A stretch of DNA of 64,000 nt from an uncultured delta proteobacterium (lineage in GTDB: Bacteria > Desulfobacterota > Binatia > Binatales > Binataceae): assembly GCA_963711565.1 (NCBI GenBank), contig CAVQEQ010000001.1, forward strand, positions 480,001-544,000. Direction: 5' to 3'. The translations under genes were made by a program, and so were the position numbers. The notes beneath the pieces were generated by a model. The model did not search any database. It saw only the letters and a program-made list of their open reading frames with translations, and had not been told where the DNA came from. How positions within the stretch are numbered: position 1 is the first letter of the stretch; every line of letters begins with the position of its first letter. This document shows, piece by piece, positions 1-64,000 of the stretch.

Positions 1-387
1 AAGCGCGCCGATATTGACGCGATGCCCCTCGGCCATCACGACGAGAAATGCCTTGAGCTGTGCGTCGCTGACGGTCGGGACGTTTTCTTCGATCTTGCGA
101 ATCACCCATCGCTGGCCGCGATTCAGTAGCTCAAGCTTGCCGCGGAAATCTCCGACCGCGCGGATCTTCTCGACAAAGTCCCCCGTCTTCGTCAACGGAA
201 TCCCGCCGAGCCGGCGCACATGTGACGCCAGCTCACCGGCGTAGTAGCCTTCGTCGTGGCCGACCTTTTTGAGCATCTCGCGCAGCTCGAGCGAATGCGC
301 CAGCTCCGTCAGCTCATGCAGGACGCGGCCGCCGGCACGCTCGGCTTCAGCCAACGAATTGAGAAATCCTTCGAGTTGCGAATCCAT
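1..387 (-). CDS. Ferritin-like four-helix protein (DUF6306-like), truncated by the window edge
   Basis: Not in the ORF track. Manual translation from ATG 387 (GGAGG RBS at 395-399): MDSQLEGFLNSLAEAERAGG...GHDEGYY...LELLNRGQRWVIRKIEE...AEGHRVNI, open to position 1. Confidence 0.65.
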   Translation of the reverse strand, partial: MDSQLEGFLNSLAEAERAGGRVLHELTELAHSLELREMLKKVGHDEGYYAGELASHVRRLGGIPLTKTGDFVEKIRAVGDFRGKLELLNRGQRWVIRKIEENVPTVSDAQLKAFLVVMAEGHRVNIGAL

Positions 388-407
388 CGAATCGCCTCCG
401 CACGCAA

Positions 408-2150
408 TTAGAGCATCGGCACCACCGGGCAATACGCCGCGCTGAAAATCGCGTGCCCGCTGAGCGCGGCGCGAATCAGCTCGACGACCGGCTCGACCAG
501 CCGCGCCGCCGGGCGCTGCGCGATAGACGCGACCATCTTGCCGCTCGACAGCGATTGCAGCAGGCCCGGCTGCGCCGGAAGTTCGATGACGCCGACCGGC
601 TGATCGGGCGCGAGGCGCGCCAAACCTTTCGCCGCCGCCATCGCGTCGTCGAGTCCGCCGAGCGAATCGACCAGCTTGAGGTTGACCGCCTGCTCGCCCG
701 TCCAGACCCGTCCCTGCGCGACCGCGTCGGCCTGCTCGACCGTGATATGGCGTCCGGCCGAGACCAGTTTCAGGAAGTACTGGTAGTTGCGCTGGATGTC
801 ATCCTCGAACTGCTTCGATTGCGCGGGCGTGAAATCGGTCCACATGTCGAACATCCCGACGTTTGCCCCGCGGCTCACCGCGTCGGTGTTCGCATAAATT
901 TTCTGCGCGGCTGGCGTGATGTTGAATTTGCCGCCGAGCACGCCGATCGAGCCGGTGATCGTGCCGGGCTCGGCGATAATTTTCGCGGCCGGAATCGATA
1001 TCAAGTATCCGCCCGACGCGCCGTATCCCGACATGCTGACGACCACGGGTTTCTTCTTCGCCGTGAGCTCGACCTCGCGGCCGATGAGTTCCGACGCGAG
1101 CATCGAGCCGCCGGGCGAATCGACCCGCAGGATCACGGCGCGCACGTCGTCGTCCTCGCGCGCGGATTTGAACGCTTCGGTCATGTCGTCGGAAGTCATC
1201 GCCGTCGTATCGGGACCTGAAAATGGATCGAAGCCTTCGCCGCCGCGCTGAATTTCTCCGTCGCCGTAAATCACCGCGATTTCATCCCCGCCGCTAAAGT
1301 TGGAGAACAGGCTCGTACGCGCGTAGTCGGTGTAATCGACCACTTTGTGGACCGAGCCGCCGTGATTTTTCACGCGCTCGATGAACTCGTCTTCGTATTC
1401 GAGCCGATCCACCAGCCGCGCCTTAAGGCCGTCGTCCGCATTGATCGGTGCCTGATCGATCAGACTCTTAATCGTGTCGGGACTCAGCTTGCGCTCGGCG
1501 CCCATCGCGGCAACGATCTGATCGAACAAGCTGCCCGCGAGCCCTTCGTCCTCTTCCTTTTGCGCCGGCGTGAAATCCTTGTTGGTGAACATGTTAGCCG
1601 CGCTCTTGAACTGCCCCGCCGAAGCGAAATTCGGCGTAATCCCCAGCCAGTCGAGCGTGCCGCGCATGAAGAGCTCGCGCAGCTGGACGCCCATCAGGTT
1701 AAGATCGCCCTGCGGCATCAGTGAGACCTCGTCGGCGGCGCTCGCGACGATATAGGGCGTGTTGCCCAGGCCCGATTCACCGGCGGTCTCGAGGTACGCC
1801 TCGGTCCACTTGCCGTGGCTCTCGAACGACTTGATCAGCGCGACGATCTCCTGCGCCTGCGCAAGTTCCATCTCGGGGTTGAGGACCTTGATCTCCAGCC
1901 CGACGATTTTCGGATCCTTCGCACCGCGATCGATCGCATTGCGCAGCGTGTTGAGTGCCGTCTCATTTTTGCTGAGCAAGCCGAGCACGCTGCTGCTGCC
2001 GCGCTCGACGACCGTTCCGTCAAGTTCGACCGCGAGAACCGAGTTGGGCTGCACGCGATGCGAGATGTAGTCCGAGATGGCGACGATCGCGATCAACACC
2101 GCGGCGATGACCACCGTTCGAATAATCCATCGAAAAAGCCTTCTGAACAT
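408..2150 (-). CDS. sppA: Signal peptide peptidase SppA (protease IV, long form)
   Basis: N-terminal TM helix, two S49 domains, RVDSPGGS, SMSGYGASGGY, TGSIGV and AQGRVWTG motifs. Confidence 0.95.
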   Translation of the reverse strand: MFRRLFRWIIRTVVIAAVLIAIVAISDYISHRVQPNSVLAVELDGTVVERGSSSVLGLLSKNETALNTLRNAIDRGAKDPKIVGLEIKVLNPEMELAQAQEIVALIKSFESHGKWTEAYLETAGESGLGNTPYIVASAADEVSLMPQGDLNLMGVQLRELFMRGTLDWLGITPNFASAGQFKSAANMFTNKDFTPAQKEEDEGLAGSLFDQIVAAMGAERKLSPDTIKSLIDQAPINADDGLKARLVDRLEYEDEFIERVKNHGGSVHKVVDYTDYARTSLFSNFSGGDEIAVIYGDGEIQRGGEGFDPFSGPDTTAMTSDDMTEAFKSAREDDDVRAVILRVDSPGGSMLASELIGREVELTAKKKPVVVSMSGYGASGGYLISIPAAKIIAEPGTITGSIGVLGGKFNITPAAQKIYANTDAVSRGANVGMFDMWTDFTPAQSKQFEDDIQRNYQYFLKLVSAGRHITVEQADAVAQGRVWTGEQAVNLKLVDSLGGLDDAMAAAKGLARLAPDQPVGVIELPAQPGLLQSLSSGKMVASIAQRPAARLVEPVVELIRAALSGHAIFSAAYCPVVPML

Positions 2151-2237
2151 TCAGTCCTCCGGGACGCGGAAAGCGCGCTGGGGGCGCGTTTCCTTTACAC
2201 CAGCAACTGGTATGAATAGCCAACCATACCCGATTGC

Positions 2238-3710
2238 ATGGAGCCAGTCGCCAAAATACCGCCGCCCGAGCCCGCCGTCCCGGACGCGCCCCGCGAACCT
2301 CTGATGAACGAAGGCGAGGCCGGCGCGATTCATCGCAGAATCGTCGCGCTGGCGTTCGCCGCCTGGATTTTCGACTTCTACGATCTCGTCCTCTACTCGT
2401 TCCTGCTGGTTCCCGTCGCGCGCGAACTGCATCTGACGCCAGAGCAGTCGTCGCTCGCGTTGGGCACGTCGCTCTTGGTGACGGCGCTCGGCGGAGTCAT
2501 CTTCGGATTTCTCGGCGATCGTTACGGGCGCAAGCCGATGATCGCGGCGACAGTCGCGATCTACGGCGTCGGCACCGCGCTATGCGGCTTCAGCCAGAGT
2601 CTCGCGCAACTGATCCTGTTTCGCTCGTTAACCGGGCTCGGGATGGGCGGCGGATGGGCCCCCGGACAAAGCCTCGTCGCCGAGAGTGTACCGGCCGACC
2701 GCCGCGCGCGATACGCCGCCTACGTACAGACGGGAGCGCCGCTCGGAGTCTTGCTGGCGGCCGCGGCGGGCGGCTATCTCGCACCCGTGGTGGGATGGCG
2801 TCTGACGTTCATGCTCTCGGGCGTGCCCGCAATTTTCGTCGTCGCCGCCGTGTTGAAGTGGATGCCGGAGAGCGACGTCTGGCGCCGCTCGCGGATCGAC
2901 CTCATCGACCGCGGCGTGGACCTGCGCGCGATTCTCGTCCATCGCCGCATCTTCGTGCTGCTGTTCATCGTGGTGCTGCTGAACTCTGAGGCGTACTGGT
3001 TCACGTACACCTGGATGCCGGGATACCTGGAACTCAAACGCGGGCTGACGGCCGTTGCCGCGAGTCATCTCCTGATCAAGATGCAAATCGGCGGCGTGCT
3101 CGGGTACCTGACGTTTGGACGCGTCGCGGATAGATTCGGGCGGCGTCCGGCGTTCTGCGCATATGGCCTGCTGATGGCCGCCGGCACGATCCCGCCGACG
3201 ATTCTGTGGAGTGCAGCGGTCGCGGTGCCGGGACTAATCTCGGCTGCGATGTTCACGGCGGGATTCGGCACCGGCATCTGGGCGGGAATCGCGCCGATGA
3301 TCGCCGAGCTGATGCCGACGCGAATTCGCAATACGAGCCTCGGATTGGTGTTGAATGTCACACGAGGCTTCCAGTTCTTCACTCCAATCCTGATCGCGAT
3401 GCTCGGCGCAAGGTTCGGTTTCGGCGCGACGCTGTCGCTCGGCGCGCTCTTCTCGACGCTAGGCGCCCTGCTGGTCTGGATACTCCCCGAAACCCGCGGC
3501 CGCTCAATCACGGCGCTCGATTCGATCCTCGCTCCTCGCCTCCCCCCACAATGGGGGAGGTCGCCGCTCGTCTTCGAGCGGCGAGTGGAGGACCAAAGTT
3601 TTCCGGATTCAGAAGGCGGCGCAACGGACAGTCGAGCCGCAAAGATCCTCCACCCTAACCCTCCCCCAACGAATCGGGGGAGGGAATCAGAACTACGGCG
3701 AGCTGCCTAG
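2238..3710 (+). CDS. MFS transporter with a repeat-derived C-terminal tail
   Basis: DFYD in TM1, GDRYGRK and ADRFGRR motif A copies, PETRG end motif; the tail after about 3520 reads through repeat family A. Confidence 0.9.
   Translation: MEPVAKIPPPEPAVPDAPREPLMNEGEAGAIHRRIVALAFAAWIFDFYDLVLYSFLLVPVARELHLTPEQSSLALGTSLLVTALGGVIFGFLGDRYGRKPMIAATVAIYGVGTALCGFSQSLAQLILFRSLTGLGMGGGWAPGQSLVAESVPADRRARYAAYVQTGAPLGVLLAAAAGGYLAPVVGWRLTFMLSGVPAIFVVAAVLKWMPESDVWRRSRIDLIDRGVDLRAILVHRRIFVLLFIVVLLNSEAYWFTYTWMPGYLELKRGLTAVAASHLLIKMQIGGVLGYLTFGRVADRFGRRPAFCAYGLLMAAGTIPPTILWSAAVAVPGLISAAMFTAGFGTGIWAGIAPMIAELMPTRIRNTSLGLVLNVTRGFQFFTPILIAMLGARFGFGATLSLGALFSTLGALLVWILPETRGRSITALDSILAPRLPPQWGRSPLVFERRVEDQSFPDSEGGATDSRAAKILHPNPPPTNRGRESELRRAA
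3534..3684. repeat. Palindromic repeat family A, copy 1, with an inverted partner half
   Basis: CCTCCCCC..GGGGGAGG hairpin + CGCTCGTCTTCGAGCGGCG + GTGGAGGA; the inverted GATCCTCCACCC..CCCTCCCCC..GGGGGAGGG follows at 3644-3684. Confidence 0.85.
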
Positions 3711-5522
3711 CGGTTTGTGCTCGACGGTCGAGCCGTCGAGATACGGCTCGTCGCCGAGCCATGTCACGCGAATCGTCGTGATGGCCTCGACGCCTTGCAG
3801 CGTCAGGTCCGCCGTCATCGTTTGCGTATGCGATCCTCCCGCGCTTCGGCGGCCCTCAGTCAGCGCCTCGGCCATCGCGCGTCCTGCGGGCGCGACACCG
3901 CCCGGTCCGATATTCGGCAGCGTGCCGAGTATCTCAGTGATCGTCGGCGTGACGTTGGTGTTCGCCGTGGGATTTAAATCGACGAACCCGCGCCGGAAGT
4001 CCGGGCCGATCGCGGCGCAAAAATTATGAATCTCGCGCTCGCCTGCCGCGCCATGCATCCCCATGCCGGTTGTGAACGTCTGGCTGGTCCCGGTGTCCGC
4101 GTACACGACGCCCTTCACCGGATGCACCAGTTCGGCGGATTTGTTCGGCGTCGAGACCTGCCCGATTTGCCCGATCAGAAACGCGGGATTGCCCGGCCCA
4201 GTAAGGCCCTTGTTGTCGGCGTCGGAATCCTCGCGAAACGAAATCACCAGGTCCGGCGATCGCGCGGCATTGTACAGACCAACGACGCGCTGGCTGAAAG
4301 TGCCGTCGATCCATCCGAGGTAAGGCTTGGGCGCGCGAGCACGCCGACCGTGGCGACTCGGCTCATCGGGAGCCGTCGCCGGGTCGCGCGAGAAAATCGG
4401 CCCGCACCATTCCTGCGCCTCGGCGAAGTTGACGATCTTCTGCAGCACCGCGCGCTTCGATTCGGGCGTCGCAAATTCCGTTGGTGAGAGGTACACGAGA
4501 TCCGCGCCGCCGTTGGGCACGACGACAACGTCAATGCTGTCGTGCGATTTCTTGATTCCCGCCGACACCAGCATCTCCGACAGCACGACGCGGAACTTGA
4601 TCGTCGCGAAGCCGTGGTCCGAGACGACAATCAGATCGGTCTTGTCCGCGATTCCCAACGCTTCGATCGCCGCGCGCACGCGCATCAGGTTGTTGTCGCA
4701 AAGGCTGAGCGCCTCCATCGCGGGCATCGTGCCCAACCCTGAAATATGCTGCGTGAGATCAGGATTATGCTGCCAGAAGACGACCAGCGCGGGCCGGCCC
4801 GCATCGGCAGCAGCCTTCGCCGCCGGCAAGGCGTCCTCGACTACCAGCCGCGCGAAATACAAATCGCGCTGCTCGTCGGCCACGCTGGTTTTCGAGTCGG
4901 GTGGAACCTCGATATTTAATTTCTGACTCGACGAGACGAAGTCTTCCGACGCGAACAGGTAATCTCTCTGCGCCTCGCCGACGATATCCTTGCCGTCGAT
5001 GATCGTCGCGACGCGATTGTCGAACACCGAGGTCGGTCCCTGCTTGCCGATCACGCCGACGTAGCCGCCCTCGCGCGCGACTTCCTGCACGATAGTGTCG
5101 AGCCCGATCAGCCGCCCCTTGAATCCAGCCGCCCCGTTTACGTTCATTATCGCCTTGGCGCCCTCAGCCGCGACCATCTGCCCCTTCGGCGCTTCTGCCG
5201 ACGGCGGCAAGTAAAAGTTGTTGCCCTCGAGTCCGTTCACGCCCGGCGGCGCGCCCGTCGCGAGCGCGGTCGCGTTAACCATCGTCAGCGTCGGAAAGAT
5301 CGAGTGATGCTTGTCGAAGCGCACGCCCTCGCGCGCCATCTGAAACAGATTCGGCGTGTCGCGCTGGGTGACGAAGTCGGGCCGCAGCCCGTCCCACACC
5401 ATCAGCACCACGATTCGCCCGCGCCCGCGATGGAGCTCGGTGGAATCTTGCGCGCGCGTCGGCGCGGCTACGAACACAAGCAGGAGCGCGAGAATTTCAG
5501 CCAGCCGTCGAGTGGAGAACAT
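3693..5522 (-). CDS. Alkaline phosphatase superfamily nucleotide pyrophosphatase/phosphodiesterase, secreted
   Basis: Signal peptide, VWDGLRPD, PTLTMVN (Thr nucleophile), PDLTQH, VVSDHG and GMHG. The start could extend to 5537. Confidence 0.88.
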   Translation of the reverse strand: MFSTRRLAEILALLLVFVAAPTRAQDSTELHRGRGRIVVLMVWDGLRPDFVTQRDTPNLFQMAREGVRFDKHHSIFPTLTMVNATALATGAPPGVNGLEGNNFYLPPSAEAPKGQMVAAEGAKAIMNVNGAAGFKGRLIGLDTIVQEVAREGGYVGVIGKQGPTSVFDNRVATIIDGKDIVGEAQRDYLFASEDFVSSSQKLNIEVPPDSKTSVADEQRDLYFARLVVEDALPAAKAAADAGRPALVVFWQHNPDLTQHISGLGTMPAMEALSLCDNNLMRVRAAIEALGIADKTDLIVVSDHGFATIKFRVVLSEMLVSAGIKKSHDSIDVVVVPNGGADLVYLSPTEFATPESKRAVLQKIVNFAEAQEWCGPIFSRDPATAPDEPSRHGRRARAPKPYLGWIDGTFSQRVVGLYNAARSPDLVISFREDSDADNKGLTGPGNPAFLIGQIGQVSTPNKSAELVHPVKGVVYADTGTSQTFTTGMGMHGAAGEREIHNFCAAIGPDFRRGFVDLNPTANTNVTPTITEILGTLPNIGPGGVAPAGRAMAEALTEGRRSAGGSHTQTMTADLTLQGVEAITTIRVTWLGDEPYLDGSTVEHKPLGSSP

Positions 5523-5558
5523 CCCGCCGATCATCAAAGCGGCCCGCGACCGATCGTG

Positions 5559-6574
5559 TCAATCGTTCTTCGCAGCCGGCGTCGCTATTGGCGTCCGCGG
5601 ATGTGCCTTGAAGAATTCCCAGATTACGTTGGTGGCGTTCAGATTGTCGCTCGCCTTGCCGACCCATTTTTCGGGCAGCCGGCTCTGCCGCCGGGCCACA
5701 CATGACCCAATCCCTGGACGCGGTAGTACTCGACCTCGCCGCCCTTGATGCAATGGTCGTAGGTGATTTCCAGCACGCCGTTGCCGCGGGCGGTCTCCAT
5801 CTCCGGTCCGCACCCGAGCATCCGCTCCCATTCCTTGAGCGAATCCTCGACCGGCGGGCGCGATTTGATCTTTTCCCACTGGAGTTTCACGTTGCCGCCG
5901 TCGATCGGATTGAACGGATCGCCCGTGCCGACGATGAAGAGCAGCGGAACGGGATAGGCGAATTGCTTTTCCCGGTACCAGAACGGACCCGCGACCGGTG
6001 CGATCGCCGCGATTCGATCCGACAGGTTGAGCCCGACGCTGAACGTCATCGACGCGCCGTTGGAAAAGCCGGTGCAGTAGATTCGCGCCGGGTCGGCGGA
6101 GTAGCGCACCTCGAGGAAATCGATCATCGCGGAGATAAAGCCGAGGTCGTCCACGTGTTCCACGCCGATCGTGCCGCTACCGGAGCCGTCGTTCCACAGC
6201 CGCGGATTGAACAGAAATTGTGCGGGCATATCGGGATGCGGTGGCGTGCCGTCGGGGAAAACCGCGATGAAGCCCTCTCGATCGGACTTCGCGTCCCATC
6301 CCGTCTCAGCGATCGCACCCGCACCGCTGCCGCCTGCGCCGTGGAGCATAATCACCAGCGGTATTTTCGATTTGCCGTCGAATCCCGGCGGCACATGCAC
6401 GACGAAGGTGCGCGTCAGCTTGTTGGCGCCCGTCCCGACCACGATCCACTCGTTATGATTACCCGGCGCCGGCACCGCCTGATTCGCGGGCGCACCCGCC
6501 GTCGCCGAAGTCAGCGCGGTCGTCAGTATCGCCGCCGCGACGATTGAAACCCCTGAAGTGGCAAACCTGCGCAT
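5559..6574 (-). CDS. PHB depolymerase/LpqC-family esterase with a 1-nt frameshift near 5686
   Basis: LHGAGG, GFSNG nucleophile elbow and GHVWPGG; the expected C-terminus (SRLPEKWVG...IWEFFKAHP) continues in the frame of ORF 5559..5879. Confidence 0.85.
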
Positions 6575-6707
6575 CGCTCAGTCCCCCGATCCCCCGAAGC
6601 TCAGTTCAATGTACGCCACGGCTGATACATCGTTTCAGGGTGCAACTCGATTTTTGATTTGGTAGCGTGACCTCGGAACTCTACAAGAGACCGGGAGGAT
6701 CGTCACC

Positions 6708-7628
6708 TTGCGTATTGCACTGCTGGGCCAGGCCGCATTCGCGGAAAAAGCGCTCGCGGCGCTCGTCGCTCACGGCGACGAGATCGTGCACGTCTTCGCT
6801 CCCCCCGATCCGCCCGCCGGCAAGCCGGATGCGCTGGCCGCCAAGGCGCGCGCGATGGGTCTGCCGCTGAGCCAGCCCAAGTCGTTCAAGAACGACGCCG
6901 CCTTCGATCACTTCAAAGCGCTGGACGCCGACCTCGCCATCCTCGCCTTCGTCACCCTGATAGTTCCCGAGCGAATCCTCTACGCTCCGCGCTACAAGTC
7001 GATTTGCTTTCATCCGTCCCTGCTCCCGCGCCATCGCGGCGCCAGCGGCATCAACTGGGCAATCATCCAGGGCGACGCGGAGACGGGAGTCACGTGGTTC
7101 TGGCCCGACAAGGGCATCGACACGGGACCGATCCTCGTCCAGAAGCGCGTGCCGATTGCGGAGAACGACACCGTAGGCTCGATTTACTTCAACACGCTCT
7201 TCCCGATGGGTATCGACGCGATGGTCGAAGCGGTCGATCTGATCAAATCGAGCAACGCGCCGTCGATCGTTCAGGACGAGAGTAAGGCAACCTACGAGCA
7301 GCCATGCCGCGACGAGCACGCCAAGATCGATTTCACAAAACCGGCGCGCGAAGTCTTCAACCTGATCCGCGGATGCGACCCGCAACCCGGCGCCTTCGCG
7401 ACCATCGGCGAAAAACGCGTGCGCCTCTACGAAGCGACGTTATCCGCAGGTCGCAATGACGCCGAACCGGGAACGATAACCGCCATAGACGCGGATGGGA
7501 TGACGATCGCGCTCGCAGGCGGCACGATTACGGTAAAGCGAGCGCGAATCGATCCGAATCCGAAAAAGGTAGCGCCAGCCGAGCTAGCATCCTCAGGCGA
7601 CCTTAAAGTCGGCACCAGGCTGACGTAA
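6708..7628 (+). CDS. Formyltransferase family protein resembling the 10-formyl-THF hydrolase domain of ALDH1L1/FDH
   Basis: HPSLLPRHRG, GIDTG and a Formyl_trans_C-like tail; TTG start with GGAGG upstream. Confidence 0.85.
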   Translation: MRIALLGQAAFAEKALAALVAHGDEIVHVFAPPDPPAGKPDALAAKARAMGLPLSQPKSFKNDAAFDHFKALDADLAILAFVTLIVPERILYAPRYKSICFHPSLLPRHRGASGINWAIIQGDAETGVTWFWPDKGIDTGPILVQKRVPIAENDTVGSIYFNTLFPMGIDAMVEAVDLIKSSNAPSIVQDESKATYEQPCRDEHAKIDFTKPAREVFNLIRGCDPQPGAFATIGEKRVRLYEATLSAGRNDAEPGTITAIDADGMTIALAGGTITVKRARIDPNPKKVAPAELASSGDLKVGTRLT

Positions 7629-7634
7629 AGCGAC

Positions 7635-7700
7635 CCTCCTAGCCTCCCCCATTATGGGGGGAGGCCGACGCTCGTCTTCGAGCGGCGGGTGGAGGACCAA
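7635..7700. repeat. Palindromic repeat family A, copy 2
   Basis: CCTCCCCCATTATGGGGGGAGG-CCGACGCTCGTCTTCGAGCGGCGGGTGGAGGA between convergent genes. Confidence 0.85.
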
Positions 7701-7729
7701 TTTCCCGAAGTTCTGAATCTGCGGCGCGA

Positions 7730-8047
7730 CTATTTACCCTTAAGCCGAGGATCATCCGCCGCGACGCATTGCGACTCCGCCGTTCGTTTCGTCATTTCGG
7801 ACTTACTCAGCGGATGCATCTTCGCCTTCCGCGTTGCCTCCGCAGCCGCCTGATACTCATCCGGAGTCATCGGATTCTGAATTGCGTCTTTGAGCGAGTC
7901 CCCGCATTTCTTCTCGGAATCGAACTTCACGCCTTTTCTCCATGTCGACAACGGCGCGTGCACATTAACTTTGTTGTCGGCACCGATCGGTGGAATCAGG
8001 AGGTACCATGCAACGATCGCGAGCGCGGTGGCGTGGCGAAGCTTCAT
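7730..8047 (-). CDS. Small secreted hypothetical protein (WYLLxPP...CVAxDDPRL type)
   Basis: Signal-like N-terminus MKLRHATALAIVAWYLLIPP, two Cys and C-terminal CVAADDPRLK. Confidence 0.7.
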   Translation of the reverse strand: MKLRHATALAIVAWYLLIPPIGADNKVNVHAPLSTWRKGVKFDSEKKCGDSLKDAIQNPMTPDEYQAAAEATRKAKMHPLSKSEMTKRTAESQCVAADDPRLKGK

Positions 8048-8213
8048 GCGCGTTCGGTTATCATAGTAGGACGAAATTTATTTCGTCGAGTCTTCAGTTC
8101 CTCCCGGAATCTTTGTTTCCTGCGTGACGGAATAAATTCCCTCCTTTATCCCCGCTATTCCGCCGCATTCCTTTGCGCTACGATTTGTCGCGTTCACGAG
8201 AGGTGTACCTGGC

Positions 8214-9218
8214 ATGCGACTCTGCATCGGCACGGCCAAGGGCATTGTGATTCTGGATCCCGCGCGCGGCGGGGCGCCCCTGATGGTGCTTGCTGACCCG
8301 TCGGCCGTCTGGTGCATGGCGCAGGACAGTGCCGATCGCAATCTCATCTACGCCGGCTCAACCGAGCAAATCCGCGGCAAGGGGACGCTCGCACGCTCGA
8401 CCGACGGCGGCCGCACTTGGACCAACGTCACTCCACCGCTCGCGCGCGAAGAAGAAGTCTGGTCGGTCGCGACCTCACCCGCCGTGAAGGATCGCGTGTT
8501 CATCGGCACCTCGCACGCGCGCCTGTTCCGCAGCGACGATCGCGGCCGCATCTTCAAGGAGTCCGACGGCTTCCTGCGAATCCCCGGCCGGGACCGCTGG
8601 ACGTTCCCGCCGCCGCCGCACATTCCGCACGTGCGCTCGATCGCGTTCGACCCTCATGAGCCATCCACGATGTACGTTGGCGTCGAGGAGGGCGGTATCT
8701 TCCGTTCGCGCAACGAGGGCGCGACCTTCGAGCCGCTCAACGACGGCCTCTATGAAGACATTCACACCGTCGCGGTGGATTCGCGCGATTCGCGCCGCCT
8801 CTACGCCACCACCGGCGCCGGCTTCTACCTGTCCGCCAATGCGGGCAAGTCGTGGCAGCACGTGACGAATGGGCTCAATCGCACTTACACGATTCCCCTG
8901 CTGGTCAGCGCTCACGACCGCGACGACGTTTTCACGGCGGCGGCGATGGGCCCGCCGCCCAGCTGGCGGGGCGGACCGACCGGCGCGGACGCGATGCTGT
9001 TTCGCAGCGCCGATCGTGGCGAGAGTTTCACGCCGATTTCCGGCGAACAGAATTTCGGACGCGGGATGGTGATGCGGATGAAGGCCGATCCGGAGAACGG
9101 CGGCTTCTTCGCGGTATGCAACGACGGCGCCGTCATTCGCGCAAGCACCGACGGGTCGTCACTGGCGACGATCGCCGAGAAACTACCGTCCGCGTACGAC
9201 CTCGCGATAATTCCATGA
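8214..9218 (+). CDS. BNR/Asp-box beta-propeller protein (YCF48/glycosyl hydrolase-like)
   Basis: Repeated S-x-D/N-x-G-x-T/S-W/F boxes (STDGGRTW, SDDRGRIF, SRNEGATF, SANAGKSW, SADRGESF); GAGGTG RBS. Confidence 0.85.
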   Translation: MRLCIGTAKGIVILDPARGGAPLMVLADPSAVWCMAQDSADRNLIYAGSTEQIRGKGTLARSTDGGRTWTNVTPPLAREEEVWSVATSPAVKDRVFIGTSHARLFRSDDRGRIFKESDGFLRIPGRDRWTFPPPPHIPHVRSIAFDPHEPSTMYVGVEEGGIFRSRNEGATFEPLNDGLYEDIHTVAVDSRDSRRLYATTGAGFYLSANAGKSWQHVTNGLNRTYTIPLLVSAHDRDDVFTAAAMGPPPSWRGGPTGADAMLFRSADRGESFTPISGEQNFGRGMVMRMKADPENGGFFAVCNDGAVIRASTDGSSLATIAEKLPSAYDLAIIP

Positions 9219-9243
9219 CCCACGCACCGGCCGCCGGAGCAAC

Positions 9244-9648
9244 TTGACCATCTTCGACCCCTTGGGATTGAGCGCGCTGGGATGCGGCATCTTCGTCGCG
9301 CGCTACGTCTTCGCCAGGATCGAGAAGCGCACCGTCCGCATTTCCGATCCCAAAGCATCGACTCGCCTGCCGAGCCACATCGACACCGAGCGGCTGCTCT
9401 TCATGGTCTTCGGCACCGAATGGGTCGTGCTGGCGATCTTCGTGTTTGCTGACCGGCTGCCCGGCGAGCTTCAGAGATTTGTCAGGCTCGGCTGCGCGTC
9501 ATCGGCCGCTGCGCTGATCCTCTTCCACGTGCTGTGCGTGATTCGATTGAGGCGCCTCGGCTTGTTCGACCCGCACGACGAAAGCTACCGTCCCGGACAC
9601 GGCCCGAAGCGCGCGCGTCAGCGCCCCCGCCGCCGCGCCCCCGAATGA
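9244..9648 (+). CDS. Hypothetical membrane protein (about 3 TM)
   Basis: Three hydrophobic stretches. The true start may be the ATG at 9215 overlapping the upstream stop if one base is missing. Confidence 0.5.
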   Translation: MTIFDPLGLSALGCGIFVARYVFARIEKRTVRISDPKASTRLPSHIDTERLLFMVFGTEWVVLAIFVFADRLPGELQRFVRLGCASSAAALILFHVLCVIRLRRLGLFDPHDESYRPGHGPKRARQRPRRRAPE

Positions 9649-9679
9649 TCTGAAGGTAGCAACCCGAGCACGTTTAATT

Positions 9680-9871
9680 TGTCATCTTGACGAAGCGAGC
9701 AACGCGAGCGGCAGGAAGAAGCCTGTCTGAGCATAGCCGAAGGAATTTCGGACAGCGGCGCGCTCTAGTTTGTCACCCTGACGACGGGAGCGTTAGCGAC
9801 GGGAGGAACGGGCCTCGGACAGCGGCGCGTAAGCGCCGCCGGTACCGGTTTTGCAAATCGCGCAGCGCTCC
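9680..9871. repeat. Repeat family D (TGTCA...CGGACAGC...CCGGTACCGGTT...AAATCGCGCAGCGCTCC)
   Basis: Two TGTCA-initiated units that share their 3' end with 28541-28778. Confidence 0.7.
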
Positions 9872-9918
9872 GTCTTCTGCTTTTGTCCTGATTGGTCTCA
9901 TCGCGAAAACGGTCCATC

Positions 9919-10770
9919 TCATCCCTCACTCGTAATTCTGAACAACTCGCGCGCCTCTCCAAGACCCTTGAGTTCGTGGACTCCCGCCGATTCGAGTGCG
10001 ATCCCCGAGCCTTCCAGCAGATGCTTTGTGGTTGCCGATACCAGCACTTCGCCGGCCGCCGCCACACCGGCAACTCGTGCGGTCTCGTGTACCGCCAAAC
10101 CTCTCACATTGTCGCCCACGAACTCGACCTCGCCGGTGTGAACCCCGGCGCGAATCGCAATGCCGAGTTTTGAGACCGAGCGGCCGATCGCTCGCGCGCA
10201 TCGAACCGCTCGCGCGGGGCCGTCGAACACCGCAAGGAAACCGTCGCCGGTCGTCTGGATCTCGCGACCGCGAAAGCGGTTCAGCTCGAGCCGTGTCTGG
10301 TTGTTATGCTCCAACAGCAGCTCACGCCACGCTGAATCGCCAAGCCGCCTGAGATGCTCGGTCGAGCCCACGATATCGGTGCATAGCATCGCGGCGAGCA
10401 TGCGGTCGGCGTCCGCGGGTATCGCGTAAACCTGTGCGCTCGCGAACTCGATCGCCTCGAAAGCCTCATCGCCGGGAACCGTGGCGTCGTGACCGGGCGG
10501 AACCTCATAGACGTCGTCAACTTCGAATTCGCGCACCTCGCCCGTCTCCAATTCCACCCGGAGCCGTCCTCGGAGAACCACGCCCAGATGATGGATTTGG
10601 CACCAACGCGTGCCCGCTATCGGCCCAACGTCGCGCGACCAGTGCCAACCGGGCTCCAGCACGAATCGGCCAATCGTGGTTTCGCCATGAGATACGTTGG
10701 CGATATGCCCGTTGGGAAAGCGCCGCACCTGATCTGGATTACGGAAATTCTTTGCCTGGAGACGCGACAT
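9919..10770 (-). CDS. Cupin + class III nucleotidyl cyclase fusion
   Basis: N-terminal cupin (LEPGWHWS..CQIHH..VPPGHDA); cyclase motifs TDIVGST, TGDGF, GVHTGEV, AVHETARV and ELKG. Confidence 0.88.
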   Translation of the reverse strand: MSRLQAKNFRNPDQVRRFPNGHIANVSHGETTIGRFVLEPGWHWSRDVGPIAGTRWCQIHHLGVVLRGRLRVELETGEVREFEVDDVYEVPPGHDATVPGDEAFEAIEFASAQVYAIPADADRMLAAMLCTDIVGSTEHLRRLGDSAWRELLLEHNNQTRLELNRFRGREIQTTGDGFLAVFDGPARAVRCARAIGRSVSKLGIAIRAGVHTGEVEFVGDNVRGLAVHETARVAGVAAAGEVLVSATTKHLLEGSGIALESAGVHELKGLGEARELFRITSEG

Positions 10771-10774
10771 TGGA

Positions 10775-11584
10775 TTACCTCAGCTCCACCGGAGTCTGCC
10801 CCTCGACCACCCGCTTCGCGATTATCGCCGCCGTCGATCGCGGCACAATCCTGACCGCATTCGCCCGCACCCAGTTGAACCATCCTGAGATGACGCTCGG
10901 ATGCTTCCCCAACGCGTCGAGCGCGACCCTCACCACATTCTCCGCCGGCTCGCCGTGATCGGTGCCGACGCTCTCTCCCGCCACTGATTGGAATTCGGTC
11001 GCTGTCGGCCCCGGCTCGATCACGAGCGCATCGACGCCCGTCCCGCGCAGCTCACCCCACAATCCCTCGCCAAACAGCAAGTCGAATCCCTTGGTCGCGC
11101 TGTACACCGCATGCAGCGGCAGCGGCTGGCGTCCCGCGACACTGCCCACGACGATCACCGCGCCGCGCCCGCGCTTCACCATCCCTGGGATGATGCGGCT
11201 GGTCAGCACCACCGGCACCACGCAGTTGACGACCACCATCGAGCGCAGCCTGTCCGTCGCGAGCTTGTCGAAACGTCCCGCGTAACCGAAGCCCGCGTTG
11301 TTAACGAGCACCGCGATCTCCAAATCCGCGACCGCGTCTGCCAGCCGATCCACGCCGTCATTCGCCGCGAGATCGACGGCGACCACGCGCGTATTCACGT
11401 GATACTTCTCCTTGATCTCGCCAGCCAGCGCATTCAGCCGATCCTCACGCCGCGCCGTCAGCACAATCGACATGCCCTCGCGCGCGAGCGCCCGCGCAAA
11501 CTCAAGCCCAATCCCCGCCGACGCCCCCGTCACCAGCGCCCACTCGCCATACTTCTCCCGATACTTGCGCCCATTATCCGCCAT
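10775..11584 (-). CDS. Short-chain dehydrogenase/reductase
   Basis: TGASAGIG, NNAG and YSATK. Confidence 0.93.
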   Translation of the reverse strand: MADNGRKYREKYGEWALVTGASAGIGLEFARALAREGMSIVLTARREDRLNALAGEIKEKYHVNTRVVAVDLAANDGVDRLADAVADLEIAVLVNNAGFGYAGRFDKLATDRLRSMVVVNCVVPVVLTSRIIPGMVKRGRGAVIVVGSVAGRQPLPLHAVYSATKGFDLLFGEGLWGELRGTGVDALVIEPGPTATEFQSVAGESVGTDHGEPAENVVRVALDALGKHPSVISGWFNWVRANAVRIVPRSTAAIIAKRVVEGQTPVELR

Positions 11585-11626
11585 CGCGATTTCCTCCAGA
11601 AGAATTTTGCGCGCCCCGCGCTTCTC

Positions 11627-11664
11627 TTCCCCTCTCCAGAAGGGAGAGGGGCCAGGGGTGAGGT
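11627..11664. repeat. Palindromic repeat family B (CCCCTCTCC-loop-GGAGAGGGG..AGGGGTGAGG)
   Basis: TTCCCCTCTCCAGAAGGGAGAGGGGCCAGGGGTGAGGT. Confidence 0.85.
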
Positions 11665-11747
11665 GACTCCTTCACACCGCGCTGTCCGACTAGTATCTAG
11701 CAGCTTATGAGGCCGCAATCCTGCCTACCAAAACCTGGAGCACACCG

Positions 11748-12599
11748 ATGCAACAATCGATCTCGAAGGCAGTCCTAATCACCGGATGCTCGACCGGAAT
11801 CGGCCGCGCCACCGCCGAGCATCTCGCAACTCGCGGATGGAACGTGTACGCGACCGCGCGCAAGCCCGAGTCGATCGCCGACCTCGCGTCGCGCGGATGC
11901 AAAACGCTCGCGCTCGACGTCTGCGACGAAGCCTCGATGCGTGCGGCCGTCGCCACCGTCGAGCGTGACGAAGGCAGTGTCGGCGTGCTCATCAACAACG
12001 CCGGCTACGGCCTCGAAGGTGCGTTCGAGGAGGTGCCGATGGCCGACATTCGCCGCCAGTTCGAGACCAACGTGTTCGGGTTGATCGCGATGACCAAGCT
12101 CGTGCTGCCGGGGATGCGCCGTCAGCGATGGGGCCGTGTGGTCAATCTAAGCTCGATGGGCGGCAAGCTCACGCTCCCCGGCGGCGCTTACTATCACGCG
12201 ACCAAGCACGCGGTCGAAGCGCTCAGCGACGCGCTCCGGTTCGAGGTGAAAGGCTTTGGCATCAACGTCATCGTCATCCAGCCCGGCCCAATCAAAACGC
12301 GCTTCGGCGACACCGCCGTCGGCAGTATCGCGATGCCCAAGGATTCGCCGTACGCCGACTTCAACGCAGTACTCGAAAAACAGATCCGCGAAGCCTACGA
12401 AGGCGGCCCGATGGCCCGCTTCGCCGCCCCGCCCGAAGCAGTCGCAGGGGTAATCGAAAAAGCCATCACCGCTGCGAGCCCAAAAACCCGCTACAAAGTA
12501 ACTTTAGCCGCGCGCGTGCTGATGGGCCTGCGCCGATGGCTCCCCGACCGCGCCTTCGACGCCTTCCTACGCACGCAGTTCCCCCCACCGAGTCCCTGA
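11748..12599 (+). CDS. Short-chain dehydrogenase/reductase
   Basis: TGCSTGIG, NNAG and YHATK; GGAG RBS. Confidence 0.93.
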   Translation: MQQSISKAVLITGCSTGIGRATAEHLATRGWNVYATARKPESIADLASRGCKTLALDVCDEASMRAAVATVERDEGSVGVLINNAGYGLEGAFEEVPMADIRRQFETNVFGLIAMTKLVLPGMRRQRWGRVVNLSSMGGKLTLPGGAYYHATKHAVEALSDALRFEVKGFGINVIVIQPGPIKTRFGDTAVGSIAMPKDSPYADFNAVLEKQIREAYEGGPMARFAAPPEAVAGVIEKAITAASPKTRYKVTLAARVLMGLRRWLPDRAFDAFLRTQFPPPSP

Positions 12600-12621
12600 C
12601 CTCAAACAGCTAACTCCAAGT

Positions 12622-12683
12622 CCTCGCCTCCCCCTAATGTTGAGGGAGGCCGCCTCTCGTCTTCGAGCGGCGGGTGGAGGATC
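12622..12683. repeat. Palindromic repeat family A, copy 3
   Basis: CCTCGCCTCCC..GGGAGG-CCGCCTCTCGTCTTCGAGCGGCGGGTGGAGGATC. Confidence 0.85.
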
Positions 12684-12726
12684 TTTGATTCCGAACTTTG
12701 TGTTCTCTCCTGCAAATTCGGCGGCC

Positions 12727-12756
12727 TTGACAGCATAGCGAAGAAAAAGCGAAGAT
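12727..12756 (+). promoter_or_regulatory. Sigma70-like promoter overlapped by a GCGAA-N6-GCGAA direct repeat (LexA-box-like)
   Basis: TTGACA at 12727-12732; GCGAA at 12738 and 12749 (11-bp period). The -10 element is weak. Confidence 0.5.
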
Positions 12757-12770
12757 AGCCATGCCGTCAC

Positions 12771-13760
12771 ATGAACACCGCCGCCACACTGCCCCTTTAC
12801 TCGCCCCCGCCAGACAACCTCGACGCGACCCGCGGCGTCGAGTTTATCGCGATGCCGGTGCGCCAGATTCTCAATCGATGCGACAGCCCGCGCATGCCGT
12901 TTCGATGGACTATCAACCCATATCGCGGCTGCGAGTTCGGATGCGTGTACTGCTACGCGCGCTATACTCACGACTTTCTCGAATTGCGCGACCCGATGGA
13001 CTTCGAGCGCAAGATTTTCGTCAAGCGGATGGCGGCCGAGGTGCTGTCGCGCACGCTCTCACGCACCCCAATCGGCACCGACGCTATCGCCATCGGCACC
13101 GCAACCGATCCCTATCAGCCCGCCGAGCGCAAGTACGGGCTGACGCGCTCGATGCTCGAGGTCTTCGCGAATCTCTCGGGCCTCGACCTGTCGATCACCA
13201 CCAAGTCGAGCCTGATCGTTCGCGACCTCGAGTTGCTGCGAAAGATCAACCGGCGCTCGAAGCTGTCGGTGAACTTCTCGCTGATAACGCTCGACCGCAA
13301 GCTGCAGCGCATCCTCGAGCCGCGCGCGCCGCGACCCGGCCTGCGGCTCCGCGCGTTGTTCGAGCTGGCGGGCGCGGGAATCCGATGCAACGTGCTGATG
13401 ATGCCGATGATACCCGGTCTGACCGACGATCCCGCGGCGATCGAGAACGTGATTCGCGCCGCGCGTCGCGCGAACGCGTCGGGCGTATGGTGGCGTTCGC
13501 TGTTTCTAAAGCCCGCAGCCGCGCGCCGCTTCATTCCGTTCGTCAAGGAGCGTTTCCCCCACCTGGCGGAGCGCATCGACATGTTCTACGGCCGCGCCGA
13601 ATACGCACCGCAAGCCTACGACGATCGCATGCGCCGGATTTTCGATCGCATCCGCGAGCGCTACGGCTTCCCCATCAGCAACGAGCACCATATGGTGCAA
13701 CCTCCCGTTGCGCCGCAGCCGCCTCCCGCTCAACTCGACTTGCAATTGACCGGATGTTAG
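12771..13760 (+). CDS. Radical SAM protein, Rv2578c/SplB-like DNA-repair-associated family
   Basis: INPYRGCEFGCVYCYAR (CxxxCxxC), GTATDPYQPAE, ITTKS and LEPRAP. Confidence 0.92.
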   Translation: MNTAATLPLYSPPPDNLDATRGVEFIAMPVRQILNRCDSPRMPFRWTINPYRGCEFGCVYCYARYTHDFLELRDPMDFERKIFVKRMAAEVLSRTLSRTPIGTDAIAIGTATDPYQPAERKYGLTRSMLEVFANLSGLDLSITTKSSLIVRDLELLRKINRRSKLSVNFSLITLDRKLQRILEPRAPRPGLRLRALFELAGAGIRCNVLMMPMIPGLTDDPAAIENVIRAARRANASGVWWRSLFLKPAAARRFIPFVKERFPHLAERIDMFYGRAEYAPQAYDDRMRRIFDRIRERYGFPISNEHHMVQPPVAPQPPPAQLDLQLTGC

Positions 13761-13814
13761 CAGCTATCGCGTGTGTGGTAGCCTAAGTGATAGATAGTTT
13801 GTCGCGAGATACAT

Positions 13815-14564
13815 ATGGGAGATAAATCGTCAATTGAGTGGACGGATGCGACGTGGAACCCCGTCACCGGCTGCACGAAGGTCAGCCCCGGCTGCAAGCA
13901 CTGCTACGCGGAGAGACTGGCCCGTAGACTTCACGCCATGGGAAATCCCCGATACCGCAACAGCTTCCAGACAACACTTCACTCCGATCAGATAGATCTC
14001 CCTTTAAAGTGGCGCCAACCGCGCAGAATCTTCGTGAACAGCATGAGCGACTTATTTCACGATGACGTCCCTGACGCTTTCATCGAGCGCGTTTTTGCAA
14101 CGATGGGGAGAGCTTCGTGGCATGTGTTTCAAATCCTCACCAAGAGGGCAGAACGACTCGCCGAAATGGCGACGCAGCTTCAGTGGCCGGGGAATGTGTG
14201 GCAGGGAGTCTCTACGGAGAGTCAGGAGTACGTCTACCGGATTCAGCTACTGAGGCAAGTGCCGGCCGCTGTAAGATTCGTATCAGTGGAGCCTATGCTA
14301 GGGCGGATTAAACGGCTACCGCTTCGCGGAATTCATTGGGTGATCGTGGGTGGCGAAAGTGGCCCCAACTTCCGTCGAATCGATCCCGATTGGGTGCGAG
14401 AAATTCGCGACCAGTGCTTGGCAGCTAAGGTTCCATTTTTCTTCAAGCAGTGGGGTGGCTTCAGACCAAAGTCCGGAGGTCGCAAGCTAGAAGGCAGAAC
14501 TTGGGACGAGAGTCCTCCAGCGCCTCCCCTCGGAGCCGCTGAAATTCGCGAGCACCGTGTGTGA
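13815..14564 (+). CDS. DUF5131 (phage Gp37/Gp68-like, three-Cys motif) protein
   Basis: [49 protein letters not shown] and FFFKQWGG. Confidence 0.93.
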
Positions 14565-15678
14565 CCGCTCCTCGCGATACAACTTGGCCGATCGAAGCGC
14601 ACACCCTGACCAAGCACAGGATTCTGGAGCGATATCTTCAGGGCTGGTTGCCCGTGATGGCCAAGACAAACGGCCGGATCCATTTTCTCGATGGATTCGC
14701 TGGACCGGGGCGCTATAGCGGCGGTGAAATCGGTTCGCCGCTGATTGCGTTACAATCGTTACTGAGGCACCCGCACTTCGCGAGGGCAAACAACCAGCGC
14801 GAGGTCGTATTTTCCTTCTTCGAGCAAGATAAGAGACGGGCAGACGCTCTACGGGAAGAGCTGAAGCGAGTTACTCTTCCGAAATGGGTTAGCTGCACTG
14901 TGCTCGACGGCGAGTTTGCCCCGCTGCTGTCCTCCATTCTGGATAAATTCGAGGCGGAAGGAAATCAGCTCGCTCCCACATTTGCGTTCGTCGACCCCTT
15001 TGGCTTCGCCGGGGTGCCGATGGACCTGATAGCTCGGATCGCGAGAAATGCAAAGTGTGAATGCTTCATCAATTTCATGTACGAGGAAGTAAACCGATTT
15101 CTGAGCGTTCCAGCCGTTGCCGAACACTATGACGCGCTCTTCGGAACACCAAGATGGCGTGAAATTGTTGATGAAACCGACCCCGACAGACGCAGGGACA
15201 GAATCGCGGATCTCTACCGAAAGCAACTAGAAACGGTCGCGGGCTTCAAATACGTCCGCGAGTTCCAAATGGTGAACCGGGGAAATAGAACGAAGTACTT
15301 TCTCTACTTCGCCACAAAAAGCGAGAAGGACTAAGCTTAATGAAAGCAGCTATGTGGAAGGCCGACCCGGGAGGTGGAGCGATCTTCTCCGACCGAACGA
15401 ACGAAGGCCAAATCGTACTATTCGGACCGTCGCCTAATCTCGCGTTACTCAGATCGATGTTGACACAGCGGTTCCGAGGACAAGGTCTGACGGACATAAG
15501 CGAGATTGAAAGATACGTTCTCATTGATACGCCTTTCTCAGAAACCATGCATTTGAAGAAAGCGACCTTGGGGCCAATGGAAAAAAATGAGCCCAAGTTG
15601 ATTGAAGTTCATCGTCCGATGGGCAAAACCAATCGGGCCGGCAGTTATCCACCGGGTACAAAGATAAAATTCATTTGA
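14561..15678 (+). CDS. tcmP: Three-Cys-motif partner protein TcmP (methyltransferase-like), frameshifted near 15329
   Basis: [20 protein letters not shown] and FAFVDPFG; GTGA overlap with DUF5131. Adding one G in AAGGACTA gives [15 protein letters not shown] and joins ORF 15340..15678. Confidence 0.85.
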
Positions 15679-15699
15679 AATGGGTATCGCTTCCGCCCG

Positions 15700-16506
15700 T
15701 TATTCGCCCTTGAAGTTTGCCGCGCGCTTTTCGACGAACGATTTCGCGCCTTCGAGATGATCCTTCGACGTTAGCATCAGATGCTGGCCGTGCCGCTGGT
15801 AGTCGAAGAAGTACGGCAGATTCAGATTCAGCCCGACGCGCAAGGTCTCCTTGGCGAGCCGCTGCGCGAGCGGGGCCTGCGCCGCGATCTTCTTCGCGAA
15901 CGCCAGTGTCGCTTCGCCGAGCTGCGCGTGCGGCACGACCTTGTTCACCATCCCGATTCGCTCGGCCTCGGCGGCGTCGATTATGTCGCCGCTCAGGATC
16001 AGTTCGTACGCGCGTGCGAGTCCGACCAGCCGCGGCAGCACCAGCAATCCGCCCGCTTCGGGAATCAGTCCGCGCCGAATGAACACCTCGCCGAAGCGCG
16101 CCTGGTCCGAGCACACGCGCATGTCGCACATCAGCGCGATATCGCAGCCGTAGCCGACCGCCGCGCCGTTGACCGAGGCGATCGTCGGCTTCGGATAGGT
16201 GACGAGCAAATCGAGCGCGACCGGACGATGCTCGCGCCACTCGTCAACCAATTTGCGCTGAGCGGGCTTGGTATCGCGAAACTCGGGATTGAGAAAGATC
16301 TCCTTGACGTCATCACCCGCGCAGAACGCGCGCCCCGCGCCCGTCAGCACCACGACGCGCACGCTGTCGTCGGCCTCGGCATCGCGCAGCGCGTCAACCA
16401 TCTCGTCGTAAGTTTTGATCGTCGCGGCGTTCATCACCTGCGGCCGATTGATCGTGATCGTCGCGACCGCGTCGCGCTTGTCGTAGAGAATATCGCTGTA
16501 TGCCAT
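15700..16506 (-). CDS. Enoyl-CoA hydratase/isomerase family protein
   Basis: INRP, AFCAGDD, VNGAAVGYG, GLIPEAG and SFVEKR. Confidence 0.92.
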   Translation of the reverse strand: MAYSDILYDKRDAVATITINRPQVMNAATIKTYDEMVDALRDAEADDSVRVVVLTGAGRAFCAGDDVKEIFLNPEFRDTKPAQRKLVDEWREHRPVALDLLVTYPKPTIASVNGAAVGYGCDIALMCDMRVCSDQARFGEVFIRRGLIPEAGGLLVLPRLVGLARAYELILSGDIIDAAEAERIGMVNKVVPHAQLGEATLAFAKKIAAQAPLAQRLAKETLRVGLNLNLPYFFDYQRHGQHLMLTSKDHLEGAKSFVEKRAANFKGE

Positions 16507-16539
16507 TGCTATGACTCCTCGCGTGATTGTGGATGTGCG

Positions 16540-17973
16540 TTACGAATGCGGATAAGCGTCGCTGCCCATCTCGAGCGCATCCAGCCCCGACCATTCCACT
16601 TCCACCAGCACGCGGTTGCCGATCGTGCGCTCGACGATCTTGAAGAACAGCATCGATAATCCGAATACCACGACCAGGTTCACCGTTACACCGATCAACT
16701 GCGCGAAAAATTGCCCGACATCGCCGTAGAGCAAGCCGGTCACCGGTCCCGCTACACCGTTCCATCCGTCGCCGTAGGTGCCGTCGGCGAGCAGGCCGAG
16801 CGCGAGCGCGCCCCAGATGCCGCATACACCATGCACCGCGATCGCGCCGACCGGATCGTCGATTCGATAGCGCCGTTCGAGTTCCAGCACCGCCCACACG
16901 ACCAGCAGTCCCGCGATCGTGCCGATCAAAACCGCCGCCGCCGGTGTCACGAATGCGCACGGCGCCGTGATTGCGACGAGCCCGCCCAGCAAGCCGTTAC
17001 ACGCCATCGCGATATCGGGTTTGTTGTAACGATGCCACAGGTAGAGCAGCGACGAGAGCGCGCCGGCCGCCGAGGAAAGCATCGTGTTCACACCGATGAT
17101 CGCGATGCGCGGATCCGATGCGGCCAGGGTCGAGCCGCAGTTGAAGCCGAACCATCCGAACGCGAGAATCAACGTTCCGCTCACGGCCATCGGCAGGTTG
17201 TGTCCGGGCAACGCTCCGATTGCGCCGTCGCGGCGGAACTTTCCGATGCGCGGACCCACCATGTAGGCGCCGGCCAGCGCTGTCACTCCGCCCGTCATGT
17301 GCACGACCGACGACCCGGCGAAATCGAGATGGCCGTGCCCGAGTCCCAAGTTCACCCCGAGCTGCGAGAGCCACCCGCCGCCCCAGACCCAATTACCGTA
17401 CAGCGGATACAGGAACATCGACATGAACAGTCCGTAGACGAAGAACGCTTTGAACTTCCATCGCTCCGCCATCGCGCCGGTCGGAATGGTCGCCGCCGTA
17501 TCCATGAAGACCAGCGAGAACAGAAACATGCCGAGGCTGGCGGGATCGCGGCTGACGTTGAGCAGCGCGAACTTACTGAACCCCAGGATGCCGTACGAGT
17601 GCGAGCCGATCGTGATCGACAGCTCGTGATGGTCGATCGCACCCATCCCGAGCGAGGGCCAGTGCGCGATTCCGCCCATCATGAAGCCGTAGCCGCAGAG
17701 CCAGAAACCGATGATGCCGATCGGGTAGATGATCAGGTTCATCGCCATGGTGTTGACCGCGTTCTTCGAGCGCGTGAACCCCGTCTCGACCATCGCGAAC
17801 CCGAGCTGCATGAACATCACGAGGAAACCCGCAATCAGCAGCCACGCGAGGTTCAGCGAATTGTCCAGCGGCGGCGATGACGCGGCGGTCTGCGCGCGCG
17901 CGACCGACGAAAACAGCATCAGCGCGGCGACAGTCGCGGCGGCCAATCCGAGTTGCGATCGTCTCGGCATCAT
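16540..17973 (-). CDS. amt: Ammonium transporter Amt #1
   Basis: MQLGFAMVE, GAMAER, DFAGSSVVH, FGWFGFN and DDPVGAIAVHG (twin His intact). The ATG at 17973 overlaps the kinase TGA. Confidence 0.95.
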   Translation of the reverse strand: MMPRRSQLGLAAATVAALMLFSSVARAQTAASSPPLDNSLNLAWLLIAGFLVMFMQLGFAMVETGFTRSKNAVNTMAMNLIIYPIGIIGFWLCGYGFMMGGIAHWPSLGMGAIDHHELSITIGSHSYGILGFSKFALLNVSRDPASLGMFLFSLVFMDTAATIPTGAMAERWKFKAFFVYGLFMSMFLYPLYGNWVWGGGWLSQLGVNLGLGHGHLDFAGSSVVHMTGGVTALAGAYMVGPRIGKFRRDGAIGALPGHNLPMAVSGTLILAFGWFGFNCGSTLAASDPRIAIIGVNTMLSSAAGALSSLLYLWHRYNKPDIAMACNGLLGGLVAITAPCAFVTPAAAVLIGTIAGLLVVWAVLELERRYRIDDPVGAIAVHGVCGIWGALALGLLADGTYGDGWNGVAGPVTGLLYGDVGQFFAQLIGVTVNLVVVFGLSMLFFKIVERTIGNRVLVEVEWSGLDALEMGSDAYPHS

Positions 17974-18983
17974 CTCGTCTGCCCTCGATATGACCGGCGC
18001 GGAGGAGCCTTGGACGCCGGGTAACGGTTTGCGAGCCAAATCAAAAGTAAAAAGGCCCCGATCAGCGATGTGAAGAACGCCACGTACCCAAGCCTGCGGC
18101 GCATGTTCTGCATCGCGAGGCTGCGTGGATGCAGCCGCTCCGCGCGGTTCTGCGGCACGACGCGCGACGGATCGCGCAGGTCCTCGAGCATCTCTGCCGC
18201 GCTCGCATAGCGGTCGCGCGGATTGCGCTCGATCGCGTGCAGCACGATCTCTTCGAGATGCGGATCGATATCCGGTTTGAACGCGGACGGCGGCTGCGGA
18301 TCTTCCGCGGTCTTCGAGCGCATCACGTTGTAAACGTTGGGGCCCGAGTACGGCAGGTGGTTGGTCAGCATTTCGTAGAGAATCGTGCCCAGCGAATAGA
18401 TGTCGGTGCGGACGTCGCCGCGCCGGCCGCTGACCTGCTCGGGCGCCATGTAGTCGGGCGTGCCGATAGTCGACGACAACCCGGACCAGGTCAGCCGTCG
18501 CGCCGACTCGTCGAGTGCGATTCCGAAATCCATGACCTTGGTTTTGCCATCAGCCGTCACCAGGATATTTTCCGGCTTCAAATCCCGATGCACCACGCCT
18601 TCGCCGTGCATGTACACAAGCGTCTCCGCCAACTGCCGTGTAAGATCGAGTGCCTTTTCCAGCGGCAGCCCGGGTTCTCGCATCATCGAGCGCAGCGACT
18701 CGCCCTCGATGTACTCCATCGCGATGTACATGCGGCTTTTTTTCCTCGGCGTGAGGACCTTGACGATGCCGGGATGGTCGAGGCGGCGCCCGACTTCTTC
18801 TTCGCGCTGAAAGCGGCCGTAGAAGACCACGTCGCTCTCGAACTGCATGTAGGGAACTTTGATCGCGACCGTCTCGCCGCTGATTTGATCGACGGCTTTG
18901 AAGATCGACGCCATCCCGCTGCGCGCGATCACCTCGATCAACTTGTACTGATCGAGGTTTTCACCAACGCTGACCTCGCGCAT
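17970..18983 (-). CDS. Hanks-type Ser/Thr protein kinase with a C-terminal TM anchor
   Basis: ARSGMA Gly loop, VAIK, HRDLKPEN, DFG, GTPDYMAPE and DIYSLG; TM segment LGYVAFFTSLIGAFLLLIWLA. Confidence 0.95.
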   Translation of the reverse strand: MREVSVGENLDQYKLIEVIARSGMASIFKAVDQISGETVAIKVPYMQFESDVVFYGRFQREEEVGRRLDHPGIVKVLTPRKKSRMYIAMEYIEGESLRSMMREPGLPLEKALDLTRQLAETLVYMHGEGVVHRDLKPENILVTADGKTKVMDFGIALDESARRLTWSGLSSTIGTPDYMAPEQVSGRRGDVRTDIYSLGTILYEMLTNHLPYSGPNVYNVMRSKTAEDPQPPSAFKPDIDPHLEEIVLHAIERNPRDRYASAAEMLEDLRDPSRVVPQNRAERLHPRSLAMQNMRRRLGYVAFFTSLIGAFLLLIWLANRYPASKAPPRRSYRGQTR

Positions 18984-19699
18984 GTCTGGACCGTCTCGGG
19001 AAAAGGGTCAGCGGACGTTAACACCCGACCCGCCGCCAATGGAAGGGCTGGGCGACAGGCGCGATTCTGAAGGATCGAATACGGTTGGAGAGCGCAATTC
19101 ATACCATCCGTGGTCGTTTAGGGACAGCTCCGCTACCAAGGTAGTCTCGTTCCGTCAGAAATCGTCTTTTGCCAGAAGTCGGCGCCGCCCGATTTCTGTG
19201 GAACCTTTGCAAGTATGCGCGATTCTGAAAGTTGTTCATAACCGTGAGGTGCGGCACGCCATGTCCAGCGGCGGCAGGCTGAATAGTTCATCTCCTCAAA
19301 TCGATGACTCGAATTATGTTGCACAGCAAGCGGAGCATCTTCGGCATGACGGCAAAAAAATGGCGGTCGTGTCTCTGAATCTAGCGCGACGGCAAAATCT
19401 GGGCATTTTTAACTTTTGAGAGCAAACGGGTTGGGCGGATCCTGGCGCAGAACCCTGGTAGCGGATGGAGTTGAGGGTGGCATTCTCCTTGCTCGACTTA
19501 GGGTGTGTACAAACTTTCCGCAACATGAAGAGAAAACTTCCGCATCGGTCGTCGCGGAGTTCGATTTTGGATAGAATGCACGCAAAGTTGATGATGGCAA
19601 GCGATTGACTCGCGCATTCGGAGTCAGAACAAGGCGTAGTGAATATCGCGATTCAATAGCCAAGACCGCAGAAGGGGCGAGCGCAGGGACACCATTCTG

Positions 19700-20653
19700 A
19701 TGGAAAACGATGTGAAGTCGCCCTATACGATTCAGTTCTGTGATGCCTTCGATTGGATGGCAGCGGGACTGCCTGACTCTATTCAGGCAATCGTCACGGA
19801 CCCGCCCTATGGACTAAAAGAATATTCTGAGGTGGAGAAACAAAAGCTCCGCGCGGGCCGCGGAGGAGTATGGCGCATCCCACCCTCGTTCGACGGCTGC
19901 AAGCGCAGCCCGGTCCCGAGATTTACAGTATTAGACGAAGTTGAACGAAACGCCTTGAGAACTTTCTTTGCGCGATTCGCTAAGGCTGCGATGCGCCTTT
20001 TGGTTCCAGGCGGACACATTTTCATCGCCGCCAACCCACTGTTGTCGCACTTGGTGTACATGCCCTTGATGGAGGCGGGTTTTGAGAAGCGCGGCGAAAT
20101 TATCCGGCTCGTTCAAACTCTTCGGGGCGGTGATCGACCGAAAAACGCGCACGCAGAATTTGCCAACGTCAGTGTCATGCCGCGATCTGGCTGGGAGCCG
20201 TGGGGTTTGTTTAGAAAACCGTGCGAGGGTCGAGTGCAGGACAATCTTCGGAAATGGAGAACTGGCGGGCTCCGCAGAATATCCCCGGACCAACCATTTA
20301 GCGATGTAGTTCTGTCATCGCCCACTCGGGCCGATGAAAGGGCCGTAGCACCTCATCCTTCGTTGAAGCCGCAGCGCTTCATGCGGCAGATCGTGCGTGC
20401 ATCGCTTCCGCTCGGCTCTGGAGTAGTACTTGATCCATTCATGGGTGCTGGTTCGACAATCGCGGCGGCCATCGCGGTCGGTTATGAAAGTGTCGGTCTC
20501 GAAATTGATTCACGCTATTTCAAGATCGCAGAACGCGCGATTCCAAGACTTGCGAAAATGGACCTCACAATTGGACTTCAGCAGTCTTTCCCGGCTATGA
20601 ATCGAGCGAATGGCGGTGCGCAACACAGCCGATCGGGGCAACTTCAATCCTGA
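19700..20653 (+). CDS. Beta-class amino (m6A/m4C) DNA methyltransferase
   Basis: IVTDPPYG precedes HPSLKP..LDPFMGAGST (beta motif order). Confidence 0.92.
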   Translation: MENDVKSPYTIQFCDAFDWMAAGLPDSIQAIVTDPPYGLKEYSEVEKQKLRAGRGGVWRIPPSFDGCKRSPVPRFTVLDEVERNALRTFFARFAKAAMRLLVPGGHIFIAANPLLSHLVYMPLMEAGFEKRGEIIRLVQTLRGGDRPKNAHAEFANVSVMPRSGWEPWGLFRKPCEGRVQDNLRKWRTGGLRRISPDQPFSDVVLSSPTRADERAVAPHPSLKPQRFMRQIVRASLPLGSGVVLDPFMGAGSTIAAAIAVGYESVGLEIDSRYFKIAERAIPRLAKMDLTIGLQQSFPAMNRANGGAQHSRSGQLQS

Positions 20654-21209
20654 GGTAGTGCTCCCCTACGAATTGCGCTTCGAAGATTTTGCCCTGGCGA
20701 TGCAGGACGTCTACGATTTTTTCTATGACGTGAACGAACTATTGATCTCCAAAGCTCTAATCCGTTTCGATGACATGCTCAGGCCGGCGAACATGTCCGG
20801 GATGCTCTCGGATATGCTAACCGCCAGTTTAGCAAAACACTCGCGGACTTTGACCCAAAACGCCTACTTCAACGGACATCCAGATCTGGTCCTGAACGGT
20901 GTCTACCCGCACAATTCTGTAAAAGCCGGGACAGAAGGAATCGAAATAAAGACTACTCGCAAAAAGGGTGGCGCGGTCGATACTCACGGAGCCCGAGATC
21001 AATGGATGTGCAGCTTCGTCTATGTCGTGGATGGCGAAACCGAGCCGACCCACAATCGCGCACCCATGACGTTCACGGAAGTATATCTCGGAAAGGTCAT
21101 GGAAGCGGATTTTCGGGACAATCCTCTAGGTCAACTCGGCACCCGCACGTCGACACTCCATAAACTCGGCATTGCGAAGCTGCGAGAGAACTGGGTGTAC
21201 CGTGTGTAG
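20610..21209 (+). CDS. Putative type II restriction endonuclease (PD-(D/E)xK)
   Basis: HPDL...GIEIKTT catalytic-like motif; overlaps the MTase 3' end by 44 nt. Confidence 0.65.
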   Translation: MAVRNTADRGNFNPEVVLPYELRFEDFALAMQDVYDFFYDVNELLISKALIRFDDMLRPANMSGMLSDMLTASLAKHSRTLTQNAYFNGHPDLVLNGVYPHNSVKAGTEGIEIKTTRKKGGAVDTHGARDQWMCSFVYVVDGETEPTHNRAPMTFTEVYLGKVMEADFRDNPLGQLGTRTSTLHKLGIAKLRENWVYRV

Positions 21210-21286
21210 AGAGGAAAGAGGTCTCCGGTTCCCCGCTGACTATCTACTCCCGACTGAACTGAGAGACGATTGATCCGCCAGAAGAG

Positions 21287-22120
21287 TCAAAGCTGTCGCC
21301 GGAACAGTCCGCGCAAGCGCTCTCGCCATCCACCGGTGGCCACCGTATGCCCCGTGTGCGACGTCATTCTGAACACCGCGCAGGTCAGGTTGTCGTAGGT
21401 GCCGCGCTTGTTGGCGGTATCGATCAGCTTGCGGCACGCCGTCTCGGCGTCGACGCCGCGCGAGAGCGATTCGAGTTCCTTGTCCTCGAGGACGTTGTAC
21501 ATTCCGTCGCTGCACAGTATCAGCCGGTCGCGCTCGAACAGCGGCAGCGTGATCCGATCGATCGACGCTATCAGCTCGCGTCCAAGGCTGCGCAGCAGCA
21601 TCCCGCGCTCAGGATGAGTCTTGGCGCGCGCGGCGCTCATCATCCCCATCCTGACCTGGCCGGCGACCATCGTGTGATCCTTGGTGACCACCGAGATCTG
21701 GCTGTTGCGAATCAAATGCAGCCGGCAATCTCCGATATGGACCGCTGACAGAATCCCCTTCTCCACCGCGACCGCGGTCATCGTCGTCGCCATCCGGGAC
21801 AGTTCCGGCACCGTCAGCGCCTTGTCGTGAATCCCGATGTTGGCCCGGGTGATTGCTCGGTAGAGCCGCTTGGCCGCGCCCCAGGCCACAGGGCTCTCGC
21901 GGTATGCCTCAAGGAGAATGTCGATCGCCATGCGGCTGGCGATCTCGCCGCCTTCGTAGCCGCCGACCCCGTCGGCAACCGCGAACACCACGCAGTCGGG
22001 ATTCTCGATAAAATGCCCGCAACAGTCTTCGTTGTCGGGCCGCGTCGTCCCAACATCGGACAGCAGCGCCAGCTCGAAAGCCTGCTCCGTGGAAGGGGGA
22101 GCGGAGGGCGGCGAATCCAT
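21287..22120 (-). CDS. PP2C/PPM Ser/Thr phosphatase (PrpC/Stp-like), soluble
   Basis: SDVG..RPDNED, AVADGVGG, HIGDCR, DH, LCSDG and DNLT. Confidence 0.95.
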   Translation of the reverse strand: MDSPPSAPPSTEQAFELALLSDVGTTRPDNEDCCGHFIENPDCVVFAVADGVGGYEGGEIASRMAIDILLEAYRESPVAWGAAKRLYRAITRANIGIHDKALTVPELSRMATTMTAVAVEKGILSAVHIGDCRLHLIRNSQISVVTKDHTMVAGQVRMGMMSAARAKTHPERGMLLRSLGRELIASIDRITLPLFERDRLILCSDGMYNVLEDKELESLSRGVDAETACRKLIDTANKRGTYDNLTCAVFRMTSHTGHTVATGGWRERLRGLFRRQL

Positions 22121-22177
22121 TTGCAGTGCAGTACCCAGCTAATTTGGCCCTGAATTGAAAGTTGTTTCAACGGCCAA

Positions 22178-22209
22178 GGGGCGAGCCGCGATCGCTCGCG
22201 GCTCGCCCC
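22178..22209. repeat. Perfect 14-bp-stem palindrome (REP-like or mRNA hairpin)
   Basis: GGGGCGAGCCGCGA-TCGC-TCGCGGCTCGCCCC between the APC and PP2C genes, with a second palindrome TTGAAA-GTTG-TTTCAA at 22155-22170. Confidence 0.7.
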
Positions 22210-22242
22210 AGGGATTTATTCGCCAAACCAGCTTGCTCGGGT

Positions 22243-23898
22243 TCAGGCCGGCTTGGTTACGAGAATCGTCTCTTTGCCCTTCTTCTTCGAATTGCGTACG
22301 AAGTAAATCGCACCGTAAACTCCCCAAATCACTGAGATCCCGACCGCCATCAGCGGTTCCTTCACGCTGCCGAGTCCCTCGATCGGTCCGATGATGTAGA
22401 ACGCCATGCAGCCGAAGTTCGCGATCGCACCGAAGACCGGTATCACCATGTGCTTCAGGCCGTTGAACTCGTGATGCTCGCGGAAGGCTACGATGGCAAC
22501 GATATTGGTCAGTCCGTACAGCGCGAAAGTTCCGAAGTTTGAGACCAGAGTGACCAAGGCCAGCCCGTTCGGAAGCGCCGACAGCGATGCGTTGTTGTTC
22601 ATCCCGATCGCGTACCACAGGTTATGCGGCAGCGTCGCGATGGTCTTATCATCCGGAGCCGCGGAGCCGGCGAAGAAGTACAGCGCGGCATACGCGCCGA
22701 GGACTGCTGAAATAGTGGCGAGCGTCCAGATCGCACGATGGGGAGTGAGGTTCTCGCCATGAAGCAGGCCGAAGTGCTCGGGCACTTCCGCGTCGCGGCC
22801 CATCGCGTAGGTCACGCGCGCCCCGGTGTTGATGCATGACAGCGTCGTTCCGATCAGCGCGAGGAACACCGTCAGGGCTTCCAACAGCATGAAAGCCTCA
22901 CCGTGCCCGCCCAGGAGTGCATTACCCAAAATCACCAACATGTCGCCGATCGGTGCGGCCGATCCTTTCGCATCCGCAAGGCTGTAAGCACTGCTCAGGA
23001 AGTAGTTCGCCGCGAAGTATTCGATCAGGTAGCAAAACAGGCACTGGATGGTGAGGGACAGGAGCACCGCGCGGGGGATATCCTTTTTGGGGTTGAGCGC
23101 CTCTTCCCCAAGCGAGGTGACTGATTCGAAGCCAACGAGCAGCAGGATTGCTATCGTTGCCTGAAGCATCATCCAGTTGAAGCTGTGCGGAAGTATTACT
23201 GACCACCCGGACGGATGAGCGGGCGTATCGCCGGTCAAAGTGTAGTGCAACACCTTCGAGGTGCCGTCCAGCGCCATACCGGTCGAACCGTCGGGATGTC
23301 CCAAGCGGTACGCGATTGCCAATGCCGCAAAGAACAGGAGCGCGACGATTTGGATCGCGTTGATCGCGATGTTGACGTTGGTCGATCCGTTCACGCCCTG
23401 GAACGCGATCCACGCGACCGCGAATGAGAAAATGACCGCTATTAGCGCCATGAAAACCGGGCCGGGCACGCCCGCATTCATCATCGAAGGCGCGACGCTG
23501 CCCACGATGTAGCCGATCATGACTCCCATCGTCGCGACCATCACGCCCGGATAGACCCAGTAGTAAAGATGCGACGCCCACCCGATTGTGAATTTCGCGA
23601 TGCGTGCAAAGCGAAATGCTTTCGTCTTGCCGAGGAACGCCTGCTCGGCAAAGAGATACGAGCTGCCCGCACCTGGATAGAGTTTGGCCAGTTCCGAGTA
23701 CGAGATCGCGGTCGCGTATGCCAGCAACAGGGCTGCGAAGATTCCTGCCCACATCGCAAGGCCGGACGGGTATGCGTACCCAGCCTGCACGACAAACGTG
23801 ATCCACAGGAACGCTCCTGGGGCGATGAGCGCCATCGCGTTGACCGTGACTCCGGTCAAGCCAAGGGTCGGCACCATCTTTTTCTGTTCTTCAGCCAT
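22243..23898 (-). CDS. APC-superfamily amino acid/polyamine permease
   Basis: IAPGAF in TM1, ELAKLYPGAGSSY, VGFES..GEEALNPKKDIPRA and ARVTYAMGRD; AAGGAGG RBS. Confidence 0.92.
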   Translation of the reverse strand: MAEEQKKMVPTLGLTGVTVNAMALIAPGAFLWITFVVQAGYAYPSGLAMWAGIFAALLLAYATAISYSELAKLYPGAGSSYLFAEQAFLGKTKAFRFARIAKFTIGWASHLYYWVYPGVMVATMGVMIGYIVGSVAPSMMNAGVPGPVFMALIAVIFSFAVAWIAFQGVNGSTNVNIAINAIQIVALLFFAALAIAYRLGHPDGSTGMALDGTSKVLHYTLTGDTPAHPSGWSVILPHSFNWMMLQATIAILLLVGFESVTSLGEEALNPKKDIPRAVLLSLTIQCLFCYLIEYFAANYFLSSAYSLADAKGSAAPIGDMLVILGNALLGGHGEAFMLLEALTVFLALIGTTLSCINTGARVTYAMGRDAEVPEHFGLLHGENLTPHRAIWTLATISAVLGAYAALYFFAGSAAPDDKTIATLPHNLWYAIGMNNNASLSALPNGLALVTLVSNFGTFALYGLTNIVAIVAFREHHEFNGLKHMVIPVFGAIANFGCMAFYIIGPIEGLGSVKEPLMAVGISVIWGVYGAIYFVRNSKKKGKETILVTKPA

Positions 23899-23985
23899 CT
23901 TGCCTCCTTACAATTCACGGCGGAGGTGGTTGTCCGCCGCGCGCACGCGTTGACTCCCGTTACGGGCGGGAGCATGGAGGCTCAA

Positions 23986-24001
23986 AGCATGAAAAGTGCC
24001 A
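23986..24001 (-). promoter_or_regulatory. Sigma54 -24/-12 promoter for the APC permease
   Basis: The minus strand reads TGGCACTTTTCATGCT (GG-N10-GC), about 90 nt upstream of the ATG. Confidence 0.65.
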
Positions 24002-24115
24002 TTTCAAAAACGAATGTATCCCGATGAAAAATGCAATGCGCCTGCCCAAACAACAGGCAGCCGCCTGCCGTGCAGTCACCACCGGCCCCTTACGGTTCTT
24101 CATGGACCGCTTATT

Positions 24116-24571
24116 TCAGTTGCCCAAAGACTCGAACTGCCAGTTCGCCAGTCGATACACCAATCCGAGCGATTTCAGTTTCATCCCGACGGACCCCGCC
24201 GATGCGCTGGCGGCTTCGGCACGGACGACTGTCCCCGCCACGATTGGTTCTCCGGAAATCGGATCGAGCACTCGCAGCACGATCTCATCAGTGTCGGGCA
24301 GTGTCGCGAACAACCGTGAGATCGCCGCGTCCACATCCTCGAGGCATTGCTGCACGAATCTCTGTGCTGCCCGCTCCGGCGGCAGACCTTTATCCCAGGG
24401 ATGAATCTCGCGCGCCTGCCATTCGACTTCGAGCCGATTGCGCATGCTCTTGAGCGAGAGGCCGTCATTGCGAACGCCCGCCCGCCGATTCACTTCGAGC
24501 GCGCCGAGTACCTTGCGCCTGAGCCGCTGTTGCGCAAGGTAGTTTGCGAATTTTTTCAATGCGGTTATCAC
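24116..24571 (-). CDS. Hypothetical soluble protein inside the amt-APC cluster
   Basis: Co-oriented ORF filling the gap, with the distinctive REIHPWD segment. Start uncertain (GTG 24571 chosen). Confidence 0.6.
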   Translation of the reverse strand: MITALKKFANYLAQQRLRRKVLGALEVNRRAGVRNDGLSLKSMRNRLEVEWQAREIHPWDKGLPPERAAQRFVQQCLEDVDAAISRLFATLPDTDEIVLRVLDPISGEPIVAGTVVRAEAASASAGSVGMKLKSLGLVYRLANWQFESLGN

Positions 24572-24730
24572 AACTGGATTCCATAGATGCGAGCGTTCCA
24601 GCAAGTTGCTCGGACCGGCCTCGAGTCGGTGGCTGATTCCGACTGAGGCCGGTCCGTTTGTTACGGGCACCAGGATGACTCCCGTAAAGTCTCCGTGCCA
24701 CATTCCAGTGGGGCGGGCCGCCGTGCCCGC

Positions 24731-26287
24731 CTAGGCCACCTTCTTTGCTTTCGAAGGCCGCGCCAACGTGCGCCTGCCGATTGGTACGTCGTCGATGCTC
24801 TTGGGGCAGCCGTCGTCGCCGTTAACCACATATTCCGGGTACGCTGGGAAACCGTGCTCGTGCAGATCGAGTCCTTCGATCTCGCCCTCGGTCGGAATGC
24901 GCAGTCGGAAGCCCCACTTCACCGCGTACATCAGCGCCATCGAGGCCACGAACGTCGCGATAGTGATCGAGAAGCTGCCGATCGCCTGCGCCTTCAGCAC
25001 GCCGAAGCCGCCGCCGTAGAACAGCCCGGTGACAGGACTGCTGGGATCTCCTCCCATCGCGGTGGCCGCACCGTACTTGCCGGCGGCGAAGAGCCCCAGC
25101 GAGAGCGTGCCCCAGATTCCCGCGACCATATGCACCGGGACGGCGCCGATCGGATCGTCGATGCGCAGGTATTCAAGCAGGTCGATGCCCCAGACCACCA
25201 CGATGCCGGCGCCGATTCCGAGTAGGAACGCGCCTTCGGGATCGACCCAGTAACAGGGACATGTAATCGCGACCAATCCGGCCAGGAAGCCGTTAACCGT
25301 CAGCGCGAGATCCCACTTCTGACCTTTGATGTAGGAGTAGAAAAGCGAAGTCAGTCCCGCCGAGCATGCCGCGATCGTCGTGTTGAACGAGACGCGGCCG
25401 ATACCTTGCGCGTCCATCGCGGACAGCGTGCTGCCCGGGTTGAATCCGTACCATCCGAACCACAGGATCAGTCCGCCCGTCGCGCCGATGATCAAGTCGT
25501 GCGGTTTCATCGGCTGTCCGCCGTCGCGTTTGAAGACGCGGCCGAGCCGAGGTCCTAGGGCGATTGCTCCCGCCAATGAAATAGTTCCGCCGATCGTGTG
25601 GACCACCGTCGATCCGGCAAAGTCATGAAAGTTGACCGGGTTGAGATTTGCGAGCCATCCGTCCGGACCCCATGCCCAGTGTCCGATGATTGGGTAGATG
25701 AAGCCCGTCACGCCGACGCTGTACAACAGGTCGCCGATAAAATCGCAGCGCCCGATCATCGCGCCCGAGGTAACTGTCGAGCAGGTGTCCGCGAATGCAT
25801 ATTGGAAAACCCAGTACGCGAGCAGCGGCACTCCGGTGGTGCCGTAGGTGGGAGCGAGCCCATGCAGCATGAAGCCGGTCGTGCCGATCCACGGCGTCCC
25901 CGGGCAGAACATGAAGGCGAAGCCCCACAGCCAGAAGGTCACGCCGCAGATGCAGGTGTCGGCGATTCCTTCGACCAGGATGTTCACCGTTTCGCGCGAT
26001 CGGGCGAAGCCCGACTCGAGCATGACGAAGCCGACCTGCATGCAGAAAACCAGGTACGCGGCGACCAGCGTCCAGACCGTGTTGATCGCGTTGACTTGCG
26101 GCGGCGGCAGCGCCGGCGCCGTGTCAGCGTACGCCGACGCGGGCAAATACCATTTCGTGATCAACAAGAGTACCAGCCCGAGTCCGATCATCTTGCTGGC
26201 CATCAAGACACCCGCGTTGCGCCGGACCATCGGGTCTCGCCACGCTTCGCGAATTCTCTCCCACAATCCCGTTGCTCCTGAGTACAT
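24731..26287 (-). CDS. amt: Ammonium transporter Amt #2 with extended termini
   Basis: MQVGFVMLE, DFAGSTVVH, WFGWYGFN, DDPIGAVPVH and GLDLHEHG; GGAGGGAG RBS before ATG 26287. Confidence 0.95.
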   Translation of the reverse strand: MYSGATGLWERIREAWRDPMVRRNAGVLMASKMIGLGLVLLLITKWYLPASAYADTAPALPPPQVNAINTVWTLVAAYLVFCMQVGFVMLESGFARSRETVNILVEGIADTCICGVTFWLWGFAFMFCPGTPWIGTTGFMLHGLAPTYGTTGVPLLAYWVFQYAFADTCSTVTSGAMIGRCDFIGDLLYSVGVTGFIYPIIGHWAWGPDGWLANLNPVNFHDFAGSTVVHTIGGTISLAGAIALGPRLGRVFKRDGGQPMKPHDLIIGATGGLILWFGWYGFNPGSTLSAMDAQGIGRVSFNTTIAACSAGLTSLFYSYIKGQKWDLALTVNGFLAGLVAITCPCYWVDPEGAFLLGIGAGIVVVWGIDLLEYLRIDDPIGAVPVHMVAGIWGTLSLGLFAAGKYGAATAMGGDPSSPVTGLFYGGGFGVLKAQAIGSFSITIATFVASMALMYAVKWGFRLRIPTEGEIEGLDLHEHGFPAYPEYVVNGDDGCPKSIDDVPIGRRTLARPSKAKKVA

Positions 26288-26375
26288 CGATCGTCTCCCT
26301 CCAAGGTTGATTTTGGCGTTGGCCTGCGCGCCTCCGCGCGGCGCGACGGACGCGTGATCGCGCCGCATCGCTTAG

Positions 26376-26391
26376 AGCAAGACGTATGCCT
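26376..26391 (-). promoter_or_regulatory. Sigma54 -24/-12 promoter for amt #2
   Basis: The minus strand reads AGGCATACGTCTTGCT (GG-N10-GC with TTGC), about 90 nt upstream of the ATG. Confidence 0.65.
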
Positions 26392-26410
26392 CGGATCGAA
26401 TTTTCCCGAG

Positions 26411-26474
26411 TCCATCCAACGATGAATCAAGTTGTAGACCTATCGATGGAGTGAGCGATCCACCTTAGGTTTCA
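26411..26474. promoter_or_regulatory. Three 16-bp imperfect palindromic boxes at 24-bp period
   Basis: TCCATC-caac-GATGAA (26411), TAGACC-tatc-GATGGA (26435) and TCCACC-ttag-GTTTCA (26459). Confidence 0.5.
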
Positions 26475-26575
26475 GATTTTCGCTTAACTGGGAGTTATCG
26501 CCGCCGACGCGAAAAATTAGGCGAGAATGACACTGCCGCATCTTGCGGCAATGCCTGTCATACGTGCATCACTTC

Positions 26576-26698
26576 TTCCCCTCTCCCAAAATTTGAGAGG
26601 ATGAAGGTGAGGGTATTTATTCAGCGCGCGTGCTTTGTTCCCCTCTCCTGAAGGGAGAGGGGTTAGGGGTGAGGTTTTGCGCGCGATTCAAGATTCTG
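26576..26698. repeat. Composite of two family B units plus linker
   Basis: Shares the units and the linkers CAGCGCGC..CTTTGTTCCCCTCT and GCGCGCGATTCAAGATTCTG with 37532-37743. Confidence 0.85.
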
Positions 26699-26741
26699 CC
26701 TCCGCAATGAATCAGGATCGACGCGATGCAAAGTTCTCGTG

Positions 26742-27374
26742 TCAGCGATTGCGATCGAGTACCGCGACCATTCCCGTCTTGATCGCGTAATGCGTCAGCT
26801 CGAGACGATCGCGCACGCCAAGCTTTTGAAAAATATTGTTGAGATGAGTTTTGACCGTGCTCTCGGTTATCGAGAGCCGCTCGGCGACTTCGATATTCCT
26901 CAGGCCCGAAGTGACGTAGCGGACAATTTCGGATTCCCGCGGTGTCAGTTCCTTGCCACTCGAGCTTTCCTGTCGCGCGAATTCGGTCTGCACTGTTGGC
27001 GGCATCCACACCATCCCATCCGCGACCGAACGTACCGCCATCATCAACGTCTCGATCGCAAATCGCTTCTGCACGACGCCCTTGGCGCCGAGCCGCAACG
27101 CCTTGACTCCATTTTCGGCGCTCTCGCTCGCCGTCAGCACGATCACATTTGTCAGGCGGCTGAGTTGCGGGATGTCTTCCATCATCCACCGGTCCATCTG
27201 CAGATCGAGCAGAAGGACGTCGCTGTCGGTGTCCGAAACGATCGGCCTTACGTCATCCGCTGATTCTATTTCAGCGACGACCTCGGTGTCCGACTGAACC
27301 AGCAGCAGCGACTTCAGTCCCTGCCGGAACAGTGCGTGATCGTCGGCGATGATAAGACGCAACGGCGTTCGCAT
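26742..27374 (-). CDS. NarL/LuxR-family response regulator
   Basis: IADDH, LLDLQM (phospho-Asp) and LTPRE...TVKTHLNNIFQKLGV HTH. Confidence 0.95.
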   Translation of the reverse strand: MRTPLRLIIADDHALFRQGLKSLLLVQSDTEVVAEIESADDVRPIVSDTDSDVLLLDLQMDRWMMEDIPQLSRLTNVIVLTASESAENGVKALRLGAKGVVQKRFAIETLMMAVRSVADGMVWMPPTVQTEFARQESSSGKELTPRESEIVRYVTSGLRNIEVAERLSITESTVKTHLNNIFQKLGVRDRLELTHYAIKTGMVAVLDRNR

Positions 27375-27376
27375 GC

Positions 27377-28453
27377 CTAGCTGTTCGGAAGTTCGATTTG
27401 CAGCCGGGTGCTGCCATCGCTGTGGATGCTCATGTGACCTTCCAACTCCGCGACCCTCGAGGCTATAGCCCATGGCCGCGACGACGAATCCGCCAGGCCC
27501 ACACCATCGTCCTCGATAGTTATCGAAACCTTGTCGTCGGCCTCGCGCACATCAATCCTCACCAGGTTGGCCAATCCGTGGCTCCTCGAATTGCGCAGAC
27601 CTTCGAGCATGATCTGCAGTATGTGCTCGCCGAGAAGACTGTGGCCACTGAACGCGGCGCGAACTTCAAAGCTTGGATCGGAAATCCGCGCGGCGCGTTC
27701 CACGCTAGGTCCCTGGTCGATCCCAGCGAGCGAGCGCAGATAGATTCGCACCGCGTCATACTCGCGCGCGACACCGGTTTGCAGGTCCGTGATTTCCAGC
27801 AGCGCGTCCTGCGGGCGATTCCGGTTCAGCAGGGCGCGACAACTCTCGAGGCGCAAGTTAACTCCGGCCAGCGCCTGCACGTAACCGTCGTGCAAAAACC
27901 GGGCGATCGATTGTCGCTCCGCACGCGTTTCGAGCTCGCGCACCTCCGCCTCAAACAAGGCGCGTTGCTGCGAAAAGAACCCAATCAGATATCCGGCGAT
28001 CGCAAGGTACACCGCCCGCATATCGTAAACGCTGGTAATCCCCCTGGTCAGGACTATCACCAGCAGATACAACGCCACGCTGCAAAACGTCACGGTTACT
28101 ATCGGGCGCGACTTCGCGCGGCTGCCGGTGGCGACAATCGCGAATACAAAAAAGACGTATGACGCGCTCGTCTGTCCTTCCGTTATGAATGCGACCGCGG
28201 TCGCGAAGAACAGGTCGAAGCAGGTTGAAAGCAACTGGAGATTTACGTCCGCGATCCCGCGGCTGAGCGCCAGGTACATTCCAACGCTGTACGCCAGATG
28301 GCATAGCAGTGTCGTCAACGCATAGGCGTTCAGGTGGAAGAGTCCACCGGCGGTGCTGGGATCGACGTACAGCGACAGCATCGCGATGAGCGAAAGAGCA
28401 ATCCGGGCTCGCGCGATACTAAGATCCAAATCCCGGAACTCAGGCAATTTCAT
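27377..28453 (-). CDS. Membrane sensor histidine kinase (HisKA_3, NarX/UhpB type)
   Basis: Multi-TM N-terminus, IARFLHDGYVQ, EGLRNSRSHG and IEDDGVG; ends 2 nt before the regulator ATG. Confidence 0.88.
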   Translation of the reverse strand: MKLPEFRDLDLSIARARIALSLIAMLSLYVDPSTAGGLFHLNAYALTTLLCHLAYSVGMYLALSRGIADVNLQLLSTCFDLFFATAVAFITEGQTSASYVFFVFAIVATGSRAKSRPIVTVTFCSVALYLLVIVLTRGITSVYDMRAVYLAIAGYLIGFFSQQRALFEAEVRELETRAERQSIARFLHDGYVQALAGVNLRLESCRALLNRNRPQDALLEITDLQTGVAREYDAVRIYLRSLAGIDQGPSVERAARISDPSFEVRAAFSGHSLLGEHILQIMLEGLRNSRSHGLANLVRIDVREADDKVSITIEDDGVGLADSSSRPWAIASRVAELEGHMSIHSDGSTRLQIELPNS

Positions 28454-28540
28454 GCAACTATCAACCTCCGCAAAAGAATAACCAGATCGAATCAGCTGAA
28501 CATAGCCAGCCGGCAAGAAGGAACCGCAGGCACATCGACT

Positions 28541-28778
28541 TGTCATGGTTACGAAGCAAGCGCACGCGACTCTGTCATCCAACCACGCAAGCATCCGCAC
28601 GATTCTGTCATCTCGACGCGCGAGGATGCGCGCAATTCTGTCCTCCCGACGACGCGAGCATCCGCGCAATTCTGTCATTCCGACGACGGGAGCGAAGCGA
28701 CGGGAGGCATGGCTTCTGGCCTCCGGACAGCTTCGCGCACGCGAAGCCGGTACCGGTTCCGAAATCGCGCAGCGCTCC
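28541..28778. repeat. Degenerate tandem array of four 32-34-bp TGTC(A)T units ending in a family D element
   Basis: Units such as TGTCATCCAACCACGCAAGCATCCGCACGATTC and TGTCATCTCGACGCGCGAGGATGCGCGCAATTC; the tail matches 9770-9871. Confidence 0.75.
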
Positions 28779-28779
28779 T

Positions 28780-30294
28780 TTACGACTTCATCCGCGAGCG
28801 CGGAATTCCCAGCGCCACCATCAACAGCGGACTCTTTCCCGCCGCATGCGGCTCGAAAAATTTCGTCGTGTCGTCGTCATAGAACGTGAGCCCCGTCGCG
28901 CCGCGCCCTAGCGAATACGCCGCCAGGTAAGCGCGCCCGCCAAGAATTCCCGCCTCGAGATGCGCGTCGCCGTAACCGCGATTTCCCAACGCCTTCAGCG
29001 CGCGCTCGAGGTCGGCCATGTAAACGACCAGCGCCGAACAATCCATGCCGAGCGGCTGCTCGAGGCACAGGTAACCCGCCTCGCCGCGGAAGTTCCCTGC
29101 TTTCAGCATCTCGAACGCGCGCGCATGCCGATTGTAGTAGTACGCGCCGGCTTCCATTCCATCGGCTGCGTTGACGATTAGATAAGTGTCTGTGAGCGCC
29201 GGAAAGTCGGCCTGCGGATGCTCGCTCGAAGCGGCCATGATCGTCGCGAGTTCTTCGGCGGTGATCGCTTCCTGCGCAAATGCGCGCGACGATCCGCGCC
29301 GCAGTATCGTCTCGCCCAATCCCGCCGACTCCTCCGACGTTATCGTCTCAAGATGAAGTGCGTTCGCGCTCGACGAATGCTGAACTGAATCCATCTTCGC
29401 CGCGGACACCGCCGCTACTTCCTCGACGGTCACCAGCTGCGACTCGTGATGTATCTTCACCAGCTCGGGGTACGCGACCTCGTTCGACGAAAGCGGAATA
29501 GTCTCCATCGTCAACGGCTCGCACGGCGGCGACGGCGCCGCGGGTTCGTCGGTGTGTCCGAGCGCGACCAGCGCGATCATCCCCTCGCGTTCGCCGTCGA
29601 TTCCGAGGATAGCTTCGAGCGCCGGATCCCCGAATGCGGTGATCACCTCCGCGGAAATTTCCTCGGCCGCCGCCGCTGCCAGCAGATTCGCGAGGATCGT
29701 TCCCGCATCCCAGTAGCAATACCGATACGCCCGCGCCCGATACTTCCATTCGCTGCGCCAGTAAATCGCCGACATCGCGATCACCGCGCGTGCGCGCAAA
29801 ATCGAGGGACGCTTCGCCGCCGCATCCGCAATGTAACCGCGCCAGTCGCCGCGACGCAGTCCGGCCATCCGCAAATCCGCCGGCGAGAAATGGTAAAGGC
29901 CGGTCTCTAATCCCTCCACGTCGCTCGCCGCAACATAAATCTCGATTGGATAGAGCGCGCCCGCCGACGCCGCCGCGCGAAAATGATAGTCGTCCGCGCC
30001 CATCCGCTTGTGCCGCGTCAGGCCGTCGGCACAAAACAGGATGCGCGTGAGCGCGGCCGTCTCGATCGGCGCGGAAAAATCCGCCGGCACGTACGACGAC
30101 AGCGCCGCCAGCGTGGGCGTCGAGGAAAGATTCAGATCGCGCGGCAACGCGACCGATGCGGCGCCGGGATAAATTTTGTACGGGAGCGGTTTGTTGTCCC
30201 AGTCGAGAAAATGCGGCGACGATCGCACGCTGGTGTACGAATGCTTCGTGATTTCGTGAAACACGCGTGCCGCTTCAATGTAATCGTTGCCCAA
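28780..30294 (-). CDS. SagB/ThcOx-type nitroreductase-family protein with two tandem domains
   Basis: FHEITKHS, RAAASAGALYPIEIY, KYRARAYR..DAG, a second domain RRGSSRAF..EAG..GATGLTFYDD. Confidence 0.88.
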   Translation of the reverse strand: MGNDYIEAARVFHEITKHSYTSVRSSPHFLDWDNKPLPYKIYPGAASVALPRDLNLSSTPTLAALSSYVPADFSAPIETAALTRILFCADGLTRHKRMGADDYHFRAAASAGALYPIEIYVAASDVEGLETGLYHFSPADLRMAGLRRGDWRGYIADAAAKRPSILRARAVIAMSAIYWRSEWKYRARAYRYCYWDAGTILANLLAAAAAEEISAEVITAFGDPALEAILGIDGEREGMIALVALGHTDEPAAPSPPCEPLTMETIPLSSNEVAYPELVKIHHESQLVTVEEVAAVSAAKMDSVQHSSSANALHLETITSEESAGLGETILRRGSSRAFAQEAITAEELATIMAASSEHPQADFPALTDTYLIVNAADGMEAGAYYYNRHARAFEMLKAGNFRGEAGYLCLEQPLGMDCSALVVYMADLERALKALGNRGYGDAHLEAGILGGRAYLAAYSLGRGATGLTFYDDDTTKFFEPHAAGKSPLLMVALGIPRSRMKS

Positions 30295-30395
30295 CTCCTC
30301 ACTCCTGCGAACACATACCGATCGTTCAAATTGACAGAGTCGCCGCCGGGCGTGCTATACGAATTTCCAGCCACCCTGCTCTTCGGGAGATTATC

Positions 30396-31322
30396 ATGGC
30401 GGATAAGCTTACGCCTTCTGACGTGAAAGGAGCGTTCGAGAAGCTCAGCAACTGGGGCCGCTGGGGCAAGGACGACCAGCGCGGCGCGCTGAACTTTATC
30501 ACCAATCAGAAACGCGCCGCCGCCGCTCGCCTCGTGCAAACCGGCGAGAGCGTCTCGATGGCGCTGCCGCTCGCGACTATCGCCGCCGCTGACAACCCCA
30601 CTCCGGTTACGCACCTGATGGTGCAGGCGGGGCACGACTCGCACGAAGAGGCTCTCCCCTACGCCGGCGATTACTTCGCGATCGCGCCGCACGGCATGGC
30701 GAACACGCATATCGACGCGCTCTGCCACGTGTTCTGGCAGAACAAAATGTACAACGGCTTCGACGCCAGCGAAGTCGGCTCGCACGGCGCCAAAAAATGC
30801 GCGATCAACGTCACGCGCGCCGGCATCGTCAGCCGCGGCGTCCTGCTCGATATTCCACGTCTCAAAAAAATCGAATGGATGGAGCCGGGACAAAAAATCC
30901 TGCCCGAGGATCTCGACGCTGCTGAGAAAGCGCAGAAGGTTCACGTCGAAGAAGGCGACGTGCTGATGATCCGCACCGGCCGCGCCACGATGCGCAAAGT
31001 CAAAGGCGGATGGGATCCCATGCGGGTCGGCCTCCCCGGCCTCGACGCCGCGTGCCTGCCATGGCTCCACGAGCGGCGTATCGCCGTGCTCGGCTCCGAT
31101 GCGGTCAGCGACGTCGTGCCCAGCGGCTACGACGGCATCCCGCTGCCAATTCACGTCGGCACGCTGGTCGCGATGGGTATCCATCTAATCGACAACATGG
31201 ACCTCGACGCGGTGTCGTCTGCCTCCGCCGGCCTTGGCCGCAACGAGTTCATGTTCTCGATGGCGCCGTTGATCCTCGAGCGCGGCACCGCGTCGCCGGT
31301 AAACCCGCTCGCTATCTTTTGA
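30396..31322 (+). CDS. Cyclase-family metal hydrolase (kynurenine formamidase-like)
   Basis: NWGRWGKDDQRG, HGMANTHIDALCH, GVLLD, GSD and GTASPVNP. Confidence 0.9.
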   Translation: MADKLTPSDVKGAFEKLSNWGRWGKDDQRGALNFITNQKRAAAARLVQTGESVSMALPLATIAAADNPTPVTHLMVQAGHDSHEEALPYAGDYFAIAPHGMANTHIDALCHVFWQNKMYNGFDASEVGSHGAKKCAINVTRAGIVSRGVLLDIPRLKKIEWMEPGQKILPEDLDAAEKAQKVHVEEGDVLMIRTGRATMRKVKGGWDPMRVGLPGLDAACLPWLHERRIAVLGSDAVSDVVPSGYDGIPLPIHVGTLVAMGIHLIDNMDLDAVSSASAGLGRNEFMFSMAPLILERGTASPVNPLAIF

Positions 31323-31340
31323 CTATTACAGGTGATGCCA

Positions 31341-32540
31341 ATGAAGACCGAAGAAATGATTATCGATTGCGATGGACATATCCTCGAACCGCCCGACCTC
31401 TGGGAGAAATACATCGACCCGAAGTATCGCGACCGCGCGATGCGCATTCGTGTCGGCGACGACGGCTTCGAGTATCTCGAAATAGATCGCAAGCGCGCGA
31501 AGATGACAGCGCCCGGCCTGCTCGGCTCGCTCGGCGGCATGGGCAAGAAGGTCGAGGACGCGCGCAAACTCCGCGAGAGCGCGATGCGTGGCGACGCCAA
31601 GCCCGAGCAGGTGCGGATGCTCGCGCCGAAACCCGAGAACACCTACCTCAAGGGCGCCGCCTTCGGCACCATGGTGATGAAGGAGCGGCTCGAGCTGCTC
31701 AACCAGGAAGGGATGGCGAAGTCGATTCTCTATCCCACGATCGGGCTGCTGTGGGAGGCCGAACTTTTCGACGCCGAACTCTCGGCCGCATACTGCCGCG
31801 CCTACAACCGCTGGATCGCCGACTTCTGCCGCGACTCCGGCGGACGCTTGATCCCGATTGCGCATCTTTCGCTCGGCGATCCTGCCGAAGCAGCGCGCGA
31901 ACTCGAGCGCGCGGTTAAGGACGGATGCAAAGGCGCCTTCGTCTGCCCCTTCACCATCACGCGAGTTCCGCACGGCGACCCGCACCACGACGCCGTCTTC
32001 GCCGCGGCGCAGGATCTCGGCGTCCCGCTCGCGATTCATCCGACCTTCGAGCCCGCCGGCTTCGGCATCCACCATCGCTACGACAATTTCGCCTGGGCCG
32101 CGTGGTATTACGATCTGTTCGCGGGCCAGGGCGTGCAGCACGCCTTCGGCACGCTCTTCCAGTTCGGCGTCTTCGACCGCTTCCCGAAGCTGCGCGTCGT
32201 CGTGCTCGAATCGCAGGCCGGATGGATCGGCTACTTCCTCGATCGCGGCGACGCCATCTTCAACGGCACCACGCTCGGCGCGACAGTCCGCCTCAAGGAG
32301 AAGCCGTCGTACTACTTCAAGCGCCAATGCTACATCTCGGCCGACCCCGACGAACGCACTATCGCGGCGATGATGGAAATTGTCGGCGAGGACAAATTCT
32401 TCTGGGCCACCGACTATCCGCATCCCGACCATCCCGGAAACTATCTGGAGGAGCTGAAGGGCATGATCGCGCCGATGAAGGAGTCGGGACGCCGCGGCAT
32501 TCTCGGCGAGAACGTCGCCCGCGCATACCAACTCATGTAG
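31341..32540 (+). CDS. Amidohydrolase family protein (Amidohydro_2)
   Basis: DCDGH, YN.WIADFC, LAIHP, VLES.AGW and ATDYPHPD. Confidence 0.9.
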   Translation: MKTEEMIIDCDGHILEPPDLWEKYIDPKYRDRAMRIRVGDDGFEYLEIDRKRAKMTAPGLLGSLGGMGKKVEDARKLRESAMRGDAKPEQVRMLAPKPENTYLKGAAFGTMVMKERLELLNQEGMAKSILYPTIGLLWEAELFDAELSAAYCRAYNRWIADFCRDSGGRLIPIAHLSLGDPAEAARELERAVKDGCKGAFVCPFTITRVPHGDPHHDAVFAAAQDLGVPLAIHPTFEPAGFGIHHRYDNFAWAAWYYDLFAGQGVQHAFGTLFQFGVFDRFPKLRVVVLESQAGWIGYFLDRGDAIFNGTTLGATVRLKEKPSYYFKRQCYISADPDERTIAAMMEIVGEDKFFWATDYPHPDHPGNYLEELKGMIAPMKESGRRGILGENVARAYQLM

Positions 32541-32642
32541 CCGGCATCAAAACCTGCTATCCACTTCCAGCGCCCGTCGCGGCTATGCTGTACTGCGCCG
32601 GATCGCAGTCTATACTCGACCATCCGTCCGCTGGAGGAACCT

Positions 32643-33191
32643 ATGCCGCGTCCGATCCGGATTTACCGCTCACTAACTTCGCCCGCCGCCGTTGCCGTGC
32701 TCGCGACCTTGCTCGCATACGCGACATCTTCCTGCAACTCGCAGTCGTTCCAATATGCGCCCGAGCCCTCGATGCCGACGCCGCCGCCCGCGCCCGTGCA
32801 GGCGCCTCCACCGCCGATGAACGTCGCGCGTTTGCTCAACGGAAACTGGATGGCCACCTATCCGGGCGGTCCGCTGCGAGTGGTCATCGGTCTCGACCAG
32901 ATGCTCCGCGGCCGCAACTACGTCGCGACTATGGTCGATGGCAACAAATACATTCCGGCAGGCCAGGTAGTATGGAAAGGAACACTCGATCAGAACGTGC
33001 CGGGCATTGTGAAGGCTGATCAGATTTGCGCCGATCATGGATTCCAGGGTGCGCGATGGGTCCAGGCACGAATCATCGTCAGCGACGCGAGCAATTTCCG
33101 CGAAGAGCTCGTCGATCCCACCTCATGCCACGGCTTCCCCGTGAAATTCACCCGCGTCGGCCCCGCACCGACATCGCCAGTCACGGATTAA
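32643..33191 (+). CDS. Hypothetical lipoprotein
   Basis: Hydrophobic leader ending in TSSC, a Pro-rich linker and two further Cys; GGAGG RBS. Confidence 0.65.
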   Translation: MPRPIRIYRSLTSPAAVAVLATLLAYATSSCNSQSFQYAPEPSMPTPPPAPVQAPPPPMNVARLLNGNWMATYPGGPLRVVIGLDQMLRGRNYVATMVDGNKYIPAGQVVWKGTLDQNVPGIVKADQICADHGFQGARWVQARIIVSDASNFREELVDPTSCHGFPVKFTRVGPAPTSPVTD

Positions 33192-33199
33192 GGCGCAAA

Positions 33200-33236
33200 A
33201 ATGAAAGGCCGCCCCAGTTGGGACGGCCCTCTCTTC
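33200..33236. terminator. Probable bidirectional intrinsic terminator
   Basis: GGCCG-CCC..GGG-ACGGCC hairpin flanked by A-rich and pyrimidine-rich tracts, between convergent genes. Confidence 0.55.
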
Positions 33237-33253
33237 TCCAATTGCAGCTCCGC

Positions 33254-34447
33254 CTAGACCAGCATCCCGGCCTGCACGACTGTCGGTCCATCATGCTTCG
33301 GAATCTTCGGCTCGGGCTTGCGCTTCATCGCCTTCTCGAGGATCGGCGCGATACGCTCGGCCTTCTGATGCGCGCGCTTCGGCTCGCGCTCCTTGAACTC
33401 CGGCAGCACTTTCTCCGCGAACAGGTTGAGCGACGAGCAGATATCCTCGTGCTTGTTGTTGCCCGCCTGCGAGATGAACACGACCTGGTCAACGCCGGCT
33501 TCCTCGAACTCGCGCAGCCGCGTGCGAATCTCGTCCGGCGATCCCACGCATGAGTTCGTCCCGTCCATGCCCGGCAACGTAAACGGGCTGGCTTTGAAAT
33601 TATTCCAGATATTCGTCTTACCCGGCTCGTGCTTGCCGAACGCATAGTGATGGCCGAGCGCGTACGAGAAAAACTTCAGCCCCTCTTCGCCCATCTTGTG
33701 CGCCAGCTCGGCATTCTGATCGCACATGAAGCCGGTGACGATCGCGATATTCGCATTGACCGCGTATCCGATCGGCTCGCACTCGTTCTCGAGCGTCGTG
33801 TAGTAATCGTTGACCCAGGTCCGCGCCTCTTCCGGCGAGACGAACGCGAACGTCAGCGCGCCGATTCCCAGCTTCGCCGCCAGATGAATTGTCTCGCGCC
33901 GCGAGCATGCGACCCACAGCGGCGGATGCGGTTTCTGCGCCGGCTTCGGCACCACGTTGCGCACCGGCATCGAGAAGTACTTGCCCTCATGCCCCTGGAA
34001 CGGATCCTCGACGAACATCCGCGCAATCGCCCCGAGCGACTCCTGCCACATCTCGCGCTTGTCCGCGCGCGGGATGCGAAACCCGCCGAGCTCCAGCTCC
34101 GCCGACGATTCGCCGGTGCCGAACTCGACCCGTCCGCCGCTCACCAAATCGAGCGTCGCGATCCGTTCCGCCACGCGCGCCGGATGGTTGTACCCCGGCG
34201 GCAGCAGCACGATTCCGTGACCGAGACGAATCTGCTTCGTCCGCTGACTGGCCGCCGCCAGAAAAATCTCGGGTGCCGACGAATGCGCGTATTCCTCGAG
34301 AAAGTGATGCTCGACTTCCCACATGTGGTCGATGCCGAGCTTGTCCGCGAGCTCGACCTGGTCGAGCGCGTCCTTGAACAGCTTCAGCTCCGCGCCCTCC
34401 TGCCACGGCCGCGGCAGCTGATGCTCATAAAAAGTTCCCAACTTCAT
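33254..34447 (-). CDS. Luciferase-like (LLM) flavin-dependent oxidoreductase
   Basis: WEVEHH, HPARVAERIATLDLVSGGRVEFGTG and PKPAQKPHPP. Confidence 0.92.
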   Translation of the reverse strand: MKLGTFYEHQLPRPWQEGAELKLFKDALDQVELADKLGIDHMWEVEHHFLEEYAHSSAPEIFLAAASQRTKQIRLGHGIVLLPPGYNHPARVAERIATLDLVSGGRVEFGTGESSAELELGGFRIPRADKREMWQESLGAIARMFVEDPFQGHEGKYFSMPVRNVVPKPAQKPHPPLWVACSRRETIHLAAKLGIGALTFAFVSPEEARTWVNDYYTTLENECEPIGYAVNANIAIVTGFMCDQNAELAHKMGEEGLKFFSYALGHHYAFGKHEPGKTNIWNNFKASPFTLPGMDGTNSCVGSPDEIRTRLREFEEAGVDQVVFISQAGNNKHEDICSSLNLFAEKVLPEFKEREPKRAHQKAERIAPILEKAMKRKPEPKIPKHDGPTVVQAGMLV

Positions 34448-34491
34448 ATCGCGATCCTCTCCTTAAGTTCTTCTGTCTGTTCTTTTCTGCT

Positions 34492-34596
34492 CCCCCTTTC
34501 CATCATGGAAAGGGGGTTGGGGGGATAGGACGCCATGGTCCTCGTCTCAGGTTCCCCTTCCCCATTCCTTCTGGGGAAGGGGCCAGGGGTTAGGGT
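34492..34596. repeat. Two family B-like palindromes
   Basis: CCCCCTTTCCAT..ATGGAAAGGGGG and CCCCTTCCCC..GGGGAAGGGGCCAGGGGTTAGGG. Confidence 0.75.
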
Positions 34597-34630
34597 TCCG
34601 TTCCTCACCTCGTTCGCGAAACATCGCGCA

Positions 34631-35326
34631 TCATTGTCCCGACGGCTCCTGCGGCGTCGTAAACAGCGTGCGCTCGACCATGTCGATCACTTCGCGCTTG
34701 CGCCGCTCGATCATCGCCGGCTCGAGCAGGTTCATGCTCCACAGCCGCCGGATCATCGCCGCCGTCGTGAAGTAGCCGATCGTGATCGAGTTGAGACTCC
34801 ACATGAAATGCAGCGGATCGACTTCGGCGCGGAACTCGCCGTCGCGCTGTCCGCGAAAAATAAAATTCACCGCAGTCGAGAACAGCGGCGGCAGCCTGCG
34901 CTTGAGCACTTGCCGCCCGACCCCGCTTTCGTCGGCCATCTCTTTCCACATGATTCGCACGAAATCCGGATGGCTCGCGATAAAATCGATCGTGTCGCCG
35001 ACCGCCTGCCGCATCCGCTCCTGCCGGCTCTCGCGCCCCCACGCGATCGCATTGGCCGCGTCCTCGAGACTCTCAAACATCTTGTCGAGCACCGCGAGGT
35101 AGAGCTGCTGCTTCGACGGAAAATGGTGCAGCAGCGAAGGCGCCTTAATCCCGATCCTCTTCGCGATATCGCGCAAGCTGGTCCCGCGATACCCGCGCTC
35201 GGCAAACAACGCCTGCGCCACCTGCAACACACGATCCCGCGTATCAGTAGGCCGCCGCAAATCAACGACCTTGCCGCTGGCGCGCGCCCCGGAATTTTTA
35301 GAAGTGTTCCGCACTATGCCCGCCAA
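34631..35326 (-). CDS. TetR-family transcriptional regulator
   Basis: LFAERGYRGTSLRDIAKRIGIKAPSLLHHFPSK HTH. Start uncertain. Confidence 0.92.
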   Translation of the reverse strand: MAGIVRNTSKNSGARASGKVVDLRRPTDTRDRVLQVAQALFAERGYRGTSLRDIAKRIGIKAPSLLHHFPSKQQLYLAVLDKMFESLEDAANAIAWGRESRQERMRQAVGDTIDFIASHPDFVRIMWKEMADESGVGRQVLKRRLPPLFSTAVNFIFRGQRDGEFRAEVDPLHFMWSLNSITIGYFTTAAMIRRLWSMNLLEPAMIERRKREVIDMVERTLFTTPQEPSGQ

Positions 35327-35335
35327 AAAATCTAT

Positions 35336-35349
35336 CTAACGCCTGTTAG
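35336..35349. promoter_or_regulatory. Candidate TetR operator
   Basis: CTAAC-GCCT-GTTAG palindrome immediately upstream of the TetR gene, in the divergent intergenic region. Confidence 0.5.
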
Positions 35350-35514
35350 GGAGTCAAACCGCGCCCCGCCGGCTACCTATGTTCGGTATCGCTTTCTAAT
35401 TCCGGCCTCATCGTAGTAAGTTTCGTCCACGGAATAGAGCAGGAATCTATGGAAGCGCTGTTTCTCCCATAAACCCTTTCGCGAAAGCCGCGCTTCGCGG
35501 ATTTCGCGACTTCA

Positions 35515-35540
35515 CACTGGGTGCAGGGGTCACCCCTGCC
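35515..35540. repeat. Repeat family C, copy 1
   Basis: CACTGGGTGCAGGGGTCACCCCTGCC, identical at 51303 and inverted at 53961-53986. Confidence 0.85.
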
Positions 35541-35559
35541 GCCCACCGCGCAGGTGATT

Positions 35560-36978
35560 ATGTCCCCGATGAGCGAACTGTATTGGAAGCCGGCCCACGA
35601 ACTCGCCACGATGATTCGCAAGCGCGAACTCAAGCCCAGCGAGTTGATGGACGTGACGATCAAGCGCATCGAGCAGACCAACTCGAAGCTCAACGCCTTT
35701 GTCGCCCTGCGCGCCGACGCCGCCATGAAAGAGGCGCGTGCGCTCGACGAGAAGATCGCGCGCGGCGACAAAGTCGGGACGCTTGCCGGGTTGCCGCTCG
35801 GCGTCAAGGACCTCGAGGATACGGTCGGCCTCGTCAATAGCCATGGGTCGAAGCCGTTCAAGGACAACATCTCCACGACGGATTCGATCCAGGTTGCGCG
35901 CCTCAAGGCGGCCGGCGCGATCGTGATCGGCAAGACCAACGCGCCCGAGTTCGGCTACACCGCCTTCACCAAGAATCTGCTGTTCGGGCCGACGCGCAAT
36001 CCGTGGAATCTCGAGCGCACGCCCGGCGGCTCGTCGGGCGGTACATCGGCCGCAATCGCGGCCGGCCTCGTGCCCATCTCGACCGGCTCCGATGGCGGCG
36101 GCTCGGTGCGAATCCCCGCGTGTTACACCGGATGCTACGGGTTGAAGCCGACCTACGGCCGCGTTCCGAACGACCCGACGCTCGGGATGCAACAATGGAA
36201 CGACACTTCCGTGCACGGCCCGATCGTCCGCACGGTGCGCGACGCCGCGATCTTCATGGATGCGGTCGTCGGCTATCATCCCGCCGATCCCGATTCGATT
36301 CCGCATCCGGGAATTTCCTACGCCGCTATTCTCGAGGGTCTGCCGAAAAAACTGCGCATCGCGTTTCATCCCGACTTCGGCCATCTCGTGCAGACCAACG
36401 TCGCTCGCGAAATCGCGAAGGCCGCCGCCGTCTTCAAGGACCTCGGCCACAGCGTGACGACGATCGACGACCCTGTCCCCGACACGGGCCGCGCGTGGAT
36501 GCAGGTAGGCGCGGGGCAGGGCTATGCGATGCTGCATGAATACCTCGACAAGCATCGCGGCGACTTCGGTCGCGCATTCGCGGAGGGCACCGAAGCCGCG
36601 GTTCGCGTCACATGGAAGCACATGGGCGAGGCGTATCGGCGCCGCACCGAGTTCAACGAATGGTGCCGGCGCGTGTTCGAGCGTTTCGATCTGCTGCTAT
36701 GCCCGGTGCTGCCGACCGAGGCGTTTCCCGCCAAGGGTCCGATGCCGACAGAGATCAACGGCCATCCGCTCAAGCATCCGCTCGACGCCGTCGTCTTCAC
36801 CTATCCGTTCAACATGAGTGGTCATCCCGCGGCGTCGGTGCGCGCCGGCCTGACGGATTCCGGCCTGCCATGCGGCCTGCAAATCGTCGCCGAGCGCTGG
36901 CGTGAGGATCTCGTCCTGCAAGCATCATACGCCTACGAACAAGCGCGCCCATGGAACAACAACTGGCCCAAGATTTAA
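35560..36978 (+). CDS. Amidase signature family enzyme
   Basis: GVKD, GKTN, GGSSGG and GSDGGGSVRIPA. Confidence 0.93.
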   Translation: MSPMSELYWKPAHELATMIRKRELKPSELMDVTIKRIEQTNSKLNAFVALRADAAMKEARALDEKIARGDKVGTLAGLPLGVKDLEDTVGLVNSHGSKPFKDNISTTDSIQVARLKAAGAIVIGKTNAPEFGYTAFTKNLLFGPTRNPWNLERTPGGSSGGTSAAIAAGLVPISTGSDGGGSVRIPACYTGCYGLKPTYGRVPNDPTLGMQQWNDTSVHGPIVRTVRDAAIFMDAVVGYHPADPDSIPHPGISYAAILEGLPKKLRIAFHPDFGHLVQTNVAREIAKAAAVFKDLGHSVTTIDDPVPDTGRAWMQVGAGQGYAMLHEYLDKHRGDFGRAFAEGTEAAVRVTWKHMGEAYRRRTEFNEWCRRVFERFDLLLCPVLPTEAFPAKGPMPTEINGHPLKHPLDAVVFTYPFNMSGHPAASVRAGLTDSGLPCGLQIVAERWREDLVLQASYAYEQARPWNNNWPKI

Positions 36979-37053
36979 TTTTTTCGATCCCACCATGGGA
37001 AGGGGTTAGGGGTTAGGTTAGCCTTCAACATCAGACTCTATAGGAGACACACG

Positions 37054-37488
37054 ATGCCTGAGTTCAACGAAAAAGCGATGCGCGCGTTCAACGACAAACT
37101 GATCGAAGAGTTCCGCGCCAACGGCGGCAAAGTCCTGAGCGGCCCGTTCGTCAACGCCCCCTTGCTGCTGCTGACGACCACCGGCGCGAAAAGCGGCAAG
37201 CCCTTCACTACTCCGCTGGTCTATACCAAGGACGGCAATCGAATCGTGATCATCGCCTCAAAGGGCGGCTTCCCGACGAACCCAGCGTGGTTCCACAATC
37301 TCAAGGCTCATCCGACGACGACGCTCGAGATCGGCAAGGAAAAATTCCAGGCCAAAGCCACCATCACCAAGGATCCCGAACGCCAGCGCCTGTTCGACGC
37401 CCAGGCCAAGGTGATGCCGAACTTTAACGAGTATCAGAAGAACACGACGCGTCAGATTCCGGTGATAGTGCTGGACCGCATTTCCTAG
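37054..37488 (+). CDS. Deazaflavin (F420)-dependent nitroreductase family (Ddn-like)
   Basis: EFRANGG, LLLTTTGAKSG, ASKGG..P.WFHNL and YQKNTTRQIP. Confidence 0.92.
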   Translation: MPEFNEKAMRAFNDKLIEEFRANGGKVLSGPFVNAPLLLLTTTGAKSGKPFTTPLVYTKDGNRIVIIASKGGFPTNPAWFHNLKAHPTTTLEIGKEKFQAKATITKDPERQRLFDAQAKVMPNFNEYQKNTTRQIPVIVLDRIS

Positions 37489-37531
37489 CCTCTCCTTGTC
37501 CGAGAGAGCTTCGCATAACAGCACCGCGCTT

Positions 37532-37743
37532 CTTCCCCTCTCCCAGAATGGGAGAGGATCGAAGGTGAGGGTCCTTATGCAGCGCGCGTTCTTGCGCGCG
37601 CGATTCAAGATTCTGGTGTGGGACCGGGTGTGTCCACCGAGGTTATGCAACCCTCTCCTGACAGGGAGAGGATGAAGAGTCCTTATACAGCGCGCATCCT
37701 TTGTTCCCCTCTCTCCTGAAGGGAGAGGGGTTAGGGGTGAGGT
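37532..37743. repeat. Composite of three family B units
   Basis: CCCCTCTCCCAGAATGGGAGAGG, CCCTCTCCTGACAGGGAGAGG and CCCCTCTCTCCTGAAGGGAGAGGGGTTAGGGGTGAGG. Confidence 0.85.
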
Positions 37744-37825
37744 GCAGCGCCAGACGAGGCAACCATAGCCGACTGATTTCGTAGCCATCTGTTCGACGCC
37801 CAAGCCAAACGCATGTAGCAACCTC

Positions 37826-38503
37826 TCACGTCGCCGAAATATGTCTGCACAGCAGCTCGGCCAGCAGAGCATACACTCTCCTATTCACCGCCAGCCCGCC
37901 GTGCGATCCTCGCACCTCGATATTCTCGGCATGACTCTCGCGCGCCCGCGGCTCATACGGGAGATCCGCGGCGACGTAAATCGACGTGATCGCGACCGAA
38001 GGCGGAATCGTCCCACCCGCAAAGCTGAGCGGCGCTCCGAGCATGATCAGGCGTCGAACCGCATTCGGCCTGCGCTGCGCAATCGAGCGCGCTTGCAGAC
38101 CGCCCAGGCTGTGACCGATCAACGTCACTCGATGGCCGATGCCGCGGAATTCGTCTTCTGCCTCGCGCCCGATTTCCTCGACGATTTCCTCCGACCACCC
38201 CGAATTGAAATCCAGCCCTGATTTCACCGCGCGATAGCCCATGCGTTCGATCCAGTTGCGCATCACGGCGAAGTGAATGTCGCCGGCGCCGTATCCCGGA
38301 ATTACAAGTACCGAACGCCCATCGCCGCGGCGCACCTTCGATCCCCAAAAGACCGGGCTCGCGACAAGTCCCGCCACCTCGGCCGCCGCGACCGCGTATT
38401 CCGTGCTGCCGGCAATACGGCGGCGCCAGCCGCGCGGGCGCGCCGCGATGAGTTCGTTTATCCCGAGCTCCTGCGGTATAGAGGACTGAGTAGTCGGAGT
38501 CAT
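37826..38503 (-). CDS. Alpha/beta hydrolase (lipase/esterase-like)
   Basis: VIPGY, GHSLGG and EVRGSHGG. Confidence 0.8.
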   Translation of the reverse strand: MTPTTQSSIPQELGINELIAARPRGWRRRIAGSTEYAVAAAEVAGLVASPVFWGSKVRRGDGRSVLVIPGYGAGDIHFAVMRNWIERMGYRAVKSGLDFNSGWSEEIVEEIGREAEDEFRGIGHRVTLIGHSLGGLQARSIAQRRPNAVRRLIMLGAPLSFAGGTIPPSVAITSIYVAADLPYEPRARESHAENIEVRGSHGGLAVNRRVYALLAELLCRHISAT

Positions 38504-38507
38504 CACG

Positions 38508-38888
38508 ATGGCAGATGCGATCACTAATTCAGACGCGATCGATCCCGCGATCATAAATTGCTATCACGCCCACATCTACTACGACGATACGTCGCGCGAC
38601 ACGGCCGCGCACCTGCGTGAAGCCATCGCGCGCAGCTTCAAAGTAGAAATGGGTCGATGGCGTGATGCGCCGGTCGGCCCGCATCCGCAATCGATGTATC
38701 AGGTGAAATTCAACCCTGAAGAATTCGCCAAAATAGTCCCATGGCTGATGCTCAACCGCGCCGGCCTCAACATCCTCGTCCATCCGGAAACCACCGACGC
38801 CTACACCGATCACGCAGTCAACGCGCTATGGCTCGGCGAGAAGCTGAAGCTGCGTCTGGAAATCCTCCGCAACCTGAAGAATGCTTAG
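38508..38888 (+). CDS. DOPA 4,5-dioxygenase family protein
   Basis: YHAHIYY, VGPHP, WLMLNR, LVHP and DH..ALWLG. Confidence 0.88.
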   Translation: MADAITNSDAIDPAIINCYHAHIYYDDTSRDTAAHLREAIARSFKVEMGRWRDAPVGPHPQSMYQVKFNPEEFAKIVPWLMLNRAGLNILVHPETTDAYTDHAVNALWLGEKLKLRLEILRNLKNA

Positions 38889-38933
38889 CGTGGTGTTTAT
38901 GGAACTTGACCTCACAAACGACAGCGTTCGACG

Positions 38934-39890
38934 ATGACGCTGCCACGGCTCGAACAAATCGAAGAAACGGCGCGATTAATCGCAACTGCGATGAAGCCAA
39001 CCCCGGAGATTTGCTGGGCCACGCTCTCCAGACGGTGCGACGCCGAAGTCTGGGTAAAACACGAAAACCACACGCCGATCGGTGCCTTCAAGATCCGGGG
39101 CGGACTGGTCTACATCCATAACTTGATACACGGGAAACAGCCGCCAGCCGGAATCATAGCGGCGACGCGGGGAAATCACGGCCAAAGCATCGCATATGCA
39201 GCCCGACGTTACGCACTGGAAACGACGATCGTGGTTCCGCACGGCAACAGCGCCGAGACGAACTTCGCGATGCAGGCGCTTGGAGCGAACCTCTTGGTCC
39301 ACGGCCATGACTTCCAGGCGGCGCTCGAATATGCGACCTCACAGGCGGCGGTGCGAAAACTGGCGATGATACCTTCGTTTCATGAGCTGCTCGTTCGCGG
39401 AGTCGCCACATGCGGCCTTGAGTTCCTGCGCGGGGCACCGAATCTTGAGACTGTCTATGTGCCTGTCGGGCTGGGCTCAGGGATTTGTGCGATGATCGCT
39501 GCGCGCGAAGCCTTGGGCAGGACGACCAAAGTCGTCGGCGTAGTTGCGGAAAATGCTCCGGCGTATGCTCTCTCGTACCGAGCAGGAAAGCCAATAGCCA
39601 CCGAGTCGGCGACAACGATCGCGGACGGTGTCGCATGTCGAGTGCCCGATATGCAGGCAGTCGAGATCATCAACCGGTACGCAGAGCGAATTGTAGAGGT
39701 GTCCGAGGCCGAAATTCGAGCGGCGATGCGTCACTACTTCACGGATACGCATAACGTGGCCGAGGGCGCAGGCGCCGTTCCTCTTGCTGCACTACTGAAA
39801 GAGTCCGAGGCAACCCGAGGGCGCCGTGTGGGTCTGGTTCTGACGGGAGGTAACGTCGATCGTACGGTCTTCGCGCAGATCCTCCGCTGA
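38934..39890 (+). CDS. Threonine/serine dehydratase-like PLP enzyme (no ACT domain)
   Basis: KHEN..GAFKIRG, ATRGNHG, PVGLGSG, AEGAGA and LTGGN. Confidence 0.9.
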   Translation: MTLPRLEQIEETARLIATAMKPTPEICWATLSRRCDAEVWVKHENHTPIGAFKIRGGLVYIHNLIHGKQPPAGIIAATRGNHGQSIAYAARRYALETTIVVPHGNSAETNFAMQALGANLLVHGHDFQAALEYATSQAAVRKLAMIPSFHELLVRGVATCGLEFLRGAPNLETVYVPVGLGSGICAMIAAREALGRTTKVVGVVAENAPAYALSYRAGKPIATESATTIADGVACRVPDMQAVEIINRYAERIVEVSEAEIRAAMRHYFTDTHNVAEGAGAVPLAALLKESEATRGRRVGLVLTGGNVDRTVFAQILR

Positions 39891-39991
39891 GATGAGCCGT
39901 AGCGAGATCCGCCAAAGCCGCAGCTTTGCGGACGGAGTCCGCTGGCTAAAGGTGAGAGCGGCGCTCAGGGCGTCCGGGTGTGGGTGGGCTG

Positions 39992-40093
39992 ATGGCCAAG
40001 TTTGCCAGTGTGCTCTTTGACCCCGATGGTACGCTCATCGACCCCCGTGAAGGTATCGCTGGTACCATCCAATTCGAAATCTTTCGCACTTAA
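39992..40093 (+). pseudogene. N-terminal remnant of a HAD-family phosphatase
   Basis: Manual translation MAKFASVLFDPDGTLIDPREGIAGTIQFEIFRT* contains HAD motif I (DxDGT) and then stops. Confidence 0.65.
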
Positions 40094-40094
40094 G

Positions 40095-40640
40095 ATGAAG
40101 ACGCGCCGCATTCACATCATGGGAGCCTCCGGTGCCGGCGTCACCAGTCTCGGCCGCGCCCTGGCCGATGCGCTCTCGAATTCCCATCACGACACCGACG
40201 ACTACTTCTGGAAGCCGACCAATCCGCCTTATATCCAGCAGCGCGAGCCCGCGGAACGTCTGCACCTGATGCGGGAAGTCTTTCTGGAACGCTCGGATTG
40301 GGTCCTGAGCGGATCGCTCGACGGCTGGGGCGATTCGATCATTCCGTACCTCGACCTCGCGGTGTTCGTGTACACGCCGACCGCGATTCGTCTCGAACGC
40401 TTGGGCGCCCGCGAGCTGAAGCGCTTCGGCGCGGATGCGGCGCCCGGCGGCGCGATCCACAAAGAGGTGATGGAGTTCATCGAATGGGCATCGCACTACG
40501 ACGACGGCACTCGCGAGGGCCGCAACCTCGCCCGCCACCAGTCATGGCTCGCGACACTACCGTGCCCGGTCCTCCGCCTCGACGGCACCAGACCGTTGCA
40601 GGAACTGGTAAACGAAGTCTGTCGCGCAATTGAGCGGTAG
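40095..40640 (+). CDS. P-loop nucleoside monophosphate kinase-like protein (AAA_17/FlaR-like)
   Basis: GASGAGVT P-loop, DTDDYFW, WVLSGS and RLDG. Confidence 0.8.
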   Translation: MKTRRIHIMGASGAGVTSLGRALADALSNSHHDTDDYFWKPTNPPYIQQREPAERLHLMREVFLERSDWVLSGSLDGWGDSIIPYLDLAVFVYTPTAIRLERLGARELKRFGADAAPGGAIHKEVMEFIEWASHYDDGTREGRNLARHQSWLATLPCPVLRLDGTRPLQELVNEVCRAIER

Positions 40641-40657
40641 ACTAGAGTCAGGACTCA

Positions 40658-41329
40658 TTGACCGATCCAAAAGATAACCGTTGCACCATTACCGCCTTTG
40701 AACGGTCACCCGATCGCGGTAAGGGACTGGCGCGTGATACGCGCGTTCGCTGGGCGCTTGAAGAAGTGGACCAACCCTACCAGGTTCGCCTTGTTTCGTT
40801 CCGTGCGACGAAGGAACCCGCGCATCGGGCGCTTCATCCTTTCGGCCAGATTCCGACCTATGAGGAAGGCGATCTCGCCCTGTTCGAGACAGGAGCGATC
40901 GTGTTCCATATCGCCGAGCGCCATCCGGGCCTGCTGCCGGACGATGCCAATGCCCGGGCGCGCGCGATCACCTGGATGTTTGCCGCGCTCAACACGGTGG
41001 AGCCGCCGATCCTTGAACGCGAAACCGCCAAGCTCCTGGAGGGCGACAAGACCTGGTATCAGGAGCGCCTGCCTCTGGTCGAGGATCGCGTCCGCGACCG
41101 GCTCAATCAACTTTCCGGTCGCCTGGGCGATGCCGACTGGCTCGATGGTGCGTTCAGCGCGGGCGACCTGATGATGGTGTCGGTGCTGCTCAGGTTGAAA
41201 TCATCGGGCATTCTGGACGAATATCCGAACCTGGCCGCCTATGTCGCCCGCGGCGAAGCGCGACCCGCCTACCAGCGGGCTTTCGACGCTCAATTGGCGG
41301 TTTACACCGGCAAGCCACCGACCGGCTGA
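40658..41329 (+). CDS. Glutathione S-transferase family protein
   Basis: RVRWALEE, HPFGQIP, LFETGAI and FSAGDL. Confidence 0.92.
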   Translation: MTDPKDNRCTITAFERSPDRGKGLARDTRVRWALEEVDQPYQVRLVSFRATKEPAHRALHPFGQIPTYEEGDLALFETGAIVFHIAERHPGLLPDDANARARAITWMFAALNTVEPPILERETAKLLEGDKTWYQERLPLVEDRVRDRLNQLSGRLGDADWLDGAFSAGDLMMVSVLLRLKSSGILDEYPNLAAYVARGEARPAYQRAFDAQLAVYTGKPPTG

Positions 41330-41549
41330 TTGAGGTCCGTCCTGGGCTCGAAGTCGTCCTCCGAGTTTTTCGTTCAGTTTACAGCCTGCTCTTCCAGAGA
41401 TTCTCACTGCTCTGCGAAAGGATCATCGATGCTCGCGATCTCGCGCCCGGTGGTCCCGAAATCGGAAATTTTTTTCTCGATAGACGCTTTTGTGACAAGC
41501 AAGAGTCTCGAAGTAAATACGGTCATCGGATTCGAATTCCGCCGAAGAC

Positions 41550-41984
41550 TCAAATCGTCTGTGACAGCTCCACCGTCACGCCCTCCGGTCCTTCGACGAA
41601 CACCAGCTTGCGCGCGCGAAAGTCCATCACGTCGTTTCGCGTCCGGTACCCGCTCGCCCTCAGCCTCGCGACCTCGGCCTCAATGTCGTCAACCGCAAAG
41701 CAGATGTGGTTCATGCCGAGCTTGCTCAGATTGCGGATAAGCGGATCAGGAACAGGCTCAGGATGCCGATAGTGCAGCAGTTGGATCTCGGTTCGCGGCG
41801 ACACGTTCGGCAGGAACAGCGTGATATGGTCGGCCTCGATACCCTCGACGCCCATGTAGCCGACGAACGGCTCTCCCCGGATCACGACGGAACTCGCCTC
41901 GATGAACCCGAGGGTTGCGAAGAACGCCTTAGCGCTATCGACATCGCGCACGACGATCGTCAGATGGTCAAAATTTTTCACCAT
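41550..41984 (-). CDS. VOC/glyoxalase family protein
   Basis: DHLTIVV, NHICFAVDD and GPEGVTVEL. Confidence 0.88.
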   Translation of the reverse strand: MVKNFDHLTIVVRDVDSAKAFFATLGFIEASSVVIRGEPFVGYMGVEGIEADHITLFLPNVSPRTEIQLLHYRHPEPVPDPLIRNLSKLGMNHICFAVDDIEAEVARLRASGYRTRNDVMDFRARKLVFVEGPEGVTVELSQTI

Positions 41985-42078
41985 TTCCGGATCTCCTGTC
42001 GTCTAGACCGAACCCGTCGGTTGGAAAATCATTGCTGAACTTCCACCCTGAGACGATAGTCTGGTAAGCGAGTAATCT

Positions 42079-43149
42079 ATGACTTCAAATCTCTACACCG
42101 ACCCCGCGCTCGCGAGCGCGCTCGAGCGAGGCGACACTCTTCCCGCCCGGTGGTACGTCGATAGTCAAATATTGGACTATGAGAAAGACCGTATTTTCCA
42201 TCGCACCTGGCAGTACGTCGGACATACCGGACAGGTGTCGACCGCCGGCGATTTCTTCACAACCAATCTCGGCGATCTGCCGGTCGTTGTCGTTCGAGAC
42301 ACCGGCGGAGCGATTCGCGCGTTCGCCAACGTATGCCGTCATCGCGGGAGCGAGGTCGTCCTCGAATGCGCCGGCAATCGCAAGACGCTGCAGTGCCACT
42401 ATCACGGATGGACCTACAACCTCGACGGCACGCTCCGCACCGCGCCGCGCGAAAATGAGCAGGACACATTCGCGAAGGAGACGCTCGCGCTCGCGCCGTT
42501 CGCGGTCGAGACCTGGGGACCGCTGATTTTCGTCAACCCTGCTCCGACCGCCGGTCCGTTGCGCGACGTGCTCGGCGAATTGCCGGCGATCTTCGAGCGC
42601 GCGGGAATCAATTTCACGCGGATGCGGATGCTGCGGCGCGACGTTTATGAAATTGCCTCGAACTGGAAAATCGTCGTCGAGAATTTCAACGAATGCTACC
42701 ACTGTCCGATCGCGCATCCGAAATTCTCAGAAGTGATCGACACCAACGCTTACCGCGTCGACACCGATCACGAATATTTCTCGACCTACTACGGTCCGAT
42801 CCTCGGATCGCCCGGCAATGGGGTCAACTACGCCACGCTGTGGCCGAACGTGTTGTTCTCGCTCTACGGCAATCCACCGAACCTCCAGGCGATCTCCGTC
42901 GTGCCGATCGATGCGGGACATACTCGGCAAGTCGTTAACTACTTCTTCGCCGCCGATGCGAGCGAAGCGCAGATCCGTAACGATGTGGAATTCAGCGACC
43001 TCGTCACACGGGAAGACATCGTGTTGTGCGAATCCGTGCAGCGCGGCCTGCGCTCAGGCGCAATCGAACACGGCAAGCTGATGCTGTCGCGCGAACGCGG
43101 CATCCAGCACTTCCAGAAACTCGTCTACCGCTTCCTGAGCGCCGAGTGA
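42079..43149 (+). CDS. Rieske non-heme iron oxygenase alpha subunit (choline monooxygenase-like)
   Basis: CRHRG..CHYHGW Rieske motif, NWK..ENFNECYHC..H and ED..CESVQ. Confidence 0.92.
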   Translation: MTSNLYTDPALASALERGDTLPARWYVDSQILDYEKDRIFHRTWQYVGHTGQVSTAGDFFTTNLGDLPVVVVRDTGGAIRAFANVCRHRGSEVVLECAGNRKTLQCHYHGWTYNLDGTLRTAPRENEQDTFAKETLALAPFAVETWGPLIFVNPAPTAGPLRDVLGELPAIFERAGINFTRMRMLRRDVYEIASNWKIVVENFNECYHCPIAHPKFSEVIDTNAYRVDTDHEYFSTYYGPILGSPGNGVNYATLWPNVLFSLYGNPPNLQAISVVPIDAGHTRQVVNYFFAADASEAQIRNDVEFSDLVTREDIVLCESVQRGLRSGAIEHGKLMLSRERGIQHFQKLVYRFLSAE

Positions 43150-43165
43150 CCGTCAGCTCGGTCGA

Positions 43166-43966
43166 ATGAGCCGCCCCGGCGCAGAATTGAAGTTCGCGGA
43201 GATCGAAGCACGGCTCGGCGGTCGTCTGGGTGTCGCCGCCCTTGATACTGGCAGCGGCAAACAATTGTCCTATCGCAGGGACGAACGATTCGCGATGTGC
43301 TCAACTTTCAAATCGCTACTGGTAGCTAATGTACTGAGTCATGTTGAGAAAGGATGGCTGTCTCTGGATCAGCGCGTTCCGTATTCTATCGCCGATCTGA
43401 TCGAGCATTCTCCGTTCATGCGGGATCACCTTGCCGAAGGAAGTGTGCCGGTTGCCGATCTCTGTGGCGCAACCATAGAAATCAGCGACAATACGGCGGC
43501 GAACCTCCTGCTGAGTCTGATTGGCGGACCTCCGGGCCTAACCGATTATCTGCGTAGGTTGGGCGATCCTATAACCCGGCTGGACCGCACCGAATTGAGC
43601 CTCAATAGCAACATTCGGGGAGATGATCGCGATACGACAACACCCGATGCGATGATCAGGACCATGAGCAAGATCCTTGTCGGCGATGTCTTATCGCCGG
43701 GTGCGCGTACCCGGCTCGTAAATTGGATGAAGAATTGCCGGACGGGATTTAGTCGCCTTCGCGCCGGGCTGCCACAGGATTGGATCGTAGGCGATAAAAC
43801 CGGAACCGGCAGCAACGGGGCCGCCAACGATACCGCGATCCTTTGGCCTCCCGGGCGTGCACCAATCATGGTCGCGGCCTATTTGAGCGAATCCGCCAAT
43901 CCACCCGAAGATCTCAACGCAGCACACGCGAAAATCGGCAGCATCGTCGCTGCCGTTTTCGCGTGA
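43166..43966 (+). CDS. bla: Class A serine beta-lactamase without a signal peptide
   Basis: FAMCSTFK, SDN, LDRTE.SLN (Glu166 equivalent), DTTTP and DKTG. Confidence 0.9.
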   Translation: MSRPGAELKFAEIEARLGGRLGVAALDTGSGKQLSYRRDERFAMCSTFKSLLVANVLSHVEKGWLSLDQRVPYSIADLIEHSPFMRDHLAEGSVPVADLCGATIEISDNTAANLLLSLIGGPPGLTDYLRRLGDPITRLDRTELSLNSNIRGDDRDTTTPDAMIRTMSKILVGDVLSPGARTRLVNWMKNCRTGFSRLRAGLPQDWIVGDKTGTGSNGAANDTAILWPPGRAPIMVAAYLSESANPPEDLNAAHAKIGSIVAAVFA

Positions 43967-43983
43967 TCAGCTCAAGAAATCCG

Positions 43984-45224
43984 CTATGCGCCGAACTGTT
44001 TGCGGACGGCTGCGAATGCATCCTCTGTGACGTTCAGGGTCTGCTCGATGTCGCGATCGGTGTGCGCGGCCGAGATGAACCAGTTGTGGCGCGGCGCGAA
44101 ATAGACACCGCTGCGAGAGCATGCGCCCGCGAAAACCTTCGCGCGATCGAAATGCCCGGCGTCGGCCTTGAACGTCATGTACGGAATCGCCGGCGGCCCC
44201 GAGTACGTCACCTCGATTCCGGCGCTGCGCGCTTGCACGAGCAGTCCTGCGCGCAGCTTCTCGCCGCTCGCGCGCATCCGCTCTATTCCGCCGCTCGCCT
44301 GTAGCTCCTTGAGGTTCGCCAGGCTCGCCGCCATCGGCACGGCGCTGGTGAAGTACGATCCCGTGAAGAATACTTCCTGCGCCGCCTGTTTCAGGCTGTC
44401 GCGCCCAAGACACGCGGCGAGCGGATAGCCGTTGGCGATAGCCTTGCAGTAGGTCGTCAGGTCCGGGCGCACTCCGAACAACTCGCCCGAGCCGCCCATG
44501 TGCAGGCGGAAGCCCGCGCGCACGTCGTCGAGGATGAGCACGACGCCGTTGTCGTCGCAGACTTTGCGCACGCCCGACAGGAATCCTTCGACCGGCAGTT
44601 CCGAGTCATGCCCCGCGTCGTGCTTGAACGGCGAGATGATCACGCCTGCGATCTTGCCGCTGTTCTCCTCGACCGTGCGGCGGAGGCTCTCGAGATCGTT
44701 GAATCGAAAATAAACCACGTTCGCGCGATCTTCCGGCATCACTCCGCTGGGCGCCGGACTGCACCACGCATGGGTGCCGTGATACGCGCCCGAGCACATC
44801 GCGATCTTTGGGCGCCCCGTCGCATGGCGCGCGACTTCAGTCGCCCACGTGCACACGTCGGAACCGTTTTTCGCGAACACCGTCCAGTCGGCGCACGGCG
44901 TGATGGACACAAGATGCTCCGCGAGCTCGACCCATACCGGCCCCGGCGCGTTGAAGCAGTTGCCAAGATCCATCTGACGCCGCGCCGCTTCCTCGACCTT
45001 GGGATGCCGATGGCCGAGCACGATCGGGCCGTACGAGCACATGTAGTCGATGTACTCGTTGCCATCAACGTCCCAGATGTGCGAGCCCTCGCCGCGCGCG
45101 AAGAACGACGGGTAGGCGCCCTGGTGAGGACCAGCGGCGTCTGATGTCCGTAGATACCGCCGGGAACAACTTTCTTCGCGCGCTCCATCAGCGCGTCACT
45201 ATGCTCAAATGTGTAGGGTTTCAC
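43984..45224 (-). CDS. Class III aminotransferase (glutamate-1-semialdehyde aminomutase-like), frameshifted near 45120
   Basis: GTG 45224 with AGGAG RBS; VVPGG, WDVDGNEYID, DDVRAGFR and CKAIANG. One extra G in the CCC at 45119-45121 restores LTRGAYPSFF. Confidence 0.85.
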
Positions 45225-45389
45225 GGCAACTCCTGTGCGGTGATTACCGCCGCAATGCTGTCCGCGCACGTTGGCGGGCGGACCGTCAGCGAGAATCCTA
45301 TTTGCAGGCGCGAGCGTCAAGTCTGGAAAAGCGAACGGGCCGTGAGTCGTACAACTCACGGCCCGCATCAGTATGCGATCGATCTTGAT

Positions 45390-45872
45390 CTAGTGGCGAT
45401 ACGCCGGGTCGTCCGGCCGCTGCGACAGCGGCAGCGCGCCGACGCGTACCAGCTCGTCGCGCAGTTTGGCGCGCGAGAGCGGCTTGCATAGAACGGCGGA
45501 CGCGCCGAGCTGATAGCTCTCGGCGATATCGCGGTCGTATAGCGAGCTGGTGATCACGAACATCGGCACCGTCGTAAGCGCCTCATTCGACTTCGCCGCC
45601 TGCAACACGGAGAAGCCGCCGTTGTCGGGCAGGCGTAAATCGACCAGGAACAAATCCGGTCGGTCGTGCTCGGTGAACTGCGCAATCATCAGGAGCGCCT
45701 CGTCCGCATTTGAGGCATGCACCAATTCGATATCGTCGCCCAGCACCTGCCTAACCACGGTGAGCGCGATAAAAACGTGGTCCGGATTGTCTTCGACTAG
45801 AAAAATCCTGACCGCCGGACTCAAAATATTGAGTTCTTTGTCTTGCTCTTTTTCCTTATCTTGGTCGCTCAT
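45390..45872 (-). CDS. Single-domain response regulator (Rcp1-like)
   Basis: LVEDN, PDLFLVDLRLP, ITSS and LCKP. Confidence 0.9.
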   Translation of the reverse strand: MSDQDKEKEQDKELNILSPAVRIFLVEDNPDHVFIALTVVRQVLGDDIELVHASNADEALLMIAQFTEHDRPDLFLVDLRLPDNGGFSVLQAAKSNEALTTVPMFVITSSLYDRDIAESYQLGASAVLCKPLSRAKLRDELVRVGALPLSQRPDDPAYRH

Positions 45873-46293
45873 AGTCCCCCATCGCCTGACGAAATCCGGG
45901 CCCTACGGATTTCATAACATGGTTAACCGAAGTTGTCTGAACGAAACCGGGTGAAATCTCCGATCGATTATGATCCAATTGCCGTGCCATTTCCTCGGGG
46001 TCCTGCTCGGAGTCATGGCATGACGAGGAACAATACTCCTACCTGACGTATGATGTTGCGAGGGCGATTGAGACCCTCGATAAGCTGCAAATCCCGGATT
46101 TGGACGTTGAATATAGGTTCCATTCCGCACACGCTCGCGAATTCTCGGCTCAGTCAATGTCCCGCAACGAGTTGCCTGTGGCAATTCTGCTACACCAGTT
46201 GCTGCGACTGTGCCACCCAGAGACATAGTGCTAAAGATGGAGGCTGCAAATTGAGTCGCCGACCCCATCCCGGGGAGGGAAAGGATCGCACCG

Positions 46294-48054
46294 TTGGGAA
46301 TTTTGCCGAACGTCCTCGAATCGAAGTTCTTTAAACATCCGTTACTGCGAAAATACACCGCCCTCGTCAGCGAAGACCTGACGGCAACGTACTCGCGCGA
46401 CATCCAGAAATGGCTGCTCGTCGCGCCTATCATCGGTATCCTGACCGGCCTTATAATCACCGGCATCGCCGTGCTGGTTCTCGATGTGATCTGGGCAGCA
46501 CTACTTCCCTACTACCTTAACCATCATTGGGCAATCGTGGTCGGACTCGTCGCGGGCTTCTTTGTGACCGGCCTGATAATGCAGTTTTGCACGCCCGACC
46601 CCGACGAGCACTCGACCGAGGAGATCGTCCGCTCGTACCACGAGCATCAGGGCGACATCGACATCGGGCCATTCTGGTGGAAGCTGCTCGCCGCAGTGAC
46701 CACCGTCGGCTCAGGCGGCAGCGCTGCGCTCGAAGGGCCGAGCATATACAGCGGCGGCGCGATTGGATCCTGGCTATGGACCAGGCTGCGGCGTTTTGGG
46801 CTCGAGGCGCGCGACCGCCGTATCATGTTGATCAGCGGCGCCGCGGCTGGAATGTCGGCCGTCTTCCGGGCGCCGCTCACCGGCATCGTGTTCGCGCTCG
46901 AGATGCCGTACAAGGACGACCTCGCGCACGAAGCGTTGCTGCCGTCGCTGATCGCGTCGGTGGTCGCTTACGCCACGCTCGTATCTATCGTCGGCGCGCA
47001 GCCACTGTTCGGTTTCGAGGGCAGCACCAGCTTCCGCGCAAGGGACATCTGGTGGTCGGCGCTGCTCGGCGCCGGCATCGGGCTCATCGCGATCGTCTTC
47101 GACATCACGTTTCGCCGCGTGCGCCGATTCTCCATCACCAGCAGGTTACCGCACTGGCTGAAGCTAACGATCGGCGGACTCGGCACCGCGCTATGCGGCC
47201 TCGCGTTCGTGACGATTTACAACGGGCCGCTCATTCCGATCGGTCCCAACTACGAAGCTGTGCGCTACGTACTCGCGCATCCGATTCCGACCGAGGTGCT
47301 GCTCGCGTTCGTCGCGTTGAAACTGCTCGCGACGATTTTCACGCTCGGCTCGGGCGGCGTGAGCGCGATGTTCGTACCGCTGTTGCTCGTCGGCGGCGCA
47401 TTAGGCAACGCCTTCGCGCAATCCGTGGTTCACTCGCCGACGCACGATCTGTACGCGGCAGTCGGGATGGCGGCGTTCATCGCGGCCGGCTACAAAGCTC
47501 CGCTTACGGCCGTGGTCTTTGTCGCGGAAACGACCGGCGGCCATTCCTACATCATCCCGAGCCTGATCGGCGCCGCTGTCGCCTATGCAATTTCAGGAGA
47601 GGCGTCGGTCTCCGGCGACCAGCATCTTCATGAAATGGTCAAACTCGCGGAGCTGTCCGGGATGACAGTGCGCGACGTGATCCAGCGCAGTGTCGTTTCG
47701 GTGCAAGCGACCTCAACGATTCGCGAGTTCGTCGCGAGCGTCGTGGGGCATTGCCGTCACACAATCTTTCCGGTGTACGAAGGCGACAAAGTGGTGGGAA
47801 CGATTTCTGTATCCGATTCCAGCCGAGTCGCCCCGGAGGATTGGGACAAAACCACCGTCGGCGAGTTCGCGGACCGCGACGCAATTCGCGTGATGGAGGA
47901 CTGCGATCTCAGCGAGGCATTGCGATTGCTGGTGCGCGAGCGCGGCTCGCAGATGCTGTTGGTCACGGACAGTGCCGGCGCTTTGCAAGGAATCGTAACC
48001 AAGACCGATATTCTCCGAGCAGTGCGGATGGCGTCAGATACGCCGCTGGGCTGA
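46294..48054 (+). CDS. CLC-family channel/transporter with a CBS pair
   Basis: GGSAALEGP, GAAAG..FRAPL..FALE, APLT..E and C-terminal CBS repeats. Confidence 0.92.
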   Translation: MGILPNVLESKFFKHPLLRKYTALVSEDLTATYSRDIQKWLLVAPIIGILTGLIITGIAVLVLDVIWAALLPYYLNHHWAIVVGLVAGFFVTGLIMQFCTPDPDEHSTEEIVRSYHEHQGDIDIGPFWWKLLAAVTTVGSGGSAALEGPSIYSGGAIGSWLWTRLRRFGLEARDRRIMLISGAAAGMSAVFRAPLTGIVFALEMPYKDDLAHEALLPSLIASVVAYATLVSIVGAQPLFGFEGSTSFRARDIWWSALLGAGIGLIAIVFDITFRRVRRFSITSRLPHWLKLTIGGLGTALCGLAFVTIYNGPLIPIGPNYEAVRYVLAHPIPTEVLLAFVALKLLATIFTLGSGGVSAMFVPLLLVGGALGNAFAQSVVHSPTHDLYAAVGMAAFIAAGYKAPLTAVVFVAETTGGHSYIIPSLIGAAVAYAISGEASVSGDQHLHEMVKLAELSGMTVRDVIQRSVVSVQATSTIREFVASVVGHCRHTIFPVYEGDKVVGTISVSDSSRVAPEDWDKTTVGEFADRDAIRVMEDCDLSEALRLLVRERGSQMLLVTDSAGALQGIVTKTDILRAVRMASDTPLG

Positions 48055-48062
48055 CGCGCAGT

Positions 48063-49136
48063 TCAAGCCGGCAGACTTACGTCGAGTCCGGTCAGCAGAT
48101 GTACGTGATTGATCAGATTCGCTACGCCGACGGGTGAATTGTAAACGCCATGTGTCATTTTTCCCTGCGCGCGGCTGCGGCCGACACTGAGTAGCTGAAC
48201 GAGGCAATTGAAGACCTGGTAGTAGCGAAGAGCAGCATCGCTGTCCGGCATCGATCGACAGCGATTCGAATGTGTACGCGCGAGGTTGTTCATGAATGCC
48301 CGCATCCCCGGACTCAGTACGGCGGGAACATGAATCGGCACGGTCGCAAGGATGGCCATTGCCGCTCCGTAGTCGAAGGCGGGATCGGCGATCGTCGTTT
48401 TCACCCAGTCGATCACGCCGGTCAAGCGTCCGTGATCGGCAAGAACGTTCAATGGCTGAAAATCGCCGTGACTGATCACAGGATTCTGCGGCGGCGGGCG
48501 ATGTCCGTTGAGCCAGTCAATGACCGGACGAAGTCCGTCGAGGCCAAATTCTTCTACCGCGGCGCGCTGGCTGGCGAAATTAGCATCGAAGGTAAAGTTC
48601 TCGCCGGAGATGCCGGCCCTCTCGATCCGATCGACGAAATCTTTCACCGGCAGAGCCTGCAGACGCGTCTGCGCCTCGTCCCAAAGCCGGATCATCTCGC
48701 GACGAACGCGCGGGATCTGCCGAACCATATTCACTGCCTGCCCGAACCCTTTGATACTCAGGCCTTCAAACTCCGATCCGAGCGGACGTCCGGGCACGCG
48801 TTCCATGATTATGAAGGGACCGCCCAACGCCTCAACGCGCGCTTCGGTGACAAAAACACGTGGCGCGGGATAACCCAGTTCTGCCAACGCGTTCTGCACA
48901 GCAGCCTCGCGTGGTGCGCGTTGCGCATCAACGTTTGCCTGAAAGAGTCGAAGCACGAGCGGACCGGAGAGCGCCTCAGGCGCGTCCTGCAGACTGAAGC
49001 GGAGAATCGTGGCGTCATAGCCGCCGCTCATTCGCGTCGGCGCCTCGGCATAGGCCAAGGCAGGGCGAGCGATCGCGGACCGCAGGTAATCCAGCAAAGC
49101 GCGGACTATGTCTTCGTCGGTCACGGCGCTCGTCAT
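48063..49136 (-). CDS. APH-family phosphotransferase
   Basis: LVLR, MERVPG, HGDFQPLN and VIDW; ATGA overlap with the upstream LLM gene. Confidence 0.88.
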   Translation of the reverse strand: MTSAVTDEDIVRALLDYLRSAIARPALAYAEAPTRMSGGYDATILRFSLQDAPEALSGPLVLRLFQANVDAQRAPREAAVQNALAELGYPAPRVFVTEARVEALGGPFIIMERVPGRPLGSEFEGLSIKGFGQAVNMVRQIPRVRREMIRLWDEAQTRLQALPVKDFVDRIERAGISGENFTFDANFASQRAAVEEFGLDGLRPVIDWLNGHRPPPQNPVISHGDFQPLNVLADHGRLTGVIDWVKTTIADPAFDYGAAMAILATVPIHVPAVLSPGMRAFMNNLARTHSNRCRSMPDSDAALRYYQVFNCLVQLLSVGRSRAQGKMTHGVYNSPVGVANLINHVHLLTGLDVSLPA

Positions 49137-50152
49137 TGAAATTTGGGCATCACGCGGTCCGCGAACAGGCGCATGGCGGCGAGCACGTTCTGATGCCCGC
49201 TGATGCCGCCGATTTCGAACCAGCATACTAATCGTGAGAAACCGAATTGCTGTTTCAGTAGCGCGATTCGATCGACGCAGTATTCGGGGTCGCCGAAAAT
49301 TCCCATGATCGAATCGACGGTGCTGTAGTCGATCGTCCGCAGGCGGTCGCGGACTTTCTGGAATTCGGACTGGGCGCCGGCGGCGAGGCTCTCCGGCTCG
49401 ATGATCTCTGCGACCGCGTTGAAGTAGTTGCGCAGGCTTGGCTCGATCGTCGCCCGCACCTGCGCGCGGTCGCGTCCGACGAACACCATCAACGCCGCCG
49501 CCAGCCAATCGTCAGGACGTTCGTGCCCCGCTGCCCTTAGCGCGTTCTCATAAATCTTGAGCCGCTCGGCGAGCACCGGAATCGGATTCACCGGACCGCC
49601 GGCGAAGATTGGATAGCGATTCGCGCCGGCGAAGGTGAAAGTGTCGGCGCTGTTGGCGGCGAGCCGAATCGGCGGATGGGGCCGCTGGATCGGCTTGGGC
49701 ACCACTTCGACTCCGTCCACGCGCTTCTGCGTCCATGCCGCCTTGATTGATTCGAGTCCGTCCTCGAACAATCGGCGGCTGTCCGACATCTCGACGCCGT
49801 AGCCTCGGTAGTTGAGCGGGAACGCGCCGCGGCCGGCGCCGAACTCGACGCGACCGCCGCTCAGCACGTCGAGCGTCGCGACTTCCTCGGCCAGGCGGAT
49901 CGGATGATGCAGCGGCATCAGGTTGACCGCCATGCCGAGGCGGATGTTGGTCGTGCGCTCGGCGATCGCCGCGAGGAGCATCAGCGGCGTCGGCATCACG
50001 GAGAAGCGCGGCGCGAAATGAACCTCGGCGAGCCAGACGGTGTTGAAGCCGAGCCGGTCAGCCTCCGCGGCTTCCGCGATCAGCTCGCGATAGCGTTCGG
50101 TCGTGATCTGATCGGCGGCTTCGGGAAGTTGGTAGAATATGTCGAACTTCAA
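49133..50152 (-). CDS. Luciferase-like (LLM) flavin-dependent oxidoreductase
   Basis: WLAEVHF, HPIRLAEEVATLDVLSGGRVEFGAGRG and PKPIQRPHPP; TTG start. Confidence 0.9.
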   Translation of the reverse strand: MKFDIFYQLPEAADQITTERYRELIAEAAEADRLGFNTVWLAEVHFAPRFSVMPTPLMLLAAIAERTTNIRLGMAVNLMPLHHPIRLAEEVATLDVLSGGRVEFGAGRGAFPLNYRGYGVEMSDSRRLFEDGLESIKAAWTQKRVDGVEVVPKPIQRPHPPIRLAANSADTFTFAGANRYPIFAGGPVNPIPVLAERLKIYENALRAAGHERPDDWLAAALMVFVGRDRAQVRATIEPSLRNYFNAVAEIIEPESLAAGAQSEFQKVRDRLRTIDYSTVDSIMGIFGDPEYCVDRIALLKQQFGFSRLVCWFEIGGISGHQNVLAAMRLFADRVMPKFQ

Positions 50153-50160
50153 CGACGGCC

Positions 50161-51267
50161 TCAATACGCGCCCAGGGTCGCGACGCGCTCGCGATGGTAC
50201 GACGGCGATCCAAAGTACGACTCGTTGAAGCGCGCGCGTTTGAACCACAGATGCATGTCGTGCTCCCAGGTGAAGCCGATTCCGCCATGCATCAGCACTG
50301 CGCGGTCGGTGCCGCGGCTGTAGATGTCGCACAGGCGCGCCTTCGCCATCGCAGCGATGCGCGACGCGTCCGCCGCGCCGGTGTCGAGGGCGTAAGCGGC
50401 ATACCAAAGCATCGCGCGCGCGGGCTCGAGGTCCGCGACGATTTCGGCGGCCGCATGCTTGAGCGCCTGGAACGATCCGATCGGCTTGCCGAACTGCTCG
50501 CGGACTTTCGAGTAATCGAGCGCCATCTCGAGTGCGCGTTCAGTACCGCCGAGCGAGTCAGCTGCCACTGCGATAGCGGCGACGTCGACCAGCTTCGCGA
50601 AGAGCTGCGATCCGCCGCCGTGAAGCCGCTTGGCCGGAACATTTCGAAGCTCGACGCTCGCAACACGTCGCGTGAGGTCGAGATTCTTCCGCGATCGAAT
50701 CGTCACGCCCGGCGATTTTGTATCGACCACGAACAGGCGAACATCAGAATCGCGTTTGGCGGCGACCACGATGAAGTCGGCGACATCGGCATACGGCACA
50801 AACATCTTGGCGCCATTGAGACGCCATCCCGCATCGCTTTTCATAGCGATCGCGTGAATATCGCGGTCGTCGATGCTCCCGGCGCTCTCAACGACCGCGA
50901 CGGTACCAACTGCTTTGCCCTCCGCGAGCGGGGTGAGCCATTTCGCATTGAGCTGCTCGGAGCCGCCGAGCTTCAGCGCGCCGGCCGCGAGCATCGACGA
51001 GAACAGGAACGGCCCCGGCATCGCCGCGTAGCCGCCCTCTTCGAGAATCATCGCCATGTCGAGCATGCCGAGTCCCGCGCCGCCGAATTTCTCGGGCACG
51101 ATCAGCCCGGTCCATCCGAGCTTCGCGATTTGATCGTAGAGCTCGCGCGGATAGCCGTCGTCGGTGGCCATTACTTTCCGCACGAACGTGGTGGGACATT
51201 CGCCGCTCAGAAATGCGTGCGCGCTTTCCTTGAGCTGCTGTTGTTCTTCGCTGAGTCCGAAATCCAT
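50161..51267 (-). CDS. Acyl-CoA dehydrogenase, short partner subunit
   Basis: MDFGLSEEQ, REQFGKPIGSFQA and HGGIGFTWEHD. Confidence 0.92.
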   Translation of the reverse strand: MDFGLSEEQQQLKESAHAFLSGECPTTFVRKVMATDDGYPRELYDQIAKLGWTGLIVPEKFGGAGLGMLDMAMILEEGGYAAMPGPFLFSSMLAAGALKLGGSEQLNAKWLTPLAEGKAVGTVAVVESAGSIDDRDIHAIAMKSDAGWRLNGAKMFVPYADVADFIVVAAKRDSDVRLFVVDTKSPGVTIRSRKNLDLTRRVASVELRNVPAKRLHGGGSQLFAKLVDVAAIAVAADSLGGTERALEMALDYSKVREQFGKPIGSFQALKHAAAEIVADLEPARAMLWYAAYALDTGAADASRIAAMAKARLCDIYSRGTDRAVLMHGGIGFTWEHDMHLWFKRARFNESYFGSPSYHRERVATLGAY

Positions 51268-51302
51268 CTGCTTCCCTTTGCGAGTTGCTCTTCTTCTCTT
51301 GT

Positions 51303-51359
51303 CACTGGGTGCAGGGGTCACCCCTGCCCAAGGAAGCGTGAAACCCACGGAGGGTTTCA
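51303..51359. repeat. Repeat family C, copy 2, with a second hairpin
   Basis: CACTGGGTGCAGGGGTCACCCCTGCC-..-TGAAACCC.CGG.GGGTTTCA. Confidence 0.85.
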
Positions 51360-51385
51360 CATCAAATAAAGTGCTTTACTTCCCT

Positions 51386-52572
51386 TCACCGCGACTTCGG
51401 CATTTTGAGGCCGCGCTCCGCGATAATGTTTTTCTGGATGTGCGACGTTCCGCCGCCGATCACCAGCCCGAGCGAGAACATCCACTCATACGGCCAGTAC
51501 GCGTGATCCAGTGCGGCTTCGTCGTCGCGCGCGAGCATCGAGTAGTCGCCCATCGCCTCCATCGCCGCGGTGGCGAGGTCGTGATTCAGCTCGGTGCCGA
51601 CCAGCTTGTTGATCATCGCCTCGACGCCGGGATTCTTGCCGCGAATCTGATCGGTAAGCTGGCGCAGCGCGTGAAAGCGTATCGCCTCGACGCGGATCTC
51701 CAGCTCGACGAGCCGTTGGCGAAATACCGGATCTTCAGTGAGCGGACGCCCGCCGCGGGTGATCGATTTGGCCAGCGCCAGCAGGCGGTTGAAGCGTTGC
51801 TCGCTGCCGCTGGCGGAACCGAGCATATTGCGCTCATGAAAGAGCGTGGCGTTGGCGACGATCCATCCCTCGTTGAGCTTGGCGACGAGATTCTTGCGCG
51901 GCACGCGGACGTTGTCGAAAAAGACCTCGTTGAAGCCGCGGTCGCCGGTCATCTGAACCAGCGGACGCACGGTGATTCCCGGCGTGCGCATGTCGATGAG
52001 GACGTACGAAATGCCGCGATGCTTGGGCGCCTCCGGGTCGGTGCGCACCAGGCAGAACATCATGTCCGCGTATTGCGCGCCCGAGGTCCAGACTTTCTGG
52101 CCGTTGACGACAAACTCGTCGCCGACGATCTCCGCGCGCGTCTTCAGCGAGGCGAGGTCGAGCCGGCGCCGGGTTCGGAATAACCCTGGCACCAGATTTC
52201 TTCGGCCGTGAGAATCTTCGGCAGGTAACGCTGCTTCTGCTCCTCGCTGCCCCACGAGATAAGGGTCGGCCCGAGCATCCCGAGTCCCGATGCGCCGACA
52301 TTGTAGGGCGCTTTCGCGCGGACCATCTCGTCGTTGACGATCGACTGGCGCACGGGATCCATCGCCTGTCCGCCGTATTCCTTCGGCCACGCGAGCGCGA
52401 CGTAGCCGGCCTCGTACAAGCGGCGCTGCCACGCTTTGGCGCGCGCGAGCCAGGTCTTGTCGTCGCGGCCCTCGCGCGTGTCGGAGAGTCCGCTGGTCGG
52501 CATGTTCTCGTCGAGCCAACTGCGCACCTTGAGTCGGAATGCTTCTTCTTCGGATGTGAATTGAAGATCCAT
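51386..52572 (-). CDS. Acyl-CoA dehydrogenase, long subunit, frameshifted near 52160
   Basis: WCQGYSEPGAG(SD)LASL is split by a missing base; NGQKVWTS, FNEVFF and IGGGTSHIQKNIIAER. Confidence 0.9.
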
Positions 52573-52702
52573 GTCGTGAGCAACTCCTGCGGTCGTGATT
52601 GCGTGATGCGCGTACCGCGGCTTCGCGCCCAGCATAGTCAAATCCGCGGCGCTGAGAAAATGGCGGATCGCACGCGATGTGCGATTGCGCTACGGATAGT
52701 CG

Positions 52703-53026
52703 ATGGTATTTACAAAGCGGCTGCGCGAGCCGGTCATGCGCGGCGAAGTCACGTGCAGCGTACGCATATGGCAAAGCCCGCACGTCAAGGTGGGAGGACA
52801 CTACCAATTGGGCGAAGGGTTCATCGAAGTGACTTCGGTCCGGCGCATCACGCTCGCGGATATCACACCCGAACTTGCGCGACGTTCGGGCTTCGCGGGT
52901 ATCGTCGATCTTCTTAAGGTCGCAAAACACGGACTTGGCGAGAACGTTTATCTGATCGACTTCGAGTATCACGCGGATGCTACACGCGGCCGGCGACCGA
53001 TTGCCCGCCGAAATCAGCGTTGTTAG
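52703..53026 (+). CDS. ASCH-domain-like protein
   Basis: F..GEVTCSVR.W and ITPELARRSGF. Confidence 0.7.
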   Translation: MVFTKRLREPVMRGEVTCSVRIWQSPHVKVGGHYQLGEGFIEVTSVRRITLADITPELARRSGFAGIVDLLKVAKHGLGENVYLIDFEYHADATRGRRPIARRNQRC

Positions 53027-53077
53027 AGTTTGAAGTCGATCACAATCGGGATTTCTCGATAGACCGGGGTTCACCAG

Positions 53078-53908
53078 ATGGCGACGACTATCACGAGCGA
53101 ATGTATCAACTGCGGAGCGTGCGAGCCGGAGTGTCCGAACACCGCGATTTACGCGGGCGGAGTGGCCTGGGAGCTGAACGGCGCGACTAGTCCCGCGATC
53201 GCGCAGGACATCTACTACATCGTACCGTCGAAATGCACCGAATGCGTCGGCTTCCACGACCATGAAGCTTGCGCCGCGGTATGTCCGGTAGATTGCTGTA
53301 TTCCCGATCCCGCCAATCTCGAAAGCGAGGGCGTCCTGCTCCAGCGCGCCCGCGAATTGCATCCCGAGACCACGTTCCCCGACGATGCGCCGTCGCGCTT
53401 TCGCAAGGAAGGCGGCGCCGAAGCGCCCGTGGCAAATGGGGCGGCAGTCGCAGCCGCGCCAGCGCCGGCTGCACCCAAACCAGCACCTGCTCCCGTCGTT
53501 GCTGCTGCTCCTGCAGCTGCTGCGGTGAGTTCTGCGTCAAGCGCTGAGTTCAATCCGGTGGCGTGGGAAGTTCCCGTCATCTGCAAGGATTGCAATGAAC
53601 CGTGGACGATACCGTATCGGCTGTTCGAGAAGGGCGTCGTGTTCCATTGCCCCTACTGTTCGGGCTCGTACGTGCCGAAGACCGCGATGTATCGCGCGGT
53701 GAAAGAGACCTTCGAAGGCTTCTACAACCGGCGGCGCGCGGACCGCGAGGCGTTCGAGCGCAAACGCGCGCGCGAGGCGGCAGCGTTCGAAGCGAAGCAG
53801 GCGGCCGAGATGGAAGCGTTCAAGCAGAAGCTCGAAGCGCTGGCGCATTCGATGAAGCCGGCGGGCAAGCTGGTGAGGCCTACCGGCATCGCGTCGATGT
53901 TCACGTAG
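53078..53908 (+). CDS. YfhL-type 2x[4Fe-4S] ferredoxin fused to a zinc-ribbon/helical domain
   Basis: CINCGACEPECP, CTECVG..C...CPVDCC, an Ala/Pro linker, CKDC..CPYC and a charged helix. Confidence 0.85.
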   Translation: MATTITSECINCGACEPECPNTAIYAGGVAWELNGATSPAIAQDIYYIVPSKCTECVGFHDHEACAAVCPVDCCIPDPANLESEGVLLQRARELHPETTFPDDAPSRFRKEGGAEAPVANGAAVAAAPAPAAPKPAPAPVVAAAPAAAAVSSASSAEFNPVAWEVPVICKDCNEPWTIPYRLFEKGVVFHCPYCSGSYVPKTAMYRAVKETFEGFYNRRRADREAFERKRAREAAAFEAKQAAEMEAFKQKLEALAHSMKPAGKLVRPTGIASMFT

Positions 53909-53929
53909 GAAGCAGGAACTTGATTGAAA

Positions 53930-53986
53930 TGAAACCCGCGGTGGGTTTCAAACTTCCTTCGGCAGGGGTGACCCCTGCACCCAGTG
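53930..53986. repeat. Repeat family C, copy 3 (inverted)
   Basis: TGAAACCCGCGGTGGGTTTCA..GGCAGGGGTGACCCCTGCACCCAGTG. Confidence 0.85.
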
Positions 53987-54002
53987 TTAAGAGCGTTTTT
54001 GC

Positions 54003-55232
54003 CTATCCTAGCGCGGAAACCACGAACACGTAGCCGTGGCGTTTCAGGTGCTCGCGGATTGCTTCGATGTGGGCGGGCCCGCGGGTTTCCAGTTCCAGCA
54101 TCACGCGGGCGCCGCCAATCGCGACGTCGCGACGCGTGCGATCGTGATCGATCGCGCGCACGTTGGCGCCGGTCGCGGCAATGGCCGATACCAGCTTGCC
54201 GAGCTCGCCGGGGCGATCGCGCAAATCGACGGCGACTCGAAACAGCCGCCCGACCTTCACCAGTCCGTGACCGATAATCCGATCGAGCAGGTTGATGTCG
54301 ATATTCCCGCCGCTCACCACCAGCACCACTGTCTTGCCCTTCAACTTGCCCTTTAGTTTGAGCGCGCCAGCGAGCGCGGCGGCGCCCGCGCCTTCGGCGA
54401 GAAGTTTCAGCCGCTCCAGCATCAGCAGCACGGCCTCGCCGATTTCGAAATCGTCCACCGTGACGGCGCGTTTGACCCGTCCGCGCAACACCTCGAACGG
54501 AATCGCGCCGATGCGCCCGGTGGCGAGACCGTCGGCAATCGTATCGACGGGACGGCCGATCGATGCGGCCGCGTCGGCGGCAAGACTCGCTGACAGTTGC
54601 GGCGAGCCGGCAGCCTCGACGCCGATCACTTCAGCCCCGGGCGCACGAATCGCAAGCGCGGCCGCTATTCCCGCGATCAGTCCGCCGCCGCCGACCGGGA
54701 CAATCACGACATCGGGCGTGACCTCGTCGGCGATTTCCATTCCAACGGTGCCCTGCCCCGCGATCACTTCAGGATCGTCGTACGCATCGATGAAGGACGC
54801 ACTGCGTTCGGCGCACATCGTGACCGCAGCCGCGCGCGCCTCCTGGTAGTCAACGCCTTCGAGCACGACCGACTGGCCGTAGCTGCGGGTCGCGTCGATC
54901 TTGGCAATCGCGGCCGTCGTCGGCATCACAATCGTCGCGGTCACGCCCGCGCGAGTGGCGGCGTAGGCAAGCGCCTGTCCGTGATTGCCGGCGCTCGCGG
55001 CGACGACGCCGCGCAATTTCTGCTCGGCGGTGAGCGTCATGAGACGGTTGTAGGCGCCGCGAATTTTGAACGAGCCGGTCTTCTGCAGATTTTCGGGCTT
55101 GAGGAGCACGTGGGCGTTGAGGATTCGGTCGAGCGTCTCGCTGCGGATGAGCGGAGTCGGCTTGACGATGCCGGCGATACGGCCGCGCGCCGCTTGAATC
55201 TGTTCGGACATCGACGAGGTGATCGATGGCAT
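54003..55232 (-). CDS. ilvA: Threonine ammonia-lyase with a C-terminal ACT domain
   Basis: ENLQKTGSFKIRG, SAGNHG, PVGGGG, EGAGA, SGGNID and DRPGEL. Confidence 0.9.
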   Translation of the reverse strand: MPSITSSMSEQIQAARGRIAGIVKPTPLIRSETLDRILNAHVLLKPENLQKTGSFKIRGAYNRLMTLTAEQKLRGVVAASAGNHGQALAYAATRAGVTATIVMPTTAAIAKIDATRSYGQSVVLEGVDYQEARAAAVTMCAERSASFIDAYDDPEVIAGQGTVGMEIADEVTPDVVIVPVGGGGLIAGIAAALAIRAPGAEVIGVEAAGSPQLSASLAADAAASIGRPVDTIADGLATGRIGAIPFEVLRGRVKRAVTVDDFEIGEAVLLMLERLKLLAEGAGAAALAGALKLKGKLKGKTVVLVVSGGNIDINLLDRIIGHGLVKVGRLFRVAVDLRDRPGELGKLVSAIAATGANVRAIDHDRTRRDVAIGGARVMLELETRGPAHIEAIREHLKRHGYVFVVSALG

Positions 55233-55241
55233 CGCTGTGAT

Positions 55242-55592
55242 CTAATGACGAGCGGGCGGAGTGAATTGGCGCGGGGTTATCGGCCCGAAAGAATCGCCCT
55301 CGAAATCGATTTGCGTGCAGGCGCCGGTCTTGTAGTCGAGATCGAGCAGGAGGTTTCGGATGGCGCGCCGCTTGATCGACGCGATCAGGGTGGCGACCGC
55401 CTGAGGATCGTCAGTCGAGATTGCGGCGACTTCGGCGGCGTCGAGATTGCTGGTGCGGCAGAACTCGCGCGCCTTATCCTCGCTCGAGAAGGCGAGCACT
55501 CCCGCCCACGTCGCGCCTTTTTCCTGAAAGACGATTAGAGCACCTGCGGAATCAAGCAGCAGATGCAACTCCCTGGGGATCGCGGAACTCAC
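55242..55592 (-). CDS. Hypothetical protein
   Basis: Co-oriented and overlapping its neighbour by 4 nt; LAFSSEDKAREF segment. Confidence 0.6.
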   Translation of the reverse strand: MSSAIPRELHLLLDSAGALIVFQEKGATWAGVLAFSSEDKAREFCRTSNLDAAEVAAISTDDPQAVATLIASIKRRAIRNLLLDLDYKTGACTQIDFEGDSFGPITPRQFTPPARH

Positions 55593-55927
55593 GCGCCTTC
55601 GACCGTGAGCTTACCCGTGCGAATTGCCGCCGCGCGCTCGCGAACGAGGGCGGGATAGGTGTAATAGTGGTCGCCGCTCAGATGGAGGAACGAATCGATA
55701 TCCACGTCTTCGAGCTCCAGTTCCGCAATCGTGCGCTCGGCGGATTTGCGGTCCGGAGCTTTGACGATCGAATCGTAAAGTGCGCGGCCTTGCGCGGACT
55801 GGAAGTCCTCGCGCGGCGGTAGTCCGTCGGCGCCCAGTTTACCCGCGTGAAAGTTGTCCAAAATGAAGCGGAGCGCCTTCAGTTCGTGGCGCAGGATGTC
55901 GATAGATTTTAGCGAATCGCGTGGCAT
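55589..55927 (-). CDS. Hypothetical protein
   Basis: Co-oriented ORF in the operon-like run; no recognisable motif. Confidence 0.6.
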   Translation of the reverse strand: MPRDSLKSIDILRHELKALRFILDNFHAGKLGADGLPPREDFQSAQGRALYDSIVKAPDRKSAERTIAELELEDVDIDSFLHLSGDHYYTYPALVRERAAAIRTGKLTVEGA

Positions 55928-56005
55928 ATTCGCGAGCTTATCGCCGCGAGTCGCGCCGATTCAACCCGCGGCGGCGCGAGCGCAGTGAAAGTGCGTCCCG
56001 CGCGA

Positions 56006-56830
56006 TCAGTCGCCTTTGATCAGACGATGGATGGCGCTCAGGTGGCGCTGCGAGTCGCGTTTGCGGCCCATCGCTTCGTACATCTCGGCGGCGTTGCGAT
56101 GCGCCTCGACGTTGGCGGGATCGCATTCGAGCGTGCGCTGAAAACTGCGCAGCGCGTTTTGATGCTCGTCCTTCTTGCGATAGAGCAGGCCGAGCTTCAG
56201 GTGCACGTCGGCGCTGGCCGGAACGATCGCGGCCGCGCCGAGCAGATGGCGCAGCGCGCCGGCGAGATCGCCCTCGCGTTCGAGCAGCGTGGCGAGGCGC
56301 GTGTGCGCCTCGAAATTGCCGGGCTCCCGGCCGACCAGCTCGCTGTAGATGGTGAGCGCCTTGAGCGGATCCTCGTCGGCGACGCGGCGCGCTTCTTCGA
56401 AACGTTCGCGCACGCGCGCGGGACCGAAGCCGTCCTCGACCTTGCCGCGCTGATAGCTGCGCTCGAAATCGAAAATCAACTGACCGGTCTCTGCTTCTAT
56501 TAGCACAGGACCGTCGCGCACGACGATGCGGCCTTCGTCGTTGACGAGTTTCAGCGAGGTGACCGAGCGATCGGGATCGACCAGCGTGCGCACCCGCTCG
56601 ATAGTTCGCTGGATCGGATCGATATGCTGGCGGGTGCCGAGCAATTCCTTCGCCATGCGCATCTCGAGCAGGTCATTGAACGCGAAGCGATAGTTGCGGC
56701 CGCCCAGATTCAGCGGACGCACGAGATTGCGCTTGACCCAATAGCGAATGCGCTCAGGCGTGACCGCGAGAATCCTCGCAGCCGTACGCGTGGAAAAAGT
56801 CTCGCCCCCGCCGCCCGCCTCTGCCGTCAT
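56006..56830 (-). CDS. MerR-like HTH + TPR repeat protein
   Basis: FSTRTAARILAV..RIRYW..LVRP HTH, GQL.FDF linker and several TPR units. Confidence 0.85.
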   Translation of the reverse strand: MTAEAGGGGETFSTRTAARILAVTPERIRYWVKRNLVRPLNLGGRNYRFAFNDLLEMRMAKELLGTRQHIDPIQRTIERVRTLVDPDRSVTSLKLVNDEGRIVVRDGPVLIEAETGQLIFDFERSYQRGKVEDGFGPARVRERFEEARRVADEDPLKALTIYSELVGREPGNFEAHTRLATLLEREGDLAGALRHLLGAAAIVPASADVHLKLGLLYRKKDEHQNALRSFQRTLECDPANVEAHRNAAEMYEAMGRKRDSQRHLSAIHRLIKGD

Positions 56831-56923
56831 CTTCACCACCAACGTCGAAGAGTATAAGCAGTCGAGCGCATGCTCTCAACGAGGCGCGGCGCGGTTTCTC
56901 AACACCTGTGGAGCGCTGGCGAG

Positions 56924-57337
56924 TTAGCCGCGAATTTCTTTGAGTATGCGCGCGACGCTGACGACTGCGTTGACGCCGTTCTTCGCGTTCTCAATGCGCG
57001 CAACGGCCTGCTCATCGGTCATCGCGGGTCCGATGATCGAGAGGCCGACGGGCTTGTCGAATTCGAGCGCAAGCTCGATGCCGGCGCGGGCGATCGCATG
57101 CGCGATCACTTCATCGTGATTAGTCTCGCCCTTGATGACAGCGCCAATCATCACGACGCCTTCGATTTCCTTGCACTGCAGCAGGGCTTTCACGACCGGC
57201 GCCATGTCGTAAACGCCGGGGACATGGACCACGCGCGCAACTTCGACGCCGAGCGACTCGGCCTCGCGGCGCGCCCGCTGTTCCATCGGGGTGGTCACTT
57301 CGGAGTTGAACTCCGAAACTACGAACGCGATTTTCAT
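56924..57337 (-). CDS. ribH: 6,7-dimethyl-8-ribityllumazine synthase
   Basis: [22 protein letters not shown] and KPV. Confidence 0.93.
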
Positions 57338-58137
57338 CGAGCGCTCGCCAGGTCAACCGAGACAGCGTCGCGAATCTCGACGCCGTTGCTTTTGAGATAC
57401 GACTTCAGCGCGGGAATCGGATGCTCCCCGTAGTGAACGATCGACGCGACGATCGCGGCGTCCGCCATGCCGGTCGTGAACGCATCGCGCAGATGGGCGG
57501 GCTCGCCCGCGCCGCCGGATGCAATCACCGGGATCGAAACTGCTTCGCTGATGCGGCGCGTGATTTCGAGATCGTAGCCGAGCTTAGTGCCGTCGCGATC
57601 GATCGAGTTGATGCACAGCTCGCCGGCGCCGAGCCGCTCGCCCTCGAGCGACCATGCCAACGCGTCGCGGCCGGTGGGTTGGCGTCCGCCGTCGATCACG
57701 ACTTCGTAACCGGTCGGTACTTGCGCACGCGCGCCGGTCTTTTTCACTTGCATCGAGAGCACGATGCACTGGCTGCCGAACGCGCGCGCACCCTCCGAGA
57801 TGATTGCGGGATTGCGCACCGCGCCGGAGTCGATCGAAACTTTCTCAGCGCCCGCGAGCAGGACGGCGCGCATGTCCTCGAGAGTGCGCAGTCCGCCGCC
57901 GACGCTGAACGGAATGAAAATCTCGCGTGCTACCGCGCGCACCACGTCGAGCATGATACCGCGACGCTCGTTGGACGCCGTGATGTCGTAGAAAACGATC
58001 TCGTCGGCCCCCTCTTTATAGTAGTAGCGTGCCATCGCGACCGGATCGCCGACATCGACGTTCTCGAGGAACTGCACGCCCTTGGTGACTTTGCCGTCAC
58101 GGACGTCGAGGCAGGGGATGATTCGTTTCGCGAGCAT
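57334..58137 (-). CDS. hisF: Imidazole glycerol phosphate synthase cyclase subunit
   Basis: [28 protein letters not shown] and IASGGAG. Confidence 0.97.
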
Positions 58138-58139
58138 CG

Positions 58140-58760
58140 TCAGCCACTCAGCCGGCAGAAGTTGTCAAGCAGCTTGAGGCCGGCAGTGCCGCTCTTTTCG
58201 AGATGGAACTGCGTCGCTATCACGTTGTCGCGCGCGACCGCGGCGGTGAACGGCACGCCGTAGTCGCACGCGCCAATCGCGAGCGCAGGGTCGTCAGGAA
58301 TCGGATAGTACGAATTGACGAAATAGAAGTGCGTGTTGTCGGGCACGCCCGCGAAGACTGGATGCGCCCGCGTCTGGCGCACGCGGTTCCATCCGATTTG
58401 CGGGACCTTGAGCGGACGGCCGTCGATCGAGCGCGGATAGCGCGCGACGCGGCCCGCGATGATGCCGAGGCATTCAGCGCTATCCTCCTCGCTGCGATCG
58501 AGCAACACCTGGATGCCGATGCAGATGCCGAGGAATGGCTTGCCGGCGCGGGCAACGTCGTTGCGCAGGACGTCGACGAGTCCAAGCGCGCGCAGATTTT
58601 CCATCGTGGCGCCGGCCGCTCCGACGCCCGGCAGAATCACGCGATCGGCGGCAACGATGCGCTCGGCGCGATCCGTAATCTCGGATTTGTGGCCGAGGAA
58701 TTCCAGCGCGCGCTGAACGCTGGTGAGGTTGCCGGCCTTGTAGTCGACGATTGCTATCAT
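58140..58760 (-). CDS. hisH: Imidazole glycerol phosphate synthase glutaminase subunit
   Basis: DYKAGN, LPGVG, GICIG, YFVNSY and QFHLEKS. Confidence 0.96.
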
Positions 58761-58851
58761 CGCTTTAATCCAGAGAAGCGATCATAGCTGGTGTCGCATC
58801 GCTACCCAAGGCGTAGCGGCGCGGGTGAGGGCGGAGTCGGGGTCGCGCGTG

Positions 58852-58985
58852 AACCTCTCCCCTGACCCCTCTCCCTTCAGGAGAGGGGAACCAGAGGACG
58901 CGCGCTCACTTTCCTCCTCTCCCATGCTGGCAGAGGGGGGGGAAAGCCGGGATTCTTCGCTCCGCAGACTCCGCTCTGAATGACA
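58852..58985. repeat. Composite of family B units and a TGTCATTC..GAATCC-type palindrome
   Basis: Inverted CCCCTCTCCCTTCAGGAGAGGGG plus GGGATTCTTCGCTCCGCAGACTCCGCTCTGAATGACA. Confidence 0.75.
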
Positions 58986-59007
58986 CAGGGATGGGAGAGG
59001 TAGGCAC

Positions 59008-61050
59008 TCAGATTTCGGCGCGGATGTCGCGCTGGTCGGAGAGCACCCGCACGTTTACGTGATGCTCTTCCGAGTCGCCGAGCGATCCCCAGTGCATCGC
59101 GAAGTTCTCGAGCTGAACGTCGGGGTTGAAGCGTTCCGACGCGCCCATCACGACTTCATCGACGCTGAGCAGAAATGCCATGCGCGCGATCGCATAGATC
59201 TGATCGTTGGATACAACCACCAGCGGCGTGACGGCGCGGCCGTGATCCTCGCAAACCTTGACGACCCTGCTGAACAATTTTTCTTCGGCATCGCTGAAAA
59301 TCTGGCCGCCGTCGCTCGACGCGAGTCCCTTTTCGGTTCTCACGGTCAGCGCAATCAGCTCGGCGTCATCGCGCTCAGACAAGTAGCGATGGAGATGTGT
59401 GAGATTGTTGGGGTCGCGGATCGCAATCAGCTTCTTGGTCGGCGCAAACAGGCCGAGACCGATGGAATCGACCTGGCTCTCGTCGATCAGTTGCAGATTG
59501 AACTTCTCGGGTTCCTCGCCATACGCGTGCGCGACCTGCCCGTTGATCCTTTCCGAAATCTCGAAAATCACGAACAGCGCGAGCGTGAAGCTGACGCCGG
59601 AGATGGTCGCGACCTGCTTGGTGAACAGGTTGATCACCGCGGTCGCGAACAGAATCGTAAACGTCAGCGCGAGGCCGAGCGGAAAATCCTTGCCGCCGGG
59701 ATGGAACCATTTCAGATTCAGCGGCATCCGCCACAAGCGATGGTACTTGTCCTTGTAGCGCAGAATCAGCACCGACAACGTTTTGAAAACGAAACTCCAG
59801 ATGACGCCGAAGGCGTACGCCTCGCCCAGCACGAACATGTCACCGCGCGAGAGAACAATGGTAGCGATTTGCAGCATCGCGACCATGTTCACGATGCGAT
59901 AATTCGTGCCGTATTTTTTGTGCGGGTGGCGGAACCAGTCGAGCAGCACGCCGTCTTCCGCGACGCGGGTCAGCACGCCGGTCGAACCGACGATTGCGGT
60001 ATTGACGGCGCCGGCAAGAATCAGGAAACCGACGAACACCACGAACGCCCGCAGCGCGAGGCGCGCCCACAACGGCCCCACCACGAACATCGCGAGCCCG
60101 CCGATCAGATCGTCGCCATAATTGGACATCCGGACGCTGTCCGGAATGATCATTACCGCGAAAAACGACACCAGCGAGGTCAGTAGCAGGCTGTAAATGA
60201 AAATGACCATGCCGGCGCGCAGGAGATTCTTGAGCTTGGGCGCCTCGATCTCGCGATTGATTTGTGCGAGTGATTCTTCACCCGACATGGCGAGGATCGA
60301 ATGGCCGAACGCTATCAGAATTCCCAAAGTGCCGATGGTGCGCGCACCCGGAAAGTGTTTGAGCCATCCCAGCGAGTCGTTGGTGAACTTCAATTCGAAC
60401 GGCGGCAGATGCGCCCCGCGCGTGTAAATCGTCAGCCCGCACCACCCGATCATGAGCACGGCCATTACGGTCGTGATCTGCATGATTCGCATCGCCTTGC
60501 CGCTGGATTCCTCGATGCCGAGAATATTCTGGCGCCAGAAATATATCGTCACCGCGATGGCGAAGAAGGCGGCGGTGAAGTCGGGCGGCAGTATAATGGA
60601 GGAGTGCGCGAGCTTGAGCAGTTCGTTGATCAATCCGACCAGGTATTGCCCGGCCGACACGCCGCTTATGGGTCCGGTCAGGATGTAGTCGAACATCAGG
60701 GCCGACACCGAAATTTTCGCCAGCGTCGAGCCCATCGCCTCTTTGACAACGCGATAGACGCCGCCGCGCGTGAACATCGAGCACGATTCGACGTACACGG
60801 CGCGCACCGCGTACGAGAACAGCATGACCGCGAGAATGAAGTACGGCGCTGAGCGGCCGCACGCCGTCTCGACGATGCCCCCGATGTAGTAGGCGGAGGA
60901 CGCGAGATCGCATAGCACGACCGCCGACGCTCTCCAGAAGGAGATGAAGGCGAGCATCCCGGTGGTAACTACGATTGCTTTGGTTTGTTTGCCGAAGGTC
61001 GCCTGCGGCTGAACCCGCTCGGCGCCAACAATTTTTGGAGTCGCTGCCAA
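59008..61050 (-). CDS. APC-superfamily permease with a cytoplasmic USP-like C-terminal domain
   Basis: LCDLASSAYY, GGVY, SGEES, AYAFGV and a soluble tail ending in DEVVMGAS. Confidence 0.85.
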   Translation of the reverse strand: MAATPKIVGAERVQPQATFGKQTKAIVVTTGMLAFISFWRASAVVLCDLASSAYYIGGIVETACGRSAPYFILAVMLFSYAVRAVYVESCSMFTRGGVYRVVKEAMGSTLAKISVSALMFDYILTGPISGVSAGQYLVGLINELLKLAHSSIILPPDFTAAFFAIAVTIYFWRQNILGIEESSGKAMRIMQITTVMAVLMIGWCGLTIYTRGAHLPPFELKFTNDSLGWLKHFPGARTIGTLGILIAFGHSILAMSGEESLAQINREIEAPKLKNLLRAGMVIFIYSLLLTSLVSFFAVMIIPDSVRMSNYGDDLIGGLAMFVVGPLWARLALRAFVVFVGFLILAGAVNTAIVGSTGVLTRVAEDGVLLDWFRHPHKKYGTNYRIVNMVAMLQIATIVLSRGDMFVLGEAYAFGVIWSFVFKTLSVLILRYKDKYHRLWRMPLNLKWFHPGGKDFPLGLALTFTILFATAVINLFTKQVATISGVSFTLALFVIFEISERINGQVAHAYGEEPEKFNLQLIDESQVDSIGLGLFAPTKKLIAIRDPNNLTHLHRYLSERDDAELIALTVRTEKGLASSDGGQIFSDAEEKLFSRVVKVCEDHGRAVTPLVVVSNDQIYAIARMAFLLSVDEVVMGASERFNPDVQLENFAMHWGSLGDSEEHHVNVRVLSDQRDIRAEI

Positions 61051-61104
61051 GTATGAATCTCCCGAGCAAACGCCGAAAACATCAGCGATGCAGGGATTTC
61101 AAGG

Positions 61105-61208
61105 TGCAAGATGCAGACCGCAATGATTAGGCGTGACCTGATTGTGATTCGTAAATTCGGACCTGCGAACGGCAATGCGTCAAGCAGTTGGTGCCGTGCA
61201 ATTTGCAA
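61105..61208 (-). promoter_or_regulatory. Possible sigma54 promoter plus bEBP upstream site
   Basis: Minus-strand CGGTCTGCATCTTGCA (GG-N10-GC, weak -24) at 61105-61120 and TGCAATTTGCAA at 61197-61208. Confidence 0.35.
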
Positions 61209-61265
61209 TAGGATGCAATCAGCCCACTCTTGATGCCTCCATCCCCTTGAGCACTAGAATGGTAA

Positions 61266-62618
61266 TTGAACAGCGCACCGGGGAACCTCTTGGCTAACAT
61301 TCTCGTCGTCGATGACGACCGCAATATCCGCCGTACGCTGGCGGCCAGCCTTGAATCCGCGAGTCATCAAGTGACGGTGGCTGAAACAGCGGAACGCGCA
61401 TTGGAGTTGTTCGCGCCGTCGGCCCCGGCGGTAGTCGTCTCCAACGTCCGCATGGAGGGGATGGGCGGGCTGAAGCTGCTCGAATCGATCAAGCGGCTCA
61501 ACCCGGCGCTGCCGGTCGTAATGATGACGGCCTACGGCTCAATTCCCGACGCGGTCGAGGCGATGCGCCTGGGGGCCTACGACTACGTGACCAAGCCGTT
61601 CACGGCGGATCAGATCGTGCACGTCGTCGCGCGCGCTCTCGAGGTACACGAGCTGCGCGCCGAAAATAAAGAACTGCGAGATCGGATCGAGAGCCTGACC
61701 GAACCCGAGCCGTTTCTTACCTACAGTCCGCATTCGCGAAAACTGGCGGAGATCGCGGCGCAAGTGGCCGACAGCGACGCGACCGCTTTGATCACCGGCG
61801 AGAGCGGCACCGGCAAGAGCATGCTGGCGTCGTATATCCACCGCTTGAGTCCGCGCAAAGACGGGCCGTTCGTGCAGGTCGCGTGCACGACGCTCAGCGA
61901 GCATCTGCTGGAGAGCGAACTCTTCGGGCACGTGCGCGGTTCGTTTACCGGCGCAATCAAGGACAAGCCCGGCCGCCTCGAAGCGGCGGAGGGCGGGACC
62001 GTCCTGCTCGACGAGATCGGCGACCTGACGCCGGTGGTTCAATCGAAGCTGCTGCGCTTTCTGCAGGAGCGGACGTTCGAGCGCGTCGGCGGCGCGCAGA
62101 CGATCAAAGTGGACGCGCGCATAATCGCCGCGACCAATCAGCATCTCGAGCAGCTCGTCAAGGAAAAGCGCTTCCGCGAGGATCTCTACTACCGCCTCAA
62201 CGTGATCGAATTGCAGGTGCCAGCCCTGCGCGATCGGCCGGGAGAAATCCTGAAGCTGGCGGAGCACTTTGCCGCGCAAGCCGCACAGGCGCATCACAAG
62301 CCGGCCCATTCGATTGCGGCTGAGGCGCGCGAAGCGCTGGTGTCCTACGCGTGGCCGGGCAATATCCGTGAACTGCGCAACGTGATGGAGCGCGCAGTGA
62401 TCCTGAGCCGCGGCGAGGCGATCAACCTGAGCGATTTGCCGGACAAGATTCTGGCATCACCTGACAAACTCGATCACAGCCACACACTGGAGCAGATGGA
62501 GCGGCGGCATATTGAAGTCGTGCTCGAGCAGGCGATGACGCTCGAAGAAGCGGCCGATATGCTGGGAATCAACGTCGCGACGCTATGGCGAAAGCGCCGG
62601 AGATACGGGCTGGACTGA
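61266..62618 (+). CDS. Sigma54-dependent NtrC-family regulator with Asn at the phospho-acceptor position
   Basis: VVDDD, VVSNVRM, GESGTGK, ESELFGH, GSFTGA, LLDEIG, FREDLYYRL, WPGNIREL and a Fis-type HTH. Confidence 0.92.
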   Translation: MNSAPGNLLANILVVDDDRNIRRTLAASLESASHQVTVAETAERALELFAPSAPAVVVSNVRMEGMGGLKLLESIKRLNPALPVVMMTAYGSIPDAVEAMRLGAYDYVTKPFTADQIVHVVARALEVHELRAENKELRDRIESLTEPEPFLTYSPHSRKLAEIAAQVADSDATALITGESGTGKSMLASYIHRLSPRKDGPFVQVACTTLSEHLLESELFGHVRGSFTGAIKDKPGRLEAAEGGTVLLDEIGDLTPVVQSKLLRFLQERTFERVGGAQTIKVDARIIAATNQHLEQLVKEKRFREDLYYRLNVIELQVPALRDRPGEILKLAEHFAAQAAQAHHKPAHSIAAEAREALVSYAWPGNIRELRNVMERAVILSRGEAINLSDLPDKILASPDKLDHSHTLEQMERRHIEVVLEQAMTLEEAADMLGINVATLWRKRRRYGLD

Positions 62619-63272
62619 CGGCTTTGCGGGAGCCTGCTGACGCGTCGCCAGGATCGCGGCCGTGAATGCTGGATCAGCAAACAATCCCCTCAACGCATCC
62701 GTGAGGTATTCTCCAAGCACGTGCGTCGCAGGCTTGCCGCTGAAAGCAGACTCGTCGGTGGGAGTACCCTCGGCACCGACGTTTTTTGAAAATAGGACCT
62801 TACCGGTCTGCAGCTGTACCTCGACTCGCATCGAGAGATAACCTCGCCCCGTCGCGGTGAATCCGAACTCGCCGTCGATTAGCTTCCGTGCAGCGAATCG
62901 CTCGATCTGGATGACGATCAGTGAGCCGACGCTACCTATCTTGAACCCGCGCGCCTTCAATTCCGTCTCGGCCGCACCCCTGACGGTGTCGACGGCATCT
63001 TTGACCTGGAAGCGCACTAGCTTATCGCTGAAAGGGTTGGCCCTGTCCCAAAACGAGTCATATTCGTCGGGCTCCAGATCCTCAACTCTGACTTCCACGG
63101 GCACGGTATCGGCGCCTGCGATCGCCTGCACGTTCTGCTGCGGGACATAAGTGATCGGCAATTTAGTTGCTTCGATCGAGCAACCAACTAGAAGGGCTCC
63201 GAATGCGAGGAGCGGGATTGTGCCCATTGCGAACGCGACCGCGCCGAATCGGCGACAACGATAGAAAAGCAT
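62583..63272 (-). CDS. Putative lipoprotein (YajG-like)
   Basis: Lipobox LLVGC, V.VED and ETELKARGF. The start is at 63272 or 63227. Confidence 0.6.
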   Translation of the reverse strand: MLFYRCRRFGAVAFAMGTIPLLAFGALLVGCSIEATKLPITYVPQQNVQAIAGADTVPVEVRVEDLEPDEYDSFWDRANPFSDKLVRFQVKDAVDTVRGAAETELKARGFKIGSVGSLIVIQIERFAARKLIDGEFGFTATGRGYLSMRVEVQLQTGKVLFSKNVGAEGTPTDESAFSGKPATHVLGEYLTDALRGLFADPAFTAAILATRQQAPAKPSVQPVSPALSP

Positions 63273-63391
63273 CGATAGATCAACTACCAGTTGTCGGCGC
63301 GCCGGAAAACCCGGTCCGCGCGACAGCCAATAACATACCGGCGCGCTCCGCGATGGAGCGCGCCGGTGCTTAGAGCGAGCGCTGTGCGCGA

Positions 63392-63811
63392 CTATTTTTT
63401 GTTCATCGCACCTTCGAGACGGCTGTGACTCTTTACGCACGTGCCGAGGCTGGTGAACGGATCCGGCCAGTCGTGCTTGACGCAATACGGCAGCGCCGAC
63501 ATATCGTTGTCCGAGTATCCGCGCGCCGACAGATCCTTCTTCATGCAATCGCTGTGCGCCTGGTTGGCGCCCGCGACGCCGGCGGCATCGTCGGCAGCTT
63601 CGGTGATCAGCGCGTCGCGCAGTTCGATCTTCACCTGCGGATCGGTACTCTTGCCAAGTGAGCCCGCGATGTTGCTCGACGGACCACAGGTCCCGACCGC
63701 ATCGATGAACGCCTCTTCGATCCCGACTGGACTGAGATCTTTTGCGAACCCCACGCTCGCCACCGCCATCAACATACTTGTCGCAATCAATGCCACAGCA
63801 AATCGTTTCAT
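63392..63811 (-). CDS. Secreted hypothetical protein with four Cys
   Basis: Signal peptide MKRFAVALIA..GFA and GGAGG RBS. Confidence 0.7.
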   Translation of the reverse strand: MKRFAVALIATSMLMAVASVGFAKDLSPVGIEEAFIDAVGTCGPSSNIAGSLGKSTDPQVKIELRDALITEAADDAAGVAGANQAHSDCMKKDLSARGYSDNDMSALPYCVKHDWPDPFTSLGTCVKSHSRLEGAMNKK

Positions 63812-64000
63812 CGCACTCGTCCTCCAGGTTTGAGATGTGACCCCTGCGAAAACGGCCGCATCGTTGGCAATCCGCTTTTATCTGTACGATGCGGCGGTCA
63901 AAAAAGTCCAGCGGACGCGACCGATTCTGTTCCAGCGGGCACACGGCTTGACGGAAACTGCCGCTTGATGAAAGTGTCGCCTGAATTCAGTCCAAGGGAA

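Follow-up and report, generated by a model that had tools for sequence, protein, structure and literature searches.

The window analysed here, a stretch of 64,000 nucleotides from an uncultured delta proteobacterium of the Binataceae, carries on its minus strand the gene run that a sequence-only reading had described, in which a two-component system, two Amt genes, an APC permease, a PP2C phosphatase and a Hanks kinase follow one another, and Pfam/NCBIfam annotation recovered all of these genes at the positions in Table 1. The gene run itself is real; from its sequence we infer the mechanism of the module. The conserved core consists of the APC permease, PP2C, a membrane-anchored Hanks kinase that lacks a sensor, and an Amt of one particular clade, and the histidine kinase, the response regulator, amt2 and the ORF next to it are a lineage add-on outside this core. 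The run does not form a single operon, since permease and kinase are each preceded by a conserved element of their own, a sigma-54-type site and an extended -10-like motif respectively, and are separated by a low-GC insert of 2.2 kb. Most kinase loci of the Binataceae carry the -10-like motif, a candidate internal promoter for kinase-amt1, against a background of 0.003 per 90 nt, and the PP2C/kinase insertions of the window and of four other loci (L043, L045, L046, L047) all lie upstream of it. The insert had been read as a methyltransferase with a restriction enzyme; the methyltransferase was borne out, and the restriction enzyme was not, its ORF having no match in Pfam, NCBIfam or PADLOC. 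An Rfam search of the window gave 0 matches, and sigma-70 and terminator scans of it found no excess over shuffles. One soil metatranscriptome yielded 6% of words, in scattered short contig pieces, three of them on the permease, and was uninformative on expression and operon structure.

Table 1. Features of the Amt-kinase-PP2C-permease locus (window coordinates)
Feature	Position	Strand	Basis or comment
HisKA_3 membrane histidine kinase	27377..28453	-	Profile match; accessory, found with amt2
NarL/LuxR-type response regulator	26742..27377	-	Profile match; accessory, found with amt2
amt2, ordinary-type Amt	24731..26287	-	All pore residues; accessory
ORF of soluble protein without family match	24116..24571 (open to 24703)	-	151 aa as in relatives
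Palindrome, 17 bp	24043..24059	.	Candidate enhancer-binding-protein site
Sigma-54 (-24/-12)-type site	23986..24001	-	Pattern conserved in Binataceae APC loci
APC-superfamily permease (LeuT fold), uncharacterised family	22243..23898	-	Profile, fold, residue comparison
PP2C-type phosphatase	21287..22120	-	Metal-binding Asp motifs intact
Low-GC (53.6%) insertion	19050..21295	+	Outside module; missing in close relatives
Type II DNA methyltransferase	19700-20653	+	PADLOC MTase_II 7e-121; inside insertion
ORF without assignment	20610-21209	+	Partner of methyltransferase in insertion
Extended -10-like motif	19015..19023	-	Candidate internal promoter of kinase-amt1; 32 nt before kinase start
Hanks Ser/Thr kinase, 337 aa	17970..18983	-	Profile and catalytic residues
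amt1, Amt of kinase-coupled clade	16540..17973	-	Pfam/TIGR00836, residue table, tree

The kinase possesses the catalytic Lys, the HRD, DFG and APE motifs and the bilobed fold of Hanks enzymes, with K42, D134 and D152 intact, an RRLT activation loop and an atypical glycine loop (ARSGM). It ends in one membrane helix (about residues 300-318) followed by 19 residues, and has no sensor domain; the helix is found in 65 of 69 aligned family kinases. The protein is not of the PknB/Stk1 PASTA type, given an equivalog score of 286.7 bits against a cut-off of 450 and the 19 residues after the helix, and in ESM Atlas it matched generic kinase clusters. For a possible link to the Pseudomonas nitrate-operon kinase PA1782, no paper was found in the open literature. 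The kinase stop codon and the start of amt1 share an ATGA. Among 150 representatives, none joined a kinase of this family to an Amt in one protein; three Amt-Amt-kinase fusions in that set were put aside as eukaryotic, outside the loop clade described below and lacking the family signature in the kinase. Complex prediction for kinase (1-328) and Amt1 (30-475) scored 0.00 in two uncontrolled runs and carries no weight either way.

Both Amts retain the twin-His pore motif, as the sequence-only reading had it, along with the Phe gate, W148, D160 and S219 (E. coli numbering, mapped through the 9CS5 alignment). Amt1 exceeds the cut-offs of PF00909 and TIGR00836 (367.5 and 380.6 bits); the AmtB equivalog NF007947 was not reached (190.8 and 144.1 bits, cut-off 657). 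Amt1 has a signal-like N-terminus, an extracellular loop insertion and a short tail that ends 6 residues after S470 (numbered from the ATG at 17970), without a fused transducer domain. Its pore residues are kept except for Q104, replaced by Ser: this Gln is present in 0/27 Amt1 proteins, whereas 46/46 ordinary Amts have Gln or Glu. Ser or Thr at tail position 470 is found in 27/27 Amt1 proteins versus 3/20 other loop-clade representatives. There is no Ser/Thr at the presumed equivalent of plant Thr460, which is Leu in Amt1 and His in Amt2. The closest PDB entries are 6EU6 (1e-66) and 8QJ3 (4e-59), the latter, with 8QPF, representing Sd-Amt1.

Amt1 shares its loop insertion with a sister group and with AmtD, a divergent acidobacterial relative; this loop clade is supported at SH-aLRT 88.7/UFBoot 93 and Amt1 alone at 99.9/100. 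AmtD sits on a long branch, and the support for its grouping falls below UFBoot 95. AmtD keeps W148, D160, W212 and H318 in 17/17 sequences, lacks the gate residues F107 and F215 as well as S219 in all of them (0/17 each), and often lacks H168 (8/17). Loss of both gate phenylalanines strongly impairs transport in AtAMT1;1 (PMC13745463). The consistent loss of both, together with S219, favours a sensor role over simple gating; as recruitment residues are missing too, AmtD might have lost ammonium binding altogether and might be a scaffold. At the S470 position it has Ala or Gly (Ser/Thr in 0/17), so the S470 site is not universal.

The permease has an invariant Ala-Pro-Gly in TM1; its best E. 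coli profile matches are PlaP (53.8 bits), PuuP (45.6) and FrlA (40.6), at about 25% identity, and its best folds are GkApcT/AdiC. The family is large (7999/7999 scored candidates at E<=1e-30); a plasmid tblastn search with the permease returned 94 records, none with 80% coverage. Its Ser537 is cytoplasmic, lies in a basic context and is Ser/Thr in 85/86 sequences, but APC paralogues that stand alone, with no kinase nearby, retain it too, so that it may be structural. A K+ role for the permease, considered in view of a KimA-like gene inserted at the same spot in L045 and L047 and of kdp beside L149, was disfavoured, with KimA at only rank 35 in the fold search and neighbours that are mostly nitrogen genes. 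The sigma-54-type site lies 103 nt before the permease start, and rpoN is present in the genome; among Binataceae APC loci the pattern occurs in 21/36 in strict and 32/36 in relaxed form (background 0.008 per 400 nt). The palindrome is located 58 nt above this site and occurs in 23/36 loci, and the pair is the only one of its kind in this genome. The palindrome may resemble NtrC boxes; it was not found before glnA, glnB, amt3 or gltB of this genome, and so could not be linked to a genome-wide NtrC regulon. TIGR01818 gave no match over its cut-off.

The association recurs well beyond this genome. In 37 genus genomes, the kinase gene is immediately followed by amt1 for 30/30 amt1 orthologues, as it is in the 4/4 Anaeromyxobacter-type loci seen, and the cultured Anaeromyxobacter oryzae Red232 combines PP2C, kinase, amt1 and APC in one place. 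Of 41 genomes from the class to which an Acidobacteriaceae genome belongs, 7 carry all of kinase, APC and AmtD, within about 6 kb in 5 of those 7, and the other 34 carry none of them; some Amt is present in 30/41 genomes of that class. The association exceeds chance: a kinase-centred metagenome scan found an Amt, a permease of this APC family, PII, GS or a BBP2 porin in 11/17 family-kinase loci compared with 0/62 generic Hanks-kinase loci. GS accompanies 21/38 and the BBP2 porin 32/38 acidobacterial loci, gltB is present in 13/37 Binatia loci, and further neighbours include urea/allophanate genes and NifA. A single-contig genome (97% complete) keeps kinase and amt1, with no family APC or cognate PP2C found. 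Genomes within one class or genus are not independent samples.

Amt2 and its neighbours behave differently from this core. Orthologues of amt2 form a direct pair with PII in L109, L164 and L294, and the ORF between amt2 and the permease travels with amt2/PII and not with the kinase (neighbours in L109, L164 and L304); it has no family match, and ESM Atlas gave only unnamed clusters, with recognition below the 2300 mark. PF00543 has 3 matches across the genome, all of them outside the window (C1:480001-544000), in agreement with the sequence-only reading. With PII at C1:285.6 kb and the three amt genes at 496, 505 and 918 kb, none of the latter adjoins PII, which makes the missing glnK linkage genome-wide and not cluster-specific; GlnB with Tyr51 and GlnD are encoded in trans. 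What that reading took as defining, namely two Amts and the lack of GlnK, did not hold, because amt2 is present in only 6/20 kinase-bearing Binatia loci, GlnB and GlnD exist elsewhere in the genome, and 6 Binataceae loci have a PII gene within the kinase cluster itself. Its expectations of a neighbourhood conserved across phyla and of a separate clade of kinase-linked Amts were upheld, and of the roles it offered, that of the Amt as sensor input of the kinase appears best supported, from the gate-less relatives.

We tentatively favour, at somewhat less than an even chance, the view that the module serves signalling in nitrogen scavenging: a dedicated Amt would feed the sensor-less kinase, and the balance of kinase and PP2C would set the phosphorylation of the module's membrane transporters. 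Kinase and Amt1 would be co-produced from the internal promoter and meet in the membrane, where the Amt would act as a transceptor reporting ammonium or a small amine, which in this proposal is why a gate-less Amt copy is retained. Nitrogen limitation would raise permease and phosphatase through the sigma-54 promoter and shift the balance; the likeliest phospho-sites would be permease Ser537 and, in this lineage, also Amt1 Ser470, and the permease would likely import an amine such as putrescine. In a wider form, which we regard as doubtful, the Amt clade would be the non-covalent receptor of the Hanks kinase, and the Amt-kinase-PP2C circuit would sense ammonium or amines and phosphorylate the amine permease and the Amt tail, as a bacterial parallel to the Mep2-Npr1-Gap1 logic of yeast (Npr1-Gap1 being a fungal kinase-permease pair), with transport-dead receptors in Acidobacteria and maybe a PII-Ser49 kinase in some species. 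Several observations speak against the favoured module. In G016 (98% complete, fragmented) and G023 (89%), an intact kinase stands directly before an enoyl-CoA hydratase gene, and amt1, family APC and cognate PP2C were not found, which leaves room for soluble targets. Two Verrucomicrobiota genomes with a PP2C-kinase fusion carry no loop-clade Amt; the loop clade extends beyond the module, four genomes (G047, G052, G053, G056) having a sister-group Amt without the family kinase; and one family kinase (L149) sits before a kdp operon instead.

An unlikely alternative is gating in the plant or yeast style, with the kinase phosphorylating the Amt1 tail at Ser470 in place of GlnK and the Amt being a target only. 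It fits the interchange of Ser and Thr at position 470 across all 27 Amt1 proteins, the intact pore with an altered tail, the translational coupling of kinase and amt1, and the Glu at this position in 23/35 other Amts, which phospho-Ser could mimic; tail phosphorylation controls AtAMT1;1 and Mep2 (PMC13745463, PMC4852598). It leaves unexplained the tie of this kinase family to a gate-less AmtD that has no such Ser; the candidate site differs from the presumed position of plant Thr460, and GlnB and GlnD are available in trans. That kinase and PP2C act on soluble nitrogen proteins (a cyanobacterial-style Ser/Thr49 GlnK, GS, GOGAT), the transporters being co-regulated neighbours, seems rather improbable to us, even though PII within Binataceae kinase clusters has Ser/Thr49 in 6/6 cases, against Ala49 in other Binatia PII seen, G016 combines a kinase lacking Amt1/APC with a Ser49 GlnK, and GS or gltB is frequently downstream of the kinase. 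PphA dephosphorylates PII-Ser49, the kinase for which was unidentified in that study (PMC4285133). However, a PII with the Ser/Thr49 pattern was confirmed in 11/37 genus genomes, always next to an Amt of its own, and 24 kinase-bearing genomes, that of the window included, did not show the pattern; acidobacterial PII next to the kinase has Arg, Gln or Asn at 49, and Ser49 PII also occurs without the family kinase in three short loci (L231, L245, L255).

The APC protein might itself be the sensor, as an amine transceptor and the kinase's main partner, with the Amts as passengers or secondary targets. The commonest order, APC-PP2C-kinase, agrees with this, as do 38 acidobacterial APC loci with the kinase in 32 and AmtD in 8, 17 kinase-centred loci with APC in 7 and Amt in 5, and a PP2C-kinase fusion after APC (L096) in a genome without a loop-clade Amt. 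We nevertheless consider it quite improbable: the kinase is kept in all 7 genus genomes without family APC, 9 stand-alone APC copies have no kinase or PP2C across about 6-10 kb downstream, and the kinase gene, preceded by a conserved motif of its own, overlaps amt1 and not APC. Gene overlap, PP2C-kinase fusions, clade-specific residues and the exact genome-level co-occurrence of the gate-less Amt make it most improbable that the genes are merely co-regulated in a nitrogen-starvation island with no direct functional link, despite the varying partners (Amt1, AmtD, APC, a urea ABC system, kdp) and their piecemeal loss.

The prevailing view is that PII plugs control the uptake of ammonium in bacteria. 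No description of the module was found in the open literature at title and abstract level. A 2023 review names LacS as the sole bacterial transporter under control by direct phosphorylation (PMC10710835). If true, the signalling module favoured here would add a eukaryote-like layer to nitrogen control in soil Binatota, Acidobacteria and Myxococcota and provide a simple test system for Amt transceptor signalling to a separate kinase.

As in GlnK-AmtB, an Amt is under nitrogen control, GlnB/GlnD are in the genome and amt2 orthologues are PII-paired elsewhere; unlike in that system, amt1 is coupled to a kinase and not to glnK, and belongs to another Amt clade with an altered tail. The cyanobacterial PII Ser49/PphA pair, PphA being a PP2C-type phosphatase, is matched by a phosphatase and by Ser/Thr49 GlnK in some module clusters, but the searched pattern revealed no Ser49 PII in this genome. 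The permease resembles the E. coli putrescine:H+ symporters PlaP and PuuP, its best matches there, in the proline at the TM1 break, yet the fetched E. coli regions show no kinase linkage. Serine phosphorylation by a linked kinase that switches a transporter was described in 2024 for KdpD acting on KdpB (PMC11018627); that K+ pump system, with the atypical kinase domain of a histidine kinase, involves no Hanks kinase, PP2C or Amt. Closer parallels are fungal Npr1-Mep2 and plant AMT1, in which a Ser/Thr kinase is likewise linked to an Amt, here together with an APC permease and candidate tail Ser/Thr sites; the present kinase differs in being bacterial, operon-encoded, membrane-anchored and accompanied by a cognate phosphatase, and the candidate Amt1 site differs from Thr460 of plant AMT1. 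In Ks-Amt5 (PDB 6EU6), where Amt and histidine kinase form one fused protein, the Amt serves as a signalling input and transports poorly (PMC5764959), and Amt1 has its best PDB matches in this and the 8QJ3/8QPF sensor, in both of which the Amt is the signalling input. Ks-Amt5 keeps all pore features, whereas AmtD has lost them, and, unlike in these fused Amt sensors, the transducer here is a separate Hanks Ser/Thr kinase with PP2C and not a fused histidine kinase or cyclase.

The kinase, PP2C, APC permease and Amt genes form, on sequence comparison, a real and conserved module, of which a literature search found no description. Every gene listed in the sequence-only reading was located in its place by an ORF map and family scans, and the genes fall into three units: HK–RR–amt2–unknown (a histidine kinase and a NarL-type response regulator upstream of amt2), APC–PP2C, and kinase–amt1, the last overlapping by ATGA. 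The amt2 gene was present in 6 of the 20 kinase-bearing Binatia loci of the permease scan (best 79 of at least 600 loci), and in many relatives a nitroreductase gene directly adjoins the permease, with no amt2 unit between; a PII gene lies 17 and 89 bp from amt2 orthologues in two acidobacterial loci and is adjacent in genome G015. A sigma-54-type site stands before the permease in 21/36 loci under a strict and 32/36 under a relaxed definition (background 0.008 per 400 nt), with a 17-bp palindrome 58 nt above it (23/36 loci). No such palindrome was found at the stand-alone permease copies checked, and the pair is the only one in the source genome (0.17 expected); the list of GnfM sites supplied with PMC2995071 may bear on it. 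A conserved extended -10-like motif precedes the kinase–amt1 unit, and from conservation alone we infer promoter roles for this motif and the sigma-54-type site. The 2.2-kb MTase insert (GC 53.6% vs 60–62%) and insertions in four relatives all lie between PP2C and the -10-like motif of the kinase. In this gap, L045 and L047 carry a KimA-like APC gene (L047 with further genes), and L043 and L046 have insertions of 330–365 nt, that of L046 matching the kinase-proximal end of the window insert. The arrangement at locus L061 suggests that amt2 and the permease are interchangeable under amt2-leader control, and the palindromes before amt2 are possible sites for the NarL-type regulator.

Coordinates of the cluster genes and of other features in the window, the genomes and the compared loci
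Location	Coordinates	Strand	Feature
Window	13815–15678	+	DUF5131 and TcmP-like pair (PADLOC PDC-M30/M41; GC 54%), directly behind the enoyl-CoA hydratase gene, at the place of gltB in relatives; TcmP-like gene apparently broken into two ORFs, of 257 and 112 aa
Window	16540–17973	-	amt1
Window	17970–18983	-	Kinase
Window	19050–21295		MTase cassette in PP2C–kinase gap, a recurrent insertion spot
Window	21287–22120	-	PP2C
Window	22243–23898	-	APC permease
Window	24001		Sigma-54-type site before APC–PP2C unit
Window	24731–26287	-	amt2
Window	~26520–26560		Two adjoining 17-bp palindromes ~250–270 nt before amt2, without sigma-54 site
Window	26600–26680		REP-like hairpin element; ~32 blastn matches in genome
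Window	28571–28693		34-bp tandem repeat, 3.7 copies; ~30 blastn matches in genome
Window	43166–43966	+	Class A beta-lactamase-like ORF (PF13354, 2e-45), after Rieske oxygenase gene
Window	59008–61050		Second APC, 680 aa (potassium link)
G000:C1	285971–286273		PII-like ORF without T-loop, directly upstream of glnB
Source genome, C1	399–401 kb		gltB
G000:C3	140028–141683		Stand-alone permease paralogue, 85% identical, sigma-54-type site, with neither kinase nor PP2C; many relatives have comparable copies
L061	9998–14109		Second permease copy in place of amt2, behind amt2 leader; order HK–RR–APC–unknown–APC
L306	4317–10192		NifA, APC, PP2C, atypical PII and, in convergent orientation, a more distant kinase

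The association recurs outside this genome, as the sequence-only reading would require, in Acidobacteria, Binatia and Myxococcota. In a GTDB permease scan, for which the best 79 of at least 600 loci were analysed and groups were assigned from record titles, the nearest relatives were Candidatus Binatus/Binataceae; the 38 acidobacterial loci carried PP2C (34), the kinase (32), a BBP2 porin (32), GS (21) and a divergent Amt (8), the 37 Binatia loci PP2C (24), the kinase (20, with two more split), amt1 (19), gltB (13) and PII (3), both Myxococcota loci PP2C, kinase and amt1, and one of two Verrucomicrobiota loci a PP2C–kinase fusion. A metagenome scan with the kinase alignment, run to avoid permease bias, gave 79 loci, 17 with the cluster's kinase family and 62 with generic kinases. 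The 17 carried APC (7), a divergent Amt (5), PII (4), a separate PP2C (9) and one fusion; a nitrogen-module gene occurred in 11 of them (5 of the remaining 6 are on contigs <3.1 kb) and in none of the 62. The distribution is patchy, and at the thresholds used the kinase was found in 4/151 genomes of the Anaeromyxobacter phylum and 3/121 of the acidobacterial phylum. Potassium genes were also encountered: at L149 a family kinase directly precedes kdpD-like, kdpE, kdpA and kdpB genes, and L157 unites PP2C, a KimA-like APC, the kinase and an atypical PII. L115, L140–L142, L145 and L305 have a small DMT/UPF0060-like membrane protein close to the kinase family or to the divergent Amt described below.

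The kinase-linked Amts constitute a clade of their own (Amt1: SH-aLRT 99.9/UFBoot 100; IQ-TREE LG+F+G4, 76 aligned sequences). Amt1, its sister group and AmtD, a divergent acidobacterial Amt lacking the gate, share an extracellular loop insertion (loop clade; 88.7/93 support, 35/76 aligned sequences). Pore residues follow E. coli numbering, mapped through the alignment with PDB entry 9CS5; position 470 is counted in Amt1 from the ATG at 17970. In Amt1 the pore is kept (H168 and F215 each 26/27, other pore residues 27/27), Q104 is present in 0/27, and Ser/Thr occupies position 470 in 27/27. The plant equivalent of Q104, Q131, is reported to be a conserved vestibule residue (PMC13745463). AmtD lacks F107, F215 and S219 in 17/17 and has lost H168 in 9/17, with W148, D160, W212 and H318 retained, and probably cannot conduct. 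The kinase, permease and AmtD occur in the same 7 of 41 genomes of one acidobacterial class and in none of the other 34, although one of the seven was the centre of the 41-genome draw and kin genomes are not independent; two weaker matches in this class (42–44%) are sister-group Amts with intact pores. A probably non-conducting Amt that is retained in just those genomes that retain the kinase points to a function as sensor or scaffold, a step that we infer. Fusions of tandem Amt–Amt with a Ser/Thr kinase (three, EukProt) or a nucleotide cyclase were also seen (P0142, P0172, P0174, P0140, P0141, P0163).

The catalytic motifs of the kinase are intact, and the model of the protein (pLDDT 84.8) shows a long C-terminal helix containing a membrane segment, with 19 residues beyond. 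Amt1 and Amt2 both pass TIGR00836, and neither reaches the AmtB equivalog cut-off. The source genome (94.9% complete) encodes three amt genes, glnD, rpoN and, ~210 kb from the cluster, a GlnB with Ala49/Tyr51; no PII gene lies beside any of the three amt genes, so the missing glnK, put forward as a feature of this cluster, is a genome-wide trait. PII is found inside the kinase cluster in six Binataceae loci, with Ser/Thr49 in all six. A DNA pattern search for the Ser/Thr49 motif gave 19 matches in 18 of 61 genomes. Of these, 11 in the genus proved to be genuine PII, all next to a sister-group Amt, whereas the other 8 are not PII; as the pattern was not found in the source genome and 23 other kinase-bearing genomes, a Ser/Thr49 PII cannot be the general target.

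The permease has an APC fold, with GkApcT as the top Foldseek match (TM 0.66, 18% identity), and its TM1 break reads Ala-Pro-Gly in 38/38 permeases vs Gly-Thr-Gly in GkApcT. In an E. coli K-12 profile search ranked by whole-protein score, PlaP and PuuP came top and FrlA third; the first two have a proline at the TM1 break, as does the permease, whereas FrlA does not, and an amine substrate is a lead only. Ser537 lies within a basic segment immediately behind the final helix; of 86 permeases, 84 have Ser and one has Thr at this position, and stand-alone copies have the residue too.

Natural deletions bear on how these proteins might be connected. The kinase occurs in 34/37 genus genomes (the three without it are only 64–82% complete) and amt1 in 30/37, always directly behind the kinase; the kinase stands alone in G016 and G023 (98% and 89% complete), which counts against a pure Amt1 link. 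In G016 a Ser49 GlnK accompanies a sister-group Amt; in G023 an Amt search at E<=1e-100 gave none. Loop-clade Amts are absent from two Verrucomicrobiota genomes with fusion kinases, which adjoin urea/allophanate genes and a porin-like gene, and four Binatia genomes have sister-group Amts without the family kinase. We consider simple gating of Amt1 unlikely. The solitary kinases of G016 and G023 would suit a kinase/PP2C pair acting on soluble targets, a rather unlikely reading. That the permease is the sensor appears quite improbable: it is present in 30/37 genus genomes, and all 7 without it retain the kinase. The single-contig genome G007 (97% complete) has the order nitroreductase–kinase–amt1–hydratase–gltB, with no cognate PP2C found. 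Co-regulation only is highly improbable, the joint retention of AmtD and kinase counting against it.

Some form of joint action between the kinase/PP2C pair and the membrane proteins encoded alongside it is probable. Our preferred account, offered tentatively as a whole, is that an Amt would provide the input to the sensor-less kinase, whose output would fall on the permease and, in the source lineage, on the Amt1 tail, and that PP2C, expressed from the predicted sigma-54 promoter, would reverse this output. Judged from sequence alone, the nearest known kinds to which the module may be likened are the Amt sensors and the phospho-control of Amt proteins in eukaryotes.
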